DNA from: Dehalococcoidia bacterium
GTDB lineage: Bacteria > Chloroflexota > Dehalococcoidia > SZUA-161 > SpSt-899
Length of the DNA stretch: 64,000 nt
Assembly (NCBI GenBank): GCA_028711995.1
Contig: JAQTRE010000003.1
Location: 543-64,542, forward strand
Reading direction: 5' to 3'
Below are positions 1-64,000 of the stretch, piece by piece; within the stretch, counting starts at the first letter, position 1, and each line of letters opens with the position of its first letter. The notes under the pieces are model-generated. The model worked only from the letters and a program-made list of their open reading frames with translations, did not search any database and had not been told where the DNA came from. A program made the position numbers and the translations under genes.

Positions 1-512
1 GTAATCGGACTCATCCTTTTTCCCTCCCGGAAAAGATATCTGGCCCTTGTGACTCATAACCGTATCGGTTCTTTTTATGAACAGAATATGATATTGGCCC
101 GCCTTTCTATAGACAGGGACGAGCACGGCTGAAGAAACTAGGTCCGAATCCGTCAGGCGCCTCTTTTCCCGCTGGAAGAGCATTTGCTTCAGACTTTCCT
201 TTGTTACCTTCACTCTGACCTCACAAGAAATCGGCGCGCATGTGGCGATCCCGTTGCCGCTTTGACATCATTTCCAGAAAACCCGGGCTCCTCCCTCGTT
301 CGCCATGACACCCCATATTTTGGAAACTGCTATTTTCAGATTATCAGACGGCTGCCTTACGGCGGGCAATACCCCCCGTAAACGCCAAGAAGAGGATAGC
401 ACACCACGAGACAGCTGCCAACCTGATGCTCAGGGATTACCTACCGTAAGTTGACAGTTACTACACTGCACTCAAAGTTGACCATATCAAAGCGGAAGGA
501 CTATAATAGCTA

Positions 513-1919
513 TTGGGATACAGAATGTCTCTACATGAGTCTTGTGGTGTATTTGGAATTTATGCTCCTGGTGAAGATATAGCAAGGCTCACCTATTTTG
601 CCCTCTACGCTCTTCAACACCGCGGTCAGGAAAGCTCAGGTATTGCCGCCAGCAATGGATATTCCATTCGCCTTCATGCGGACATGGGATTAGTGGCCCA
701 GGTATTCGATGAAGATATCCTGGGGCAGCTAACGGGTAAGATCGCGATCGGCCATAATCGCTACTCCACCACCGGATCAAGCCGCATCATTAATGCCCAG
801 CCGATCATCGTGCCCAGCCCCTTCGGTGATATCGCGCTGGGCCATAATGGAAATCTGATCAACGCCACTTATCTCAAGCAGGGGCTTGAAAGTGAAGGGT
901 ACGCTTTCCGCACCACCACTGATTCTGAAGTGATCGCTCACTTATTGGCATCGGCACCGGGAAAAACATTCGTAGAGAAAATGCGATATGCCATGGCAAG
1001 GCTTCAGGGTGCCTACAGCCTGGTGATCATGACAAAGGATAAACTTTTCGGCATAAGGGATCCGCTGGGAGTGCGCCCTTTGTGTCTGGGATCTTTGAAC
1101 GGTCATTGGGTATTATCTTCGGAGAGTTGTGCTCTGGATCAACTCGGGATGAATTTTGTCCGGGAAATAATGCCGGGCGAAATTGTGATGATCGATGAAT
1201 CCGGACTTCATAGTTTTCCTTCTGATAATCCCCAACCTGAGAGAGCGCTCTGCGTTTTCGAGTACATCTATTTTGCGCGTCCCGATAGTATTATCGGCGG
1301 ACGGCATCTTTACCCTTCACGAATGGCAATGGGCGCGAGGCTGGCTCGCGACTATCCGGTAGATGCTGATATTGTGATAGGTGTGCCGGATTCAGCAACC
1401 GCTGCCAGTGTGGGATACTCCAGAGCGTCCGGCATTCCCTTCAGCGAGGGATTATTGAAAAGCCGCTATGTGGGGCGCACCTTCATCCAACCCGATCAGC
1501 GCCTGAGGGACGTTGGCGTCAGACTGAAGTTCAGCCCCCTGCCGGACGTGCTTGCAGGCAAGCGGGTAGTGGTGGTTGATGACAGTATTGTGCGTGGCAC
1601 AACTACGCCCAGGATCGTTGCCCTTCTGAAAAAAGCCGGGGCAAAGGAAATTCATGTGAGAATCTGCGCTCCGCCCATCCGTCACCCCTGCGTTTTCGGC
1701 ATAGACATGGCCACCCGCCGGGAGCTTATCGCTGCGCAGAGAACCGTCCCCGAAATCCGTGAGGTGATTGGGGCCGACTCGCTTGGATATCAGAGTATTG
1801 AAGGACTGATTGAGTCAGTCGATCTCCCCAGGGAGAGTCTGTGTCTGGCTTGTTTCACCGGGAATTATCCCGTACCTATCCAGCTTGAAATGGATAAGTT
1901 TGCTTTGGAGACTGTCTGA
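513..1919 (+). CDS. purF: Amidophosphoribosyltransferase (glutamine PRPP amidotransferase)
   Basis: N-terminus ...HESCGVFGI with the catalytic Cys after a short propeptide. Type-II PRTase motif VVVDDSIVRGTT. C-terminal CxxC Fe-S ligands. ORF-track start is TTG at 513; an in-frame ATG at 525 is an alternative start. Confidence 0.9.
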   Translation: MGYRMSLHESCGVFGIYAPGEDIARLTYFALYALQHRGQESSGIAASNGYSIRLHADMGLVAQVFDEDILGQLTGKIAIGHNRYSTTGSSRIINAQPIIVPSPFGDIALGHNGNLINATYLKQGLESEGYAFRTTTDSEVIAHLLASAPGKTFVEKMRYAMARLQGAYSLVIMTKDKLFGIRDPLGVRPLCLGSLNGHWVLSSESCALDQLGMNFVREIMPGEIVMIDESGLHSFPSDNPQPERALCVFEYIYFARPDSIIGGRHLYPSRMAMGARLARDYPVDADIVIGVPDSATAASVGYSRASGIPFSEGLLKSRYVGRTFIQPDQRLRDVGVRLKFSPLPDVLAGKRVVVVDDSIVRGTTTPRIVALLKKAGAKEIHVRICAPPIRHPCVFGIDMATRRELIAAQRTVPEIREVIGADSLGYQSIEGLIESVDLPRESLCLACFTGNYPVPIQLEMDKFALETV

Positions 1920-1923
1920 GGAA

Positions 1924-2955
1924 ATGCCAAAACAACCCGATAAAGAAACCTATGCCGGGGCCGGTGTCGATATCGATGCCGCCATCCGGGCCAAAGACCT
2001 GATAAAGCAGCACTCCCGCATCACCAGGAATTCGAGCGTGCTCAGCGATATCGGCTTCTTCAACGGACTTTTCGAACTCAAAGGGTATCGAGAGCCGGTT
2101 CTGGTTTCCAGCGCCGATGGTGTGGGCACCAAGCTCAAGATCGCCGCCGCTCTGGATAAGCACGATACCATCGGCATCGACCTGGTCAATCACTGTGTGA
2201 ATGATATCCTCCCTTCGGGAGCCGACCCCCTGTTCTTCCTCGATTACATCGGCGCCGGAAAGCTTGTCCCGGAACAGATCAGCGAAGTTGTGAAAGGGCT
2301 GGCTCAAGCCTGCAAGGATGTTGGCTGCGTCCTTATCGGTGGCGAAACCGCGGAGATGCCCGGAACTTACGCTCTGGGCGATTATGACCTGGTGGGATTC
2401 ATCGTCGGCGCGGTCGAGAAAGGAAACCTCCCCAATATGAAGTCGACCCAACAAGGTGACGCCATCATCGGGCTTCCTTCAAGCGGACTCCACACCAACG
2501 GGTATTCGCTGGCCAGGAAGGTGTTCGCCATCGGGGCCGGGGATGAGTCACGTTCTTTGTTGAAAACTTATCATGCCGAACTCAGTGGTACGCTGGGAGA
2601 GGCCTTGCTCAAGCCGCATCGCTGCTACTATCATCAGTTGAAACCTCTGCTGCCCAAGATCAAGGGATTGGCCCATATCACCGGCGGCGGTTTCTGGGAT
2701 AACATTCCGCGCTCTCTTCCCTCCGGCGTTTCGGCGCATATCCGGAAGGGGAGCTGGGACATTTTACCCATTTTCGAACTGATCCGCTCTCAAGGCCATA
2801 TCGATGAGCATGAAATGTATCATGTCTTCAATATGGGAATCGGAATGGTGATCTTCTGCCCGCCCGGCGAAGCCGACGGCATGCTGAAGGCTCTGCCTGA
2901 GGCCAAAGTCATCGGGGAAGTGGTCAAAGGGGATGGGCGGGTCTTCATCGATTAG
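1924..2955 (+). CDS. purM: Phosphoribosylformylglycinamidine cyclo-ligase (AIR synthetase)
   Basis: AGVDIDAAIRAKDLIKQH...SSADGVGTKLKIA, GGETAEMPG, C-terminal PurM domain. Follows purF with a 4-nt spacer. The ORF-track extension from 1810 overlaps purF, so the ATG at 1924 (MPKQPDKETYAGAGVDID) was chosen. Confidence 0.9.
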   Translation: MPKQPDKETYAGAGVDIDAAIRAKDLIKQHSRITRNSSVLSDIGFFNGLFELKGYREPVLVSSADGVGTKLKIAAALDKHDTIGIDLVNHCVNDILPSGADPLFFLDYIGAGKLVPEQISEVVKGLAQACKDVGCVLIGGETAEMPGTYALGDYDLVGFIVGAVEKGNLPNMKSTQQGDAIIGLPSSGLHTNGYSLARKVFAIGAGDESRSLLKTYHAELSGTLGEALLKPHRCYYHQLKPLLPKIKGLAHITGGGFWDNIPRSLPSGVSAHIRKGSWDILPIFELIRSQGHIDEHEMYHVFNMGIGMVIFCPPGEADGMLKALPEAKVIGEVVKGDGRVFID

Positions 2956-2975
2956 TTATCTCTCCCTCACTAGCG

Positions 2976-3075
2976 TGCTGAAATAGTTTGACTCAACCCC
3001 CTAGGCCCCACTCGTTGGGGGAATTGTAAGGGCGTATAATGATACGCCCCTACCGGGGCACCCTCAGGCCCCCGG
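2976..3075. repeat. Structured intergenic repeat, family 1 (copy C): gctgaaatagtttgactcaacccc...cccactcgttggggga...ggggcaccctcaggcccccgg
   Basis: Shares its 5' module (gctgaaaNagtttgactYaaccccctag) with 32319-32350 and, inverted, with 24941-24970. Shares the hairpin modules (ccccaNNNttggggg; ggggNcNcccc...ccccgg) with the copies at 7254-7345 and 19596-19684. Lies in the convergent purM/cooS 3' intergenic region. Confidence 0.5.
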
Positions 3076-3116
3076 AAGGAGGAATCCTTCACCTCTTTTT
3101 CAACAGCCTGCTAGAG

Positions 3117-5171
3117 TTACGTTCTCGACCGCGTGTATCTTCCCTCGGTAAACACTTCATCGGAAGTGTAATCGGCGGGGAAATAAGCCTCGCTCTTCTT
3201 GTATCTTTCAGGATCGTATCGGTCGAGCTTGAGCACAGCGCGCTTGGCATCGATGAGCGCAATTGTAGCTTGGAGCGCTTTTTCAACATCGGGCTCGAAG
3301 TGCAGCGCCGCACCAACCTTCTTCTGATAGCCTTCGGTCAACAACCCCATCACCTCGGGGCTGTTGCTAAACGGATGGGGGCCGATCATCCATGTGGTCA
3401 CACCGGAAGCCACAAAGTACGTCCCGATGGAAACCGCCTTCTCGCTCATCCACTCCGGGGCAAATCCGACTACAGGCGCATCGCTGATATCCTCACCCAA
3501 CCCTCCCTCGGTAGCACATTGGGCCAGCAAGGTCAAAATGCGTGAGTTATCGACGCATGACCCCATGTGCAATACGGGCGGAATGCCGATCGTCTGACAA
3601 ATCTCCCTCAGGCCGGGACCGGCAAGAGTCATCATCTCCGGCGTCAGAAGCCCCTGTTTGGCATCAGCAATAGCATTGCAGCCGGTAGTGACCACCAGGA
3701 TATCATTCTTGATCAGCTCTCTGACGATATAAGTCTGGTAATCATCCTGCGTCAGCCGGGCATTGTTGCAGCCGACTACGCCCGCTGCGCCTCTGATCCG
3801 GCCATTGGCGATGTTATCGATCAGCGGCCTCAGCGACTGCCGGAAACTGCCGCCCAGCATATAGTTGATATACTCGTGGGAAAATCCGGCAACCAGATTG
3901 TTCACATAGTTCGGGATCCGAGTCTTTTTTCGATTGGGGAAATTATCGATCGCCCTTCGGAGTATCTTCTCGGCGTGTTCCAGGCCGTGTTCTTCGTCAA
4001 ATTCCATGTAAGTGCTGCCGGTTATTTTGGCTTTCGGCGAAGTGCTGATGATCTCGGTATGATATTTTCCGGCTACTGCCACCAGGCCTTCCATCACGCA
4101 CTGGATATCCACCACCATTGCTTCCACAGCACCGGTCACCATAGCGAATTCCTGTGAGAGGAAATTACCGAGCAGCGAGACCCCCTGGCGCATAAGAATC
4201 TTGTTAGCAGTACAGCACATGCCAGCAAGATTGATCCCTTTGGCACCCTTGGATTTGGCGTATTCGATAATTTCGGGATTACTGGCAGCCTCCACCATCA
4301 TCATGGAGAGGTTCGGCTCGTGGCCATGGATAACAACGTTCACGTCATCATTACTCAGAACACCAAAATTGGCCCTCGCCTGCACTGGTCCGGGAGTGCC
4401 GAAGAGGATATCGCTGATATCGGTCCCCAGCATCGATCCGCCCCAGCCGTCACTCAGAGCGGTCCTTAAGGCCTGACTCATAATATGCTCAGCATCCTGA
4501 TCAACTCCCGCAGTGGTGCGGTGCATCATCTCCACGACTTCGCGATCAATGCCGCGCGGGGCGATGCCCAGCTTTCTCCAGATCGCCTGTCGCTTCAGAG
4601 GCGCCCTCCTCAGATAGTCCAGTTCCTTCTGCGTGCTGCTGAAATTCCCCAGCGCTTTGAGGGCAATTTCCTTGCCGATCTCCTCATTTGAGCGCCCTTT
4701 TGTCTTGATGCCCAGAAGCTCGGCTACCGCTATCATTTTGCCCTGATCCTTAACCTTGAAATCCGGGGCATGTCCTTCGCAAGCGGCAAGAAGCGTGAGT
4801 GCCATATCGCGGCCGTGGTCAGAGTGAGCCGCTGCTCCACCGGCAATGGCTCTGGCATAGTTCCTGGCGGCAACAGTAGCCCTGGTTGCGCCGCACAAAC
4901 CTGTTTGAGTCTTACCTGTGAGACGGCAGGGTCCCATGAAACAGCTTTTGCAGCAGGCAGCAACTCCTCCGATGGGGCATGCTTTGACCGCATCAGCACG
5001 CTGAAATATCGTATCAACCCCCTCTGTCGCACAGATATCAAGTAACTCCACTGTAGTTGGGTCAATACTTTTAATAAAGGGCCTTTCCTTTTCGCCCATT
5101 TCTGCCTCCCAAAGGATCTTTTCCCGCTGACGGGGAAAGATCAATTCCATTTCTATGCTATCGCACCGCAT
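3117..5171 (-). CDS. cooS: Anaerobic carbon-monoxide dehydrogenase catalytic subunit (Ni-Fe-S CODH, CooS/AcsA family)
   Basis: N-terminal cluster-binding signature ...CPIGGVAACCKSCFMGPCRLTGKTQTGLCGATRATVAARNYARAIAGGAAAHSDHG, typical of CooS (CCxxCxxGPC). About 680 aa. Hybrid-cluster protein is the closest alternative, but its N-terminal motif differs. Start is uncertain (MRCDS.. at 5171, or MELIFP, or MGEKER). Confidence 0.8.
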   Translation of the reverse strand: MRCDSIEMELIFPRQREKILWEAEMGEKERPFIKSIDPTTVELLDICATEGVDTIFQRADAVKACPIGGVAACCKSCFMGPCRLTGKTQTGLCGATRATVAARNYARAIAGGAAAHSDHGRDMALTLLAACEGHAPDFKVKDQGKMIAVAELLGIKTKGRSNEEIGKEIALKALGNFSSTQKELDYLRRAPLKRQAIWRKLGIAPRGIDREVVEMMHRTTAGVDQDAEHIMSQALRTALSDGWGGSMLGTDISDILFGTPGPVQARANFGVLSNDDVNVVIHGHEPNLSMMMVEAASNPEIIEYAKSKGAKGINLAGMCCTANKILMRQGVSLLGNFLSQEFAMVTGAVEAMVVDIQCVMEGLVAVAGKYHTEIISTSPKAKITGSTYMEFDEEHGLEHAEKILRRAIDNFPNRKKTRIPNYVNNLVAGFSHEYINYMLGGSFRQSLRPLIDNIANGRIRGAAGVVGCNNARLTQDDYQTYIVRELIKNDILVVTTGCNAIADAKQGLLTPEMMTLAGPGLREICQTIGIPPVLHMGSCVDNSRILTLLAQCATEGGLGEDISDAPVVGFAPEWMSEKAVSIGTYFVASGVTTWMIGPHPFSNSPEVMGLLTEGYQKKVGAALHFEPDVEKALQATIALIDAKRAVLKLDRYDPERYKKSEAYFPADYTSDEVFTEGRYTRSRT

Positions 5172-5324
5172 CTGAAGTGTAAAGTTTCTCCCAATCTCAA
5201 TTTACTACTGGAACATTTTGTAGGTTTGGGAGTTGCGAAAAGGGAAGATGTCGGACCTATACAACTGGGCCTCGAAGCGCTATAATAGCACTGTAATTGT
5301 CAAAATCGGCAATCGGGCTGAGGA

Positions 5325-6557
5325 ATGCTAAGCGTAAAAAGTTATCTTCTCCATCCCCTCCCCATGGCTCCCTCGAAGGGCAACCTGCCGGCCATGAAAA
5401 ACATGGAATGGGCCTTTATCTTCATTCGCTTTCTGGAGGTTCCCTTTGGACTTCTCATGGCACGATGGCATGATCCTGCCTCCACCCCATTGTTCGTGGC
5501 CATGGTTGGAATTTTCGGTTTCTGCAATATCATCGCCTGTCTCCTGAATTACACCATCAAGAGCCCGAACGCTCAATGGATGCTGGGGGCCAGCATGCTA
5601 ATCGCCGATGCCTTAGCGCTTTGGTACGGGATACTGCAATTCACCCATGACCCAAACACTGCGGCGTATGCCTACTTTGTCCTGGTGATTATAGAAGGCG
5701 CGGTGCGATTTGGACTGATGGGGAGCCTGGCCATGGGATTTGTGTTTGCACTAGGCTTGTGTTCTGCCTATATCTACCGCTCTTCGGCATATGATATAGG
5801 CTTCAGTATTCATGGTTATGCATACTGGACTATCTTCATGATGCTGATTGCCCTGACGGTTGGCTTGATCGTCCGGGAGAACCAGAGAGATCGGCAAGTG
5901 AATGAACGGCTGGCAAAAACGAAAGCTTCGTTGGCAGAACGCAACCGCATCGCATGCGATTTACATGATACGGTATTGAAAACACTCCATGGCCTTTCAC
6001 TGGAGGCATATGCGCTCCAAAAGCAACCTCTGCCTTCGGCTACCAAGGAGAAGCTAAGGTACATTGAAAGTACATGCCGCCAGTCAAGCCAGGAGATCAG
6101 AAACATCGTCTACGAGCTCCGCAATAATGATAATGAAGCAAGCATATTTTTGCAGATGTCACGGATATTGGATGACTGGAACAAAGAAACCGGTATAGCC
6201 ACATCCCTTACTCGCACTGGGAATGAAGACCTGAGCCTCCCATCGATAATCAGCTACCATCTTTGCTGTGTGCTGTCTGAGGCCTTGACCAATATCCAGA
6301 AACACGCCTCTGCTTCGCACGTGCAGGTGTTGGTTGAGGTGCTTGAAACCGAGCTGGAAATCAGGATCCACGATAACGGGTGCGGTATTACATTCGCCGG
6401 AGAATACCTGCATAACCTCCCACGCCAAGGGAAATTTGGCATATTCGGAATGAAAGAGCGTATCGAACACATCGGCGGCCAATTGGCCATCGAAAACAAG
6501 ATTGGCGCACAGTTGATGATAAAGATACCGCTGTCTTCTCAGGGGATTTGGCGATGA
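5325..6557 (+). CDS. Membrane-embedded sensor histidine kinase, HisKA_3 (NarL-partner) type
   Basis: N-terminal half has 5 to 6 predicted hydrophobic helices and no PAS/GAF domain. HisKA_3 H-box ERNRIACDLHDTVLKTLHGL. C-terminal HATPase_c (..HDNGCGI.., GIFGMKERIEHIGGQL). Stop TGA overlaps the downstream response-regulator ATG as ATGA. Start may be the internal ATG near 5394. Confidence 0.8.
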   Translation: MLSVKSYLLHPLPMAPSKGNLPAMKNMEWAFIFIRFLEVPFGLLMARWHDPASTPLFVAMVGIFGFCNIIACLLNYTIKSPNAQWMLGASMLIADALALWYGILQFTHDPNTAAYAYFVLVIIEGAVRFGLMGSLAMGFVFALGLCSAYIYRSSAYDIGFSIHGYAYWTIFMMLIALTVGLIVRENQRDRQVNERLAKTKASLAERNRIACDLHDTVLKTLHGLSLEAYALQKQPLPSATKEKLRYIESTCRQSSQEIRNIVYELRNNDNEASIFLQMSRILDDWNKETGIATSLTRTGNEDLSLPSIISYHLCCVLSEALTNIQKHASASHVQVLVEVLETELEIRIHDNGCGITFAGEYLHNLPRQGKFGIFGMKERIEHIGGQLAIENKIGAQLMIKIPLSSQGIWR

Positions 6558-7213
6558 GCCGGACAACAGTTCTGATTGTCGATGATAATCTGATCATCCG
6601 GAGGGGTCTCAAGAGCCTGCTGGCCAACGAACCTGATCTCACGGTCGTGGGAGAAGCTTCAACAGGCTCAGAGGCCATTCACTGGATGGCAAAAACATCA
6701 GCGGATGTGGTATTGATGGACATTCGAATGCCCGGTATGGATGGCATCAAGGCTACGGCGGAGATTATGCGATTAAGGCCCAGGGCAAACATTCTGGTAA
6801 TTACCGCGCTGGACAATCCCAATACTCTGGCACAGACACTGATGGCCGGGGCCAAAGGGTGTCTCGAATACAGCCGCTTTTCCCCGGAGGAACTCTTGAA
6901 AGCCGTACGCACAGTCGCATCGGGCAGCAGAATGGAGATATCACCCGCCGTTGCCCTGGCACTGCTCAACATCACTCGCAATGGCCCTTTAGAGCAAAAA
7001 TACGCGCAAAGATGGACGAGCGAGATCGGCATCACATCCAGGGAGATGGATATCCTCGATCTAATGGTGACGAAAAAGAGTAATGCTGAAATCGCCGTAG
7101 TTCTGGGCATCACAGAGAAAACAGTCAAGAATCATATTAACAGCATCTACGCTAAACTGAAAATCAAAAACCGCTATGAGATCATCAACCTTAAAGCAAA
7201 GCATTCGCCTTGA
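6554..7213 (+). CDS. Response regulator, NarL/LuxR family (REC + HTH_LuxR)
   Basis: VLIVDDNLIIRRGLKSLL...DVVLMDIRMPGMDG receiver domain. C-terminal LuxR HTH (REMDILDLMVTKKSNAEIAVVLGITEKTVKNHINSIYAKLKIKNRYE). Translationally coupled to the kinase. Confidence 0.85.
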   Translation: MSRTTVLIVDDNLIIRRGLKSLLANEPDLTVVGEASTGSEAIHWMAKTSADVVLMDIRMPGMDGIKATAEIMRLRPRANILVITALDNPNTLAQTLMAGAKGCLEYSRFSPEELLKAVRTVASGSRMEISPAVALALLNITRNGPLEQKYAQRWTSEIGITSREMDILDLMVTKKSNAEIAVVLGITEKTVKNHINSIYAKLKIKNRYEIINLKAKHSP

Positions 7214-7253
7214 AGTACTGGCGCCCTCGTGGAGGCCGCCGCAAAATCCCTAT

Positions 7254-7345
7254 CAACCCCCTCAATCCCCCAACTCTTTGGGGGAGGAAAAGAAGATTTC
7301 GGGGACACCCCTAAAACCCCGGCAATGAAATATCTCTGCACTCTC
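7254..7345. repeat. Structured intergenic repeat, family 1 (copy A)
   Basis: aaccccctcaatcccccaactctttgggggaggaaaagaagatttcggggacacccctaaaaccccggcaatgaaatatctctgcactctc. Aligns over about 90 nt with 19596-19684; the 3' 49 nt are about 80% identical by hand count. Lies in the convergent RR/clpC 3' region. On the minus strand the hairpin ggggtgtcccc is followed by a T-rich tract, so it may act as the clpC terminator. Confidence 0.5.
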
Positions 7346-7361
7346 ATACCCAACTCTCGTT

Positions 7362-9809
7362 CTAGCCTGACGCAGGGACATCATCCTTCCCGCCTTTTCG
7401 GAAAACCAATCCTTTGGCATCAACATCCGCAACGACGTTGTCCCCCTCCTGAAACTCTCCCTGCAAAATCTTCTTGGAGAGCGGGTTCTCCACAAAACGC
7501 TGAATGGCGCGGCGCAACGGACGAGCCCCATACAAGGGATCAAAGCCTTCCTTAGCCAGCCATGACTTCGCCTCGGCCGTCAGCGCAACAGTGATCTGCC
7601 GCTCTTCCAAGCGCTCTTGAAGCTCATTCAGCATAAGTTCCACGATCTGATGGATTTGCTCTTCGCTCAGCTCATCGAAGATGATGATCTCATCGATCCG
7701 GTTGAGAAACTCCGGACGGAACGTCCGCTTGAGAGTGTCTTCAACCGCGCTTTTCTTACGCTGACGGTCGGCCTTGGTCTCATCACTGCGGCGAAAGCCG
7801 ATTGTCCCTCGCTGAAATTCCAGGCTCCCTAGATTGCTGGTCATAATAACCACCGTGTTCTTGAAATCCACCGTGCGCCCATGTCCATCCGTCAGTTGCC
7901 CATCCTCCAGAATTTGCAGCAGAATATTGAAGACATCCGGATGGGCTTTCTCGATCTCATCGAAGAGAATCACCCGATAAGGACGGCGGCGGATAATCTC
8001 GGTGAGCTGCCCCCCTTCCTCATATCCGATGCACCCCGGCGGCGCTCCGATCAGGCGAGATACGGTATGTTTCTCCATATACTCCGACATGTCCATTCTG
8101 ACCAGCGCCTCTTCCTCATCAAAGAGAAACTCGGCCAGAGCCCGGGCAAGTTCCGTTTTGCCCACACCGGTGGGGCCGAGGAAAATGAAGCTGCCGATGG
8201 GCCTCCTGGGATCTTTCAGCCCGGCACGGGCGCGCCTGATTGCATCGGAGATGGCGGCTATGGCCTCATCCTGCCCAACCACACGTTCATGGAGTCGCTC
8301 TTCCATATCGACCAGCTTCTCGCTTTCTCCTTCCAGCATACGGCTGGGAGGAATACCCGTCCATTTGGAGATCAGTTGGGCAATGTCTTCCTCATCAACG
8401 ACCCTATCGATTTTCTCCTCCTTCAGCCAGCGGCTCCTCTCTTCATTGTATTGCTGTTCAATACCCAATCTCTCGGCCTTCAAGTTGGCTGCCTTCTCGT
8501 AGTCACTTCTCTGTGCCGCAGCTTCCTCTTCATCCGTCAGATATCTGAGCTTTTGTACCAGCTCTTTGATCTCGGGAGGATAGCTTTCGGAATCGATTCG
8601 CAGCTTGGCGGCCGCCTCATCGATCAGATCGATGGCCTTATCGGGAAGAAAACGGCCGGAGACATAACGATCGCTGAGTTTGGCTGCCGCTTCAAGAGCA
8701 GAGTCCGTGATCTGGATTTTGTGGTGCGATTCGTATTTGGGACGCAGCCCTCTCAGCATCTCGATGGTCGTCTCCACACTCGGCTCATCGATGAGCACCG
8801 GCTGAAATCGCCTCTCCAAAGCGGCATCTTTTTCGATCCGCTCCCGATACTCATCCAGCGTAGTAGCCCCAATGCACTGCAACTCTCCCCGAGCTAATGC
8901 CGGTTTCAACATATTGGACGCATCGATTGCTCCCTCGGCGGCACCGGCACCCACCACCGTGTGCAGTTCATCAATGAAGAGGATGATCTCGCCCTGAGCC
9001 CGGCGGACTTCATCCATTACCGCTTTGAGGCGTTCCTCGAATTCGCCGCGAAACTTGCTTCCGGCCACCAGGGACCCCATATCCAGCGCGATCACCCGGC
9101 GTCCTCTCAATGACTCCGGCACATCATCGGCAGCCACTTTCTGGGCCAGCCCTTCAGCAATCGCCGTCTTGCCCACCCCGACCTCCCCGATGATCACAGG
9201 GTTATTCTTGGTGCGACGGGTCAATACCTGCATCACGCGCTTTATCTCTTCTTCGCGCCCGATAACCGGATCGAGTTTCCCTTCGAGCGCCAGCATAGTC
9301 AGGTCCCGGCTGTATTTTTCCAAAGCCTTGTATTTGCTCTCCGGCCGAGAATCGGTCACTCTTTGACCGCCGCGGATATCCTGCAAAACCCTGTAAACCT
9401 TTTCCTGGTCAATGCCAAAGGTCTCAAAGATTGGCGCCAACTGTCCTCCCCTTTCACCCACAATAGCAATCAGGACGTGCTCGGTACTGACGAACTCATC
9501 CTGGAGGCGATTGGCCTCCGCATCGGCATTCTGTAACAATTGCATCACCCGAGGGGTGGCATAGAATTGAACGCTTTCATAGGCCACTTTGGGGCTGCGT
9601 TCCAGAATTGCCTCCGTCATTTGCCGAACCTGCGCGGGGGCTACACCGAGTTGGCGCAATATTTCATCCGTCAGGCCATGCTCTTGATTTAGCAGCGCCA
9701 GAAGGATATGCTCCACATCCCATTGGCTGTGGCGAAACTTCCTCACCAGTTCCTGTGAAGCTGCCAGAACCGCCTGAGCCTGCTCCGTGAATCTATCCGG
9801 TCTCATCAT
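7362..9809 (-). CDS. clpC: ATP-dependent Clp protease ATP-binding subunit, ClpC-type (two AAA+ modules, Clp_N repeats, short UVR-like linker)
   Basis: Clp_N repeats at the N-terminus. Walker [16 protein letters not shown] and [15 protein letters not shown]. About 75-aa linker between the first AAA module and the ...ISKWTGIP motif, which is ClpC-like and shorter than the ClpB M-domain. Start taken at the ATGATG near 9809, preceded by GGAGGT. Confidence 0.85.
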
Positions 9810-9845
9810 GTCACACCTCCTGCCAAACAACGATAGCGGCTGGCC

Positions 9846-10163
9846 TCATTCATTCTTTGTCCTTCCCTCCACCTCCGCCAGGATTGCCTGCATTTTTTGC
9901 TCCATCTCGGCCATCTCCTGGGTTAGCCTGAGGATCACCTCAACCCCGGCGAGGTTCACACCTAGATCATCAACCAACGTCTTTATGTGACGAAGCTTTT
10001 CGATATCACCGGGGGAATAAAGCCGCTGATTGCCGCGGGAACGGGACGGCTGAATGATCCCTTCCCGTTCGTAATATCGCAGCGTCTGCGCATGAACCCC
10101 GATCATCCTGGCTGCCACACTGATCACATAGCAAGGCTCCGCATCCTTCGATTTCATCTCCAT
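9846..10163 (-). CDS. hspR: HspR-like MerR-family heat-shock transcriptional repressor
   Basis: CYVISVAARMIGVHAQTLRYYEREGIIQPSRSRGNQRLYSPGDIEKLRHIKTLVDDLGVNLAGVEVIL matches the HspR signature (YxISVAA..G.H.QTLR.Y...G...P.R..GN.R.YS..D...L..I..L....G.NLAGV). It is the first gene of an operon with clpC, 16 nt apart. Confidence 0.8.
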   Translation of the reverse strand: MEMKSKDAEPCYVISVAARMIGVHAQTLRYYEREGIIQPSRSRGNQRLYSPGDIEKLRHIKTLVDDLGVNLAGVEVILRLTQEMAEMEQKMQAILAEVEGRTKNE

Positions 10164-10308
10164 ACTCCCAAACCAAAAAGACTTTGCGAAGTTATAACAA
10201 CCCTCTGATCAAATTGTAGTAAGGTGAAGATTACCCGTCAAGATTGCGATAAACTGATCATCATAATACCTGATAATGAGATTGAATGTTGAAAGATACA
10301 AAAGCAAC

Positions 10309-10340
10309 GGGGGATGACCTTTCGGCCATCCCCCGTTTTT
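10309..10340. terminator. Bidirectional intrinsic terminator-like hairpin downstream of hppA
   Basis: cgggggatgacctttcggccatcccccg followed by ttttt. 8-bp GC-rich stem (gggggatg/catccccc), T-tract on plus and T-rich tract on minus. Confidence 0.5.
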
Positions 10341-10363
10341 CGAGAGCTATGAACTCTGTGCGA

Positions 10364-12634
10364 CTACAGGAAGAGCGGAGCGAGCACCAGCGTAACCGTC
10401 GAGAGAAGTTTGACCAGAACGTGCAATGACGGACCGGCCGTGTCTTTGAACGGATCACCCACGGTATCGCCCACAACTGCCGCGCCGTGCGTCGGGTTCT
10501 TCATCTTCTTGCCCGAAGCGTCGGTGAGGTACTTGCCGCCCAGAGCGCCGGTCTCGATGTATTTCTTCGAGTTGTCCCAGGCTCCACCCGCATTGTTGAG
10601 GAAGAGCGCGGTAATAATACCGACGATGGTTCCTACCATAATTAGAGCGCCCACAGCCTCAGCAGCGATCAACGGGTGAGCATCATCCACATATATCTGC
10701 TTGAAGATAACGCCCACACCAACCGGTACACAAACGGCGAGAAGCCCAGGAACGATCATCTTGCGCAGGGCCGCCTTGGTAACGATATCCACGCATGTGC
10801 CATAGTCGGGTTTGAAGTCTTTGGGGAACTGAATCATGTCGTTCACCCTGGGCAGCGTGGCATATTGCCGGCGCACTTCAGCAATGATAGCCTGTGCTGC
10901 CTGACCCACTGCTCGAATAGCAAAGGCAGAAAACAGGTAAACCAGCGCCGCGCCAACGAGCGCGCCGATGAATACCTGTGGCTTAGCCAGGTCAATTGGG
11001 AACGGGGAATCAATCGGTAGACCAGCATAATTCCTGACCTCATCCATGTATGCCTGGAAGAGCAGGAACGCCGCCAGACCGGCCGAGCCGATGGCGTATC
11101 CCTTGGTGAGCGCCTTGGTGGTGTTGCCCACCGCATCCAGCCTGTCGGTCTTCGCGCGAATCTCTTCAGGCTGCTGGGACATCTCTACAATGCCGCCTGC
11201 GTTATCGGTGATGGGCCCGAAGGTATCCATCGCCAGGATATAAGCCGCGGTAGAGAGCATGCCCATGGTGGCCACTGCCGTTCCGAACAGTCCGGCATGA
11301 GGAAGACCGCAGGTGTTTCCCAATTGATAGGATCCCAGCAGGGCTGCCGCCATGAAACAGACGGGTAAGGCCACGCACTCAAAACCCACCCCGATACCGG
11401 CGATGATATTGGTTGCCGGACCGGTGACTGAGGCCTCGGCTATGCTCTTGACAGGCCGATACTTGTATTCCGTGTAATACTGGGTAACGTACACAAAAGC
11501 CACCGAGGTAACTACGCCGATGACTCCGCAAAGGTAGAAATGCCACCAGGCATCAGTAGCCTGAGTCACCCCCGTAATAGGGTCAACAAACTTGGCATCC
11601 AGCAGCCAGTAGGAGGCCGCACCGAACCCCACCATCGCCAGCGCAACGGCGACGTAATATCCTCTGTTCAGGACTTGCATCGGATCCATCTTCTCTTCCT
11701 TATCCATATGGACATACATGATGCCGATGACGGAAGCGATGATTCCGAAGGCACGGGCAATCAGCGGGAACATCAGAACGCCGATGATCCCTTCGCGGAA
11801 CTCAAAACCCTGTTGAATCGCGATTTGAGCCAAGCTTGCAGCCAGGATCATGGCACCGATGTTTTCCGCGGCAGTCGATTCAAACAGGTCGGCGCCACGG
11901 CCAGCGCAGTCGCCCACGTTATCGCCCACCAGATCGGCGATAACCGCCGGATTCCTGGGGTCATCCTCCGGAATACCGGCTTCCACCTTGCCGACGAGGT
12001 CAGCGCCTACATCAGCGGCTTTGGTATAGATACCGCCGCCCAGCTGGGCAAACAAAGCCACGAACGACGCGCCAAAGCCGTAGCCAATGATCAGAAGCGG
12101 TATCTGAGTCTCCTTAACATCGGTCACCAGACTTACCAGTCCAAAAAGGCCGGCCACTCCCAAGAGGCTCATGCAGGTGACGAGCAACCCCGAAACCGCA
12201 CCACCTCGGAGGGCGACGCGAAGCGCATCATTGAGGCTGGTAAGGGCCGCATTGGCAGCCCGTATATTGCTTCGGATGGAAATCCACATCCCTACATAAC
12301 CCGCAATGACCGAGCAGATCGCGCCGAAAACAAACGACACGGTGATCCACATCGCCATTTCCCAGCCTTCATTAACAGGGTCAAAGTCCTTAGAACCACG
12401 CACAAATGCGTAATAGCAGAACAACAAAACCGCCAGCACAACCGCCATCATGGCAATTGTCTTGTTCTGGCGGCGGAGGAAGGCTTCCGCACCTTCCTTG
12501 ATGGCATTGGAGATTTTTAGCATCTCCTCGCTTCCGGTGTCGTGCTTGAGAACCCATTTTGCCAGGTACACGGCACACAACAGTCCGAAGACGCTGATGC
12601 CCAGAACCATGGCTATAAAATGTTCAGTCTCCAT
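10364..12634 (-). CDS. hppA: Membrane-bound proton/sodium-translocating pyrophosphatase (H+-PPase/V-PPase)
   Basis: About 750-aa polytopic membrane protein. Diagnostic motifs GGIYTKAADVGADLVGKVE and DLVGDNVGDCAGRGADLFES, and a C-terminal DNAGG-like region. Confidence 0.9.
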   Translation of the reverse strand: METEHFIAMVLGISVFGLLCAVYLAKWVLKHDTGSEEMLKISNAIKEGAEAFLRRQNKTIAMMAVVLAVLLFCYYAFVRGSKDFDPVNEGWEMAMWITVSFVFGAICSVIAGYVGMWISIRSNIRAANAALTSLNDALRVALRGGAVSGLLVTCMSLLGVAGLFGLVSLVTDVKETQIPLLIIGYGFGASFVALFAQLGGGIYTKAADVGADLVGKVEAGIPEDDPRNPAVIADLVGDNVGDCAGRGADLFESTAAENIGAMILAASLAQIAIQQGFEFREGIIGVLMFPLIARAFGIIASVIGIMYVHMDKEEKMDPMQVLNRGYYVAVALAMVGFGAASYWLLDAKFVDPITGVTQATDAWWHFYLCGVIGVVTSVAFVYVTQYYTEYKYRPVKSIAEASVTGPATNIIAGIGVGFECVALPVCFMAAALLGSYQLGNTCGLPHAGLFGTAVATMGMLSTAAYILAMDTFGPITDNAGGIVEMSQQPEEIRAKTDRLDAVGNTTKALTKGYAIGSAGLAAFLLFQAYMDEVRNYAGLPIDSPFPIDLAKPQVFIGALVGAALVYLFSAFAIRAVGQAAQAIIAEVRRQYATLPRVNDMIQFPKDFKPDYGTCVDIVTKAALRKMIVPGLLAVCVPVGVGVIFKQIYVDDAHPLIAAEAVGALIMVGTIVGIITALFLNNAGGAWDNSKKYIETGALGGKYLTDASGKKMKNPTHGAAVVGDTVGDPFKDTAGPSLHVLVKLLSTVTLVLAPLFL

Positions 12635-12791
12635 TTACACCTCCTCTTTTATTCGCGTCCGTGAGAATTGAACTGCCGTTTTTTCATCGGTGATGCTCTT
12701 CTTGCATTCTTGGATCCGGCACCTCCCTTTCTGCCAACTCATAGAGGCGGCTCGATCCCCCTTTTATCGACTAACTGTCCTTTTCATAAAA

Positions 12792-12819
12792 ATAGGGGCA
12801 ATGTTACCATTGCCCCTAT
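12792..12819. other. Perfect 12-bp-stem palindrome in the hppA upstream region
   Basis: ataggggcaatgttaccattgcccctat. On the minus strand it is followed by ttttatg, so it is terminator-like and would insulate the hppA promoter from transcription entering from the 12.8-14.2 kb gap. Confidence 0.35.
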
Positions 12820-13082
12820 CGGAAGTCGATGGAGGGACATACCAACTCCGTGTTCATTAGATTTGATCTGAAGACCTTACCGCCCTCTTGACGCATGACC
12901 GAACCAAGTATAGCGAAGATCATGATGTTCTGCAATAGGTTATGAAAACCCCTAATCAGTGGATTCAGATGGATTTCCCCCATCACAAACTGGGGAATTC
13001 TCCCAGCAAAGTTTATTGCCAGCCCGAAGCCTGACAGCTATTGTGGTTAATTACCTTCATCTATTAGGGCGCACAACTGTTA

Positions 13083-13335
13083 TGAACACGAATACGAAAA
13101 CAAAAGAGGCCGAGCGCAACTATTAATCTTCAGCCTAGCCAATGAATCCTTCGGAGTCGATATCGGCACGGTCAATGAAATCATCCGAATGCAGGATATC
13201 ACCCGGGTGCCCAGAGCGCCGAATTTTGTCCAAGGGTCATCAATCTCAGAGACAAGGTCATCCCGGTGGTGGACCTGAGCAGAGTCTTCAGTCAAGACCA
13301 GGCCAAAGACCTCGTAGATGCTGAGCTGACCTTGA
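13083..13335 (+). pseudogene. Decayed partial duplicate of cheW (5' end fused to 3' end, in-frame stop and frameshift, degraded RBS)
   Basis: 13083-13260 is near-identical to cheW 16430-16610 (atgaacacgaataccaaaacaaaagaagccgagcgc...ggcacggtcaatgaaatcatccg.atgcaggatatc.cccg.gtgcccagagcgcc.aattttgtccaagg) but carries TAA (caactattaatc versus caactggtgatc) and a 1-nt deletion. After about 13268 it joins sequence homologous to the cheW 3' end (ctgagca..gt.tt.agc..aga.caggccaaag.cctcg). The upstream attagggaggagg RBS of the intact copy is degraded to attagggcgcaca. Confidence 0.7.
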
Positions 13336-14284
13336 TGAAATCGATCTTCCGACAGGGGGTTGGAATACCTCTGTCGGAAGGCTTTATCCCCTGAATCCTC
13401 TTTTGAATCAAGCCTCCGATTGCAATATGTTCAAATATCCCCATGGGATGCACATGATGCAGCCATACTGAACAATTTCCCTATCGCAAACTGGGGGATA
13501 CCCTCAGTAAATTTTGTTGCTGGCCCTGTTTTAGAGGACTGCCCCGTCTGGTAAATTAGCTCAGAGGCGACTTTCGAGGACTGACTTAGGGAGTCCCTCC
13601 TTACAATTTCATAGAGAGCCTGGCCGTTATTCTGTTTCACTATTGAGCGGCTGGGAATATCCGAGAAAGGCAAATCAGGAGAAATCCTGAGACGCAAAGC
13701 CACGGGCCTGACGTCCAACCAGGACAAGGCAGCCGGGTTGCCGAAGATCCTCAATCGTGGTGGGGTTTGCACAACTTCTGTCAGGGTGCAAATTCGCACA
13801 GATGCGATCACTAGAGAATGCGCCGAGGCGGTGGGATGCAGGGAAAAGGCCGAAAGGAATTGGCGAAACGATGAGGACGGGACAACTTGGACTATCATAA
13901 GCAGGCATACGGATATCCTGGAAGCGTAAAACCCTCATATGAAAGGATTGGTTCGGATTGGCTTCTCCACCGCAACCGACCAGAGCCAACGAGCCAGAAG
14001 GGAAACAGGCCAATACCCTCAAGGCCTCTATCTGGACGGATACTGACGCCCGTTCGCAGCACAACCCGCAATTCACCTGCGCTGATGATAAACATCCCGG
14101 TCATACCTGAATTGACGGTTGTGAGACCTTGATTTTCCTCAAAGCTCGATCACTGTCTCTTCAAACACAAATTCAAAAAATAAAAAAGGGGGAGAGAAGG
14201 ATAAATCGAAAACTGAGAAGACAAAGCCAACAAATGAGTATTCCCCGGCAACAAAACTATCTTGTGTAAAGGAGGACAAACGGA

Positions 14285-16316
14285 AGTGAAAAAGTTAACA
14301 ACCATGCGAATGAGCATAAGGGCTAAACTCCTGGGCGGGTTCATGCTAGTGGTCATCCTATTGCTGGCCGTGTTCGGCATCGCCTATACCGGACTCAGCG
14401 ACATGGGAGATAAGAAAGACGAGGTCGTCAAGCAAAGCGAGATTGAAAGCCATCTGCAAAATATGGAGTACCACGCAGTTACGAGGTACTACATGGTCAA
14501 AGATTGGGTCGCTAGCATAGGCGGCCCCCAAGAAGAGACATATTTCCAGAAAGCGGAGGCAATCAAACAAAACTACTATACCGAAGCTGATACGTTACGA
14601 GGCTTATTGCCTGTCGATCAGGTTGCCGTGCTTGAAGATATCGTCAAATACGGCGAGGCGATCATCACCATTACGGGCAATACTGAGGGCCAAATGGACT
14701 TGGCTGCCATGATGGAAAGCAACAAAGCCTCCCAAGCTGCCAAGGCGGCCCTAAAAGGGAGTGCGACCGAGGCGATGCTGGCAGCCCAGAAGAGCGCCGA
14801 TGATGCCAAAACGTCGGCCATCATCATGACCTCGATCATGGCAGGCATCGCCGTAGCGCTGGCTCTTGTTATCGGATTTCTCATCTCGCGCTCCATCGCC
14901 AACAACACCAAGAAGGTGGTTCAGGCTGCCGACCAAATTGCCGATACCGACCTGGCAGCTCTGGCCAGCGCCACTGCGGCCATGTCAGAGGGTGACCTGA
15001 CCCGGTCGGTCGCCGTGCAAACCCAGCCCATAGCCGTAAAATCCAATGACGAACTGGGCGATCTGGCCAATTCCTTCAACCGAATGATCGCCCGTCTCCA
15101 TGAAACCGGCCAGTCCTTCTCCCTGATGACCACCAAGATGAGCGGCCTCATCGGCAAGGTGGCCGAAAACTCGGTGCAACTGAGCTCGGCCAGCGACCAA
15201 CTGGCTTCATCGGCTGAACAAGCTGGTTCCGCCACCCAGCAGGTGGCCAGCACTACCCAGCAGATGGCCAAGGGTGCGGGGGATCAGGCCGTCAGCACTC
15301 AGGAAACCGCCAAAGCCGTTGACCAGCTCACCGAAGTCATCTCACAAATCGCCAAGGGGGCTCAGGATCAGGCCAGCGGTGTCGAGAAAGCCACTTCCGC
15401 TATCGGTGAAGTCTCCACATCCGCTCAGCAAATGGCCAAGAACGCTCTCGGCGCCGCCGATAGCGCCAAGAAGGCCGCCCAGACCGCCAAGACCGGCACC
15501 GAGGTCACCAGGAAGACCGTCGAAGGCATCGAGCGCGTCAGGGATAGCTCACTGGCCGTCTTCCAGAAGATCTCCGAGATGAACAAGAACTCCGAGCAGA
15601 TCGGCAGAATCGTGGCGGTGATTGACGACATCGCCGCCCAGACCAACCTCCTGGCTCTCAATGCCGCCATCGAGGCGGCCCGGGCAGGCGAACACGGCAG
15701 AGGATTTGCGGTAGTTGCCGACGAGGTCAGAAAGCTTGCCGAGCGTTCCTCCACTGCCACCAAGGAGATCGCCGCTCTCATCACCGGCATCCAGAGCAAC
15801 ATCGGAGAGTCCGCCAAAGCCATGGAACAGGGGCAGCATGAAGTAGACGAAGGATGCAAGCTCGCTACCCAGTCCGGCAAGGCCCTGGAAGAGATCCTCA
15901 GAGAGGCCACCGAAGCCGCCAATCAGATCGAGCAGATATCCAGAGGAGCTCAGCAAGTGAGCAACTCCACCAATGATCTGGTCAGTATCATCGATAGCGT
16001 CGGGGCAGTGACGGAACAGAGCATGGCCGCCACCGAACAGATGACCGCTAACGCTCAACAAGTGGCCAATGCCATCGAGAACGTCGCTGGTATCGCCGAA
16101 GAGAACAGCGCGGCCACCCAGGAGACATCGGCTTCCGCCGAAGAGATGAGTTCCCAGGTCGAGGAGATCGTCGCCGCCTCCCTTTCTCTCAAGCAAATGG
16201 CCGAGGAACTTCAGACCACCGTATCCGTGTTCAAGACCAATGGCCACGGCGCTCACAAAGATTTGGCCGGAAGCGAGACGCTGTCGGTTAACGAGAAGGT
16301 GTTAGTCCGAAATTAA
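14285..16316 (+). CDS. Methyl-accepting chemotaxis protein (2 TM helices, periplasmic sensor domain, HAMP, MCP signalling domain)
   Basis: TM1 [20 protein letters not shown], periplasmic region of about 150 aa, TM2 [26 protein letters not shown] (..[18 protein letters not shown]). Highly conserved MCP hairpin ..[42 protein letters not shown]. Perfect AAGGAGG RBS 10 nt before GTG 14285. Alternative starts are ATG 14262 or ATG 14304. Confidence 0.85.
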
Positions 16317-16429
16317 GGCAAAGTTTGGGGGAAGGGGAATCAAGATTCCCCTTCCCCGCATTCACAAGCCCCGATACTGACAAATATCGCTTGATACCCA
16401 TCATCAATTAGGGAGGAGGACGACTGTTT

Positions 16430-16954
16430 ATGAACACGAATACCAAAACAAAAGAAGCCGAGCGCCAACTGGTGATCTTCAGCCTGGCCAATGAATCCTA
16501 CGGAGTCGATATCGGCACGGTCAATGAAATCATCCGCATGCAGGATATCTCCCGAGTGCCCAGAGCGCCCAATTTTGTCCAAGGGGTCATCAATCTCAGA
16601 GGCAAGGTCATCCCCGTGGTGGATCTGCGCAAGGTTTTCTGCCTTCCTGCCGGGGAGACCTCCAAGGAGACCCGAATCGTGGTGGTAGACATTCTGGAGC
16701 AACAGGTCGGCATTATGGTTGATGCCGTAACAGAAGTGCTGCGCATCTCTGCCGATTCTGTGGAGCCTCCGGCATCGATGATCACCACCGGCGATGCCGA
16801 TTATCTCCTCGGAATCGCCAAGCTCGATCACAAGCTCATCACCCTGCTCGACCTGAGCAAGGTGTTTAGCCGAGATCAGGCCAAAGGCCTCGAGGAAGTT
16901 GACCTCACCCAAACCGAGAAAACCGCCCATAAAATGACCCTAGCTAGAGCTTAA
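16430..16954 (+). CDS. cheW: Chemotaxis coupling protein CheW
   Basis: QLVIFSLANESYGVDIGTVNEIIRMQDISRVPRAPNFVQGVINLRGKVIPVVDLRKVF is a canonical CheW domain. GGAGGAGG RBS. No cheA, cheY, cheB or cheR in the window. Confidence 0.9.
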   Translation: MNTNTKTKEAERQLVIFSLANESYGVDIGTVNEIIRMQDISRVPRAPNFVQGVINLRGKVIPVVDLRKVFCLPAGETSKETRIVVVDILEQQVGIMVDAVTEVLRISADSVEPPASMITTGDADYLLGIAKLDHKLITLLDLSKVFSRDQAKGLEEVDLTQTEKTAHKMTLARA

Positions 16955-16965
16955 AGATAGTTTAT

Positions 16966-17008
16966 GGAGGAAGGAGATCGCAAAGCGATCTCCTTCCTCC
17001 AGCTTTTA
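16966..17008. terminator. Bidirectional rho-independent terminator between cheW and the translin-like gene
   Basis: ggaggaaggagatcgcaaagcgatctccttcctcc followed by agcttttatc. 16-bp perfect stem. Confidence 0.65.
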
Positions 17009-17033
17009 TCGGGGGAGTCTAATCGCGGGACAG

Positions 17034-17684
17034 CTATCCTGGTGACGAGATGCTCTTATTGAAATTGTCCAGCTTGATTTCCAGTTCCCTCTGCCTCAGC
17101 GCCACGGTCAGATCGCCCCGGCTTCTCTCCAGAACCCCCCTTACCATGTCGGTGGTCCTTCGAAGTCCACCGGTCATCGCATCCGGAAAATCCATGGTCA
17201 CCAGCATACTGAAGATGTCATCCATCATCCCCAGTATATCCTCGCAGCGATCCAGCTCGCCGTGCCTCATCACATCCAGGATATGACGTCTGAGTTCTCC
17301 CGCCGCCTCACCCAGACCATTCAGATAAGAGGAATACTCCACACCCAGGTCATCGGGATCAGGGATATTCCCTCCCGAAACCAGTGCCAGCGTGATGCAA
17401 GCCTCAGCGTATTCCTTGTGAGAATCATGAACGAATCCAGTGTATCGCAGCTCGTCCTGATCCTTGATGGCCTGGCCCACATCATCGATGATCTCCTTGG
17501 CAGCCTGGGCTAACGACTTGGCCAGTTCGTATTCGCCACGATGGGCCGCCCTGATCGAAGTGGAGCACTTATAGATTGCCTCTCGCGAAAGCTTAATCGC
17601 CTTATCTCGCGCCTCATGCTTGGCGGCAAACGATCCCCTGATCCTGTCTCCGATCTTCTCCAAAGCTGGACTAATCCTGCTCAT
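17034..17684 (-). CDS. Translin-family protein (COG2178-like, predicted nucleic-acid binding), tentative
   Basis: All-alpha protein of about 215 aa. It contains the Translin/TRAX signature region VEYSSYLNGLGEAAGELRRHILDVMRHGELD (compare TRAX YLLGVADLTGELMR...GDxD). Overlaps the thiE 3' end by 14 nt, so it is probably in the same operon. Confidence 0.5.
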   Translation of the reverse strand: MSRISPALEKIGDRIRGSFAAKHEARDKAIKLSREAIYKCSTSIRAAHRGEYELAKSLAQAAKEIIDDVGQAIKDQDELRYTGFVHDSHKEYAEACITLALVSGGNIPDPDDLGVEYSSYLNGLGEAAGELRRHILDVMRHGELDRCEDILGMMDDIFSMLVTMDFPDAMTGGLRRTTDMVRGVLERSRGDLTVALRQRELEIKLDNFNKSISSPG

Positions 17685-18732
17685 TGTTTTTCCCTCCGGC
17701 CATTTTTGAGGCCAGCACCCGGGTTGATTTCTCTATATCACCCTTCAAAATTGCACTGATCGCAGCTACGGCATCTGCTCCCGACTTAATGACCTCACCT
17801 GCATTGTTCTGATCAATACCTCCCAGCGCCACAATCGGCAGAGAAACTGCAGCCCTTATCTTTCGCAGACCCTCCAAGCCAACCACACCGGCATCCGGCT
17901 TGGTAGCCGTGGGATATATAGCCCCCACACCAAGATAGTCGGCCCCTTCCGCTTCAGCTTTGCGAGCCTGCTTGACGGTATTTGCCGAACACCCGATGAT
18001 CTTGTCCAGCGGCAAAATCCCCCTCACCACCATCAGGGGGAGGTCGGTCTGACCAACATGAACCCCGTCCGCATCCACCGCCAGCGCAAGATCCACATAG
18101 TCATTGATGATGAAAAGAACCTGCGCCTGGGCACAAATCCGCTTTAACTCCCGGGCGATGGGCACAAGCTCTCCCCTGGGCCGATCTTTATCACGAAATT
18201 GAATTACGCTGGCTCCCCCCTCAATCACCTGACGAGCGGCTTCAGCCTCGCTGACCCGCCCTGCCAGCACCTGGGGATCGATGATGGCATAAAGGCCGGA
18301 TAATTTCTCCATCATGGCATGCCTTGCCAGGCGGAGGAAAAGGCCCTTTTCTATTTCATAGAGGCTGAACCTGGCTTTCTCAAATTCCCGCCCTGCCAGA
18401 TCCGAAGGCATCTCCGGCAACTTGACGACTTCTTCCAGAACGCGCAACGCTTCCTGTGCCCGCTTGGAGTTGGCGGCAACCAGGTCGCTCACTTTCTCCC
18501 GGCTGCTGCCGGAAGAGACGACAATATCACGCCCAACATCGCCCTCCGAGTCTCTCGCAGCCAGTAGCCTGCTGTGAGTTTCCGGGGAGATTACCAGCAG
18601 ATCGTGGCGCATGTTTTTGAGCTTCTCGCTCATTTTGACATCATCCAGCATGAAACGGGCGATCTCCTCCAGAACCCGGAGCCCCTCACCCAGGCGATTC
18701 AGGTTGGCATCGACAATTCGCAACATCTGCAA
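17671..18732 (-). CDS. thiE: Thiamine-phosphate synthase (ThiE) with an N-terminal extension domain of about 150 aa
   Basis: C-terminal 200 aa have the ThiE motifs LYAIIDP..., VIQFRDKD, HVGQTDLP, IGCSANTVKQARKAEAEGADYLGVGAIYPTATK, LPIVALGGI. The N-terminal extension (MQMLRIVDANLNRLGEGLRVLEEIARF...) is seen fused to ThiE in some lineages. Confidence 0.8.
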   Translation of the reverse strand: MQMLRIVDANLNRLGEGLRVLEEIARFMLDDVKMSEKLKNMRHDLLVISPETHSRLLAARDSEGDVGRDIVVSSGSSREKVSDLVAANSKRAQEALRVLEEVVKLPEMPSDLAGREFEKARFSLYEIEKGLFLRLARHAMMEKLSGLYAIIDPQVLAGRVSEAEAARQVIEGGASVIQFRDKDRPRGELVPIARELKRICAQAQVLFIINDYVDLALAVDADGVHVGQTDLPLMVVRGILPLDKIIGCSANTVKQARKAEAEGADYLGVGAIYPTATKPDAGVVGLEGLRKIRAAVSLPIVALGGIDQNNAGEVIKSGADAVAAISAILKGDIEKSTRVLASKMAGGKNNEQD

Positions 18733-18737
18733 GATAT

Positions 18738-19151
18738 CTATAGCTCCTTAACGTTCGGCTGCAGGTCCTTCACCGAATCCGGAAGATCGCCTTCTCTGGC
18801 GGCATCAATCATGCCCCGGATTTCGGAGGGCATCTCCATACCCATTTGAGCGAATTTATCCTCAACCCCTCTCCCGATATTGCGGGGGTCATTGTAATAA
18901 TCCGGATTGCCATACATCCCGGTCGCGCCGGATCGCTCGTGGACACTCTTAACCGATCTGCTGATGCCAAAGCTGGATACGAGGCGGACAAGCTCCCCAC
19001 TTCCGCACGAAGGGCACCGCGTATCGATCGGGGAAGATACGCTCCTCACAAAAATTGTAGCCTTCCGGCGGCAATCCTGACAGCGAAACTCGTAGATGGG
19101 CATGACGCTATTCCTCACCGCCTCCAAGTTCTCCATAAGTAGCCTTGGCAT
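18738..19151 (-). CDS. FmdB-family zinc-ribbon protein (putative regulatory)
   Basis: MPIYEFRCQDCRRKATIFVRSVSSPIDTRCPSCGSGEL is the FmdB CxxC...CxxC N-terminal motif. Confidence 0.6.
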   Translation of the reverse strand: MPRLLMENLEAVRNSVMPIYEFRCQDCRRKATIFVRSVSSPIDTRCPSCGSGELVRLVSSFGISRSVKSVHERSGATGMYGNPDYYNDPRNIGRGVEDKFAQMGMEMPSEIRGMIDAAREGDLPDSVKDLQPNVKEL

Positions 19152-19503
19152 CCGCTACCACCTGATCCCATGGCGCGCCTGCGTCCATTTTGGCCATCAG
19201 ATCCTCACTCTCCGGGGTTATATCCTCGCCACATCCATGAGTCATTCTTCGATTCCACTCAGCCAGCGCGCGAGTGTCGTTGGCCTTGAGCCCTCTCATC
19301 AGATTGCGATCGGTCAGCATGTCCTCATATATGCCCTTTCTCAGATAAGATTCTCCCTTGCCAATGCCAAACTTGGAGAACCGACGAGAGAGGTCCTGTC
19401 CTCCACACTCAGGACACTTAAGGGAATCGGGCTGATCGAATCCCCTCACAAAGATGGATACTCGACGTTTGCAATTTCCGCAATCATATTCATAAACCGG
19501 CAT
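19108..19503 (-). CDS. FmdB-family zinc-ribbon protein, paralog
   Basis: MPVYEYDCGNCKRRVSIFVRGFDQPDSLKCPECGGQDL. Its 3' end overlaps the downstream paralog's 5' end by 44 nt in a different frame. Confidence 0.6.
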   Translation of the reverse strand: MPVYEYDCGNCKRRVSIFVRGFDQPDSLKCPECGGQDLSRRFSKFGIGKGESYLRKGIYEDMLTDRNLMRGLKANDTRALAEWNRRMTHGCGEDITPESEDLMAKMDAGAPWDQVVADAKATYGELGGGEE

Positions 19504-19595
19504 GTTTCACCTCTTTCCGCCTCAAGATTTTACCAGACGCCGGGGCCGATGTGCAAATGAGACCCCCTCCTGGGAATCGCTGATCACGTTCAAAT

Positions 19596-19684
19596 AAACC
19601 CCTTGACCCCCACGCTTGGGGAAAAAATACAGAATTTGGGGGACATCCCCAAACCCCCGGCAGGGATATGTCCCTGCACTCTCT
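19596..19684. repeat. Structured intergenic repeat, family 1 (copy B), three consecutive hairpins
   Basis: aaaccccttgacccccacgcttggggaaaaaatacagaatttgggggacatccccaaacccccggcagggatatgtccctgcactctc. Hairpins cccccacgcttgggg, gggggacatcccc and gcaggga-tatg-tccctgc (perfect 7-bp stem). Paralogous to 7254-7345. Confidence 0.5.
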
Positions 19685-19730
19685 AAATCCTGATCCCAAC
19701 CATTTCTGCAGCACACTAATCAGAGCTTCT

Positions 19731-20096
19731 CTAATCCACAGCGTTTTCAATCAGTTCGATTCGAGAGATTTTCCCATTCCTTCCCACCTCGATGGCCACC
19801 ACATCGATGCGCCATGAGGCAGGCAATCCGGCGTGCTGCTGGATATAATACTGGGCCAGATGAACCAGTTTTCCCTTCTTGGCCTGAGTGATCGACTCTT
19901 CGGGAGTGCCGAATTCCGAGCCTCTTCTGGTGCGCACCTCCACAAATACCAGAAAGTCTCCATCCCTGGCTACGATATCGATCTCACCGATCGGGCAACG
20001 GAAGTTCGACTCCAGAATTTCATAACCGCGCTTCAGAAGATAATCTCTCGCCTCCCTTTCCCCGAACGCTCCCAAGCGCTGGCGACTATCGCTCAT
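19731..20096 (-). CDS. yraN: YraN-family (UPF0102) predicted endonuclease
   Basis: GAFGEREARDYLLKRGYEILESNFRCPIGEIDIVARDGDFLVFVEVRTRR is the YraN signature. Overlaps the rnhB 3' end. Confidence 0.8.
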   Translation of the reverse strand: MSDSRQRLGAFGEREARDYLLKRGYEILESNFRCPIGEIDIVARDGDFLVFVEVRTRRGSEFGTPEESITQAKKGKLVHLAQYYIQQHAGLPASWRIDVVAIEVGRNGKISRIELIENAVD

Positions 20097-20718
20097 CTTC
20101 CTCTATCCCGCGAACAGGCGCAAAGCTCCGGCGATGGACAGGACAACATCCAAGCTGCCTCAACCCTTGAATATGTTCCGCCGTGGGATACCCCTTGTTC
20201 CGGGCAAAACTATATCCGGGGTACAGGCTGTCATAATCATGCATGATCCGATCCCGGTAAACCTTGGCCACGATAGAGGCTGCCGCTATAGAGAAAGATA
20301 TGTTATCGCCTCTGATAATCCCCTTCTGGGGGATATCAACTTCCGACAGGACCAAAGCATCTATGAGCAAGAAGTCGGCAGGCACGGCAAGCTCCCGCAC
20401 CGCAGAGCGCATGGCCATTTTTGTAGCCGCCACGATTCCCTCTTCGTCAATCGTCTCCGCTGAAACCTCACCTATACCCACTGCCAAGGCCTCTCTCCGA
20501 ATGCATTCGGAGAGGAATTCCCGCTTTCGAGGGCTCAGCTTTTTGCTGTCCCGCACCTGAAACAGCCAGGACGGCCTGTTTTCCAAAGAGAGAATCACCG
20601 CGGCCGCAACCACCGGCCCTGCCAGCGGCCCCCTTCCCACCTCATCGATCCCGGCGATACACCGATACCCCTGCTGCCATAGCTCCTGCTCCTGGACAAA
20701 AGTCGGCTCCTGATTCAT
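20086..20718 (-). CDS. rnhB: Ribonuclease HII
   Basis: CIAGIDEVGRGPLAGPVVAAAVIL... RNase HII motifs. Start chosen at MNQEPTF (ATG near 20718); the ORF-track extension to 20880 is not supported by homology. Confidence 0.85.
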   Translation of the reverse strand: MNQEPTFVQEQELWQQGYRCIAGIDEVGRGPLAGPVVAAAVILSLENRPSWLFQVRDSKKLSPRKREFLSECIRREALAVGIGEVSAETIDEEGIVAATKMAMRSAVRELAVPADFLLIDALVLSEVDIPQKGIIRGDNISFSIAAASIVAKVYRDRIMHDYDSLYPGYSFARNKGYPTAEHIQGLRQLGCCPVHRRSFAPVRGIEEDER

Positions 20719-20981
20719 ATGACTGATACTTCGATTATACTTGCTTTCCGGCGCATTTCCCAGCAGACTGTATACCCCTGTTCCCCTTCTTCCATCGATT
20801 CTCGCCCGAAACAGAAGCGAATCGCATCGCAGATAGACGCCTTCTACAGGTACAGGACAGCCCCTCAAAATCAGGCCCATTCTGGAATGGGAATCGCTTC
20901 ATCAGCAGGTCATCGGCTATGTTATAATCAGTCTGTAATTTTCCTATACAAAAACTGCTGACAGGGGTACTAGAAAATAAG

Positions 20982-22094
20982 ATGTCTGGCTACCATCGCT
21001 TGGTGATTAAGCTGGGGACCAATCTGATTACGGCTGGCAAGGATAGTCTTGACCGCGAAACGATGAAGCGCCTGATTGGGCAGGCGACACAGCTTCATCA
21101 GCGCGGGTACCAGATACTGGTCGTTACCTCTGGGGCGGTGGCTGCGGGCAAGCATAGACTGGGGATAAGAAAGAAGCGCCGGGATGTTCCCTTCCGACAA
21201 ATGATGGCGGCGGTGGGCCAGGGGCGACTAATGCAGGCCTACGATGAACTCTTCAGCGCTCATGGGATCACCGTAGCCCAGACATTGCTCACCAGGCCGG
21301 ATTTTTCCAGTCGTCTGGGCTATCTGAATGCGCGCAATACATTATTGGCGCTCCTGGAACTTGGCGTGGTGCCGATCATCAATGAGAATGACGTGGTATT
21401 CGTGGAAGAGCTCGAAGGGGCCACATTTGGAGACAATGATAATCTTTCAGCAATGGTGGCCAATCTGGTGGATGCCGATCTTCTGGTCATCCTCAGCGAT
21501 GTGTCCGGACTCTATACCAGCGATCCAAACCAGGATGCGGCAGCTGAACTTGTTCCGCGGGTGGCGCGAATAGATCGCTCGATTGAGGAACTTGCCAGAG
21601 GGACAAGCAGTGAACGGGGTACCGGAGGGATGACGACCAAGATTGAGGCGGCCAAGCTGGCAACAGCTTCCGGGACGGCTGTGGTGATCGCCAGTGGACA
21701 GGAGCCCAATGTGATCCTCAGGCTGGCCGAGAAGGAGGCTCTGGGGACATTCTTTGAACCGGTTGCCTCCAGGATCGAAGGCCGAAAACGCTGGATGCTT
21801 GGCCTTCCGACCAAGGGCAAGATTGCGGTCGACTCCGGCGCGAAAACCGCGCTGAAAAAGAATAATGGCAGCCTCCTTCCAGCCGGAATCACTGGAGTGG
21901 AGGGGTTTTTTGAGCGGGGGGATGCGGTTGCGATTGTGGATTCCCAGGATGGGAGCATCGGTATTGGCATATCCAACTATGGTGCGGTGGATATATCCCG
22001 GATTAGAGGCTCCCGTTCCGAAAGTATCCCAAAAGTCCTCGGTCACGGATACGGGGATGAGGTGGTACACCGGGATAATATGGTAATTTTATAG
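20982..22094 (+). CDS. proB: Glutamate 5-kinase with C-terminal PUA domain
   Basis: HRLVIKLGTNLIT... aspartokinase-family fold, ..VTSGAVAAG.., C-terminal PUA (GKIAVDSGAKTALKKNNGSLLPAGITGVEG). Confidence 0.9.
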   Translation: MSGYHRLVIKLGTNLITAGKDSLDRETMKRLIGQATQLHQRGYQILVVTSGAVAAGKHRLGIRKKRRDVPFRQMMAAVGQGRLMQAYDELFSAHGITVAQTLLTRPDFSSRLGYLNARNTLLALLELGVVPIINENDVVFVEELEGATFGDNDNLSAMVANLVDADLLVILSDVSGLYTSDPNQDAAAELVPRVARIDRSIEELARGTSSERGTGGMTTKIEAAKLATASGTAVVIASGQEPNVILRLAEKEALGTFFEPVASRIEGRKRWMLGLPTKGKIAVDSGAKTALKKNNGSLLPAGITGVEGFFERGDAVAIVDSQDGSIGIGISNYGAVDISRIRGSRSESIPKVLGHGYGDEVVHRDNMVIL

Positions 22095-22219
22095 ATTGTT
22101 GGGCTGGCCAACAGGGAAGCCCTGGTTAAGTGGTGCAGGGGGTTGATCAGAACCTGATCCGAGATTCATTGGTTTGGGCAATATCAGAACGGAGAAAGGA
22201 TTTTGAAGGAGTGTGCAAC

Positions 22220-22603
22220 ATGGCAAAACATGCTGACGACATCGTTGTTGATAAGAAGGACCAACTGGAAAAGATCGAGGATTACTGCTTGCCCGATGAG
22301 ACGATCCGGGCGGTGTTCGATATGAAAGGTGGGGGTACGGGTTTCATTGGGATCACGGACAAACGGGTGATTTTCTATGATAAGGCCTTCATGCACAAGA
22401 AAAAGGCGATGGTGACGATTCCGTATGGCAGGATTCATGCCGTGAGCAGCGAGGACGATACCGGAGGGCTGATCAAGCGCGGTTTTCTGGCCAGCAGCCG
22501 ATTAACGCTCCACGCAGGCAATGACGCTTTTGAATTTGAATTCCGGGGCGGAGATAAGGCGCATCGTGCTTATGCGATTATCATGGAGTATCTCTTGAAA
22601 TAG
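22220..22603 (+). CDS. Bacterial PH-domain (bPH/YokE-like) protein
   Basis: MAKHADDIVVDKKDQLEKIEDYCLPDETIRAVFDMKGGGTGFIGITDKRVIFYDK... matches the bacterial pleckstrin-homology pattern of about 125 aa. GAAGGAG RBS 7 nt upstream of ATG 22220. Inserted between proB and proA. Confidence 0.5.
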   Translation: MAKHADDIVVDKKDQLEKIEDYCLPDETIRAVFDMKGGGTGFIGITDKRVIFYDKAFMHKKKAMVTIPYGRIHAVSSEDDTGGLIKRGFLASSRLTLHAGNDAFEFEFRGGDKAHRAYAIIMEYLLK

Positions 22604-22679
22604 GGGATTTTACCTGGCTCCTTATCCGGCAAGTTCTGTTCAACATGGCACGCCTTTTATCCCGGGAAGCGGTCCCTCA

Positions 22680-23111
22680 GTGAGGGTACAGATGGGTGAG
22701 GAAAAAAGCGTATTAATCAAAAATGAATCGGATATTGTGAATGCCTGCTTTACGGGAAAACAGATGGCCGCCAGGATCGGGTTGGGGATTGTTGAGCAAT
22801 CCCACATCGTTACGGCTATCGCAGAACTGGCTCGGAATATCATTGCCTATGCCGGGAGCGGGGTAATCAGTTTCCATTTCCTTGGTGACGCTGAAGACAG
22901 TGGGCTGGAGATTATGGCAGTGGATAGCGGACCCGGCATTGCCGATACTGAATTGGCGATAAGAGGCGTCTGCGCATCCGGAGGTGAGTTGTGCGGAGGC
23001 CTGCTGTGTGCCAAACGATTGATGGATGAATTCGAGATAGAATCAGGGGTGGGGAGAGGAACCACGGTGACCATCCGCAAATGGAAGACTGAACAGCAGA
23101 CCTGTCAATAG
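22680..23111 (+). CDS. Anti-sigma-factor-like serine kinase / GHKL ATPase (RsbW/SpoIIAB-like HATPase_c)
   Basis: About 140 aa, ELARNIIAYAGSG...LEIMAVDSGPGIAD...GGLLCAKRLMDEFEIESGVGRGTTVTI (N-box, G1 and G2 boxes of a small GHKL kinase). No STAS partner in the window. Confidence 0.6.
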   Translation: MRVQMGEEKSVLIKNESDIVNACFTGKQMAARIGLGIVEQSHIVTAIAELARNIIAYAGSGVISFHFLGDAEDSGLEIMAVDSGPGIADTELAIRGVCASGGELCGGLLCAKRLMDEFEIESGVGRGTTVTIRKWKTEQQTCQ

Positions 23112-23171
23112 CCATCCGATTGGCAGATAACAGAGGAAAATATACTTCTTTGAGATTGAGGACATCGGGAT

Positions 23172-24467
23172 ATGGATATCGAGCAAAAAGCGATTGAAGC
23201 CAGAGAAGCCTCTATTCAGCTCTCGGCTGTTAACACTGATGCCAAGAATGCCGCGCTTTCGGAAATAGCCCTGGCGATTGAACATCGCCAGGCGCATATC
23301 CTGGCCGCCAACCGCTCCGATATGGAAAAGGCCCAGAAGGAAGCTCTGTCACCTCCTCTACTCAAAAGGCTGAAATTCGATGAAGCCAAGATCAGGGAAA
23401 GCATTCAGGGGTTGAATAGCCTGATCGGCCTTTCGGACCCCACCGGCAAAACGCTGAGCGCCATGGAACTTGATGATGGGCTGAAGCTCTACAAGATGAG
23501 TTGTCCCATCGGTGTGATCGGCATCGTCTTTGAGTCGAGGCCGGATGCGCTGCTGCAGATTTCATCCCTGTGTCTGAAGAGTGGAAATGCCGTCCTGATG
23601 AAGGGGGGCAGTGAAGCAGCCAACACCAACCGCATCCTGGCAGATATCATCACAGAGGCAACCTTGAAAGCGGGCATGCCCGAAGGATGGCTGACGCTTC
23701 TGGAAGCGCGTTCGGATGTCACCGAAATGCTGAGGATGGATCAGTACATCGATTTGATCATTCCGCGAGGCAGTAACGACTTTGTCCGCTACATCATGCA
23801 AAACACGAGCATTCCGGTGATGGGCCACGCCGACGGAATATGTCATGTCTATGTCGACAGCAAAGCCGATCTCGATATGGCCGTCCGAATCGTGGTCGAT
23901 AGCAAGACTCAGTACGTGGCAGTGTGTAATGCGGCAGAAACGCTATTGGTGCACCAGGATATCGCCCGAGCATTCCTGCCCAGGATCAAAAAGGCGCTCG
24001 AAGAGAAAGGCGTAGAGCTTCGCGGCTGCGCGGAAACGCTGAAAATCATCGATGTTAAATCTGCCACAGAAGATGACTGGCGAACCGAATATCTCGATTT
24101 GATCCTGTCAGTCAAGGTGGTGAAGAATCTGGGCGAGGCCGTCGATCACATCAATCGGTATGGGTCAGGCCACACGGATGTCATTGTAACTGCCGATAGA
24201 GCCAGCGGTGTTCAATTCATGGATTATGTGGATTCGGCCAACGTATTTCTGAACTGCAGCAGCCGGTTCAGCGATGGTTTCAGATACGGACTGGGAGCCG
24301 AGGTCGGTATCAGCACCGGAAAGATTCATTCCAGAGGCCCTGTTGGCCTGGAAGGGCTAGTCATCTACAAGTGGAAGCTCGTTGGCGATGGTCATATTGT
24401 GGCCGACTACTCGGGTGAACAGGGCAAAACCTTCACCCATCGGGGTCTCCGGGAAGACTTCAGCTAA
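23172..24467 (+). CDS. proA: Gamma-glutamyl phosphate reductase (glutamate-5-semialdehyde dehydrogenase)
   Basis: ALDH-superfamily fold with the ProA N-terminus (ARE/ASxQLS..NxDAKNAAL) and a catalytic Cys region. Confidence 0.9.
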   Translation: MDIEQKAIEAREASIQLSAVNTDAKNAALSEIALAIEHRQAHILAANRSDMEKAQKEALSPPLLKRLKFDEAKIRESIQGLNSLIGLSDPTGKTLSAMELDDGLKLYKMSCPIGVIGIVFESRPDALLQISSLCLKSGNAVLMKGGSEAANTNRILADIITEATLKAGMPEGWLTLLEARSDVTEMLRMDQYIDLIIPRGSNDFVRYIMQNTSIPVMGHADGICHVYVDSKADLDMAVRIVVDSKTQYVAVCNAAETLLVHQDIARAFLPRIKKALEEKGVELRGCAETLKIIDVKSATEDDWRTEYLDLILSVKVVKNLGEAVDHINRYGSGHTDVIVTADRASGVQFMDYVDSANVFLNCSSRFSDGFRYGLGAEVGISTGKIHSRGPVGLEGLVIYKWKLVGDGHIVADYSGEQGKTFTHRGLREDFS

Positions 24468-24495
24468 TATATTGTCTTAATAATGGCTTTTCAAT

Positions 24496-24524
24496 GTCTG
24501 TCATTCCGGATCGATCCGGAATCC
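24496..24524. repeat. Palindromic intergenic repeat, family 2
   Basis: ttcaatgtctgtcattccggatcgatccggaatcc, related to ttcaatgtcattcccgacctgatcgggaatcc at 26697-26731. Internal palindrome ttccggatc/gatccggaa. Lies 3' of proA. Confidence 0.45.
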
Positions 24525-24563
24525 AGGCTTCGTTAACGGACAAACCAAACTAAAAAAGGGGGG

Positions 24564-24875
24564 ATGATGCCAGACTATCGTTTTGAGAGGGAGTGCCGCA
24601 CACCTTATTCTGAGGCTTATACCATCGTGGTGGATGAGGACCCCATTGGGAGAATCGATCTGCATTACACTACGTATACGGTCACCGCGACCCTGTGCGT
24701 AGGAGAGAACATGACGGCCGAGGAGATTCGAGAACTGATTGATACCATCGATGAAGAAATTGTGCTCTCCGCCGATATGCCCCGCGATGACTTCTTTGTC
24801 ACCGTATATCAGGGACGCGAAGCCGGTATCTTCACCGATGAGGAGTTTGGGGAGGAAGACGAACTCGAAGATTGA
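24564..24875 (+). CDS. Small acidic hypothetical protein
   Basis: 103-aa ORF with a GGGGATG RBS-like sequence upstream and an acidic C-terminus (EEFGEEDELED). No recognisable family. Confidence 0.4.
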   Translation: MMPDYRFERECRTPYSEAYTIVVDEDPIGRIDLHYTTYTVTATLCVGENMTAEEIRELIDTIDEEIVLSADMPRDDFFVTVYQGREAGIFTDEEFGEEDELED

Positions 24876-24907
24876 CCAGCTCCCCTGATCAAAAGAGGGA
24901 TTCCAGA

Positions 24908-24935
24908 GCAGGGGCTCGGCATGCCGAGCCCCTGC
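24908..24935. terminator. Perfect 12-bp palindromic hairpin
   Basis: gcaggggctcggcatgccgagcccctgc, 33 nt after the 24564-24875 ORF. No clean U-tract on plus, weak T-run on minus. Confidence 0.4.
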
Positions 24936-25051
24936 CAAAACACCCCCAACCAGCGGGGTTGAGTCAGACTATCTCACTACTCTGTTAAGAGGAATTACGA
25001 TTGCATTCATGCCCGAGGTTCATTCAATGAATATGAAACCAGACCAAAAGG

Positions 25052-25768
25052 ATGCCACCCGCAGTGACTGAACTGGATCGCCTGCAAGAGTCCCTTGGCG
25101 TCATCTTTGATGACGTATCTCATCTGGAACTGGCGCTTGTCCATCGATCCTATTTGAATGAGGCTGGTGATTGTCATCCGGCATCCAACGAACGATTGGA
25201 GTTCCTGGGCGATGCGGTGCTCGGATTCGTCGTCGCCCGAAAGCTGTACTCCGACTTTCCCGGCTTCTCCGAGGGCGACCTGACCAAGCTGCGGTCATCC
25301 CTGGTGCGGACGGAGACCCTGGCGCGCATCGCTCACTCCTTGCAACTAGGAGATTATCTCTATCTGGGAAAAGGGGAGGAGGAAAGCGGAGGGCGCAATC
25401 GAGAGAGGAATCTGGCTTGCACACTGGAGGCCGTCATCGGCGCTGTGCTCATCGACCGGGGATTTGGAGTGGCCAAGCGGTTCGTTTTGCGAATACTTCG
25501 AGAAGAACTCCGGCAGGCTGCCGAAGGAAAACTTCAAAATGACCCGAAGTCGAAGCTGCAAGAGGTTATACAGGCAGGGCATCGGGTGACACCGACCTAC
25601 CGAACCATCGATGCCACTGGCCCGGATCATGAAAGGGTGTTCACGGTAGAAGTTTTTGCGGGTGAGACGCTGCTTGGCCGGGGCAGCGGCCGGAAGAAGC
25701 GGATCGCCGAACAGGAAGCGGCACGGGATGCCCTGAGGAATCTGGAGGGGGAAGAGAATATTGCTTAA
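25052..25768 (+). CDS. rnc: Ribonuclease III
   Basis: ERLEFLGDAVLGFVVARKLY (RNase III signature) plus a C-terminal dsRBD. Confidence 0.9.
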   Translation: MPPAVTELDRLQESLGVIFDDVSHLELALVHRSYLNEAGDCHPASNERLEFLGDAVLGFVVARKLYSDFPGFSEGDLTKLRSSLVRTETLARIAHSLQLGDYLYLGKGEEESGGRNRERNLACTLEAVIGAVLIDRGFGVAKRFVLRILREELRQAAEGKLQNDPKSKLQEVIQAGHRVTPTYRTIDATGPDHERVFTVEVFAGETLLGRGSGRKKRIAEQEAARDALRNLEGEENIA

Positions 25769-26669
25769 CATCCTTAAGAAGACCAAGGATAGTTTGGACC
25801 GTACTCGCAAGGCTCTGGCGGGAAAAGTCAATGATATCTTCGATCGCGCCGAGTTCAATGACGATCTGTGGGACGAACTTGAAGAGGTGCTGATTGGCGC
25901 TGATGTAGGGATGGCTGCGACAGAGAAAATCATCAAGGGCACACGAGAGCGGGTCAAGGCGGAAAAGATCAAGCAAGTATCCGAAGCAAGGGGTGCTCTC
26001 AGCAAGGAGATGGTCAACATTCTTCAATCCTCGATGAGTGCTTCTTCCCAGACGGCCGGCAAGCCGGAAGTGATACTGGTGGTTGGCGTCAATGGCACGG
26101 GGAAAACCACCTCCATTGCCAAATTGGCATATCGGACAAAAGGGGAAGGCAAGAGCGTTTTACTGGCTGCCGGCGATACTTTCCGAGCAGCGGCCATAGA
26201 CCAGCTAAAATACTGGGGGGAAAAGGTGGGGATCGACGTCATTGCCAGCCAGCCGGGCGGAGATCCCGGTGCAGTGGTTTATGATGCGCTGGAGGCTGCC
26301 AAGAAACGAAAGACCGATGTCCTCATCATCGATACCGCCGGCCGAATCCAGACCAAAGCCAATCTGATGGAGGAGCTCAAGAAAGTCAGGAGGATCATCG
26401 GCAAATCCGAGATTGCACCTCAGGTGCTGCTGGTGCTGGATGCCAACACCGGTCAGAATGGACTTAGCCAGGCTCGCTCCTTCACCGAGGCGGTGGACGT
26501 CAATGGCATCATCATGGCTAAACTCGATAGCACCTCCAGGGGCGGAATCGTGATCGCCATCGCTGATGAGCTGAAGATCCCGATCCTGTTTATTGGCACC
26601 GGCCAGGAACTAGATGATCTGGCGCCTTTTGACGCCGGGGAGTTTGTGAAGGCTCTGCTTGATAGGTAA
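25761..26669 (+). CDS. ftsY: Signal recognition particle receptor FtsY (NG domain, short N-terminal region)
   Basis: [50 protein letters not shown] are the SRP-GTPase motifs. 8-nt overlap with rnc. Confidence 0.9.
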
Positions 26670-26704
26670 ATCCCTCTCTTAAGGGACTCGCAACGACGTT
26701 TCAA

Positions 26705-26900
26705 TGTCATTCCCGACCTGATCGGGAATCCATAAAAGGCAGGAATCGGTTTGGTCGGGGTGTGCAAAGAGGACTCCCTCTGCCGGGGCTTTAGAAAGCC
26801 CCCCAAAGAATTGAGGGATCAAGGGGATTTAGCCAGAAACACTGGCATCGTACCAATCGGAACAGATGACTATAGATTCCCGATCAGGTCGGGAATGACA
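26705..26900. mobile_element. MITE-like element: 26-bp terminal inverted repeats flanking a core of about 145 bp, in the ftsY-dnaE intergenic/dnaE promoter region
   Basis: Left end tgtcattcccgacctgatcgggaatcc (26705-26731). Right end ggattcccgatcaggtcgggaatgaca (26875-26900) is its reverse complement, 25 of 26 positions matching. Each TIR is itself a palindrome (tcccga...tcggga). A related single copy is at 24496-24524. Confidence 0.35.
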
Positions 26901-26918
26901 CAAACGAGTAATTGAGCA

Positions 26919-29900
26919 ATGTTCACTCATCTTCACACTCACACCGAATACAGCCTGCTCGACGGTATGGGCCGCATCCCTCAGCTTATCGAGAGAACCA
27001 AAGAGTTGGGGATGGATAGCCTGGCCATCACCGACCACGGCGCGCTTTATGGCATCATTCAATTCTATTCCCAGGCCAAGAAAGCCGGGATAAAGCCGAT
27101 ACTGGGCTGCGAACTCTATGTAGCTCCCGGAGAGCGCACCTCCAAAACCTCATCCGACAAAAGCCCTTACCATCTCGTCGTCCTGGCCAAAAATATCACC
27201 GGCTATCACAACCTGCTGCATCTCAGCAGCAAGGCTTTTCTGGAAGGATTCTACTACAAACCGCGGGTTGACCGGGAACTCCTGGCCCAATACCATGAAG
27301 GGCTGATCGCTTCTTCGGCCTGCATTCAGGGGGAGGTTCCCAGGCTGATTCTGGAAGGACGGCACAAAGATGCCGAGAAAGCCGCCCGATGGTATAAAGA
27401 GGTCTTTGGCGATTTCTATCTGGAGCTTCAGGATCACGGCATACCGGAACAGGCGCAAGCCAACAAAGCGCTCATCGCCATGGGGAAAAAGCTGAATCTG
27501 CCCCTCGTGGCCACCAATGATATCCATTACACCAATAAAAACGACGCCCCTATTCATGAGATTCTGCTGTGCATTCAAACCGGCGCTACCATTCACGATG
27601 AAAAGCGCATGAAGATGTCCTCCGATGCCTTCTATCTCAAAAGTCCTCAGGAGATGGCCAGTCTGTTCGCCGAATGCCCGGAGGCCATTGCCAATACCGG
27701 ACACATTGCCGAGATGTGCGAACTCAATCTGGAGTTCGGCCGGCTCCACCAGCCGCAGATTGATATACCGCCGGGCAAGACTCCTCAGGAGTATCTCTCG
27801 GATCTGTGCTGGAAAGGGCTGGCTCTCCGTTATGCCGACGCTTCCGAAGAAGTGAGAGAGCGCCTGACCTACGAGCTCGATGTCATCCGGAAGACCGAGT
27901 TTGCCAACTACTTTCTCGTGGTTTGGGAACTCGTCTCATTTGTCCGGAAAGAGAAAATCCTCTTTGGCGTCCGGGGAAGCGCCGCTGCCAGTCTGGTTCT
28001 CTTCTGTCTGGGCATCACCGATATCGATCCGCTGGCTCACAAACTGGTGTTCGAGCGGTTCCTTAACGTGGAACGCAAGGAGATGCCGGATATCGACCTC
28101 GATTTTCAGGATGACCGCCGCGAGGAAGTGATCCGTTACGTATCCCAGCGTTATGGCGCAGACCATGTGGCTCAGATCATCACTTTTGGAACCCTCGGCG
28201 CCAGAGCGGCGCTCAGGGATGTGGGCAGGGCGCTGGGAATGTCCTATGGGCAGGTGGACAACGTGGTTCGGCTGGTACCTACAGCCGGAAGCACGCTCAC
28301 CGAAGCAATCGAGCAGAACCCTGATCTTGCCGGCATCTATAAAAGTGATAAGGAAATCGGGAAGCTGGTTGATACCGCCATCCGGCTTGAAGGAGTGGCT
28401 CGCCATGCATCCACTCATGCTGCCGGAGTTGTCATCTCCAGTGAGCCCTTGAGTAATCATGTGGCCCTGCAACGCCCCACCGGGAGCAACGAGGGAGGTA
28501 TCGCTACCACTCAACTGGCGATGGAAGAGGTGGCCAAGGTCGGGCTCCTCAAGATGGACTTCCTGGGACTGGCCAACCTGACCACCCTGGGCAAGGCCAA
28601 AGACATTATCGCCAGGACTCGCGGCATCGAGATCGATCTGCAGCATATTCCTCTTGATGATGCCAAGGCCTTTGCGCTCCTTTCCGCCGGAGAGACCACG
28701 GGTGTTTTCCAGCTCGAAGGCGCCGGGATGCGGCGCTATATCAAAGAGCTTAAGCCGAGCACCTTCAGCGATATCGCTTCCATGGTGGCCCTTTATCGTC
28801 CGGGACCCAAACAGCACATTCCCACCTTCATTAAGTCCAAGCACAAGGAGATACCGATCAAGTTCCCCCATCCGGCGCTGGAGAAGATACTGGAGGAAAC
28901 CTACGGCGTCATTGTCTACCAGGATCAGGTGCTTCGAATTACCCAGGCGTTTGCCGGATATACCCTCGGGGAAGCCGATATTGTGCGCAAGGCGATGGGG
29001 AAGAAGATTCCCGAAATCATGCAGAAAGAGCGGGACAAATTCATCGCCGGGGCTATCGAAAAGAAGGGGTTTTCCCGGGAGATTGCCGAGCAGGTATTCA
29101 ACCTCATCGAACCGTTTGCCGGTTATGCCTTCAACAAAGCCCATGCCACCAGCTATGCCATGATTGCCTATCAGACCGCTTATCTGAAGGCCATCTATCC
29201 GGCAGAATTCATGACCGCCCTTTTCATTACCAATATGGGCAATCAAGAAAAAATCTCCACTGCGGTGGCGGAGTGCCGACGCCTGGGAATATCGGTCCAG
29301 GCGCCGGACGTAAATCGAAGCGAAAAGTCCTTCACCATTGAGAACGCGGACGACGGGTCGCAGGCGATTCGCTTTGGATTGGCGGCCATCAAGAACGTCG
29401 GGGAGGGCGCTATCGAGCCCATTATCGTTGCCCGGGAGAAGGGAGGACCTTTTAAATCAGTTGAAGACCTTGCCCGCCGCTGCGATCTTCGGGGGCTCAA
29501 CAAACGCGCCCTGGAGAGCCTCATCAAAGTAGGCGCCCTGGATTCGTTGGGTCAGCGAGGGGCGCTGCTGACAGGGATGGATCGAATCTTGCGCCTTTCG
29601 CAGCAGGAACAGCAGCTCAAGGAGAGCGGACAGGCGACGATGTTCGATCTCTGGGGCGAAAGCGCCGCGACCCCGTTGCCCGAACTCGAATTGAAGAATC
29701 TCGCCATACCGGAGAGCGAAACATTGAACTGGGAGAAAGAACTGCTCGGTGTCTATCTTTCCGCTCACCCCCTCGTATCGGCAGCAAAAGATTTGGGGGA
29801 TCGTTTAACCGCATTCTGCGGACAGATCGATGAGGAAATGGCCGGCCAGGAAGTCACGCTGGTTGGAATGGTCAACTCGGCGCGCAAGGGGGTGACCCGG

Positions 29901-30380
29901 AATGGCAAACCGTTCGTCAGCGCCGTGCTGGAAGATATCGGCGGCGAGATTGAAGTCACTGCATGGTCGGAGGTGTATAGTCGGACAGCGGAACTCTGGG
30001 AGGAGGGCAAAACCCTATTGCTGTTCGGGAAAGTCGACTTGCGGGGAGACCGGGTACAGCTAACCTGCAAAGATGTTATTGCTTACCAGACCGGCATGGA
30101 AATTCCCTGGGCTGCGGCTCAGCGTCCGCCTTCAAAACGCGTTTACCAGCTTATCATCAGCCTCCATCAAACCGGCGATGAAGCGGCCGATGTCTCGCGT
30201 CTCAACCGGGTTTTCGCTATACTTGAGGGATTTCCCGGTGAAGATAAGACATATCTGAAGGTCGCCAATGGGATGGGAATGGTCAAGATGGAGCTTCCCA
30301 ATTGCCCGGTGACTTACTGTGAGGAGCTGCATCGGCAGCTTGCTGAGGTGGTGGGGGAAGATGGGTTAGCCCTTGCATAG
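26919..30380 (+). CDS. dnaE: DNA polymerase III alpha subunit (PHP + polymerase core + OB fold)
   Basis: MFTHLHTHTEYSLLDG (PHP domain), ..GVRGSAAASLV.., catalytic FDIDLDF-like region, 1153 aa. Confidence 0.95.
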   Translation: MFTHLHTHTEYSLLDGMGRIPQLIERTKELGMDSLAITDHGALYGIIQFYSQAKKAGIKPILGCELYVAPGERTSKTSSDKSPYHLVVLAKNITGYHNLLHLSSKAFLEGFYYKPRVDRELLAQYHEGLIASSACIQGEVPRLILEGRHKDAEKAARWYKEVFGDFYLELQDHGIPEQAQANKALIAMGKKLNLPLVATNDIHYTNKNDAPIHEILLCIQTGATIHDEKRMKMSSDAFYLKSPQEMASLFAECPEAIANTGHIAEMCELNLEFGRLHQPQIDIPPGKTPQEYLSDLCWKGLALRYADASEEVRERLTYELDVIRKTEFANYFLVVWELVSFVRKEKILFGVRGSAAASLVLFCLGITDIDPLAHKLVFERFLNVERKEMPDIDLDFQDDRREEVIRYVSQRYGADHVAQIITFGTLGARAALRDVGRALGMSYGQVDNVVRLVPTAGSTLTEAIEQNPDLAGIYKSDKEIGKLVDTAIRLEGVARHASTHAAGVVISSEPLSNHVALQRPTGSNEGGIATTQLAMEEVAKVGLLKMDFLGLANLTTLGKAKDIIARTRGIEIDLQHIPLDDAKAFALLSAGETTGVFQLEGAGMRRYIKELKPSTFSDIASMVALYRPGPKQHIPTFIKSKHKEIPIKFPHPALEKILEETYGVIVYQDQVLRITQAFAGYTLGEADIVRKAMGKKIPEIMQKERDKFIAGAIEKKGFSREIAEQVFNLIEPFAGYAFNKAHATSYAMIAYQTAYLKAIYPAEFMTALFITNMGNQEKISTAVAECRRLGISVQAPDVNRSEKSFTIENADDGSQAIRFGLAAIKNVGEGAIEPIIVAREKGGPFKSVEDLARRCDLRGLNKRALESLIKVGALDSLGQRGALLTGMDRILRLSQQEQQLKESGQATMFDLWGESAATPLPELELKNLAIPESETLNWEKELLGVYLSAHPLVSAAKDLGDRLTAFCGQIDEEMAGQEVTLVGMVNSARKGVTRNGKPFVSAVLEDIGGEIEVTAWSEVYSRTAELWEEGKTLLLFGKVDLRGDRVQLTCKDVIAYQTGMEIPWAAAQRPPSKRVYQLIISLHQTGDEAADVSRLNRVFAILEGFPGEDKTYLKVANGMGMVKMELPNCPVTYCEELHRQLAEVVGEDGLALA

Positions 30381-30472
30381 GCCAAGCAAGTATTGTATCC
30401 TATGCCAAAATGTGTTAATATGCTGTTCGCATCGGCTAGATCAAGCGACAGAGGGGGTGATGGCTCCAATTT

Positions 30473-30661
30473 ATGGATCCCGATTTATTATCAACGGAAG
30501 ATGTGGGTGGCATTCTGAAAGTTAGCAAGATAACGGTGCAGAGATGGTGCCATGAGGGGGAAGTCCCTGCGGCAAAAATTGGCAAATCGTATCGCATCAA
30601 GAAAGCTGATCTGGACAGGTGGTACGAAGGTAAATTCCTGAAAGAAAACGTATTCCAGTAA
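30473..30661 (+). CDS. Small helix-turn-helix DNA-binding protein (excisionase/MerR-like HTH_17)
   Basis: LLSTEDVGGILKVSKITVQRWCHEGEVPAAKIGKSYRIKKADLDRWYEG, 62 aa. Sits immediately upstream of the speH-decarboxylase-kamA cluster and is a possible local regulator. Confidence 0.55.
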   Translation: MDPDLLSTEDVGGILKVSKITVQRWCHEGEVPAAKIGKSYRIKKADLDRWYEGKFLKENVFQ

Positions 30662-30686
30662 TAAACTGAAAAAGGGGGTGGGTCTA

Positions 30687-31043
30687 ATGCATCTGATAAT
30701 TGATGGATATGCAAGAGATCGCGGCAAGATAATGGATAAGGAGTTCATTCGTGAGTTCCTTGATACCTACCCCCAACAAATACAGATGACCAAGGTTTCC
30801 ACGCCAAAAGTATCTCAATATCAGGATAGCGAGCATCAGGAGCAGGGAATATCCGGATTTGTCCTCCTTGCCGAGAGTCATATCAGCATTCATGTTTTCC
30901 CTGAAAGTTCTTATATCAACATCGATGTCTTTTCCTGTAAGGATTTTGATCCTGAACAGGTGGTAAGAGGGCTGGAACAACAATTCGGCCTGGCTGACGT
31001 AAAAAGTTATATTCTCAACCGGCCGCATTCAATCACAGAATAG
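30687..31043 (+). CDS. speH: S-adenosylmethionine decarboxylase proenzyme, small SpeH class (pyruvoyl enzyme)
   Basis: GFVLLAESHISIHVFPESSYINIDVFSC matches the SpeH self-cleavage/active-site motif (ES/H, serine to pyruvoyl). About 118 aa. AGGGGG RBS 8 nt before ATG 30687; the track's GTG 30678 is a less likely start. Confidence 0.75.
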   Translation: MHLIIDGYARDRGKIMDKEFIREFLDTYPQQIQMTKVSTPKVSQYQDSEHQEQGISGFVLLAESHISIHVFPESSYINIDVFSCKDFDPEQVVRGLEQQFGLADVKSYILNRPHSITE

Positions 31044-31191
31044 GTGGGATTCATACTACGTCCGATAAATGGCAGGAGCGACAACAGACCGGCGAAGGGA
31101 GAATGGCGGAGATCAAGGCCACGGATAGATAGAAGATGCCGGGTTCATGCCGTGGGTCATAGAAGTCTAAATCCTGAGAGGTTTCGCAGAA

Positions 31192-32313
31192 TTGTCCACT
31201 AATCTCCCAACAGCAGCGGTCCCTGAGAGCGTATTACGTCTGGCGCAGAATCGAAAAACACCCTTTCTTGCTATCGATGAGAAATCGATCCGGGATAAAT
31301 TCCAGCAATTCCGGGAGGCATTGCCCGCCTGCAGAATATTCTATGCGGTCAAGGCCAACTCCCACAAGCGCATCGTGAAGACGATGCACGCCATGGGAAG
31401 TGATTTTGAGATTGCCTCAGAGGAAGAGCTGAATTTACTACTCGACTGTGGGATAGCTCCTCAGAAGATCATCACCAGTAATCCGGTAAAGAGCGTGCCT
31501 TTTATCCAGGCTTGCCATCAAGCTGGAGTGATGGATTTCGCCTTTGACTCCCTGGATGAAATCGAAAAGCTCTCGAGATATGCCCCCGGGAGCAGGGTCT
31601 ATGTACGGCTTACCGTATCAAACGAGGGAAGCCAGTGGCCGCTGAGCCGGAAATTCGGCGTGGAAATCGATGAGGCCGCCGAACTCCTTATAACTGCTGC
31701 CAAGAGATCTCTCGTGCCGTATGGCTTAACTTTCCATGTTGGTTCGCAATGCACCAATGAGATCGCATGGGTGAATGCGATCTCGAAAAGCAAGCGAGTT
31801 TGGGACATGACGGCAGCAAAAGGCGTAAAACTGCGTATGCTCAACATCGGCGGTGGCTTTCCTATCCACTATACGGATGCTATCCCTCCCCTCAGCCGAA
31901 TCTCTAGGGCGATAGAAAAAACGGTAGGCCGTGACTTTCTTGAAAGCACAGAGGTCTTCGTGGAGCCCGGAAGGGTTTTCGTCGGCGAAGCCGGCATTCT
32001 GGTGACCACCGTTATTGGCAAGGCAAGGCGCGGTGAGCAGAATTGGCTCTATCTGGATGTTGGGGTTTTTAACGGACTGATGGAGAGCGTGGGTGGGTTT
32101 CGATATTCAATGGTTACCCATCGGGAAGGACCAACGCGCAAGTGGGTGGTGGCAGGGCCTTCTTGCGATAGCATGGATGTTATTTCCAATGATAAAGACC
32201 TGCCGGAGTTAGAAATAGGCGACAAGGTGTATATCCTTTCGGCAGGCGCCTATACCACAGTTTATGCCTCTCGATTCAATGGCTTTCCCATCCCAAAGAC
32301 GTACTTCCTTTAG
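31192..32313 (+). CDS. PLP-dependent fold-III (alanine-racemase-like) decarboxylase of the Orn/Lys/DAP decarboxylase family
   Basis: FLAIDEKSIRDKFQQFREALPACRIFYAVKANSHKRIVKTM (PLP-lysine motif YAVKAN), GS-rich loop, C-terminal beta-domain. 373 aa, shorter than LysA and similar to bacterial ODC/LDC or carboxy(nor)spermidine decarboxylase. Only a TTG start is available at the 5' end. Confidence 0.75.
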   Translation: MSTNLPTAAVPESVLRLAQNRKTPFLAIDEKSIRDKFQQFREALPACRIFYAVKANSHKRIVKTMHAMGSDFEIASEEELNLLLDCGIAPQKIITSNPVKSVPFIQACHQAGVMDFAFDSLDEIEKLSRYAPGSRVYVRLTVSNEGSQWPLSRKFGVEIDEAAELLITAAKRSLVPYGLTFHVGSQCTNEIAWVNAISKSKRVWDMTAAKGVKLRMLNIGGGFPIHYTDAIPPLSRISRAIEKTVGRDFLESTEVFVEPGRVFVGEAGILVTTVIGKARRGEQNWLYLDVGVFNGLMESVGGFRYSMVTHREGPTRKWVVAGPSCDSMDVISNDKDLPELEIGDKVYILSAGAYTTVYASRFNGFPIPKTYFL

Positions 32314-32318
32314 CGGGC

Positions 32319-32350
32319 TGCTGAAAAAGTTTGACTTAACCCCCTAGCCC
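32319..32350. repeat. Family-1 repeat 5' module (copy D)
   Basis: gctgaaaaagtttgacttaaccccctagccc is near-identical to 2976-3007. Located between the decarboxylase and kamA. Confidence 0.45.
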
Positions 32351-32502
32351 TAAAACAGGCATTTTTGCCTCTACCTTGAGATCTTCCGGGAATTGGTGGT
32401 TTAGACCAATATGCAACACTTGACAAATGTGATATAATTCAGCGCGAATAAAGATACAGGCGAATTCAAAAAATTCCACAATTTAAGGAGGTGTAGCCGA
32501 AA

Positions 32503-33861
32503 GTGATAAAAACATCGACAATTCTGCAGCAGCAAGAAACAGTAGCCCGGGCCGAAGAGGAGCCTCCGGGTTGTAGTGCCGTATTCAATGAGGCCGAAGA
32601 GGAGCCTCCGGGTATTTCGGCCCTGACATTTAGAAACAGGTTCTTCAGCCATGTTCCAGCTGAAAGTTGGGACGACTGGAAATGGCATTTCCGAAACCGA
32701 ATCACATCGGTTGAAGAGTTGGCACGATACATTCCCCTATCAGCCAGAGAGCTGTCCCGGCTCAAACTGGTAACGGCCAAGTATCCCCTAGCGATAACCC
32801 CTTACTATCTCTCGCTCATCGATCCTTGCGATCCTGATGACCCCATTCGAAAACAGGCAGTGCCTTGTTTTGATGAGGTGGCGCTGGCCGGCATGGGGGT
32901 TGAGGATCCTCTGGAAGAGAAGCGTCATTCTGTAGTTCCGGGGCTGGTTCACCGTTATCCAGACCGGGTATTGATGGTGTTAACCGACATCTGCCCGATG
33001 CTGTGCCGTCACTGTACCCGAAAGAGAGAATGGCGCAATGGCGAATGGGTGCGTACGCCGGCCGAGGTTGAGGCAATGCTGGACTATATCCGCAAGCACA
33101 GGGAAGTCCGCGATGTCATCATCTCCGGTGGTGACTGTCTGACTCTTACTACGCATCGTCTGGAAACCGTCATTGCCGCAATTCGGCGTATAGGGCATGT
33201 GGAGATCATCCGCATTGGCACCAGGTTCCCGGTGGTATTGCCGCAGCGTATCGATGACGAGTTGTGCGCCATGCTCTCCAAGTATGGGCCGATATGGCTC
33301 AATACGCACTTCAACCACCCGCGAGAGATAACACCGGAGGCAGCGCGGGCTGTTGATCGGCTTTTGAGGGCCGGGGTACCAGTGAACAATCAGTCGGTGC
33401 TTCTTCGCGGAGTGAACGATACCGTCAAAACACAGTTGAAGCTGTCTCACGGATTGCTCAGGATAAAGGTAAGACCTTATTACCTTTTCCAGACGGATGA
33501 GGTGCAAGGAACGGAACACTTGCGCACATCGGTGGAAACGGGGATTGCGATAATTGAGGGTATGCGGGGCCACACTTCAGGCTTGGCTATTCCTCACTAC
33601 GTGATCGATCTCCCTCACGGGGGAGGGAAGGTGCCCGTCCAGCCAAACTATGTGGTGGCGCAAACTGAAGATGGAATGATACTGAGAAACTATCAAGGCA
33701 ATCTCTTCCAGTATCGAAATCCCATGAGCCAGAGCCGGAACAAAAATATCCGCCGCAATGGCAAGCGGGTGGGCGAGCCGGTACAAACGATATTGCCCCT
33801 ACCCAGCTCGCCTTTGGCAGCCGAACAACCCCAACCTCAGCTTGTCGGGGTTAAACGATAG
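32503..33861 (+). CDS. kamA: Lysine 2,3-aminomutase (radical SAM, KamA/AblA family)
   Basis: CPMLCRHCTRKREW (KamA-type CxxxCxxC radical-SAM cluster), ITPYYLSLIDP, SWDDWKWHFRNRIT, PLP-binding region. AAGGAGG RBS 10 nt before GTG 32503. The N-terminal 30 aa include a translated tandem repeat. Confidence 0.85.
   Translation: MIKTSTILQQQETVARAEEEPPGCSAVFNEAEEEPPGISALTFRNRFFSHVPAESWDDWKWHFRNRITSVEELARYIPLSARELSRLKLVTAKYPLAITPYYLSLIDPCDPDDPIRKQAVPCFDEVALAGMGVEDPLEEKRHSVVPGLVHRYPDRVLMVLTDICPMLCRHCTRKREWRNGEWVRTPAEVEAMLDYIRKHREVRDVIISGGDCLTLTTHRLETVIAAIRRIGHVEIIRIGTRFPVVLPQRIDDELCAMLSKYGPIWLNTHFNHPREITPEAARAVDRLLRAGVPVNNQSVLLRGVNDTVKTQLKLSHGLLRIKVRPYYLFQTDEVQGTEHLRTSVETGIAIIEGMRGHTSGLAIPHYVIDLPHGGGKVPVQPNYVVAQTEDGMILRNYQGNLFQYRNPMSQSRNKNIRRNGKRVGEPVQTILPLPSSPLAAEQPQPQLVGVKR
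32551..32613 (+). repeat. 21-nt direct repeat x2 with 42-nt period, in frame within the kamA 5' end (encodes AEEEPPG twice)
   Basis: gccgaagaggagcctccgggt at 32551-32571 and again at 32593-32613. Confidence 0.6.
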
Positions 33862-33863
33862 CG

Positions 33864-34871
33864 ATGAAGATCGGGCTCTCGTACGATCTCAAAGAAGCCG
33901 TGACCGTGGGGTCGGCCCAGACAGATGATGCCCTCGAGGAATACGATTCTCCGGCAACGGTGGCGGCAATTGAGATGGCCATAGAGAGCCAGGGACATTC
34001 GGTGATCAGGCTGGGTGGGGGAAGAGATTTCCTCACCCAGATACTGCAACAGAAGGTTGATTTCGTCTTCAACATTTCCGAGGGACGTGGAAACTACAGG
34101 AGCCGAGAATCTCAAGTGCCCTGTATCCTCGAGATGCTAGATATCCCCTATACAGGCTCTGACCCGCAGAGTCTGGCGGTTTGTCTGGATAAACCTTTGA
34201 CCAAGCAATTGGTGGCAGCGGCAGGCATCTGTGTTCCGAAGGGATTGGTGATCACCGATTCTCGTCAATTGAAGGAGATCGACTGGGCTCAATTCCCTCT
34301 GCCTGCCATTGTCAAGCCAGCCTATGACGGGTCCAGCAAAGGCATTCGCTTCAATTCGAGAGTTGAGGATGGCGGCCAAGCCGCTTCTGTCATCGCTAGT
34401 CTCTTGGAGCAGTACCGCCAACCAATCCTGGCGGAGGAATTCATCGACGGGGATGAAGTCACGGTAGGGATAACAGGCAATTCCCCCCCCAAAGTTCTTG
34501 GTGTGATGCGCATTCTCCCCAAGAAAAAGGGGGCATATTTTGTTTATTCCCTGGAAGTGAAGCGGGATTGGGAACAGCTGGTGGAATATGAATGCCCCGC
34601 TCAGCTTGGGGATGACGTTCTGGAGAAGATCAATTTTTCCAGCCTGAGGACGTTTGAGCTTTTGGGGTGCCGGGACTTCGCCAGAATCGATTTCAGGATT
34701 AGTCGCGAAGGGATACCGTATTTCTTGGAGATCAATCCGCTAGCCGGACTGAATCCTTATAGCAGCGACCTGCCCATTATGGTTGGCAAGCTGGGGATTG
34801 GCTACCAGGCCCTAATCTCTGGCATACTTGTCGCCGCTCTGTTAAGGTATCCACAGTGCGAAGTAAGATAG
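33864..34871 (+). CDS. ATP-grasp ligase, D-alanine--D-alanine-ligase-like (Ddl family, unknown substrates)
   Basis: Ddl-like architecture: N-terminal pre-ATP-grasp (MKIGLSYDLKEA..EEYDSPATVAAIEMAIESQGHSV), central and C-terminal ATP-grasp with E..E..N catalytic residues (FLEINPLAGL). 3-nt gap after kamA. Confidence 0.7.
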   Translation: MKIGLSYDLKEAVTVGSAQTDDALEEYDSPATVAAIEMAIESQGHSVIRLGGGRDFLTQILQQKVDFVFNISEGRGNYRSRESQVPCILEMLDIPYTGSDPQSLAVCLDKPLTKQLVAAAGICVPKGLVITDSRQLKEIDWAQFPLPAIVKPAYDGSSKGIRFNSRVEDGGQAASVIASLLEQYRQPILAEEFIDGDEVTVGITGNSPPKVLGVMRILPKKKGAYFVYSLEVKRDWEQLVEYECPAQLGDDVLEKINFSSLRTFELLGCRDFARIDFRISREGIPYFLEINPLAGLNPYSSDLPIMVGKLGIGYQALISGILVAALLRYPQCEVR

Positions 34872-35851
34872 CCATTGTCTACAACGACCCCATCCCTGAT
34901 CGCTACACCCAGTTTGGCGAGGCCGATGCTGTCTCCGACGTTCTGGAAGAGGTAGAGACGGTCAATGATGCCCTGAAAGAATTGGGTTACGACGTCATCA
35001 ATGTGCCCCTGGTTCCGCCTTTGGATGAAGTAAGGGAAACCATACGGAATCTGGACGTAGATATCTTCTTCAATCTGTTTGAGGGCTTTGCCGGTCAGCC
35101 GGATACTGAACCCATCATCGCCGGCATGCTGGCACTTTCAGGAAAGCCATTCACTGGTTCCACCTCGCCCACATTGTTTTTGGCCTTGGACAAGGTTAAG
35201 TCCAAGGAATTTTTGATCGGTTCCGGTGTGCCCACTCCCAGATATCACGTATTGCGTCCGGAAACAATGGGTCGGTTTGATTTAGATTTCCCAGTAATTG
35301 TCAAGCCGCCAGCCGAAGATGCCAGCCACGGCATCACTGTCGATAGCGTAGTCAATGATTCCGCTGCCTTGGCGCGGCAAGTACAAAAGGTGTGCCTCAA
35401 CTATGGCGGGTCGGCTCTTGTGGAAGAGTTCATTGACGGCCGGGAATTCAATTCCACCGTCATGGGTAACCAGGACATTCACATCCTGTCAATTTCAGAA
35501 ATAGTCTATACCTTGCCACCCGAACTGCCCCGCCTGGTTACTTTTGGCGCCAAGTGGTTGCCCGGGGATATCTATTTTGAGAACACCGACCCGGTGTGTC
35601 CCGCGGAGATCGATACGGAACTGTGGGATCAGGTTGCTGAAACCTCGCTTTCAGCCTATCGACTGATGGGTTGCCGGGGATATGCCAGAATTGACATGCG
35701 ACTGGATGCCGAGGGAAGGGCAAAAGTGCTGGAGGTGAACCCCAATCCGGCCATAGCCCCTCGCTCTGGTGCTGCGCTTCAGGCTCGATCCGCCGGAATG
35801 ACCTACGCTCAATTCATCAAAAGGATCGTATCACTGGCACTTGAAAGGTAG
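34856..35851 (+). CDS. ATP-grasp ligase, Ddl-like, paralog 2
   Basis: MRSKIAIVYNDP...AVSDVLEEVETVNDALKELGYDV, ..VLEVNPNPAIAP. Overlaps the previous gene by 16 nt. Confidence 0.7.
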   Translation: MRSKIAIVYNDPIPDRYTQFGEADAVSDVLEEVETVNDALKELGYDVINVPLVPPLDEVRETIRNLDVDIFFNLFEGFAGQPDTEPIIAGMLALSGKPFTGSTSPTLFLALDKVKSKEFLIGSGVPTPRYHVLRPETMGRFDLDFPVIVKPPAEDASHGITVDSVVNDSAALARQVQKVCLNYGGSALVEEFIDGREFNSTVMGNQDIHILSISEIVYTLPPELPRLVTFGAKWLPGDIYFENTDPVCPAEIDTELWDQVAETSLSAYRLMGCRGYARIDMRLDAEGRAKVLEVNPNPAIAPRSGAALQARSAGMTYAQFIKRIVSLALER

Positions 35852-35856
35852 GAAGT

Positions 35857-36333
35857 ATGAAACCCAATATCAGGCCTATGACTTCTGGCGACAAGACGGT
35901 TATCATGCAGATTCTCAGGAATACTCCTGAATTTATGGCAGAAGAGGTAGTTGTGGCAGAAGAGGTGATGGATAGCTATTTGCGCGATCCTTCCGGCCCT
36001 GATTACAAAATACTGGTGGCCGAGGTTGATTCCTCTGTTGCAGGCTATATCTGTTACGGACCTACACCCCTAACCAAAGGGACATGGGACATGTACTGGG
36101 CAGCAGTTGATCCCACCAAACAAGGGAAAGGTATCGGAAGCGCGCTTTGGGCAGCTGCCGAGAAAAATATGAGAGAAGCCAATGGAAGGCTCTCTCTGAT
36201 TGAGACATCCGGAAAACCAAGCTATGCCAAGACCTTACGTTTTCATCAGAAGCAAGGCTACCATGAGGTCAGCCGAGTTCCTGATTTTTATGATGTCGGT
36301 GACGACCGGTTGATTCTGCGCAAGCTTTTGTGA
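35857..36333 (+). CDS. GNAT-family N-acetyltransferase
   Basis: 158 aa. Acetyl-CoA-binding motif A region ..VDPTKQGKGIGSALWAAAEKNMRE.. (Q/RxxGxG/A). 5-nt gap after the second ATP-grasp gene. Confidence 0.7.
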   Translation: MKPNIRPMTSGDKTVIMQILRNTPEFMAEEVVVAEEVMDSYLRDPSGPDYKILVAEVDSSVAGYICYGPTPLTKGTWDMYWAAVDPTKQGKGIGSALWAAAEKNMREANGRLSLIETSGKPSYAKTLRFHQKQGYHEVSRVPDFYDVGDDRLILRKLL

Positions 36334-36403
36334 TAGGCAGTCAGCAGCGCGAGAAGTGATGCCCATACCTGCTCACTGCAACTTTCTGTGAAAGGAGGGC
36401 CCT

Positions 36404-37330
36404 GTGAGACCGATCAGCAAAATCGCTCCCGGATGGTGGGACTATACCACGCTGGATCACAAGATTCTGGATCAGGCTGCCCGGCTTACGGCGGAAGACC
36501 TCTTGGGTCTGAGCCGAAAAGGCTTCTCTATCAAATTCTACGATACCCTCGAGGACTTCTTCCTCGCCCAAGCAATGGAGTATATCACCGCATGGAAACA
36601 GGCCTCGGCGGATAAACCGGCCGGTATTTGTGGCCCTATTGGCCCATCGGAACAACTTCCGCTGGTTGCCCGGCTGGTCAACGAGCTTGAGATTAACCTC
36701 GATCATTGCCATTTTTGGGGCATGGACGAGTGGGTTTCCGATGGAAAGGAGCTGGAGTTCGATCACCCCCTCAGCCTTGCGGGGGCTGACATGCGCCTGT
36801 GTTTCAATCGCATCCGCGAAGACCTGCGCATGCCTTCAAAGAACATCCATTTCCCCAAGGTGGACACCAGGGATTACATCGAGAGTTGGGACAAGGCTCA
36901 CTGCGTGATCATGCAAGGCGGGCAGGGAGAGGTCAAGCACTGGGCTTTCAATGACCCGCCCAGGCGAGAAGGGAAATATGGAGATGCCCCACCTTCTCCA
37001 AAGGAATTCCGCAAGCTGACCACTCGCCTAGTTGACCTTCATCCCTTGAGCCTGATCCAGAACGCCCGAACCTCTGGAGGAGGCATGATTCATAACATAC
37101 CCACCCAGGCGCTTACTGTCGGTCCGGTGGAAACGTGGAAGGCAGACAAAGTGTCTATCTGGCACCCGGGGGATGATGACAATCCCTTTGGGATACGGCT
37201 GACCACGTTTATGATCTCAAAGAAGATCACCGACGCCGCTGTGCCGATGTCACTGCTGGCCGATCACCCAAATCTACAGTTTAACTTCTACCGTGGCGGG
37301 ATCAGTACCTGCGAGATGCTGATGCAGTGA
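36404..37330 (+). CDS. Glucosamine-6-phosphate deaminase/isomerase-like protein (NagB/6-phosphogluconolactonase superfamily), N-terminally extended
   Basis: ..[11 protein letters not shown].., [17 protein letters not shown] resemble the NagB motifs (MDEY.., AFNEP). 308 aa. AAAGGAGGG RBS before GTG 36404. Confidence 0.6.
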
Positions 37331-37353
37331 ATGGCTCATCCGCTCATCAAATG

Positions 37354-37383
37354 AAAAAGGCTCCCCTCTTGGGGAGCCTTTTT
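37354..37383. terminator. Bidirectional rho-independent terminator (nagB-like on plus, rpsI on minus)
   Basis: aaaaaggctcccctcttggggagccttttt: stem ggctcccc/ggggagcc, A-tract 5' and T-tract 3'. Confidence 0.65.
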
Positions 37384-37387
37384 GAGA

Positions 37388-37786
37388 TTATCTCTTACGA
37401 TACTGCTTTCTTTTACGGGCGCGCTTGAACCCATATTTCTGGCGTTCCTTGGTTCTCGAATCCCGGGTAAGAAATCCGTTGCCTCGAAGGACAGGTTTCG
37501 AATTCTCATCGGCTGCGAGCAGGGCGCGACTAATGCCATGCCTTATCGCCCCCACCTGACCAGATATCCCGCCGCCTTCTACCTTCACCACGATATCAAA
37601 CTTGCCCAGAGTGTTGGTCACCACAAGCGGCTGCAAAGCAGTTCTCTTTAGGCTCTCTGTTCCGTAAGTGCTCTCAAAAGGCTTATCGTTGACCTTGATG
37701 GCTCCATTTCCCGGATAGAGCCGCACGCGCGCTACCGCTTCCTTCCTGCGCCCCGTGCCATAGTAGTAACGTAATTGTTGGTTCAA
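37388..37786 (-). CDS. rpsI: 30S ribosomal protein S9
   Basis: [16 protein letters not shown]..., C-terminal KR-rich tail ending ..YRKR. Confidence 0.95.
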
Positions 37787-37787
37787 A

Positions 37788-38228
37788 CTATCCCTCCTCG
37801 ACCTCGCTTGCAGCCTTTACCTGAGCCCCATGGGGATGGGTTGGGCCTTCATAGACCTTCAATTTTCTGAAAATTGCTCGTCCCAGCGGACCCTTGGGCA
37901 ACATTCCTTTCACGGCATATTCGATAACCCTGGTTGGATGGGTTTCCATCATCCTCTCGAATGTAACTGCCTTAATTCCCCCGGGATATCCTGAATGCCG
38001 ATAATAAATCTTCTGCAGGGGTTTACTGTTTCCTGTCACTTTCACTTTTTCAGCATTCACCACGATGACAAAATCACCGGTATCCAGATGACGCGCGTAG
38101 ATGGGTTTGTTTTTCCCATTCAGAAGCTGGACGATCTCCGTGGACAAACGGCCCAGCGTTTTCCCGGAGGCATCAATTACATGCCACTTCCGTTGAATAT
38201 CTGACGCTTTAGTACTGTATGTTTTCAT
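37788..38228 (-). CDS. rplM: 50S ribosomal protein L13
   Basis: [23 protein letters not shown]... L13 signature. Confidence 0.95.
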
Positions 38229-38995
38229 AATTGACTACCAAATCCAATATAAGAATAATTGACCCTTATCAGGCACAATCCGTGCGATGGCGCGGTTGGT
38301 CTTGCTGTTCCTATTTTGGGCGAAACGACCATTTCACCCAACTCCGCTGCTTCCATATCGCCCAATCCGATCCTTATCAAACACCCCACAGTGCGCCGAA
38401 CTTGCTGAGGAAGGAACGCATTAGCTGAAATATCAAAGACTACGGAATTGCCCCTTCTCTTCAGACTGGCTCCCAGAATAGTCCTTATCGTATTCTTGGC
38501 ACCACCTTCCTTGTTGGTGAATGATGCGTAATCATGCTGCCCCAGCAACATATCGCACGCTTCGCTCATTGCCCCGATATTCAGTTTTCTAGGTACTAGA
38601 TATGCCCATCTGCGGGTTAACGGCAAACGCACCGGACTATTCAGAATCGTATAGCGATACTCTCTACTGAGAGCATGTCTCCTCGGATCGAAATCTGCTT
38701 CTACCTGGCAGGCATCCCTGATCGCGATATCCGCTGGCAGATGAAAATTAAGTGCTTTAACGAAAGTGCAAGGGTGATGGCCCGATTGCGTTTCAAAGGT
38801 TGCAACTTGTCCGCTGGCGTGAACTCCGGCATCAGTACGACCGGCACCATGGAGACGGACAACTTCCCCTGTAACTTTCGATATCGCTTTCTCTAACTCC
38901 CCCTGGATGGAAGGCACGCTTGTCTGAATTTGAAACCCATAGTAGTTCGTGCCTTCGTATTCAATCAGCAGAGCAATCTTAACAATTCCACCCAC
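38225..38995 (-). CDS. truA: tRNA pseudouridine(38-40) synthase
   Basis: [15 protein letters not shown]..., catalytic ..GRTDAGVHA.. motif. Embedded between rplQ and rplM. Confidence 0.9.
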
Positions 38996-39000
38996 ACCTG

Positions 39001-39351
39001 CTAAACCAGCTCGAGCTGGACCACGGTTGCTGCATCGCCGAGGCGCGTGCCTAATCTCAACATTCTGGTATAACCACCAGCGCGATCGGCATACCTTGGC
39101 GCTATTTCACTGAATACCTTGTTCACCACGTCTTCGCTATATATATAGGCCAGCGCTTGACGTCGAGCGCTAAGATTCCCGGCTTTCCCAAGCGTAACCA
39201 TCTTCTCAGCCAACGAACGGACTTCCTTGGCCTTAGCCTCGGTGGTGACAATCTTGCCGTATTTCAGGAGATCTGTTACCTGGTTTCGATACATCGCCAC
39301 GCGATGGCTTGTGCTCCTTGAGAGTTTGCGCCCTGCCACCCGGTGTCTCAT
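39001..39351 (-). CDS. rplQ: 50S ribosomal protein L17
   Basis: [25 protein letters not shown]... L17 signature. Confidence 0.95.
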
Positions 39352-40400
39352 TTCTCCTCCCTCACATTGAATCTCTCCTGCAGCTTCCTTCTCATTTCTT
39401 CCTTCTCTGCATCCTCAGCTATCTTATCTTCACTAGCTGGCTCGTCACCACTTTCAGATGCAACCTCTTCGGCTTCAATTCTCTCCACCAGGTTTCTCTC
39501 AACTAATTGGTCTTGAACTTCCTCCCATGATTTCTGACCGAAGTTCCTCAAATCGAGCAATTCTTCTCTGCTCTTCCCTAAGAGAATCCCCACATTGGTG
39601 ATTCCCCCTCGTCTCAGTGCATTAAGAGTTCGCATGGAGAGCCCCAGTTGATCCAAGGACATGTCGTAGTTTTCTGGTTCCAGTGGCGACTTTTCTACAA
39701 CGGTAATTGCCTTATCTGGCATTTGAACAAGTTTGGAAAAGATAGAGAATTGTTCAATCAAAAGACGGGCGCATTCGGCCACTGCCTCATCGGGAGAGAT
39801 CGTGCCATCGGTCCACACGTCAAGCGTCAATTGATCATAATTGCTCTTATCTTCCACACGGGTCTTTTGCACCCTATAGTTTACCCGCCTGACCGGCGTA
39901 AAAACCGCATCCACGGGCAGCATTCCCAAGGGACGCCCTTCACTGTGACCTGCAGCAAGGTATCCCTTACCAATATTGACTGTAAACTCAACATTCAGTT
40001 TGGCATTGCGTGAATCCAAAGTGGCCAGAACATGTTCAGGGTTTACGATCTCAAAATCGGCCGAAGGCTTTATGTCACCTGCACAGATCTCACCTTCCCG
40101 GGAAGCTTCAAGGATGAGCTTGCCAGGGCGATCGGACAAGCGGCGTAAGCGTATTCCTTTAACATTCAACAAAAATTCCATCGTGTCTTCTTTGACATGC
40201 GGAATGGTAGAGAATTCGTGCTGAATGCCCTCGATCATCACCTCGCTCACTGCGGCTCCGGTTAACGAGCTCAGGAGAACCCGCCGCAAAGCGTTGCCCA
40301 GAGTAATTCCATAGCCCGGTCCCAGCGGCTCAATTACAAAGGTCCCGCAATTCTCCGAAACCAGACGATATTCAATTGTGGGAGTTACTGACTCAGGCAA
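39348..40400 (-). CDS. rpoA: DNA-directed RNA polymerase alpha subunit
   Basis: N-terminal dimerisation domain (..[24 protein letters not shown]..) and a C-terminal alpha-CTD. Confidence 0.95.
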
Positions 40401-40430
40401 CTTATTGACCTCCTAGCGAAGAGACCCATT

Positions 40431-41060
40431 TTATCGGGAATAATATTCAACTATGAGCCTCTCATTAATCGTAACCCCGATATCTTCCCGCGATGGCTCG
40501 CTCAGAACCTTTGCCACAAGGGTCTTATTATCCACACTTAACCATCCCGGTATCGTTTTAGACGTGATATTCTGCAGCGCAGCCTGATAGGGAACGAGCT
40601 TATCTCTTCCTGTATTCCAAGCAATGACATCACCTGGTTTCACCTGGCATGAGGCAATATCTGTCTTACGCCCATTTAGGGTGAAATGTCCGTGTGTCAC
40701 CAGCTGTCTCGCCTGACGCCGACTTTCAGCGAAACCAAGGCGGAAAACTGCGTTATCCAGTCTCAATTCCAATATCTGGAGCATGCGCAAACCCGTTCGC
40801 CCGGGAGCCGTTTCAGCCTCCGCAAAGTGTCTGCGCATCTGGCGTTCCATCACGCCATAAATATTCCTGACTTTCTGCTTTTCAACCAGCCTTATGCCGT
40901 ATTCCGACATTTTGCGAGGGCGCGTACGACGCCTATGCCCAGGAGGATTTTGCCTCCGCTCGACGGCACACTTCGGTGTGACACACCTTTCACCCTTGAG
41001 CATCAATTTTTCGCCTTGTCGTCGACAAAGCCGACAAACGGGCCCAGTGTATCGGGCCAT
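40431..41060 (-). CDS. rpsD: 30S ribosomal protein S4
   Basis: MARYTGPVCRLCRR.GEKL..KGERC zinc-ribbon N-terminus plus an S4 RNA-binding domain. Confidence 0.95.
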   Translation of the reverse strand: MARYTGPVCRLCRRQGEKLMLKGERCVTPKCAVERRQNPPGHRRRTRPRKMSEYGIRLVEKQKVRNIYGVMERQMRRHFAEAETAPGRTGLRMLQILELRLDNAVFRLGFAESRRQARQLVTHGHFTLNGRKTDIASCQVKPGDVIAWNTGRDKLVPYQAALQNITSKTIPGWLSVDNKTLVAKVLSEPSREDIGVTINERLIVEYYSR

Positions 41061-41140
41061 ATCTCCTCCTCTTGAAACGGAATGCGGAAAGCGGAGATAA
41101 GAACCATACGCAATCTCCGTTCCTTATCCTCGATCTTATT

Positions 41141-41536
41141 CTAAATTCTTCTTCTCTTCGGGGGGCGGCATCCATTATGAGGTGTTGGGGTAACATCCCT
41201 GATACTCAAAATGGTAAGACCGCTTGCCTGCAATGTGCGGATAGCCGCCTCACGTCCACTGCCAGGCCCCTTTATATAGACATCAACCTGCCGTAATCCA
41301 TGTTCCATACCTTTGCGCGTGGCTTCCGCCGCAGCTCGTTGAGCTGCGAAAGCTGTTCCTTTACGTGATCCCTTAAACCCAGTGGTCCCGGAACTGCTCC
41401 AAGAAATCACCCCCCCCCTATCATCGGTCAGGCTGACTATCGTATTGTTAAAAGTCGACTGAATGTACGCACGTCCTCTTACAACGCCCTTGCGTTCACG
41501 TTTCTTAACCCTGGTTCCCTTGCCTTTTACTGCCAT
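41141..41536 (-). CDS. rpsK: 30S ribosomal protein S11
   Basis: [46 protein letters not shown]. Confidence 0.95.
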
Positions 41537-41570
41537 CTATGTACCCCTCGCTAACTCTTGACTATGATCC

Positions 41571-41960
41571 CTATTTCTTGGTCATGCCACGGCGTCGCCC
41601 TCGACCCGCAACCGTCTTCTTCGGTCCACGCTTGGTGCGGGCATTGGTCTTCGTTCTCTGACCCCGCACAGGAAGCCCTCTTCTGTGCCTTATGCCCCTA
41701 TAGCTCCCTATCTCGATAAGCCGCTTGATATTAAAGGTGACTTCTTTCCTTAGATCGCCTTCCACCCGATAACCCTTGTCAATGGCCTCTCGGATACGGT
41801 TTAATTCCTCATCAGTGAGCTCTTTGACCTTGGTATCAGGATCAACACCCGTTTGAGCCAGAATCTTCTTACTGAGGGTGGGCCCAATCCCATAGATGTA
41901 GCTAAGAGAAATTTCGACCCTTTTATTTGCTGGGATATCAACACCTGCAACACGTGGCAT
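41571..41960 (-). CDS. rpsM: 30S ribosomal protein S13
   Basis: [26 protein letters not shown]. Confidence 0.95.
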
Positions 41961-42013
41961 GTATTCTCCTTACTCCTTAACGAGGCGCAACCTCAATTTC
42001 GCAAGAAACAGCC

Positions 42014-42127
42014 TTATCCCTGCCTCTGCTTATGCTTGGGATTTGAGCACGTAACTCGAACTGCTCCCTTGCGCTTGACTATTTTGCATTTGTTACAACG
42101 TGGCTTCACTGAAGCTCGGACTTTCAT
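42014..42127 (-). CDS. rpmJ: 50S ribosomal protein L36
   Basis: Not in the ORF track because it is under 60 aa. Manual translation of the minus strand gives [37 protein letters not shown]-stop, which is the canonical L36 C-x2-C...C-x4-H zinc ribbon. It lies between infA and rpsM, as expected. Confidence 0.85.
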
Positions 42128-42144
42128 TTACTTAACCTCGATAT

Positions 42145-42366
42145 CTATTTGTTGAACCGATAAGTAACTCTGCCCCTGGTCAGATCATAAGGCGAGAGTT
42201 CCACAAGAACACGATCACCGCGCACAACCTTTATAAAGTAACGCCTCATTTTACCCGAAGCATGGGCCAAGACCAGATGTCCATTGGGTAACTCAACGCG
42301 AAACATGCCATTGGGCAAGGGTTCAGTTACTACCCCCTCAACTTCAATGGCCTCTTTTTTCGCCAT
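42145..42366 (-). CDS. infA: Translation initiation factor IF-1
   Basis: [70 protein letters not shown] (S1-like OB fold). Start taken at MAKKE; the track's upstream extension is unlikely. Confidence 0.9.
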
Positions 42367-42427
42367 AACCCCCCTCATTTACTCTAGCTAATATCTTCCT
42401 GATAATCTCTGCCTCTTCAAAACCAAC

Positions 42428-43177
42428 TTAGAGTCGAGTCAAAACCTCCGGCGCCCCATCAGTGATCGCAATCGTGTGCTCAAAATGAGCTGACAGCTTA
42501 CCATCTTCGGTGACGACCGTCCAATGATCATCAAGCACTTTCGTGCGCCAGCCACCAGCATTAATCATTGGCTCTAGGGCCACTGTCATACCTTGCCTCA
42601 GGATTGGCCCTTTGCCGGGCAGCCCAAAATTGGGCACCTCCGGCTTTTCATGCATCTCCCGACCAATGCCATGGCCCACATACTCCCTCACCACTGCAAA
42701 GCCTCTGGATTCAGCATAAGCCTGAATCGCAGCTGAAATATCGCTTAAACGGGCCCCCGCACTAGCCTCCTTAATACCTGCTTCCAGCGATCCGGAAGTT
42801 GCATCGATGAGGCTTCTCGCCTCAGGGCTTATCTTGCCTACCCCAACGGTGACGGCTGCATCACCCTGAAAACCATTATATATCGCGCCCACATCGATGG
42901 CAATAATATCGCCTTCTTTGAGAATGCGCCCTCCCGGAATACCATGAACTACTTGTTCATTTACAGAAGTGCAAATAGAAGCCGGAAAACCTCTGTATCC
43001 CTTGAATGAAGGCCTACCTCCCTGCTCTTCTATCGCCTTGACTGCGATGCCATCAAGCTCACCAGTTGTGATTCCCGGTTTGACCTCTTTGCTCAGAATC
43101 TCCAACACAATGGCTACGATTTTCCCCGCCTGCCGCATTACTCTGATTTCGCTTGGCGACTTGATAATGATTCCCAT
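42428..43177 (-). CDS. map: Type I methionine aminopeptidase
   Basis: Pita-bread fold. Metal-ligand context ..DIIAIDVGAIYNGFQGDAAVT.., ..HGIGREMHE.., ..LEPMIN. Confidence 0.9.
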   Translation of the reverse strand: MGIIIKSPSEIRVMRQAGKIVAIVLEILSKEVKPGITTGELDGIAVKAIEEQGGRPSFKGYRGFPASICTSVNEQVVHGIPGGRILKEGDIIAIDVGAIYNGFQGDAAVTVGVGKISPEARSLIDATSGSLEAGIKEASAGARLSDISAAIQAYAESRGFAVVREYVGHGIGREMHEKPEVPNFGLPGKGPILRQGMTVALEPMINAGGWRTKVLDDHWTVVTEDGKLSAHFEHTIAITDGAPEVLTRL

Positions 43178-43182
43178 CTTAT

Positions 43183-43824
43183 TCAGGCCAAGGCAGCGAG
43201 CATCTCCTTGCTCACATCATTGACACTCTGCTTACCGTTGACCTTGAGCAGCTTGGCTGCCTTTGCATAGTAATCAATCAAGGGAGAGGTCTGCTTTAGA
43301 TAGACCTCTAATCGATTTCTCACCGTCTTCTCATTATCATCGGCACGCTGGTAGAGCTCACCGCCGCAGTGATCACACTTGCCGACCACCTTCGGCGGTG
43401 CGTCGACCAGATGAAAAGGCGCCTGGCACTTTCGGCAGATCCAGCGACCCGAAAGACGCTTGATCAAATCTTCTTCCGGCACATAAATGTAAACAGCCTT
43501 ATCGATGGCCTTATTCTGCGATGACAGGGCTTTATCCAGCGCTTCTGCCTGCGGTATGGTTCGTGGAAAACCATCCAGCAGAAACCCATTGGCACAATCG
43601 GGTTTCGCGATGCGTTCCAGAACCATCTTTACTGTTACCTCGTCAGGAACCAACTCCCCCTTTTCCATATAGGACTTGGCGAGGTTACCCAACTCCGTCC
43701 CGCTCTTCTGAGCCTCCCGGAAGAGATCCCCTGAAGCAACATGCGCCATCTTCTTCTCTTTGACGAGAACAACTGCTTGAGTCCCCTTGCCTGCCCCTGG
43801 CGCTCCCAAAAGAATGATATTCAT
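43183..43824 (-). CDS. adk: Adenylate kinase (with zinc-binding LID, CxxC...CxxC)
   Basis: MNIILLGAPGAGKGTQA P-loop. LID with CRKCQ....CDHCGG. Confidence 0.95.
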   Translation of the reverse strand: MNIILLGAPGAGKGTQAVVLVKEKKMAHVASGDLFREAQKSGTELGNLAKSYMEKGELVPDEVTVKMVLERIAKPDCANGFLLDGFPRTIPQAEALDKALSSQNKAIDKAVYIYVPEEDLIKRLSGRWICRKCQAPFHLVDAPPKVVGKCDHCGGELYQRADDNEKTVRNRLEVYLKQTSPLIDYYAKAAKLLKVNGKQSVNDVSKEMLAALA

Positions 43825-43842
43825 CTCACTTCTCCCCAGAGA

Positions 43843-45213
43843 TCACTTAATAAATCCCTCATAATGACGCATCAAAAGCTGCGCTTCCATCTGCCGCATT
43901 GTGTCGAGGACCACCCCGACCACGATCAGTATCCCCGCGCTGCTGATGAGCATAAGTGTCTGCGCGTTAGTAGCTGAAGAGCCCACCATCACTCCTGCGA
44001 ATACGGGCATAATGGCCACCAACCCCAAGAATAGCGCCCCTCCCCAAGTGAGCCTGTTGGTTATACCATTAAGATACTCTGCTGTTGGCTTCCCCGGGCG
44101 AATGCCCGGAACAAACCCTCCCTGCTTCTGCAAGTTATCGGCGATATTCTGTTGTTGGAAAATAACCATCGTATAAAAGAAGGTAAACCCAACCACCAGC
44201 AGAAAATAGAAGGACCAGTAAAACCATCCGTATCCTTCTCCTGTATTGAATAGTTCGTAGATGAAATTGGCAAAATTAGAGTTCTGCCCCTCTGCATTCA
44301 TAAAGTAACTGGCCACCGTACCCGGGAATACCATCAGTGACATGGCGAAAATGAGAGGGATCATTCCGGCCGAATTCACTCGAAGCGGAATGTGCGTTCC
44401 CCCACTTTGCCGATAAACCCTTCCTCCACGGAAGGTACTTCTCGAATATTGAACCGGAATGCGCCGAAAGGCTTCCGTAACGTATACGATCAAGAAAGCG
44501 ATAGCCACCAGCAATATTGCCAGCTTAAACAAGCCGCCATAGCCTGATAAGAGACGAGTGCGCTCCAAATTCTGCGGCATTCCGGCTACAATGCCCCCGA
44601 AGATTATGATTGAAATCCCATTTCCGATCCCGCTCTCTGTTATACGTTCACCCATCCATACAAGCAACATGGTGCCCGCTGTGAGAGCTATCACCATCGC
44701 AGCTGTGGGCAGCAGATCGCTCCCTGTTAGGCCAACCCCGTGGATGGGAGGAACCCCACCTCCAGAGACAGGTCGACTCATAAGCTCCAATTGACCGTAC
44801 CCCTGCATCATAGCCAGCGGGACGGTGAGCCAATGGGTATACTTGTTTATCTTATTTCTTCCGTCTTCGCCCTCTTTAGATAACGCTTGCAGTCTCGGGA
44901 CTATCGGAACCAGAAGCTGCATGATGATTGAGGCAGTTATATAGGGATAGACCCCCATGGCAGCTATGCTCAGCGTGCGCATGGCGCCTCCGCTGAAGAT
45001 ATCCAGCATGCCCAACAACTGGTTTTGCTCGAAGAGGTCCTTGAGTGCCTCAGTGTCAACACCAGGCACGGGAATATGAGCAATGAAGCGGAAGATCACC
45101 AGAATGCCGAAGGTGAACAACAGCTTTCGTCGAAGATCGGGGTGATGAAGAGCATTCACCACCGCCTGTACCAGTTTGGGCATCCCGCTCTGCCTTGCCT
45201 CTGGACGCTGCAT
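43843..45213 (-). CDS. secY: Preprotein translocase subunit SecY
   Basis: 10-TM protein, [24 protein letters not shown]-terminal signature. Start ATG shares one base with the rplO stop (TGATG), which supports the track start. Confidence 0.9.
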
Positions 45214-45659
45214 CAGGCGATCACCTCCGCCGTCCCCCCTGCGCCCTCTATCTTGCTCTTAGCTGCTTGCGAGAATTTATTCGCTTTCACCACCATCTTG
45301 CGCGCGATCTCACCGTCTCCCAATATCTTAACAGGCTTATTCAATCCTTTCAGTATCCCTGCAGCAACCATAGCTTCGAGAGTCACCTCGGATCCCTCGG
45401 GAAAAATGCTCAACCTCTCGATATTTACAATAACATATTCCGTACGGAATATGTTATTGAATCCGCGCTTGTACGGCAAACGCTTCACCAGAGGATTCTG
45501 CCCCCCCTCAAAAAGCGGGTGAACCCCACCTCCCGAACGGGACTTCTGTCCCTTCAGTCCACGGCAAGAATAAGTACCATGCCCGCTTCCCAGACCGCGC
45601 CCTACACGCTTCCGCTTATGCTTAGCCCCCACTGGGGGGTGTAATTCATTCTGTTTCAA
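45213..45659 (-). CDS. rplO: 50S ribosomal protein L15
   Basis: G/R-rich N-terminus ([25 protein letters not shown]), as in L15. Confidence 0.95.
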
Positions 45660-45853
45660 GACTCACCTTCCTGGCTCATTTCCTCTACCTCCACCAGGTG
45701 TCTGACCTTCCTCACCATTCCCCGAATTTGCGGCGAATCGCGGTGTTCCACAACACCATTTAATGAATGCAAACCCAAGGCTTCAATCACCCTTCTTTGG
45801 TCCTTGGCATAACCAATCGTGCTTCTCTTCCAGGTAATGCGCAGTGTGGACAT
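45656..45853 (-). CDS. rpmD: 50S ribosomal protein L30
   Basis: MSTLRITWKRSTIGYAKDQRRVIEALGL. Start at MSTLRI; the upstream track extension would overlap rpsE. Confidence 0.9.
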   Translation of the reverse strand: MSTLRITWKRSTIGYAKDQRRVIEALGLHSLNGVVEHRDSPQIRGMVRKVRHLVEVEEMSQEGES

Positions 45854-45854
45854 C

Positions 45855-46364
45855 TTAGCTGGTCTCCCTGTCTTGCGGCAATGCCTTGCCACGCTTGGCC
45901 AATTCCTCTCTTGGGTCTCTGAGCTGACTCAGCGCCGTCAGAGTCGCCTGGACGACATTGATCGGATTTGAGCTACCCTTAGACTTACTCAGAATATCTC
46001 TTATTCCTGCCGATTCAACCACAGCTCGAACAGCCTTCCCCGCAATCACTCCGGTTCCCGGAGCTGCCGGCTTAAGAAAAACCTCGGCGGCGCCAAATTT
46101 GGCGGTTATCTCATGATGAATGGTGCTTCCATTGATCGGTACCCGGATGAGTTTCTTTCTAGCTACAGCTGCCCCTTTTCTGATAGCAACAGGTATCTCC
46201 TTGCCCTTACCAAGGCCGAAACCCACATGACCCTGATCATCACCCACCACTACCAGGGCACTAAATGAAAGCTTTCTCCCACCAGCGACAGTTTTAGCAA
46301 CACGCCTTACGTGGACCAGCTTTTCGGTCAAGTTTAGCTCTTCTGGATTAATCCTTTGATTCAT
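45855..46364 (-). CDS. rpsE: 30S ribosomal protein S5
   Basis: ..[38 protein letters not shown]. Confidence 0.95.
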
Positions 46365-46371
46365 GAAGACC

Positions 46372-46734
46372 TCAGAATTTTAGTCCGGCTTCTCTGGCTG
46401 CATCCGCCAGGATTTTGACTCGGCCGTGATACCTATACCCCCCACGGTCAAAAACAACCTGCTCAACTCCGATATCTAGAGCCCGCTTTCCTAACAGAGT
46501 GCCAACAAGCTTGGCATCCTCAGACTTGCTCTTTGGACCGGCTTCTTTCGTTGTATCAAATGAGGAGGCCGAGACCAGAGTCCGCCCTTCACTATCATCC
46601 AAAAGCTGAGCATATATGTGCTTCAAGCTACGGAAAACACAGAGCCTGGGCTTGGTTGCTGTGCCGCTAACCTTTTTTCGGACCCTTAAATGTCTCCTTG
46701 TTCGGTTGACTCTAGCTTCTTTCACACTTGTCAT
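46372..46734 (-). CDS. rplR: 50S ribosomal protein L18
   Basis: ..[43 protein letters not shown]. Confidence 0.95.
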
Positions 46735-46755
46735 AGCAGTTCTTCTTAAAACTCT

Positions 46756-47307
46756 TTACTTCTTGCCGCCGATCTTGCCGGCTTTGCCTGCTTTTAGCCT
46801 CACATATTCGCCTGAATACCTGACACCCTTACCCTTATAATGATCAGGCGGCTTTAGCCCTCTGATTTGGGCCGATGTTCTCCCCACTAGCTCCTTATCA
46901 ATACCCGAGACAGTAATCTTATTAGTTCCCTGAGCAGTAAGCGAAATCCCCGGGGGTGACATGAATTCGATGGGCTTGGGATAGCCTAAATAAAGCATCA
47001 GCTTTCCCTCCGCCGCCTGAACACGATATCCGACTCCCACAAGCTCCAGGTTTTTTTGAAATCCTTGGCTTACCCCTTGAACCATGTTATCGATCAGCGT
47101 CCGGGTGAGACCATGATAAGAACGATGCTCTTTGCTATCAGACGGCCTCGAAACTGTCAGAATGCTCCCGTCAACTTCAATGGACATAGCCGGTTGCACG
47201 GAGCAACTAAGGGCCCCTTTAGGCCCTTTGACAGTTATTTTACTTCCCTCAATCTTAACCTCAACCTCTTTGGGTATTGTTACGGGTTTTTTTCCTACTC
47301 TTGACAT
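46756..47307 (-). CDS. rplF: 50S ribosomal protein L6
   Basis: MSRVGKKPVTIPKEVEVKIEG..., two L6 repeats. Confidence 0.95.
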   Translation of the reverse strand: MSRVGKKPVTIPKEVEVKIEGSKITVKGPKGALSCSVQPAMSIEVDGSILTVSRPSDSKEHRSYHGLTRTLIDNMVQGVSQGFQKNLELVGVGYRVQAAEGKLMLYLGYPKPIEFMSPPGISLTAQGTNKITVSGIDKELVGRTSAQIRGLKPPDHYKGKGVRYSGEYVRLKAGKAGKIGGKK

Positions 47308-47328
47308 CCTCTATCCTCAATGTGTCAC

Positions 47329-47730
47329 TCACCATACGTAACACAAGATTTCCCCCCCCAGCCCACTCCGCCACGCTTGTTTTCCTGGCATTATCCCTTG
47401 CGTAGTAGATAACATGGCTATCCCCATCCCCCCATAAACGCGAGGGATTTCCCCTTTACCGACATACACCCTGAGACCTGGCTTACTCACACGCTTGAGT
47501 CCCTTTAAAACGGGCTCCTTTGTTTGTGTATACTTGAGATGTATCTTTATGACCCGCTGCGGTGTCTCACCCTTCAAGAGTTCGTACTCTCTGATAAATC
47601 CCTCATCTTTGAGAACCTTGGCAATGGCAATCTTGCTCTTTGAACAAGGAACGAGCACAAAATTTGAGCCCGACATATTAGCGTTTCTTATCCGCGTTAA
47701 CATATCAGCTATAGAATCAGTTACAGTCAT
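47329..47730 (-). CDS. rpsH: 30S ribosomal protein S8
   Basis: MTVTDSIADMLTRIRNA. Start at MTVTD; the track's upstream extension would overlap the S14 gene. Confidence 0.9.
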   Translation of the reverse strand: MTVTDSIADMLTRIRNANMSGSNFVLVPCSKSKIAIAKVLKDEGFIREYELLKGETPQRVIKIHLKYTQTKEPVLKGLKRVSKPGLRVYVGKGEIPRVYGGMGIAMLSTTQGIMPGKQAWRSGLGGEILCYVW

Positions 47731-47743
47731 GATTGCTCTCCCA

Positions 47744-47929
47744 TTACCAACTGGACTTCCGAACCCCCGGCAACTGTCCTTCATTGGCCAGTTTGCGGAA
47801 GCAAATGCGGCAGAGATCAAAGTAGCGCATATAAGCCCTCGGCCGCCCACACAAGCGACATCGATTCCTATGCTGTACCTTGTATTTCGGGGTTCTTTGT
47901 GATTTTACTATTTGAGAAGTCTTCGCCAC
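47744..47929 (-). CDS. rpsN: 30S ribosomal protein S14, zinc-binding type Z (61 aa)
   Basis: ..[26 protein letters not shown] is the CxxC...CxxC type-Z S14. Confidence 0.95.
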
Positions 47930-47937
47930 TTATCTCC

Positions 47938-48486
47938 TTACTTGGCAAAGGGCATGCCCATGAGCTCCAAAAGACGCCTGCCTTCTTCATCGTCCTGCGC
48001 CGTGGTTACAATAGAGACCTGCAACCCTCGCACTTTATCGATCTTATCATAGTCGATTTCGGGGAAGAGGATTTGCTCCTTTATTCCTAACGAATAGTTT
48101 CCATGGCCGTCGAATGAATCTCTGGACACTCCCTGAAAGTCTCTGATGCGCGGGATTACAGCATTGATCAAACGATCAAGAAAATCATACATCCGTTTGC
48201 CCCGGAGTGTTACCATGACCCCGATCAGCATGCCCTGGCGCAGTTTGAAACCGGCGATTGATTTTCTGGCTTTGGTAGTTACCGGATGCTGCCCTGTGAT
48301 CGTTGCCAGATCTGTGGTTGCTGCCTCAAGTGCCTTCGCGTTTTGGATGGCCTCGCCCATGCTTATATTGAGCACCACCTTCTCCAACCGAGCAACCCTC
48401 ATCGGGCTCCGATACTCGCTCTCCCGCATTATCTGCGGTACTACTTCTTCGTGATACTTCTGCTTTAGACGTGAAATCTGGGGCAT
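47938..48486 (-). CDS. rplE: 50S ribosomal protein L5
   Basis: ..[30 protein letters not shown]. Start at MPQISRL, overlapping the rplX stop by 1 nt. Confidence 0.9.
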
Positions 48487-48803
48487 TAGTCGATTACCTC
48501 GTGACACTTTTTGCATATTCTAACCTTTTTCTTGTCCCCAAGAAAGCGGAACCCTACCCGTGTAGGTTGGTGGCATTTCTTGCAAATCAACTTCACGTCG
48601 GAAACGTGAATGGGGGCTTCTCTCTCAATAATTCCCGCCTGCCTCATCGTTCCCCGCGGCTTCATATGCCGCTTGGTCATATTGGCCCCTTCCACAATTA
48701 ACCGCTCATCCTTAGGGAAAGTCCGTTGTACTTTCCCCTTCTTTCCTTCACTTCTCCCCAATATCACCAGCACTTCATCGTTCTTCTTGATCTTCATCAT
48801 CAC
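48486..48803 (-). CDS. rplX: 50S ribosomal protein L24
   Basis: [24 protein letters not shown] (KOW motif). Confidence 0.95.
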
Positions 48804-49168
48804 AACACCTCAGGAGCCAGCGAGACGATTTTCATGAAGTCTTTCTCCCGAAGCTCACGGCCTACCGGACCGAAGATGCGGCTCCCTTTCGGATTTCCCT
48901 TTTCATCCAAGATGACAGCCGCGTTTTCATCGAATCTAATATACGAACCATCCCGACGGCCATATGGTTTAGCTACACGGACTATGACCGCTTTGACCAC
49001 ATCGCCTTTCTTGACTGCAGCGCCTGGATTTGCCTCCTTGACTGTAGCCACGATCACATCGCCTATTGTGGCATATCGCTTCCTCGTCCCTCCGGGAATC
49101 CCGAAGCACATAATCTCCCTTGCCCCGGAGTTATCCGCCGCTCTGAGCCTAGTATATATCTGGATCAT
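48800..49168 (-). CDS. rplN: 50S ribosomal protein L14
   Basis: [22 protein letters not shown]. Confidence 0.95.
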
Positions 49169-49174
49169 GACTTC

Positions 49175-49456
49175 TTAACTCGCTTCCTCTTTTATTGACG
49201 GCTCTCTTGTCTCTGCCTTAGTCAGAATCTCCGCTACCCGCCAACACTTTTCCTTCGATAGAGGTCGCGTTTCGCTGATCTTGACCCTATCGCCAACACT
49301 ACAGGCGTTGGTCTCATCATGGGCTTTGAGCTTCTTATTATAAACGACATGTTTCTTGTAGCGAACATGCTGGCGACGAGTGCTTATCAGCACCACAACC
49401 GTCTTATCCATCTTATTGCTCACTACGTTCCCCACGAGGGTTCGCCTGTTACCCAT
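49175..49456 (-). CDS. rpsQ: 30S ribosomal protein S17
   Basis: [31 protein letters not shown]. Confidence 0.95.
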
Positions 49457-49460
49457 ATTT

Positions 49461-49658
49461 CTAACTCCTGGATAGTTCCATTTCGCGCATTATAGTCTGG
49501 AGCTGGGCAATTTTCTTCTTTGCCTTGTTGACCTCGCGATAGTCGGTCAACTGCCTCGTGGAAGCTCTGAATCGCAGATTAAAAAGCTCCTGACGTGAAC
49601 TCTCGAGCTCTCGCCGGAGTTCCTCGTATTTCAACTTCCGCATGTCTGTTATCCGCAA
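49461..49658 (-). CDS. rpmC: 50S ribosomal protein L29
   Basis: ..[24 protein letters not shown]. Confidence 0.9.
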
Positions 49659-49683
49659 CTCTCCAAACTCCTCTTCAATATAC

Positions 49684-50094
49684 CTATTGTGCTTTCGTTA
49701 TGATCCGGGTAGCGATTGGAAGCTTATGGGAAGCCAGCTTCAAGGCCTCCTTTGCCACGTCCTCGCGAATGCCTGCCATCTCAAATAGAACTCTGCCCGG
49801 TTTCACCACAGCTACCCAATGATCTACGGCACCCTTCCCCTTGCCCATCCTGGTCTCCGGTGGGCGGGAGCTAACCGGCTTATCAGGGAAGACGCGAATC
49901 CAGACTTTCCCTCCGCGTTTTACATGGTGCACGATGGCGCGCCTGGAGGCCTCAATCTGGCGACTGGTAATCCAAGCGGGCTCCAATGCCTGCAGAGCGA
50001 ATTCTCCAAAATCAACAGAGTTCCCAGACTGGGCCTTGCCTTTCATACGGCCCCTCTGTGCTTTCCGATATTTGACTCTCTTTGGCTGTAACAT
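49684..50094 (-). CDS. rplP: 50S ribosomal protein L16
   Basis: [19 protein letters not shown]. Confidence 0.95.
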
Positions 50095-50784
50095 CTAAGA
50101 TGACTCCCCAGGCTCTTCAGCTGCCTCGAGCCTTTCTCTCACAACTGGCTGTCGGACTTCAGGGACGATGAGGCCCTTAAAAATCCACGCCTTGATACCG
50201 ATCTTACCTGTGGCCGTAAGAGCTTCGGCAAGACCATAATCGATATCGGCACACAGGGTATGCAGAGGAACGCTCCCCTGGTGTTCCATTGTACGCCGAG
50301 CTATTTCATGTCCGTCAAGTCTTCCACTGATCTGGATCTTTATTCCCTTGGCTCCGGCATCCATAGTTTGCTGCATAGCCCGCTTCATGGCCCGTCGATA
50401 GGAAATCCTTCTCTCCAGCTGGTCTGCAATATTTCTAGCCACCAGATAGGCATCAAGTTCGGGCTCCCGTATCTCTTGAATATTCAGCCGGACCTTTTTT
50501 CCGACAACTTTTTCCAGGATGCCCCTCATCTCATCAACCCTCTGCCCCCCACGCCCAATAACCACTCCGGGCCTAGCCGTATAGATGGTAATCGTGACAT
50601 CGCCGGTGCCGCGTTCGATTTCCAACTTTGAAATACCGGCTCCGCTATAGTTGGATCTAATGGCACTGCGAATAGACAGATCCTCGTGCACCAGTGCAGC
50701 ATAATGGTGATCATCATGCCATTTGGACTGCCACGTCTTGAAGCTACCAAGCCTAAACCCTACTGGGTGAACCTTCTGCCCCAT
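50095..50784 (-). CDS. rpsC: 30S ribosomal protein S3
   Basis: MGQKVHPVGFRLG, KH domain. C-terminal acidic tail. Confidence 0.95.
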   Translation of the reverse strand: MGQKVHPVGFRLGSFKTWQSKWHDDHHYAALVHEDLSIRSAIRSNYSGAGISKLEIERGTGDVTITIYTARPGVVIGRGGQRVDEMRGILEKVVGKKVRLNIQEIREPELDAYLVARNIADQLERRISYRRAMKRAMQQTMDAGAKGIKIQISGRLDGHEIARRTMEHQGSVPLHTLCADIDYGLAEALTATGKIGIKAWIFKGLIVPEVRQPVVRERLEAAEEPGESS

Positions 50785-51117
50785 TTATGTCTCCTCAACC
50801 ACGATCGTAATGTGACACATTCGCTTGAGGATTGGATTGACCCTACCACGACCCTTAAACCGCATCCTCTTCATGCGCAATCCGTCATCCACGAATGCTC
50901 CGACAATTTTGAGTTCCGCTGGTGCCATCTGAAAGTTGTTCTCTGCATTGGCAGCAGCAGACTTCACCACTCGCGAGACAATCCGAGCGTTTGCGCTTGG
51001 CATATAACTCAAAATACCTAGAGCCTCATCGACCTTTTTCCCGCGCACACTATCGACAATCCGCCGTGCCTTCTCAGGAGAAAGCCTTATTCCTTTTGCT
51101 GTTGCTCTTACTTCCAT
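50785..51117 (-). CDS. rplV: 50S ribosomal protein L22
   Basis: MEVRATAKGIRLSPEKARRIVDSVRGKKV. Confidence 0.95.
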   Translation of the reverse strand: MEVRATAKGIRLSPEKARRIVDSVRGKKVDEALGILSYMPSANARIVSRVVKSAAANAENNFQMAPAELKIVGAFVDDGLRMKRMRFKGRGRVNPILKRMCHITIVVEET

Positions 51118-51158
51118 TCTCGTTCTACCAACCGGGGATTTTCTTTTTTCGTTGAAAG

Positions 51159-51443
51159 TTACGCTTTGCGAGTTGCTTTTTCCGCTTTGGCAGTATGCCC
51201 GCGATACGTCCGAGTCGGCACAAACTCTCCCAGTTTATGACCCACCATGTTCTCCGTCAAAAAGATAGGAACATGGCGTCTGCCATCATGAACCGCCAGC
51301 GTAATGCCAACCATCTCAGGTATGACGGTTGAACTGCGAGCCCAAGTCTTGATTACGGCCTTCTGCTTACTCTCCTTGAGAGCATTCACCTTCTTCATTA
51401 ACTTGGGATCAATAAATGGGCCTTTCTTTGTGGATCTTCCCAC
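51159..51443 (-). CDS. rpsS: 30S ribosomal protein S19
   Basis: [19 protein letters not shown]...[16 protein letters not shown]. Confidence 0.95.
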
Positions 51444-51455
51444 CTGAACCTCCGC

Positions 51456-52280
51456 TTACCTTCGCCTTCTGATAATCATATTGTCGGTTCGCTTGTTCTT
51501 CCGAGTCTTGACGCCACGGGCAGGCTTACCCCAAGGGGTTTTCGGACCAGGGAAACCCACTGAGCACCTTCCCTCACCACCACCATGAGGATGATCACGC
51601 GGCGTCATGGCAGTACCTCGCACCGTTGGACGCCACCCCATCAATCGCTTCCTGCCCGCCTTGCCGAGAACGATACTGTTATGGTCAATATTTCCAAGCT
51701 GACCGATCGTTGCCATACATTCCAGCCGGATGCGATGAGTCTCCTTTGAAGGAAGTCTCACTAAGGCATATTTATCCTCTTTGCCCATAAGTTGGGCGGC
51801 CGACCCGGCGCTTCGAACGAGCTGTCCGCCCCGCCCTAGATGAACTTCAATATTGTGAATAGGTGTTCCCGCAGGAATGAGCCTGAGCGGGAGAGCATTC
51901 CCTACTTTTATCTCGGCCTTCTCACCAGACATAACCTCTGCACCGACCTTGAGCCCCAGCGGCGACAAGATGTATCTCTTCTCCCCATCAGCGTATTGAA
52001 GGAGAGCGATATGCGCTGAACGATTTGGATCATACTCAAGAGCCACCACTTTAGCGGGGATATCATGCTTGCTCCGTTTGAAATCGATGATCCGGTATTT
52101 CCTCTTTACCCCACCCCCACGGTGCCTTACGGTGATCCGCCCCTGATTGTTTTTGCCTGCCTTCTTGCGTAGGGGCACAACCAGCGATTTCTCAGGCTTC
52201 TTCTTGGTCAGCTCACGAAAATCCTGCCCACTCATGCCCCGGCGACCCGGTGAGGTTGGTTTATGTAACTTGATTGCCAT
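51456..52280 (-). CDS. rplB: 50S ribosomal protein L2
   Basis: [14 protein letters not shown]...GGGEGR... Start at MAIKLHK; the track's N-terminal extension is not homologous to L2. Confidence 0.9.
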
Positions 52281-52288
52281 TATTCTTC

Positions 52289-52573
52289 CTAGACCCCTTC
52301 GAATATCTCGATCTTGTCGCCCGGTTTCAGCATAACGATAGCCTTCTTCCACGACGGCTTTTGGCCTTTCATCCTTCCGAAGCCTCTGGGTTTGGACGGA
52401 ACCATGACCACATTTATCGAGACTACGGTAACCTTGAAAGCCTTCTCTACGGCTGCTTTTATCTGAGCTTTGTTGGCCTTTTTCATCACTTCGAAGACAT
52501 ACTTATTCTGAACCCTGAGGTCGGAGCTCTTTTCCGTGACTATTGGCCTTCGGAGTACTTCATAGATATGCAT
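52289..52573 (-). CDS. rplW: 50S ribosomal protein L23
   Basis: [16 protein letters not shown]. Confidence 0.95.
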
Positions 52574-52588
52574 CTTGATAACCTATCC

Positions 52589-53233
52589 TCATGCAACAGC
52601 GGGTTTCTCTGCCCCCAGAAGCTCTTCAACCGCCCGGACAGCATCAGCCGTCATTATCAAACTCTTGTGGGAGAGCAGATCGACCACATTCAGCTGCCGA
52701 GCCTGAGTCACCTTGGTTCGACTGAGATTACATGCTGATTTGATCACATTCGCGTCCGGCGAAGATAAGGCAATGAGGGCTGAGCGATCAACTTCCAAAG
52801 CCTTCAAGAGACTGATCATGTTCTTGGTTTTGGGTTCGCTCATCACCAAGCTATCTATTACCTTCAGCTCCCCATCAGAAAGCTTTCCGGAAAGCAGGCA
52901 CTTTATCGCCAAACGACGCATCTTCTTGGGCATGGCCTGTCGATAGCTCCTGGGGCGAGGACCAAACGTTACCCCGCCATGGCGGCGCAAAGGTGATCTA
53001 AGGTCACCCGCTCTCGCTCGGCCGGTATGTTTTTGTCGGAATAGCTTACGAGTGCTGCCTGCTACTTCACTACGGGTCTTCGTGTTAGCCGTGCCCACTC
53101 TGGCATTGGCTCGCTGCCTCACCATTGCTTGGTGAACGACAGCCTCATTCATAGCCACGCCAAAAACGCTCTCATCTAGATCGAGCTGCCTTACAATTGC
53201 CCCTTCAGCATCATAAACTGGAATTTGCATCAT
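52589..53233 (-). CDS. rplD: 50S ribosomal protein L4
   Basis: ..KQKHTGRARAGDLRSPLRRHGGVTFGP. Confidence 0.95.
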   Translation of the reverse strand: MMQIPVYDAEGAIVRQLDLDESVFGVAMNEAVVHQAMVRQRANARVGTANTKTRSEVAGSTRKLFRQKHTGRARAGDLRSPLRRHGGVTFGPRPRSYRQAMPKKMRRLAIKCLLSGKLSDGELKVIDSLVMSEPKTKNMISLLKALEVDRSALIALSSPDANVIKSACNLSRTKVTQARQLNVVDLLSHKSLIMTADAVRAVEELLGAEKPAVA

Positions 53234-53514
53234 ATCCCCTTGGGTGCTTCACTCACAAAAACAGCCAACAGCTTACAGTTTGTCCTCTTTGCTGGTGACT
53301 GTAGACTGTGGGCTGTAGCTACCAGATTTCGCAAACTAGATGCGGCCCCGCACTCCCTACCAACTGGACTACTATAGCTTACAGGAAATATCAGCAAAGT
53401 CAAGAGGGTAGCGCCAAAAAGCACCCCTATAACTGAGATCACGCCAATTTCAAAAACCATTAATAATCCCCATTCCTTCCCTGCTAGCATCTTCACCCTA
53501 AAAATAGAGCTCAA
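53230..53514 (-). CDS. Small predicted single-pass membrane protein encoded between rplC and rplD (hypothetical)
   Basis: ORF whose TGA stop overlaps the rplD ATG as ATGA (plus-strand tcat at 53230-53233). Hydrophobic helix VFEIGVISVIGVLFGATLLTLLIFPV. It fills an unusually long rplC-rplD spacer of about 350 nt. The track start is TTG at 53514; an internal ATG (MLAGKEW..) is an alternative. Confidence 0.3.
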   Translation of the reverse strand: MSSIFRVKMLAGKEWGLLMVFEIGVISVIGVLFGATLLTLLIFPVSYSSPVGRECGAASSLRNLVATAHSLQSPAKRTNCKLLAVFVSEAPKGI

Positions 53515-53582
53515 TAAGACCCTATAGCATCTCGCAACAATTACAGTGTGTCTCGACCGAATCGCACTGTGCCCAACAAACG

Positions 53583-54194
53583 TTAGACCTTCTGGATGAT
53601 GACCAGCCCATTTCTATGCCCGGGAACAGAACCTCGCAGAAGAAGCAGGTTGCGGTCCGGGTCGGCCTTTACTACCTTCAATCTTCTGGCGGTCACCCTT
53701 TCGTTCCCCATATGTCCGGCCATGCGCTGCCCTTTTAGCACCTTGGATTGGCCAGTGCCGGCGCCAACGGAACCGGGAGCCCGGTGACGATCAGACTGCC
53801 CGTGTGTTTTAGGGCCACCCTTAAAGTGATGGCGCTTCACTCCACCGGCGAAGCCCCTTCCCTTTGAAGTGCCGATAACATCGACAATATCTCCAGGCTT
53901 GAAAATATCAACGCCTACTTTTTGACCAAGCTCCACTCCGGAAATATCATCCGTCCTCAGTTCGCGCAATTGCTTGAAATTCCCGGACTTTTTGAGATGC
54001 CCCTTCTCCGGTTTATTCAGTTTCTTGGACTCGCTAAAGCCAATCTGAACGGCATTGTAGCCTTCCTTGTCCAATGTCTTGATCTGTGTCACAGCGCAAG
54101 GGCCTGCCTCGATGGCAGTGACCTGAACCACCGCGCCATCATCAGCAAAGATTTGGGTCATGCCTATCTTCTTACCTAAAATTCCACCAACCAT
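53583..54194 (-). CDS. rplC: 50S ribosomal protein L3
   Basis: [16 protein letters not shown]. Start at MVGG; the track's extension is unlikely. Confidence 0.9.
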
Positions 54195-54265
54195 TTCACT
54201 TTCCTTCCCTAGACTCACAGCACCTTCGCTGCCATCTTCGATCGTCAGTCAAGCACGGATCGCTT

Positions 54266-54574
54266 TTAAATCTTGATCTCGATGCTCACACCGGCAGGCA
54301 AATTGAGACGGGTGAGGGCATCAACTGTCTTCGATGTCGGATCCACGATATCAATCAAGCGCTTATGAGTACGAATTTCAAACTCCTCGCGGGAGTCCTT
54401 ATCGATAACCGGTGAGCGAATAACGCAGAATTTCTTGATGTGTGTCGGCAGCGGTACAGGCCCAACTACGGCTGCCCCGGTGCTTTCCGCAGACTCAACA
54501 ATATGAGCCGCCGACTGATCTAGTATTCGATGATCATAAGATTTCAGCTTGATCCTGATTTTTTGCTTTGCCAT
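54266..54574 (-). CDS. rpsJ: 30S ribosomal protein S10
   Basis: [41 protein letters not shown]. Confidence 0.95.
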
Positions 54575-54582
54575 GTTAACCG

Positions 54583-56661
54583 CTATCTCCCGATCCTGTA
54601 TTTTGATGTGATCTTTTCAGCCATATCTTTAGAGACTGCTTCGTAATGGTCAAAACCCATAAAAAAGCTGGCCCGCCCTTGACTTATGGACCTCAGGTCA
54701 GTGGCATAACCAAAACTCTCTGACAGGGGAAGATAGCATTGAATAATACTGATCCCCTCATTTTGCTCAATACCCTCAATACCGCTTCGCTTTGAATTCA
54801 GACTGCCAATGACGTCACCAAGAAACTCCTCCGGGGTTGAAACTTCCACCTTCATGATTGGCTCAAGGATTACCGCGGCAGCTTTCTGGATACAAGCTTT
54901 CGCCGCCATGGACCCGGCCATCTTGAAAGCGATATCGGAAGAATCTACTTCATGGTAACTTCCGTCCACAACTGTAGCTCGCACATCGATCACCGGATAG
55001 CCTGCTATGACGCCTTCATCTAAAGCCTGCTTTACCCCGGCTTGTATCGACGAAACGTATTCCTTGGGTATCGTCCCACCGACGAGACGGTTGACAAATT
55101 CAAACCCTTTCCCTCGCTCCAAAGGTTCCATTTCGAGCCATACATCCCCATATTGACCTCTGCCGCCGCTCTGGCGGATGAACCGACCCTCAGCCTTGGC
55201 GGAGGTCGTGATAGTCTCCTTATAAGCCACACGAGGCTTGCTTACATTCGCGTGGACCTTAAACTCGCGCAGTAAGCGAGTGGCGATAACCTCAAGCTGC
55301 AACTCACCCATGCCTGAAATAAGCGTCTGCCCGGTTTCTTGATTGTATTGAACCTTGAACGTCGGGTCTTCCTCGGCCAACTTGTTGAGAGATTCAACTA
55401 TCCGATCCTGGTCAACCTTCGATTTGGGCTCAATAGCCACTGATACCACAGGCTCCGGAAATGTGATGGACTCCAAAATAATGGGGTTTTTGGGATCACA
55501 GATCGTATCACCGGTGGAAGTATCCCTCAATCCAACGGCAGCGGCGATTCCACCGCTGTAAATTTCCTGAACTTCTATCCGATCATTGGCATGCATTTGA
55601 TATAATCGCCCGATTCTTTCCTTTTTGCCCGTGACAGCATTATACACCTGAGCTCCGGATTTGATAGTGCCGGAATATACCCTAAGGTACACCAACCTGC
55701 CAACGAATGGGTCGGTGACAATTTTGAAAGCGAGTGCTGCCAGCGGGGCTTCATTTTGAGGGTATCGAACTTCTTCTTTTTCAGTATCGGGTCTCAGTCC
55801 GCAGATTGGGGGTGTATCCAAAGGTGAAGGAAGATAATATGCTACTGCATCGAGAACTGGCTGGACACCGATATCTCTGAGGGCGCTACCACACATAACC
55901 GGGACAATCTTATTGGCAATGGTGGCACGGCGTATTCCTGCCCGGAGAGTAGCGACATCAACCTCACTATCGTTGATATAGGCATTCATGAGGTCATTAT
56001 CGCTTTCGGCAACATGTTCGATAATTTCACGCCGGGAACGGGCTGTTATCTCCCGATATTCGGCCGGGATATCCATCGTCTCCATATTCCCATCTTTAGA
56101 GAAGAGAAGCGCCTTCTCCTCAACCAGATCGATGATTCCGGCAAATGAGGATTCAGCTCCCATGGGCAATTGAATCGGCACAGCGTTCGTCTTCAGTCGC
56201 TTTTTCATCATCTCAATGGTCCGCTGAAAATTGGCCCCCGTCCGATCCATCTTGTTCACAAAGCAGATTCTGGGAACTTTGTATTTGGTTGCCTGGCGCC
56301 AGACCATTTCCGATTGGGATTCAACACCTTCCACGCCATCAAAGATCACCACACCCCCATCAAGCACACGAAGACTTCTCTCCACCTCAGCAGTGAAATC
56401 CACATGCCCCGGCGTATCAATAATGTTGATCCTGTGGTCTTGCCAAACGCAGCTGGTTGCCGCAGAGGTTATGGTGATTCCGCGCTCGCGCTCCTGGTCC
56501 ATCCAGTCCATTTCCGTTGTGCCGTCGTCCACCCGCCCAACCTTGTACGTGCGCCCACTATGATGAAGGATCATCTCTGTCATCGTGGTCTTTCCCGCAT
56601 CGATGTGAGCGATGACCCCAATGTTACGCGTAAGTTCAATCAGTGACGACGTCTGCGACAT
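54583..56661 (-). CDS. fusA: Translation elongation factor G
   Basis: ..[19 protein letters not shown]..., [12 protein letters not shown], domains II to V. Start likely at MSQTSS; the track extends 10 codons further to 56691. Confidence 0.95.
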
Positions 56662-56697
56662 ACTCTGCGCCTTAGCAATTACCTTTAACATTTCAGA

Positions 56698-57171
56698 CTA
56701 CCATCGATAATGAGCAAAAGCCCGATTTGCCTCCGCCATTCTGTGCGTATCCAGCTGTTTCTTGACTGCAGGTCCTTCTCCACGCGAAGCCTCGATGAGT
56801 TCCGCCGCGAGTTTTTCCGCCATTGGCTTTCCCTTCCGGGATCTGGCCGAATCGATCAGCCAGCGCATGGCCAGAGCCTGGCCTCGCGCCGGGGACACCT
56901 CCGTCGGGACCTGGTAAGTAGCTCCGCCAATACGACGTGGCTTCACCGCCACGAGAGGCGTAGCATTCTTTATGGCTTGCTCAAAGACTTCCAAGGGATC
57001 CTTCTTTGTCTGTTCCTGTATGACATCCATCACCGAGTAGACAATGATCTCAGCCGTACTCTTCTTGCCTCTCAGCATTATCTTATTGATGAATCGGGCA
57101 AGCTTTTCGTTCTGATATTTTACATCAGGCTGAATGACTCTTTTGGTGAATGTTTTCCCTCGTCTTGGCAT
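56698..57171 (-). CDS. rpsG: 30S ribosomal protein S7
   Basis: MPRRGKTFTKRVIQPDVKYQNEKLARFINKIMLRGKKSTAE. Confidence 0.95.
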   Translation of the reverse strand: MPRRGKTFTKRVIQPDVKYQNEKLARFINKIMLRGKKSTAEIIVYSVMDVIQEQTKKDPLEVFEQAIKNATPLVAVKPRRIGGATYQVPTEVSPARGQALAMRWLIDSARSRKGKPMAEKLAAELIEASRGEGPAVKKQLDTHRMAEANRAFAHYRW

Positions 57172-57257
57172 TGACTTATACCCCTCATTTCAGATGGAGG
57201 AGCTTCTATCGTGTTGACAGAAGCTCCTCTGGGCGAGTTCACTTCGCTGAAGAAACC

Positions 57258-57680
57258 CTAGCTTTTCGCTTTTACTCTTTTTGCCCCGTACTTGCTGCGG
57301 CTGGTCTGCCTACCTGCAACACCTTCCGTATCTAACGTGCCGCGAACAATATGATAATTGACACCGGGCAGGTCTTTTACTCTCCCCCCCCGAACCAACA
57401 CCACCGAGTGTTCCTGCAGATTATGACCTTCGCCGGGAATATAGGCCGCTACCTCTATTCCATTGGTGAGCCGAACACGCGCCACCTTCCGCAACGCTGA
57501 ATTCGGCTTCTTGGGAGTCACCGTCTTAACTTGAAGGCAAACTCCTCGCTTCTGAGGTGATCCACCAGCTCGCTTTCCCCTGCCTTTGAGTGAGTTGTAG
57601 GCATAATGGAGTGCTGGTCTCTTCACTCTGGTTTTGAGTGGCTGACGCCCTTTTCTTACTAGCTGATTTATTGTCGGCAA
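57258..57680 (-). CDS. rpsL: 30S ribosomal protein S12
   Basis: [12 protein letters not shown]...[19 protein letters not shown]. The canonical N-terminus begins at PTINQL, implying a TTG start at 57680. The track's ATG at 57725 would add 15 atypical residues. Confidence 0.9.
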
Positions 57681-57976
57681 GTTCCCGCCCCTTTCTCGAA
57701 TTGCTAATGGGTGACAATATTGCATTTAACCATCAACGATCAATATTGTCAAGTGATCAGCCTGACTCTTGCCAAATATCTGACACTAATCCTCCTTCAA
57801 ACAAGCGTAAACCAACTCCCTCAGAAAACCTCTCTGTGTTATGGAATACCATCGCTTGAAGAGTGAGCAGCCAATAGCACAATCGATTCCTGCATGGTCC
57901 CTCTTGCCAAAATGGATTCCCAGGAACTAGAATATCACCAGCGCTTATCTTACTCTCCCGATCAGGACAATTTTCA

Positions 57977-58648
57977 TTGACTGTACCCAGCGAATTTCTA
58001 CTATCCAATCCCTATTTCTCCGGACTCAGTCCTTCAGAGATTGACTCTATCGGCACGGTCGTCTTTGAAAGATCTTTCGCGAAGGGAGAAGTGATCACCT
58101 GGGAAGGGAACCCCGGCGAGTCCCTCTATTTCGTCGTCTCCGGAGCAGTCAAGTGCTTCAAAACGTCAGAAGAAGGGAAAGAGCAGATAATGCGCATAAT
58201 CTTACCCGGAGATTCGTTCAACGACGTGGCTGTGTTCGATGGAGGCCCCAGTCCGGCCTCCGCGGAAGCCATGAGTCCGGTTAGCCTCTATGGCATCACC
58301 CGGAATGACATAGAGAAAATTTTGAAAGACTATCCGAAGGTGTTCCCAAATGTGGTAAAGGTTATGACTGCAAGGATTAGACACCTGATAGAATTGGTAG
58401 AGGACCTTTCGTTCCGGCGCGTTATCAACAGAATCGCCAGAGTGCTTCTGGAGTACGGCGCCGATGGCACAAGCCCGAAGCCAAAGCTTACTCAGCAGGA
58501 GATGGCAGCCACAGTGGGCACTGCTCGGGAGGTAGTGGGAAGGTCTCTCAAGACGTTGCAGCAAGAGGGCCTGATTCGAATTGAGCGAAACCGTCTGATC
58601 ATCGCCAACAAGAAGGCGTTACAACAAATGGCCAACTCGGTCACGTGA
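57977..58648 (+). CDS. Crp/Fnr-family transcriptional regulator (cNMP-binding domain + C-terminal HTH), Crp-type with no N-terminal Cys cluster
   Basis: ..FAKGEVITWEGNPGESLYFVVSGAVKC.. beta-roll and a C-terminal HTH (TQQEMAATVGTAREVVGRSLKTLQQEGLI). TTG start at 57977. Confidence 0.75.
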   Translation: MTVPSEFLLSNPYFSGLSPSEIDSIGTVVFERSFAKGEVITWEGNPGESLYFVVSGAVKCFKTSEEGKEQIMRIILPGDSFNDVAVFDGGPSPASAEAMSPVSLYGITRNDIEKILKDYPKVFPNVVKVMTARIRHLIELVEDLSFRRVINRIARVLLEYGADGTSPKPKLTQQEMAATVGTAREVVGRSLKTLQQEGLIRIERNRLIIANKKALQQMANSVT

Positions 58649-58697
58649 GCAACCAGGGTGACAAAGGTCACTTAGTTCAGATGGGAATTCTGCTAGT

Positions 58698-58925
58698 ATG
58701 ACTTCAGATGAGGCGAGAGCAATGATTGAAATGCCGCTGGTGAATGTGGAGATATGCAACGGCTGTGGTCTGTGTGTGTCCGCTTGCAGCTGTGGCGCTG
58801 TGGTAATGGTAGCGATGAAAGCAACGATAATAGAATCACAAGACTGCGGATGGTGTACCGTGTGCGAGGCTATTTGTCCTGTTGGAGCTATCAGCTGTCC
58901 CTATGAGATCGTCATTGAGGGTTGA
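58698..58925 (+). CDS. Small 2x[4Fe-4S] ferredoxin
   Basis: CNGCGLCVSAC...CP-like and CGWCTVCEAICP motifs. 75 aa. Confidence 0.7.
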   Translation: MTSDEARAMIEMPLVNVEICNGCGLCVSACSCGAVVMVAMKATIIESQDCGWCTVCEAICPVGAISCPYEIVIEG

Positions 58926-58971
58926 AGTGAGTATCAATAAATAACGCGGCCTGTGTTTTGTCACCGTCTCC

Positions 58972-58997
58972 GGCGACCCGTAAGGGTCGCTTTTTTT
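58972..58997 (+). terminator. Rho-independent terminator after the ferredoxin gene
   Basis: gcgacccgtaagggtcgc followed by ttttttt. Confidence 0.7.
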
Positions 58998-59161
58998 ATC
59001 TCATATCGCTCGAGGGATTCATTGCCCGGCACCCTTAAAATACTCCGCAATGCCTCTTCAATATCTATAACAAAGCCATTATCAACTTTGCGACAAAAGT
59101 CACATCCATGAACCCCGCCCTGCTTTAGAATGAATCAGACTTCCAAAAGAGGAGGTGCCCC

Positions 59162-59407
59162 ATGACACAGACGACATTGACTGAACCAGCTGAGACGAGG
59201 CCCAAAGGGAATTGTGTCCACCATTGGATCATAGAGCCGCCGGAGGGTGAGGTCAGCAAAGGGGTATGCAAGATTTGCGGGACGGAAAAGGAATTCAAGA
59301 ATCATCTCGCCTGCTCAGCTTGGGATAACGAATCGCCAAGGTTCTCGCGGAGGAGAGTCGGCGGCGAATCTAAGAGGGACGATACTCATTCGGAGAGGGG
59401 GAGCTAA
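59162..59407 (+). CDS. Small CxxH..CxxC putative zinc-binding protein (hypothetical)
   Basis: GNCVHHW...GVCKICGTEKEF. 81 aa with a strong AAGAGGAGG RBS. Confidence 0.45.
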   Translation: MTQTTLTEPAETRPKGNCVHHWIIEPPEGEVSKGVCKICGTEKEFKNHLACSAWDNESPRFSRRRVGGESKRDDTHSERGS

Positions 59408-59409
59408 AA

Positions 59410-59589
59410 ATGGGCGAGATAAAGAGATGCCCCAGATGTGATGGCAACGTTTTTATGGAATGGGACTATGGGGATGGCGATTGGTACGAATATTGCCTGC
59501 AATGCAGTTACCGTCATTATTTGCCTGCCGTAGTGAAAGTTCCCCGGAAATTGATCAAGGGAGGAAGGAAGAAACGGAGTCTTCGATAA
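59410..59589 (+). CDS. Small zinc-ribbon protein, 59 aa (hypothetical)
   Basis: Not in the ORF track because it is under 60 aa. Manual translation gives MGEIKRCPRCDGNVFMEWDYGDGDWYEYCLQCSYRHYLPAVVKVPRKLIKGGRKKRSLR, with CPRC...CLQC and a basic tail. It starts 3 nt after the previous ORF stop, with GGAGAGGGGGAG immediately upstream. Confidence 0.45.
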   Translation: MGEIKRCPRCDGNVFMEWDYGDGDWYEYCLQCSYRHYLPAVVKVPRKLIKGGRKKRSLR

Positions 59590-59737
59590 GAGGGACATGG
59601 CGTCTGTCACGCTGGCCGGGAATCTAGCGGGAGAGCTTCAGGGAATGATGAGGCCTTTTGGCATATACCCAAGTGGAAAAATGCCGAGCAACCGATTAAA
59701 CTTAATCCCATGATGCTATCCCGTTGAGGTGAAAGCG

Positions 59738-60730
59738 ATGGACTATAAGGATTATTACAAAGTCATGGGCGTTGACAAGAACGCCAACGAGAAGGATATC
59801 AAGAAGACTTATCGCAAGCTGGCGCGCCAGTACCACCCGGATGTAAACCCCGGCAACAAGAGTGCAGAGGCTAAATTCAAGGAAATTAATGAAGCCTATG
59901 AGGTGCTGGGCGATGCCGAGAAGCGTAAGAAATACGACCAGCTGGGTGCCAATTGGCAACAGTACGAACAATGGGAACGGGCGGGGGGCGGTGCACAGGG
60001 CCAGCCGTTTGACTGGAGCCAATATGGATTCAGACCCGGCGGAGCCGGGCAGACCCGGCAGCAATATCGGACGATGACGCAGGAGGAAATGCAAGACCTC
60101 TTCGGGTCAGCGGGCGGCGGCGGAGGCTTCTCCGACTTCTTCTCCACGTTTTTCGGTGGTGCTCCCGGCGGAGAGCCCAGAAGACAACACCGGCCGGCCC
60201 CTCGAAAGGGGGGTGATATCGAGCAACCAGTGGAAATCACTCTGGAAGAGGCTTTTCGTGGGACAAGCCGAGCCTTTCAGATGAGCAACCCCGATGGCAC
60301 AACCAAGACTATCGAAGCCAAGATCCCGTCGGGAACAAGAAGCGGCTCGCGGATCAAGCTCAAAGGGCAAGGGGGACCGGGAGTCAGCGGAGGGCCAGCC
60401 GGAGACATCTATCTTTCAATTCAAATTCAGCCTCATCCCACCTTTGAGTTAAAAGGGGATGACCTTTATACCAAGATACCGGTTTCTCTCACCACAGCGG
60501 TTCTGGGGGGAGAGGTCGACGTCAACACCATGGCTGGCGCTCTAAAACTGAAAATTCCTGCCGAGACTCAGAACGGCAAGACCTTTCGCCTTAAAAGCAA
60601 GGGAATGCCCAGCATGAAACACCCGGATCAGAAAGGCGATCTATACGCTGAAGTGCGAGTTGTATTGCCGCAGGGACTTTCGGAAAAGGAGCGGGACATT
60701 TTCAGAGAACTGGCCAAAATCAGAGAGTGA
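59738..60730 (+). CDS. cbpA: J-domain co-chaperone, CbpA/DnaJ class II-like (J domain, G/F region, two C-terminal substrate-binding domains, no Cys-rich zinc-finger)
   Basis: [33 protein letters not shown] (HPD J-domain). Gly/Phe-rich linker. No CxxCxGxG repeats. Confidence 0.8.
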
Positions 60731-60788
60731 TTTTAGATTCCTCTCCCTTGACGGAGGATGAGAAATCTGGAGAGAGGAGACACATTAT

Positions 60789-63374
60789 ATGAACCTAAAC
60801 AAATTCACTGAAAGAGCCCAGGAAGCAATCCTGAACTCCCAGAAGCTTGCGGAGGACCAGCATCACACCCAGATGGAGGTGGAGCACCTTTTGCTGGCGC
60901 TCTTGAATCAGGCGGAGGGCGTAGCGCCGCAGATTCTCAGCAAGCTGGGGATGAATATCGAAGAGATCAAAAGAGAGATTGAATCCGAACTCTCCAATCA
61001 GCCCCAGGCCTATGGAGTAACACAGGTTTACATGTCCCAGAGACTGAAGCAGGTTTTCGATCACGCTGAAAAAGAAGCCGAGCGGCTGAAGGATGACTAC
61101 GTCAGCACCGAACACCTGTTAATCGCCATTGCAGACGAGCCTGGAAAGGGAGCCTCCGGTAGAATTCTGAAGCAACGAGGCGTGACCAAGGATAGCATCT
61201 ACGGTGTGCTGACCAGCATCCGAGGGCATCAGCGGGTCACCGACCCGAATCCGGAAGGCAAATATCAGGCGCTGGAAAAGTATGGCCGGGACCTGACGGA
61301 GATGGCCCGGCGAGGCAAACTGGATCCGGTGATCGGCCGGGATGAAGAAATTCGCCGGGTGATCCAGGTTCTCTCACGCCGCACCAAGAACAATCCGGTG
61401 CTTATCGGCGAGCCGGGAGTGGGCAAAACCGCTATTGTGGAAGGCCTGGCCGGACGAATCATCAAAAAGGATGTGCCGGAAGGACTCAAGGATAAGCGGG
61501 TAGTGGCCCTCGATATCGGAGCGCTTGTTGCCGGGGCCAAATACCGCGGAGAATTCGAGGAACGGCTCAAGGCCGTCTTGAAAGAGGTGCTGGAAGCAGA
61601 GGGGAAAGTTCTGCTATTTATCGACGAACTGCACACAGTCGTCGGGGCAGGAGCGGCTGAGGGAGCGATGGATGCCTCCAACATGCTCAAGCCCATGCTG
61701 GCTCGCGGCGAACTGCACTGTATCGGTGCAACCACACTCAACGAGTACCGCAAGCACATCGAGAAGGATGCGGCGCTCGAAAGGCGTTTCCAGCCTGTGC
61801 TGGTGAATGAGCCGACGGTCGAGGATACGATCAGCATTTTAAGAGGACTCCGAGAGCGCTATGAAGTCCACCATGGCATCAAGATCAAAGATTCGGCGAT
61901 GGTTGCAGCTGCCGTCCTTTCCCATCGATACATCAGTGATCGGTTTCTGCCGGATAAGGCCATCGATCTGGTGGATGAGGCCGCGTCCAAGCTTCGCATG
62001 GAGATCGATAGCCTGCCGGTGGAACTCGATGAAGTCCAGCGACGTACAATGCAACTGGAGATCGAGCGGGAGGCGCTCAAGAAAGAAAAGGACGCAGCCT
62101 CAAAGGAACGATTGGGAAATCTGGAAAAAGAGCTTGCTGACCTCAAGGAGGAAGGCAGCCGACTCAGAGCGCAATGGCAGAAGGAAAAGGATGCCATCCA
62201 GGCCATCGGGCAAATCAAGGAAAAGATCGAGCAGGCCGGTGTGGAGGTGGAGCGAGCCGAGAGAATGGCCGACTTGGCAAAGGCGGCGCAGCTCCGCTAT
62301 GGAACCCTGGTCGATCTGGAAAAACAGCTCAAATCAAGCGAGTCCAAACTGGCCGAGATGCAGCGCGATAAGCAGATGCTGAAGGAAGAAGTAGATGAAG
62401 AGGACATCGCCGAGATCGTCAGCCGGTGGACGCACATTCCGGTGAGCCGGTTGGTAGAAGGCGAAATCCAGAAGCTGCTTCATATGGAAGAACGGCTCCA
62501 CCGGCGCGTAGTAGGACAGGATGAAGGAATCCGGGCAGTAAGCAATGCGATTCGGCGGGCGCGAGCCGGACTGCAGGACCCGAATCGGCCGCTGGGGAGC
62601 TTCATTTTCCTTGGCCCGACAGGCGTTGGCAAAACGGAGCTTGCCCGAGCTCTGGCCGAGTTTCTCTTCGATGACGAACAGGCGATGATCCGGCTGGACA
62701 TGTCGGAATACATGGAGAAGCACACCGTATCACGGCTCATCGGCGCGCCGCCGGGGTACGTGGGCTATGACGAAGGCGGACAGTTGACAGAAGCTGTACG
62801 GCGCAAGCCATATTCGGTGGTCCTCTTCGACGAGATTGAAAAGGCGCATGGCGATGTGTTCAACGTCCTTTTGCAGATCCTCGATGACGGTCGGCTGACC
62901 GATGGCCACGGGCGAACGGTCGATTTCAAGAACACGGCGGTCATCATGACGTCCAATATCGGCAGCCAGTGGTTTACCGAGGTCGGGGCTATCGGCGAAG
63001 CGGATATCAGAAAGCACATTATGGAGGCGCTCAGAACGCACTTTCGTCCCGAGTTTCTCAACCGGGTGGATGAGATCGTCATCTTTCATGCGCTGGGCCG
63101 GGAGCACATCGAGAAGATCGTCGATATTCAGCTTCGGACACTGAGCAAACGCCTGGCGGAACGGCACATGACAATTGAACTGACCGACGGCGCCAAAGAC
63201 CTGATCGTCTCCGAGGGGTTCGATCCGACATATGGGGCCCGGCCTTTGAAGCGCACGCTGCAACGACGTGTGCTTGATCCACTGGCGCTCAGGATTTTGG
63301 AAGGCGCTTTCATGGATGGGGACAGGATAACGGTTGATTCTGCCGGCGGCGAAGTGGTGTTCCGCAAAGCGTAA
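60789..63374 (+). CDS. clpB: Chaperone ClpB (disaggregase with long coiled-coil M-domain)
   Basis: 861 aa. Clp_N, NBD1 ([15 protein letters not shown]), an M-domain coiled coil of about 120 aa (..[30 protein letters not shown]..), NBD2 ([15 protein letters not shown]), ..[12 protein letters not shown]. Confidence 0.9.
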
Positions 63375-63411
63375 AACAAAAGGGCAATCTGCTTCTGTTC
63401 ATTACAAACAA

Positions 63412-63450
63412 AACGAGGGCTGGTCGGCTTGACCAGCCCTCGTTTACATT
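63412..63450. terminator. Bidirectional rho-independent terminator between clpB and fabH
   Basis: aaacgagggctggtcggcttgaccagccctcgttt: 12-bp stem, A-tract 5' and T-tract 3'. Confidence 0.7.
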
Positions 63451-63465
63451 CCGCCGATGTTTGAT

Positions 63466-64000
63466 TTACAGGACCGCCGCGATGATGCCTCCGCTCCAGC
63501 CGGCAGCCCCGCCGATCAGGAGAACTTTGTCTCCTCGCTGAACCCGACCGGCCTCCATTGCCTCCGCCAGGGCGATAGGAATGCTCGCTGCTGCCGTGTT
63601 GCCATATTTGTTGACGGTAACCACGACTCTCTCCCGGGGAAGCGCCGCCATTTTGCTGATCCTATCGATGAGCTGAATTGTCACCTGATGGGGTACGACC
63701 AGGTCCAACTCTTCGCTTCGCCAGCCCGCCTTCTGAAGCGCCGTTCTGATGGCTCCCGGCAAATTCTTCATCGTCATCTTGGCGATTTCGAGGCTGTCGG
63801 AGAGGAAGTATTCCTTGGAAGGGTCCCGAGGATGGCAGGTGCCTCCACCCAGGACAGTGGCATAGGGCCATCCAGAGCCGTCCGACGTAAAGTGACTGGC
63901 GCGGATTCCCCTCCCATCATCATCACCCGCCTTGATGACCATCGCTCCCCCGCCGTCTCCTAAGGTAAGTCCGGCCAGCCCCAGCTTCATGTCTTCGAGG
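63466..64000 (-). CDS. fabH: 3-oxoacyl-ACP synthase III (FabH / KAS III family), C-terminal part, gene continues past the window end
   Basis: ..VNKYGNTAAASIPIALAEA..., ..GGGFTWGS-like C-terminus (LIGGAAGWSGGIIAAV). Confidence 0.8.
   Translation of the reverse strand, partial: LEDMKLGLAGLTLGDGGGAMVIKAGDDDGRGIRASHFTSDGSGWPYATVLGGGTCHPRDPSKEYFLSDSLEIAKMTMKNLPGAIRTALQKAGWRSEELDLVVPHQVTIQLIDRISKMAALPRERVVVTVNKYGNTAAASIPIALAEAMEAGRVQRGDKVLLIGGAAGWSGGIIAAVL

Follow-up and report, generated by a model that had tools for sequence, protein, structure and literature searches.

We analyzed a 64,000-nt window of a metagenome-assembled genome (MAG) contig from a Dehalococcoidia bacterium, and our conclusions are read from its DNA sequence. 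The region of interest is a gap of 1.6 kb (12635-14285) between hppA, which starts at 12634 on the minus strand, and an MCP gene on the plus strand (14286..16316; HAMP and MCPsignal domains, PF00672 and PF00015). The MCP gene begins with a GTG at 14286 behind the Shine-Dalgarno sequence AAGGAGG (14269-14275), and its 676-aa product is the same protein as one already annotated in NCBI (100% identity to a Dehalococcoidia MAG protein). An intact cheW follows on the plus strand (16430..16954), with a bidirectional terminator at 16967-17001; this gene served as our comparison template. The MCP-cheW pair is isolated and set in a block of core genes, and the pairing of MCP and CheW is also kept in a relative at 48% identity. 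A first-pass annotation had described the gap as gene-free, and codon statistics agree: 12635-14285 contains no gene-like ORF, and in sliding windows the best-frame score never exceeds 0.12, compared with 0.23-0.45 within hppA and the MCP gene. We consider it likely that the gap is a composite of the hppA promoter and leader, a dead cheW cassette, and a c-di-GMP-I riboswitch aptamer with the leader of MCP-cheW. Each of these elements is directly observed as to presence, coordinates and family, as is the lack of coding potential, and the apparently empty 1.6 kb would thus be wholly explained by ordinary elements.

On the hppA side, two promoter hexamers (TTGCAG, 17 nt, TATACT) can be read directly in the sequence at 12907..12938 on the minus strand. 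This 32-nt block is conserved in relatives, with 94% identity to a block found ~250 nt upstream of hppA in seven of their contigs; the remaining upstream DNA of these contigs is unrelated to the window. Relatives with a 91%-identical hppA showed no synteny past the hppA promoter and no Rfam families, and the long leader is absent from hppA homologues at 77-78% identity. The leader itself (12635..12906, minus strand) occupies the DNA between this conserved block and hppA; counted back from the ATG at 12634, it reaches the inferred transcription start after ~265 nt. Neither coding signal (codon score) nor an Rfam family was found in it. It contains a hairpin at 12785..12819 with a 13-bp perfect stem (12792-12819) followed by UUUUAU, which folds with a dG of -22.3 kcal/mol (z -5.6; none of 200 shuffles folded equally well). 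The hairpin and the final ~19 nt before the ATG are conserved in seven relatives, and across five aligned sequences neither the stem ATAGGGGCAA/TTGCCCCTAT nor the T-run varies, whereas the loop does. With a U-tract directly behind the hairpin, the site has the form of an intrinsic (Rho-independent) terminator; our pattern scan did not list it. As it is located inside the hppA leader, we regard it as a candidate attenuator and not as a gene-end terminator. The palindrome had been correctly placed by the first-pass annotation, but its reading as a terminator flanking the cheW relic does not hold: it is on the minus strand, within the hppA leader and downstream of the conserved hppA promoter, and it is conserved in relatives without chemotaxis genes at that place. 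The hppA side could thus be organized as a sigma-70-type promoter on the minus strand that feeds a ~265-nt leader with a conserved terminator-like hairpin, and this promoter-hairpin module may be a candidate for an undescribed attenuator of the membrane pyrophosphatase.

The possibility that the gap holds a non-coding RNA, raised in the first-pass annotation, was borne out by an Rfam scan, which identified a c-di-GMP-I (GEMM-I) riboswitch aptamer at 13660..13746 on the plus strand. RF03167 matches this stretch over all of its model (positions 1-80 of 80) with 71.7 bits, 12.7 above the gathering score of 59 (E 2.4e-16), and a second member of clan CL00126 is likewise above its own gathering score here. 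The aptamer carries a GAAA tetraloop at 13681-13684 (GNRA, type 1 architecture), closed by a 6-bp stem UCAGGA/UCCUGA. Read in the Rfam alignment, the equivalents of the Vc2 pocket bases G20, A47 and C92 are G13669, A13696 and C13741, a mapping onto Vc2 numbering that we assume from the consensus alignment together with the Vc2 sequence. In each of the 121 metagenomic aptamers whose P2 signature matches, the A47-equivalent base is likewise an A. What G20, A47 and C92 do in the ligand pocket of c-di-GMP-I riboswitches has been described (PMC11218506). Blastn matched the aptamer to more than 60 metagenomic aptamers, all within 13655-13748, and no second or degenerate aptamer was found by Rfam at E<=10. 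The aptamer is therefore assigned to the c-di-GMP-I class with a canonical G/A/C ligand pocket and is predicted to bind c-di-GMP; that it functions as a complete riboswitch is what we infer from the sequence. It would be a previously unannotated c-di-GMP riboswitch in a Dehalococcoidia MAG. In this lineage, most of which has been seen only through metagenomes, it would connect chemoreceptor expression with the second messenger c-di-GMP.

A non-coding leader of 539 nt (13747..14285, plus strand) then runs up to the MCP gene. It has no significant structure; its fold z-score of +0.88 makes it no more structured than shuffled sequence. The aptamer ends 523 nt from the Shine-Dalgarno sequence. We recognized no expression platform at its 3' end, neither a terminator/antiterminator nor a helix that would sequester the Shine-Dalgarno sequence; the only complementarity is 7 nt between 13737-13743 and 14246-14252, a match that may well be due to chance. 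A pattern scan of 13747-14285 found no terminator-like site, and a scan of 12500-14400 found no promoter for the riboswitch transcript. No other Rfam family, including group I introns, was found in 13330-14300 at E<=10, and blastn found no homology to the leader across 120 metagenomic riboswitch loci. Given the lack of an Rfam match at this E-value and the fold z-score, we rejected the idea that the leader contains a ribozyme or another large structured RNA. We also rejected a 63-aa ORF at 13738-13929, with a TTG start inside P1, as a riboswitch-controlled gene; an exhaustive phmmer search gave only multi-stretch matches to long repetitive, low-complexity proteins.

The aptamer is probably co-transcribed with MCP-cheW, because it lies on the same strand with neither a gene nor a terminator-like site in between; the MCP gene is thus the presumed target of regulation. 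An MCP gene is the first downstream gene in three of ~81 metagenomic aptamer loci, and no riboswitch was found near MCP relatives at 44-48% identity. The only close relative of the MCP is a protein of 82% identity from a second Dehalococcoidia MAG. A scan of genome contigs with the MCP returned only Firmicute MCPs at 31% identity, and a metagenome scan with the MCP N-terminus gave no match. Under our model, c-di-GMP binding would stabilize P1 and could thereby affect the MCP-cheW mRNA in its read-through, its stability or its translation, and the supply of chemoreceptor would then be tied to the motile/sessile second messenger. Since neither an adjacent terminator nor a Shine-Dalgarno-sequestering helix exists, our guess is that control most likely acts on transcription elongation or processing in the long C-rich leader, for example in a Rho-dependent manner. 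It may be that an intact aptamer acts across ~540 nt of unstructured leader and that the hppA leader holds an undescribed attenuator as well, a combination that we consider quite unlikely. If true, action over ~540 nt would imply an atypical class-I platform in Dehalococcoidia, such as Rho- or RNase-dependent control. The sole unusual feature of the locus is the length of a leader that lacks a recognizable platform, a modest puzzle that does not amount to a new kind of system.

The length of this leader also bears on an alternative that we judge unlikely but credible, namely that the aptamer is orphaned, its former adjacent gene having decayed into the 539-nt stretch, with the MCP-cheW promoter nearer to 14286. 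For 81 metagenomic aptamers sharing the P2 signature of this one, the next ORF lies a median of 55 nt away, with a 95th percentile of 410 nt, and in only three is it at least 500 nt away, so that the aptamer described here falls in the top ~4% of comparable cases. The leader has neither conserved structure nor homologues, the locus has demonstrably gathered relics such as the cheW pseudogene, and 13738-14269 is tiled by three successive, overlapping plus-strand ORFs in different frames. However, the aptamer core is intact at 12.7 bits above gathering, and no promoter-like site was found by scanning 13747-14285. Six-frame Pfam searches, codon statistics and tblastn with all 258 ORFs of the window found no protein remnant in 13340-14284, CheW being the only one in the gap; the earlier proposal that the remaining ~900 nt may be left over from an MCP or cheA gene is thus not supported. 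The matches of the 63-aa ORF, being merely repetitive and low-complexity, do not point to a lost gene either. An orphaned riboswitch would, like the cheW copy, be no more than a relic, or its role would be limited to ending or shaping a short non-coding transcript. We retain the reading of the aptamer and its leader as part of the MCP-cheW transcript.

The second element of the gap is a cheW pseudogene at 13054..13335 (plus strand; ATG at 13082, 3' tail to 13331), recognized by blastn, tblastn and Pfam fragments. Blastn aligned 13054-13289 with 16398-16639 at 88% including gaps (E 4.9e-81) and 13252-13331 with 16830-16909 at 75% (E 2e-9), and a tblastn search with CheW found the relic at E 2e-27. 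The inactivated cheW copy reported in the first-pass annotation is thus real, with its ATG one nucleotide upstream of the position given there (13083). Its coding 5' block (13082-13289) differs from the intact gene by 18 substitutions in ~208 nt (91% identity), and its sub-blocks are 93-95% identical; the first-pass annotation had given ~95% for the first 180 nt. In place of the single frameshift and separate TAA of that account, we found that single nucleotides have been lost at two places, behind 13116 and behind 13233; the TAA at 13124-13126 is a product of the first deletion and not a nonsense substitution, ending translation after 14 codons. The join to the cheW 3' end by internal deletion was correctly described and lies at ~13266-13272; the deletion is in frame, removes 228 nt (76 codons) and has as its endpoints two similar motifs, VVDLxKVF and LLDLSKVF. 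The ruined ribosome-binding site was likewise correctly read, GGGAGGAGG having become GGGCGCACA at 13064-13076 with a 3-nt deletion included. Pfam CheW (PF01584) matches the relic at profile positions 1-40 (32.1 bits) and 32-65 (21.2 bits) in different frames. We call it a pseudogene because it has no uninterrupted ORF for the ~138-residue CheW domain: the profile matches are partial, a stop follows after 14 codons and 76 codons are deleted.

The surroundings of the relic suggest that it was once a transcription unit of its own. Just upstream, at 13016..13044 on the plus strand, lies a candidate sigma-70-like promoter (TTGCCA-17-TATTGT) with only 9 of 12 consensus matches, which is the only promoter-like site called within 12500-14400. 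Downstream, a strong hairpin at 13346..13388 (plus strand; arms 13346-13358 and 13368-13380, plus GGCTTTAT) folds with a dG of -26.9 (z -3.1) and is a candidate terminator of the former cheW paralog; a hairpin had been noted before, but at 13337-13370, which misplaces it. Its tail GGCUUUAUCCCC has a weak U-tract with at most three consecutive U, and the terminator scan gave no call; the tail GCTTTATC is similar to AGCTTTTATC behind the intact cheW terminator. The relic is further flanked by a 53-nt direct repeat. Copy 1 (12973..13025, plus strand) consists of the imperfect palindrome ACTGGGGAATTCTCCCAG, an A/T-rich tail and TTGCCAGCCC, and is 76% identical to copy 2 (13475..13526, plus strand), in which a terminator-like hairpin (13490-13508) is followed by AAATTTTGTT. 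Aligned locally, the two copies score 44; shuffled sequences average 16, and none of 500 reached the observed value. Only these two copies occur within the 64 kb. Extension of the repeat to the left (42 of 500 shuffles) or right was not significant. A weak third copy at 14003 hinted at a triple tandem periodicity of ~500 nt, for which we found no support. An old tandem duplication of a riboswitch-MCP-cheW unit, followed by loss of the upstream riboswitch and MCP, would best explain the repeat and the relic; the evidence for this scenario is the 53-nt repeat.

The relic was probably an old paralog that was functional and separately transcribed for a long time, a reading based on its third-position bias, its diverged 3' tail, and its own promoter-like site and hairpin. 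The earlier view of a past duplication followed by decay is correct as to the duplication; the observed pattern is ill suited to a recent copy decaying at once. We examined the relic against two further origins, a recent duplication of the resident cheW in which the new copy never worked and an assembly chimera of strain variants, which together appear decidedly improbable. Sub-block identity of 93-95% over the first ~155 nt, including the stretch just 5' of the ATG, would suit either origin, and chimerism is possible in MAG contigs. A recent duplicate, however, is at odds with the concentration of substitutions at third codon positions (12 of 18, P = 0.004), with a 3' tail that is only 77% identical yet still translates to a CheW-like C-terminus, and with a hairpin unlike the terminator of the resident cheW and a promoter-like site of its own. 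A chimera would not give rise to a pair of frameshifts, a diverged flanking repeat and a deletion that runs cleanly in frame from one domain half to the other. Gene conversion of the 5' part is an alternative cause of the uneven 5'/3' divergence. The dead cassette would accordingly represent a once-independent paralog with promoter-like site, Shine-Dalgarno sequence, coding sequence and putative hairpin terminator, which could have been inactivated by Shine-Dalgarno loss, two 1-nt deletions and an in-frame deletion, the last perhaps arising when the homologous halves of the CheW fold recombined with each other.

It is highly improbable that the aptamer is a genuine c-di-GMP-I-GGC variant with another ligand or altered c-di-GMP affinity: RF03167 is the top-scoring Rfam model (71.7 bits against a gathering score of 59) and overall sequence similarity to it is strong, but the consensus GACGCGAAg aligns to GACGCAAAG, where the name-giving G of the variant is an A (13696), and the G20 and C92 equivalents are canonical. 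Here we take 'GGC' to denote positions 20/47/92, which the RF03167 consensus indirectly backs; the variant itself is reportedly defined by Weinberg in PNAS in 2017. The label is an effect of model competition, because 10 of 17 tested metagenomic aptamers received it despite an A at that position. Competition within an Rfam clan can thus mislabel canonical c-di-GMP-I aptamers as 'GGC', and the diagnostic base should be read before a new ligand is inferred. In c-AMP-GMP (GEMM-Ib) riboswitches an A replaces the G at the G20-equivalent position; this class does not fit AAAGGCAAA, which has a G at both candidate positions (13669 and 13670). The key pocket change of GEMM-Ib has been noted previously (PMC9481103).

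The elements of the gap can be compared with known systems. The cheW relic resembles ordinary bacterial pseudogenes formed by duplication and decay in its frameshifts, its lost ribosome-binding site and its deletion between internal repeats, and differs from them in nothing fundamental; its notable detail is the in-frame fusion of two structurally homologous CheW halves. The aptamer shares the conserved core GGCAAA...GAAA...GACGCAAAGCC...CCGGG.UGCCGA with generic c-di-GMP-I riboswitches (RF01051), for which Vc2 of Vibrio cholerae is the structural reference. Several hundred nucleotides of RNA likewise separate aptamer and ORF in the Clostridioides difficile system of a c-di-GMP-II aptamer and group I ribozyme (PMC9481103), whereas the aptamer described here is of class I, no group I intron was found in 13330-14300 (Rfam, E<=10), and the leader folds no better than shuffled sequence. 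A further comparison is offered by Bc1, the c-di-GMP-I riboswitch that precedes mcpE in members of the Bacillus cereus group (PMC11218506). Bc1 has ~220 nt between aptamer and AUG and two clear intrinsic terminators, in contrast to 539 nt and no terminator-like site here; its host is a Firmicute and not a Dehalococcoidia MAG, and, unlike in Bc1, the unit presumably regulated here is an isolated MCP-cheW pair within a block of core genes. Both aptamers belong to class I (GEMM-I), carry a GAAA tetraloop and have a pocket of the G20/A47/C92 type, and both lie in the 5' UTR of an MCP gene (a position that is inferred from sequence in our case) at a distance from the start codon that is large for their class. 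Bc1-mcpE is already a precedent for a chemoreceptor gene preceded by a c-di-GMP riboswitch.

The main new fact in this region is an unannotated class-I c-di-GMP aptamer, canonical as judged from its bases, upstream of a chemoreceptor operon. It lies between hppA (10364-12634, minus strand), the left border of the gap, and the MCP gene (plus strand, GTG start at 14286, with AAGGAGG at 14269-14275, ten bases before the start). With a codon-usage log-odds score for which 17-19 long window genes served as training set, we obtained values of 0.23-0.45 within hppA and MCP and never above 0.12 in any of the six frames of the gap (12635-14285), which is therefore truly non-coding; the first-pass annotation had described a gene-free gap with the same limits. 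The products of MCP (676 aa) and hppA are each 100% identical to an NCBI protein of a Dehalococcoidia MAG. The window content is core genome (clpC, hppA, thiE, rnhB, proB/proA, rnc, ftsY, dnaE, a ribosomal protein cluster, secY, rpoA, fusA and clpB), within which MCP-cheW is an isolated pair, with no cheA, cheY or GGDEF/EAL genes in the 64 kb. Known kinds of elements account for the gap; the earlier observation is borne out, and its interpretation was partly right.

The aptamer (13660-13746, plus strand) matches the full Rfam model at 71.7 bits (gathering threshold 59; E 2.4e-16) and represents the sole Rfam family in the whole 64-kb window, in agreement with the earlier suggestion that the remaining ~900 nt might hold a non-coding RNA. 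The first-pass annotation had not picked up the aptamer itself. The top-scoring model was the c-di-GMP-I-GGC variant (RF03167), whose consensus GACGCGAAg aligns to GACGCAAAG, placing an A at 13696 where the variant carries G. The bases at the equivalents of G20, A47 and C92 in the Vibrio cholerae reference riboswitch Vc2, which are ligand contacts (PMC11218506), are G, A and C. When metagenome contigs were scanned for aptamers sharing the P2 signature of the window aptamer, with A or G permitted at the A47 equivalent, A was present in 121/121. Rfam labelled ten of 17 tested as RF03167 (L104, L055, L126, L092, L039, L025, L125, L086, L074 and L049) and seven as RF01051 (c-di-GMP-I). We consider GGC-variant identity very unlikely for the window aptamer, given the A at 13696 and the RF03167 label shared by 10/17 A-bearing controls. 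The label is a result of competition among related Rfam models, and we read the aptamer, from its sequence, as the canonical c-di-GMP type; RF03167 is unreliable at face value, and the diagnostic base needs to be read. Tandem c-di-GMP-I aptamers are a known arrangement, and metagenomic contigs L084 (1680-1767 and 1907-1994), L051 and L123 have such pairs at distances of ~150-230 nt; the window has no second aptamer.

The gap also contains a decayed cheW copy, as the first-pass annotation had recognized. Comparing the gap with the window by blastn, we matched 13054-13289 to 16398-16639 (E 4.9e-81) and 13252-13331 to 16830-16909 (E 2e-9), beyond which only an internal 51-nt repeat was found. The reported TAA, frameshifting and internal deletion hold, with two corrections: the relic ATG is at 13082 in the alignment with resident cheW, rather than at 13083, and not one frameshift but two 1-nt deletions are present, after positions 13116 and 13233; the first of them brought in the TAA (13124-13126) through the frame change. 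The Shine-Dalgarno sequence, GGGAGGAGG in resident cheW, has become GGGCGCACA, including a 3-nt deletion. At ~13266-13272 the N-terminal half of cheW is joined to the C-terminal half: 228 nt have been lost in frame between two motifs that resemble each other, VVDLxKVF and LLDLSKVF. Pfam detects CheW fragments in two frames.

Of 18 substitutions in ~208 coding nt, 12 hit the third position of a codon (binomial P = 0.004), and the tail past the junction, at 77% identity, still encodes a CheW-like C-terminus. These two features changed our interpretation of the relic, the simplest reading being a formerly functional, separately transcribed cheW paralog that was inactivated later. The sole sigma-70-like site in the region (13016-13044) lies upstream of it, and downstream is a strong hairpin (13346-13380; dG -26.9, z -3.1) whose tail, GCTTTATC, is similar to that after the resident cheW terminator (16967-17001). 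Alternatively, the uneven divergence could stem from gene conversion of the 5' part. Near resident cheW, the spacer from the MCP stop (16316) to cheW (16430) contains a very strong hairpin without a U-tract (16329-16358, GGGGGAAGGGGAATCAAGATTCCCCTTCCCC), just upstream of 16398, where relic homology starts; this hairpin may serve to stabilise or process the mRNA. Directly downstream of the cheW terminator, a 216-aa ORF (17034-17684, minus strand) has gene-like codon usage (score 0.31) and no Pfam family.

The terminator-like palindrome previously taken as a flank of the chemotaxis relic belongs instead to the hppA leader. Relatives carrying hppA at 91% identity have unrelated upstream neighbours (a purC fragment or cobU), none of them chemotaxis genes, yet a 32-nt promoter block (12938-12907, minus strand; TTGCAG-17-TATACT) is kept, as is the hairpin ATAGGGGCAA...TTGCCCCTAT with its T-run (12819-12785, minus strand), with a different loop. 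This hairpin, inside the ~265-nt leader and downstream of the promoter, is a candidate transcription attenuator; it has no Rfam family and is absent from 77-78%-identical hppA homologues (spacers 125-160 nt). The hairpin, of 10-13 bp plus U-tract, lies 35-76 nt downstream of the promoter in the window (12785-12938, minus strand) and in relatives L009 (9748-9900) and L010 (9749-9900). Between promoter and hairpin, the window has 41 nt inserted relative to these relatives, and a short ORF ending at or just before the hairpin has 26 codons in the window and 5 in relatives. The riboswitch-MCP-cheW block (14286-16954 compared) is not beside hppA in the relatives L009-L015, and an identical hppA protein occurs in at least two distinct neighbourhoods (L009 versus L010), so in this lineage the stretch upstream of the hppA promoter is prone to rearrangement.

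A 53-nt direct repeat, containing an imperfect 19-bp palindrome, joins 12973-13025, just ahead of the relic, to 13475-13526, ~135 nt ahead of the aptamer (76% identity; 0/500 shuffles as good). No further copy exists in the window or in any of the retrieved loci. Their positions would fit a scenario in which a unit of repeat, riboswitch, MCP, cheW and terminator was duplicated in tandem long ago and the upstream duplicate then lost riboswitch and MCP by deletion. We infer this only tentatively, since the repeat is short and its flanks give no significant alignment. Candidate roles for the repeat are operator, promoter element or hairpin.

The proposed remnant of a lost partner gene (an older MCP or cheA) was not supported in 13340-14284, and the MCP leader (13747-14285) contains no protein remnant by Pfam or tblastn. 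The only small ORF conceivable there lacks credible homologues, and the leader shows no excess secondary structure (z = +0.88) and no Rfam match even at E<=10; outside the aptamer itself, there is no homology to 120 metagenomic riboswitch loci. The aptamer lies 539 nt from the start codon, against a median aptamer-to-ORF distance of 55 nt (95th percentile 410 nt) among 81 comparable loci, of which only three reach at least 500 nt. A long leader with no recognisable expression platform is the sole unusual point of the gap. Beside these features stands the reading of an orphan aptamer, which we consider unlikely. Aptamer and MCP-cheW share a strand, with no gene or terminator-like site between, making MCP-cheW the obvious target. 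With no platform identifiable, we infer regulation of MCP-cheW from position, and our guess is that the aptamer would act in the C-rich part of the leader, by controlling elongation or processing. The sole hints of long-range pairing are two short complementarities, 13737-13743 (GUUGCCG, aptamer 3' side) with 14246-14252 and 13512-13523 (second repeat copy) with 14245-14256, both within a chance-compatible range of 7-11 nt; their common partner, CCGGCAACAAAA, precedes the MCP Shine-Dalgarno sequence by 13 nt.

A 48%-identical MCP keeps the pairing with CheW, with an upstream spacer of 145 nt and no riboswitch, and MCP is the first downstream ORF in three of ~81 metagenomic aptamer loci. The arrangement in the window, a c-di-GMP riboswitch ahead of an MCP gene, resembles that of the Bacillus cereus group, in which the Bc1 riboswitch is located upstream of mcpE (PMC11218506).

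Follow-up and report, generated by a model that had tools for sequence, protein, structure and literature searches.

A conserved aminomutase, ATP-grasp and acetyltransferase operon of Dehalococcoidia and its possible beta-lysine-derived product

We analysed positions 30473-37330 of a 64,000-nucleotide stretch (the window) of a metagenome-assembled genome (MAG) from a member of the Dehalococcoidia, and found that this region consists of three juxtaposed, independently inherited units and not of one island. One of them, encoding a KamA protein, two ATP-grasp ligases (AG1 and AG2) and a small GNAT, is an uncharacterised operon retained whole in hundreds of Dehalococcoidia species. We infer, with moderate confidence as to substrates, order of steps, product and role, that this four-gene operon (32503-36333) makes a small N-acetylated beta-lysine di- or tri-(pseudo)peptide. 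A literature search found no paper on the KamA-AG1-AG2-GNAT cassette, in line with a preliminary description of this DNA that knew of no such pathway. All eight + strand genes of that description were confirmed as ORFs, and its family assignments agree with Pfam and NCBIfam for seven of them. The features of the region are as follows.

30473-30661, + strand: HTH_17 regulator gene (Pfam HTH_17)
30678-31043, + strand: SpeH-type AdoMet decarboxylase gene (AdoMet_dc; NCBIfam AdoMetDC equivalog)
31192-32313, + strand: fold-III PLP decarboxylase gene (Orn_Arg_deC_N)
32430-32438, + strand: putative promoter-like extended -10, TGaTATAAT (consensus match only)
32485-32493, + strand: putative ribosome-binding site AAGGAGGTG (consensus match only), preceding the KamA GTG start
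32503-33861, + strand: KamA gene, 452 aa (Pfam Radical_SAM and LAM_C), the first cassette gene
32554-32571 and 32596-32613, + strand: two copies of the motif E-E-E-P-P-G in the N-terminal extension of KamA, read in KamA
33864-34871, + strand: ATP-grasp ligase 1 (AG1), 335 aa, MDD5092977.1 (Dala_Dala_lig_C)
34856-35851, + strand: ATP-grasp ligase 2 (AG2), 331 aa (Dala_Dala_lig_C), paralogue of AG1
35857-36333, + strand: small GNAT N-acetyltransferase, 158 aa, MDD5092979.1 (Acetyltransf_1), the last cassette gene
36404-37330, + strand: P8, divergent NagB-superfamily protein, 308 aa (fold match of the AlphaFold model)
37354-37383, either strand: bidirectional rho-independent terminator, perfect 13-bp stem with flanking A5 and U5

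Short or overlapping junctions had been reported throughout. The AG1/AG2 overlap (16 nt) and the AG2-GNAT spacing (5 nt) stand, the KamA-AG1 spacing is 2 nt and not 3 nt, and HTH and SpeH are 16 nt apart; the gaps between SpeH and the decarboxylase (148 nt), between the decarboxylase and KamA (189 nt, holding the promoter-like TGaTATAAT-type element and the ribosome-binding site) and between GNAT and P8 (70 nt) do not fit that claim. The reported downstream terminator is borne out by its predicted stability (-27.9 kcal/mol, z = -4.1; 0 of 200 shuffles equally stable), and it separates the convergent P8 and rpsI genes. As had also been claimed, no obvious terminator interrupts the genes, terminator-like matches inside the region not being enriched (6 found versus 8.3 expected from shuffled sequence); no Rfam element was found within 30300-32700. 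Eight co-directional genes are by themselves not beyond chance, and by conservation only the four-gene core and, apart from it, a three-gene polyamine trio are non-random.

The cassette was compared across 80 species-level genome loci and four metagenome contigs. KamA, AG1, AG2 and GNAT alone travel together, with order and strand kept in nearly all loci, so that the neighbourhood of kamA with two Ddl-like genes is a conserved unit: KamA adjoins AG1 in 65-75, and GNAT comes after AG2 in 66-71, of the 80 genome loci. Cassette junctions are overlapping or shorter than 30 nt in 94-97% of genomes, and the 16-nt AG1/AG2 overlap recurs in 46/69. At least 590 species-level genomes carry the cassette at 57-73% identity. 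Most belong to Dehalococcoidia, with further occurrences in Planctomycetota, Acidobacteria, delta-proteobacteria and other groups, a spread expected for a self-contained metabolic module. In the window the cassette is intact: each protein departs only once from alignment columns with a conservation of 95% or more. Even the nearest relative, at 71% identity, has different flanks around the cassette.

The four-gene unit is what remains of the island first described, in which all eight genes would form one pathway under HTH control, and a beta-lysine-derived polyamine or aminosugar would be tailored by SpeH, the PLP decarboxylase and the NagB-like enzyme. All eight genes are co-directional with no convincing terminator between them before 37354, read-through from GNAT to P8 over the 70-nt gap is possible, and in locus L001 the cassette has AdoMet_dc and BpsA_C genes at a distance of about 3 kb. 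L001 is, however, the only cassette locus with polyamine genes nearby, and these are unrelated to the trio; the 8-10 kb around the cassette contained none of the four extra genes in any of 86 other loci, and promoter-like and ribosome-binding elements lie ahead of KamA. In addition, the HTH-SpeH-decarboxylase trio is conserved independently, occurring without the KamA cassette in three loci (L089, L090 and L091; orthologues 35-70% identical) and being followed in L090 by a spermidine synthase gene. SpeH scores above the NCBIfam cut-off for the AdoMetDC equivalog (78.7 versus 75.65), and the trio (30473-32313) is a polyamine module outside the cassette. P8 had no Pfam, NCBIfam or PDB sequence match; its AlphaFold model (pLDDT 80.6) resembles GlcN6P deaminases (Foldseek E 9e-15, TM 0.65-0.76), so that the name 'NagB-like' is right at the fold level and the model indicates a real but divergent NagB fold. 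Homologues of P8 that are 72-87% identical occur in Chloroflexi, Pirellulales, Anaerolineales and Omnitrophica, and in an Anaerolineae relative the gene lies in a sugar context, between GFO_IDH_MocA oxidoreductase and PIG-L deacetylase genes. We regard a single eight-gene pathway as very improbable. Since the HTH, SpeH, decarboxylase and NagB-like genes are not co-conserved with the cassette, the earlier proposals of a decarboxylated polyamine-like product, of an aminosugar-linked product and of HTH as pathway regulator lose their basis.

Within the cassette, KamA is predicted to be a lysine 2,3-aminomutase making beta-lysine, conserved lysine-binding residues pointing to the substrate. Its best NCBIfam model is the AblA-type LAM (471 bits, under the cut-off of 525), it matches the C. 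subterminale LAM 2A5H (E 6e-132) with identical residues opposite Asp293, Asp330 and Lys337, the CxxxCxxC motif is invariant, and identity within Dehalococcoidia is about 70%.

Public annotation labels many orthologues of the ligases 'D-alanine--D-alanine ligase'. AG1 and AG2, which are 29% identical, have the fold of the Ddl/VanA family, their closest sequence family and the source of the closest solved structures to AG1, and conserve its ATP, Mg and catalytic residues. Their best NCBIfam Ddl models score 170 and 152 bits, respectively, versus a cut-off of 243, and both fall under every NCBIfam Ddl cut-off. Compared with E. coli DdlB, AG1 retains K97, K144, E180, E187, K215, R255, D257, E270, N272, E15 and S150 and carries the pocket substitutions H63E, Y216R and L282D, whereas AG2 retains the catalytic, ATP and Mg residues and carries E15A, S150A, H63E, Y216W and L282G. 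The position of DdlB G276 is Asp in the AG2 family and Ala in the window copy (D299A). Over 83 AG1 sequences (57-73% identical across Dehalococcoidia) and 77 AG2 sequences, the ATP, Mg and catalytic residues are invariant, and the pocket replacements are family-specific and conserved. The AG1 model is moderate (pLDDT 69.7), and the pocket arguments are drawn from the DdlB alignment only. As judged by that alignment, AG1 and AG2 are not cell-wall Ddl enzymes because the D-Ala pocket is rebuilt; both are predicted to be active ATP-grasp ligases of the Ddl family, and the same acyl-phosphate chemistry would be expected because the ATP, Mg and catalytic residues are all conserved.

The AblA/AblB pathway produces N-epsilon-acetyl-beta-lysine in methanogens and some bacteria. 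The cassette resembles it in beginning with a full-length lysine 2,3-aminomutase that has the LAM_C domain and conserved lysine-binding residues, in ending with a GNAT, and in having transporter neighbours consistent with a small amino-acid-like solute. It differs in that KamA lies under the AblA equivalog cut-off and bears an extra N-terminal extension with EEEPPG repeats, in that two ATP-grasp ligases are strictly interposed, and in that the GNAT, at 158 aa, does not group with AblB: NCBIfam gave it no AblB-family match (best RimI, 34 bits versus a cut-off of 86), and no Ngg-type match was listed. The GNAT is a clear orthologue of PDB 2R7H (E 5e-32, residues 11-155), which we take to come from Desulfovibrio G20, and a solved structure therefore already exists for this family through its orthologue. 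Could KamA and the GNAT make N-epsilon-acetyl-beta-lysine only, with ordinary or spare cell-wall D-Ala-D-Ala ligases in between? Ddl is the closest characterised family of the ligases, the annotation of many orthologues agrees, and 2R7H is named 'putative D-alanine N-acetyltransferase of GNAT family', a name that appears to come from annotation context, without an assigned function. Against this, the ligases fall short of the Ddl models, other, conserved residues stand in place of Tyr216, His63 and Leu282 in both and of Glu15/Ser150 in AG2, the ligase genes are strictly co-inherited with KamA in overlapping reading frames, and the context is KamA and the GNAT instead of mur or fts, no such genes flanking the cassette apart from one MurB-like ORF (L072). 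We find this reading hardly credible. Given the conserved unit, the non-AblB GNAT and the non-Ddl ligases, the product is very probably more elaborate than N-epsilon-acetyl-beta-lysine, as the preliminary description had proposed.

In the pathway that we favour, leading to an acetylated beta-lysine peptide, KamA would convert L-lysine to beta-lysine by radical-SAM/PLP chemistry, AG1 and AG2 would each make a single amide bond by way of an acyl phosphate, and the GNAT would acetylate a free amine that remains. Glu at DdlB position 63 in both ligases and Asp at 282 in AG1 would acidify the pocket and suit the cationic beta-lysine. AG1 retains Glu15/Ser150, the pair holding a free amino group of the acyl donor, while the loss of both residues in AG2 suggests an N-blocked or already ligated donor. 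Such a pathway would elaborate the AblA/AblB logic and be analogous to that of N-acetylglutaminylglutamine amide (NAGGN), a dipeptide osmolyte made by a bifunctional Ngg GNAT plus ATP-grasp enzyme together with AsnO. Common to the NAGGN pathway and the cassette is a GNAT and ATP-grasp logic for an N-acetylated peptide solute without ribosome or NRPS, but the cassette lacks an asparagine-synthetase-type amidotransferase and a GNAT/ATP-grasp fusion, and its building block would be beta-lysine from a dedicated aminomutase. In pyrrolysine synthesis (PylB/PylC/PylD), a radical-SAM lysine mutase yields a non-proteinogenic diamino acid and a Ddl-related ATP-grasp ligase couples this to an amine. The cassette shares this pairing of enzymes; however, PylB is outside the KamA family, the cassette has two ligases and a GNAT and no PylD-like dehydrogenase, and no PylC structure was among the AG1-profile PDB matches at E <= 0.01.

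The genes that recur next to the cassette suit a small, acetylated molecule of amino-acid-like type. A NAAT/MarC transporter gene lies directly 3' in 15 loci, an MFS transporter nearby in 10 loci plus L087, a GNAT-like gene with an HDAC/acetylpolyamine-amidohydrolase-type deacetylase gene directly 3' in 15 loci, and a divergent wHTH regulator alongside in 24 loci. The product probably serves in the cytoplasm as a stress or compatible solute, open to transport and deacetylation. Record titles place the cassette-bearing MAGs in lakes, groundwater, peat, fens and marine sites, a spread that gives no specific pointer to salt adaptation.

It is doubtful that AG1 and AG2 instead build an oligo- or poly-amide from beta-lysine, with or without a partner, as a storage or envelope material resembling poly-beta-lysine or cyanophycin, with the GNAT adding the cap. 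ATP-grasp polymerases are known (cyanophycin synthetase, RimK), there are two ligases to one dedicated precursor-supplying enzyme, and in L080 (Citreicoccus) a gene for a Peptidase_S58 protein (DmpA/beta-aminopeptidase family) is located close to two AG1-like genes in tandem. On the other hand, a domain search found no Mur-ligase-like or primer-binding domain as in CphA, the match of the AG1 profile to cyanophycin synthase in the PDB was marginal (E about 7e-4), and the deacetylase and amino-acid transporter neighbours better suit a monomeric solute.

A similarly doubtful alternative is a bioactive secondary metabolite, a negamycin- or streptothricin-like beta-lysine peptide, with the GNAT for self-protection and the deacetylase and transporter for activation and export. 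Streptothricin resistance is known to arise from GNATs acting on the amine of its beta-lysine, and genes for HDAC-type deacetylases and for transporters each adjoin the cassette in 10-15 loci. Beta-lysine formation is among the functions described for the negamycin cluster, with ATP-grasp genes in related clusters (bioRxiv 10.1101/2025.05.27.656397), a co-localisation with amide-bond enzymes that the cassette shares. Those clusters are, however, from actinomycetes and include genes for a hydroxylase, for N-methylation and for N-N bond formation that are all missing here. Moreover, the cassette lies among core housekeeping genes (dnaE, ribosomal proteins, rpoA), and its wide distribution and high identity are unlike those of patchy, fast-evolving antibiotic clusters.

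The conserved EEEPPG repeats on KamA are left unexplained by a simple soluble pathway. They lie in an N-terminal extension missing from 2A5H (the alignment begins at query residue 44). The ligases might act on a protein or peptide, attaching beta-lysine to a Glu of this motif, as in a LysW-like carrier or by TTLL/RimK-like chemistry, or to another protein in the manner of EF-P. RimK, LysX and TTLL are established cases of ATP-grasp enzymes acting on Glu-rich tails or carrier proteins, microviridin clusters likewise have two ATP-grasps plus a GNAT, the acidic motif is duplicated, cassette-specific and confined to KamA, and the high conservation within Dehalococcoidia would also fit a housekeeping role such as macromolecule modification. 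Yet AG1 and AG2 belong to the Ddl clade, whose known members ligate small molecules, the RimK and LysX-type PDB matches of the AG1 profile are marginal, and KamA is far under the EpmB cut-off (244 versus 369). No conserved small ORF fit as a precursor peptide was found among the cassette loci, flank clustering gave no other conserved neighbour, efp included, and the motif is absent from intact cassettes of delta-proteobacteria, Ca. Ozemobacter and the Planctomycetota loci L078 and L079. We consider a protein target unlikely, and a small acetylated peptide remains our preferred product. The motif itself is kept in 57/75 cassette KamA orthologues; the pattern E[ED]EPP[GS] matches 46 KamA ORFs and none of the roughly 2,300 remaining ORFs in the loci, and a six-frame scan of the window returned the two KamA sites only.

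Eight plus-strand open reading frames (ORFs) lie between dnaE (26919-30380) and the convergent ribosomal-protein/rpoA block, and ORF calling in the window, which derives from a Dehalococcoidia metagenome-assembled genome, placed all of them at exactly the coordinates claimed in the preliminary description, which had read them as a single biosynthetic island. Seven of the eight family assignments were backed by Pfam and NCBIfam. The genes are as follows:

30473-30661, +, HTH_17/excisionase-type HTH protein (Pfam, NCBIfam)
30678-31043, +, SpeH, an AdoMet_dc protein passing the TIGR03330 equivalog cut-off (78.7 vs 75.65 bits)
31192-32313, +, fold-III PLP decarboxylase, under all equivalog cut-offs (NCBIfam)
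32503-33861, +, KamA, a radical-SAM family protein with a LAM_C domain
33864-34871, +, AG1, the first of two Dala_Dala_lig_C ATP-grasp proteins
34856-35851, +, AG2, the second Dala_Dala_lig_C ATP-grasp protein
35857-36333, +, GNAT, 158 aa
36404-37330, +, P8, a NagB-like ORF of 308 aa

The tight junctions quoted earlier were correct to within 1 nt, and the terminator at 37354-37383 proved to be real and strong. Three junctions, of 148 nt, 189 nt and 70 nt, were long. The one 5' of KamA (189 nt) reads as containing an extended -10-like element (TGaTATAAT) followed by a strong RBS, and Rfam gave no hit to a riboswitch or any other leader RNA upstream of KamA. A scan with an AG1 alignment of one genome per species (GTDB) yielded at least 590 confirmed relatives, of which the best 80 were examined as loci with 8-kb flanks by tblastn of all eight window proteins. 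The order and orientation KamA-AG1-AG2-GNAT (the cassette) were kept in essentially all sufficiently long loci among the 80, and the identical arrangement was found on 4 metagenome contigs. Cassette junctions were shorter than 30 nt or overlapping in 94-97% of genomes, with the 16-nt AG1/AG2 overlap of the window recurring in 46 of 69. Counterparts of SpeH, the PLP decarboxylase and the NagB-like protein were found in none of the 80 sets of 8-kb flanks (tblastn), and the HTH matches there were confined to six loci, where they fell in the HTH_17 domains of response-regulator genes downstream. Only KamA-AG1-AG2-GNAT is co-conserved, and the eight genes are in fact three units; a single eight-gene island, which the common strand and short junctions had suggested, is very improbable.

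Carriers among the best 80 of the at least 590 relatives were mostly Dehalococcoidia, and the others, at 41-53% AG1 identity, were Gemmataceae and other Planctomycetota, Acidobacteria, SAR202, Thermodesulfobacteriota, delta-proteobacteria and Ca. Ozemobacter. One locus, L065, comes from a Dehalogenimonas genome. The gene order was at times permuted, or the block was split by a PAS kinase and a sigma-54 activator. In one delta-proteobacterial variant (L074:7983-15076; likewise L076), AG1 is set apart from KamA-AG2, and a PAS histidine kinase, a sigma-54-dependent response regulator and a single-domain response regulator are interposed on the same strand, implying that expression of the cassette in these loci is signal-controlled. 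The closest of the relatives listed (71% AG1 identity) has flanking genes that differ from those of the window. The cassette of the window is intact, which rules out a decayed copy, and it departs from columns conserved at 95% or more only at KamA P212C, AG1 E155D and AG2 D299A. That at least 590 species-level genomes keep the four-gene operon intact implies a truly important metabolite or modification. A separate arrangement was seen in the cultured myxobacterium Citreicoccus inhibens M34 (L080:6966-9002 and 11470-12858), where two AG1-like genes occur in tandem near a Peptidase_S58 (DmpA/beta-aminopeptidase family) gene, and no KamA was found within 8 kb of the pair.

The genes outside the cassette have their own distributions. 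Polyamine genes stood near the cassette in one of 86 loci (L001), and the trio of HTH_17, AdoMet_dc and decarboxylase genes occurs alone on three other Chloroflexota contigs (L089, L090 and L091), with orthologues 35-70% identical; on L090 it is followed directly by spermidine synthase. The decarboxylase of the trio is a short fold-III enzyme of about 373 aa, and the window contains no spermidine synthase gene. The trio is a polyamine module, of which the HTH protein, once proposed as a candidate pathway regulator, is a member. The P8 sequence matched no family in Pfam or NCBIfam, even at E ≤ 1, and no PDB sequence at E ≤ 1. Its AlphaFold model (pLDDT 80.6) matched glucosamine-6-phosphate deaminases in Foldseek (E 9e-15, TM 0.65-0.76, about 19% identity), so that the label 'NagB-like' is right for the predicted fold. 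The P8 family extends across Chloroflexi, Planctomycetes and Omnitrophica at 72-87% identity, and an Anaerolineae homologue (L088:6001-6927) has a GFO_IDH_MocA oxidoreductase on one side and a PIG-L deacetylase on the other; P8 probably represents an aminosugar enzyme family outside existing Pfam and NCBIfam models. The core idea of the preliminary description, an aminomutase acting with two ligases and a GNAT, survives these comparisons, while its boundaries and the participation of the decarboxylases, the NagB-like enzyme and the HTH protein do not.

KamA aligned with the lysine 2,3-aminomutase of C. subterminale (2A5H) over 370 residues (E 6e-132). In lysine 2,3-aminomutase, Asp293 and Asp330 are ligands of the lysine epsilon-ammonium group, and they are substituted in glutamate 2,3-aminomutases. 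In the alignment, D293, D330 and K337 of 2A5H correspond to D, D and K in KamA, and the CxxxCxxC cysteines (C164, C168, and C171) are invariant among the KamA sequences compared, so that KamA has the CxxxCxxC motif, the PLP lysine and both epsilon-amine-binding Asp residues that mark a lysine 2,3-aminomutase. Retention of both Asp residues led us to reject a glutamate or arginine 2,3-aminomutase, even though all three equivalog cut-offs (lysine, Glu and Arg) are missed. KamA scored below the AblA equivalog TIGR03820 (471.4 vs a cut-off of 525.4 bits), the EpmB model TIGR03821 (243.6 vs 369.3 bits) and the NCBIfam cut-offs for Glu- and Arg-2,3-aminomutases, indicating that it forms a clade of its own. 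Cassette KamA proteins also have an N-terminal extension of ~45-55 residues that is not in the crystallised enzyme. In most Dehalococcoidia orthologues this extension carries a conserved E-E-E-P-P-G/S motif, once or, more often, twice, in otherwise variable sequence. The window has two copies (KamA residues about 18-37):

32554-32571, +, first E-E-E-P-P-G repeat
32596-32613, +, second E-E-E-P-P-G repeat

These were the only two sites in the six frames of the window, and across the loci the E-E-E-P-P-G/S motif occurred in 46 KamA ORFs vs 0 of ~2,300 other ORFs. The motif has the look of a short linear docking or acceptor site and may play such a role for the ATP-grasp enzymes. Cassettes of several other phyla lack it, so the core chemistry does not require it. 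Ligation directed at a protein or at the KamA tail itself, a reading that the repeats would suit and that their absence from other phyla does not favour, seems unlikely.

AG1, which is 100% identical to NCBI MDD5092977.1, shares 29% identity with AG2, and the nearest characterised relatives of both are Ddl/VanA. Both missed the cut-off of NF002378 (170.5 bits for AG1 and 152.5 bits for AG2, vs 243) and fell still further below those of other Ddl/Van NCBIfam models. When 83 AG1 and 77 AG2 sequences were aligned to E. coli DdlB, the residues equivalent to DdlB K97, K144, E180, E187, K215, R255, D257, E270 and N272 were invariant or nearly so; with all ATP, Mg and catalytic residues conserved, both enzymes are probably active. 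In contrast, the D-Ala binding set (the E15-S150-Y216 triad, H63 and S281/L282) was not kept. AG1 retains E15 and S150 and has H63E, Y216R and L282D, whereas AG2 has E15A, S150A/G, H63E, Y216W, L282G and a family Asp at the position of G276. Judged from these residues, the D-Ala pocket is rebuilt, and differently in each ligase family. Residue 299 of AG2 (35750-35752), the equivalent of DdlB Gly276 in the oxyanion region, is Ala in the window vs Asp in 75 of 77 family members; this D299A change, the sole AG2 deviation at columns conserved at 95% or more, could be a genuine variant or a consensus error of the metagenome-assembled genome. The predicted model of AG1 (pLDDT 69.7, moderate) shows nothing past 'Ddl-like'.

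The GNAT gave no AblB-family match in NCBIfam at E ≤ 0.01, and in nearly all loci two ligase genes lie between it and KamA. An orthologue, probably from Desulfovibrio alaskensis G20, has a solved structure (PDB 2R7H, a clear match), to which no function is assigned; the transposon-library paper on D. alaskensis G20 does not mention the cassette genes. The cassette resembles an extended version of the AblA/AblB pathway, but it has no AblB-type acetyltransferase beside the aminomutase and its KamA is under the AblA cut-off. With the D-Ala pocket residues replaced and the scores below cut-off, the ATP-grasps do not appear to be bona fide Ddl enzymes, so that the refuting condition set in the preliminary description does not apply. 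Synthesis of acetyl-beta-lysine next to a true Ddl is highly doubtful.

Among ~2,360 flank ORFs from 82 loci, which were clustered and the recurrent ones scanned against Pfam and NCBIfam, only the four cassette genes were near-universal, and no fifth universal gene was found. Four neighbours recurred:

divergent from the cassette, wHTH/MarR-like regulator, 24 loci
directly after GNAT, GNAT-like plus histone-deacetylase/acetylpolyamine-amidohydrolase-type protein, 15 loci
directly after GNAT, NAAT (MarC) family transporter, 15 loci
upstream of the cassette, MFS transporter, 10 loci, and downstream in L087

The deacetylase neighbour (~580 aa; L050:5633-7375 and 14 further loci) joins a weak GNAT-like N-terminal domain to a histone-deacetylase/acetylpolyamine-amidohydrolase domain, and in L077:1662-3731 the N-terminal half of the cassette GNAT is fused in frame to the deacetylase protein, which may be an assembly artefact. 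A deacetylase-type protein directly after the cassette GNAT suggests an acetylation/deacetylation cycle on the product, and the four neighbours together are consistent with a small amino-acid-like molecule that carries an acetyl group, is transported through the membrane and can lose the acetyl group again. No consistent neighbour emerged in other phyla, and no LysRS-like gene was found among the conserved cassette neighbours. Barring alternative frames of neighbouring genes, no conserved ORF of 18-95 aa, as a precursor peptide would require, was present within 800 nt upstream or 700 nt downstream.

We propose a pathway, to which we give somewhat better than even odds, in which KamA would turn L-lysine into beta-lysine, AG1 and AG2 would each make one ATP-dependent amide bond, and GNAT would acetylate one leftover amine, giving an N-acetylated di- or tri-(pseudo)peptide that contains beta-lysine. 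AG1 appears to retain the site for a free donor amine, whereas AG2 is without it, which suggests a donor already blocked or ligated; a cationic substrate would fit the Glu that both ligases invariantly have at DdlB position 63 and the Asp of AG1 at 282. The chemistry classes are based on established family mechanisms, and we infer the substrates, the order of steps, the product and a physiological role as a stress or compatible solute. Two ligases could in principle also build an oligomer or polymer, and the recurrent transporters could export a bioactive metabolite with acetylation as self-protection; each of these is improbable, and about equally so. Under the proposed pathway, the cassette would define a previously undescribed class of beta-lysine-based, ATP-grasp-assembled, N-acetylated peptide metabolites widespread in Dehalococcoidia, possibly their principal organic solute, a reading to which we give slightly less than an even chance. 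A radical version, in which synthesis is templated on the EEEPPG-repeat tail of KamA as a built-in carrier, is possible. The subsurface, sediments and dechlorinating sites are rich in Dehalococcoidia, most of which are uncultured, and we know of no work on their small-molecule physiology.

By membership criteria the cassette appears to lie outside the AblA/AblB, NAGGN, PylB/PylC, Ddl, EpmAB and graspetide systems. It shares with NAGGN synthesis a GNAT and an ATP-grasp yielding an acetylated peptide solute, and with PylB/PylC the use of a Ddl-related ligase after a radical-SAM lysine mutase. KamA differs from the short EpmB-type aminomutase of EpmA/EpmB in its LAM_C domain and its score below cut-off. 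Graspetide/microviridin clusters also combine two ATP-grasps with a GNAT, but the cassette has no conserved precursor-peptide gene near it. Of the NCBIfam matches of the two ATP-grasps, the best 25 of 43 and the best 25 of 40 were all Ddl/Van models. The nearest published precedent found was that of negamycin-type clusters, in which beta-lysine formation is co-localised with ATP-grasp genes (bioRxiv 10.1101/2025.05.27.656397). A full-text search of openly accessible papers found no description of the cassette. The cassette is a widespread, tightly conserved and misannotated operon: the public labels 'D-Ala-D-Ala ligase' and 'lysine 2,3-aminomutase' hide it and invite false conclusions on peptidoglycan synthesis in Dehalococcoidia. 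The identity of its product would open a new branch of beta-amino-acid and compatible-solute biochemistry, define two substrate specificities new to the Ddl family and give the orphan structure 2R7H a function.

The surroundings of the three units (1-26700 and 37388-60730) are core housekeeping genes, and no mobile-element genes were found among their scanned ORFs. To the left are purF, purM, a hybrid-cluster/CODH-family protein, a two-component system, a Clp ATPase, an H+-pyrophosphatase, thiamine genes and RNase HII, with proB/proA, RNase III, ftsY and dnaE also on that flank; to the right are rpsI, rplM, truA, rplQ, rpoA and rpsD, with dnaJ further out. The left side also contains a c-di-GMP-I-GGC riboswitch aptamer at 13660-13746 (+) (Rfam RF03167, 71.7 bits, E 5e-15), which overlaps a minus-strand ORF without assignment (13431-13898) and precedes the gene of a methyl-accepting chemotaxis protein (14262-16316) by ~500 nt.
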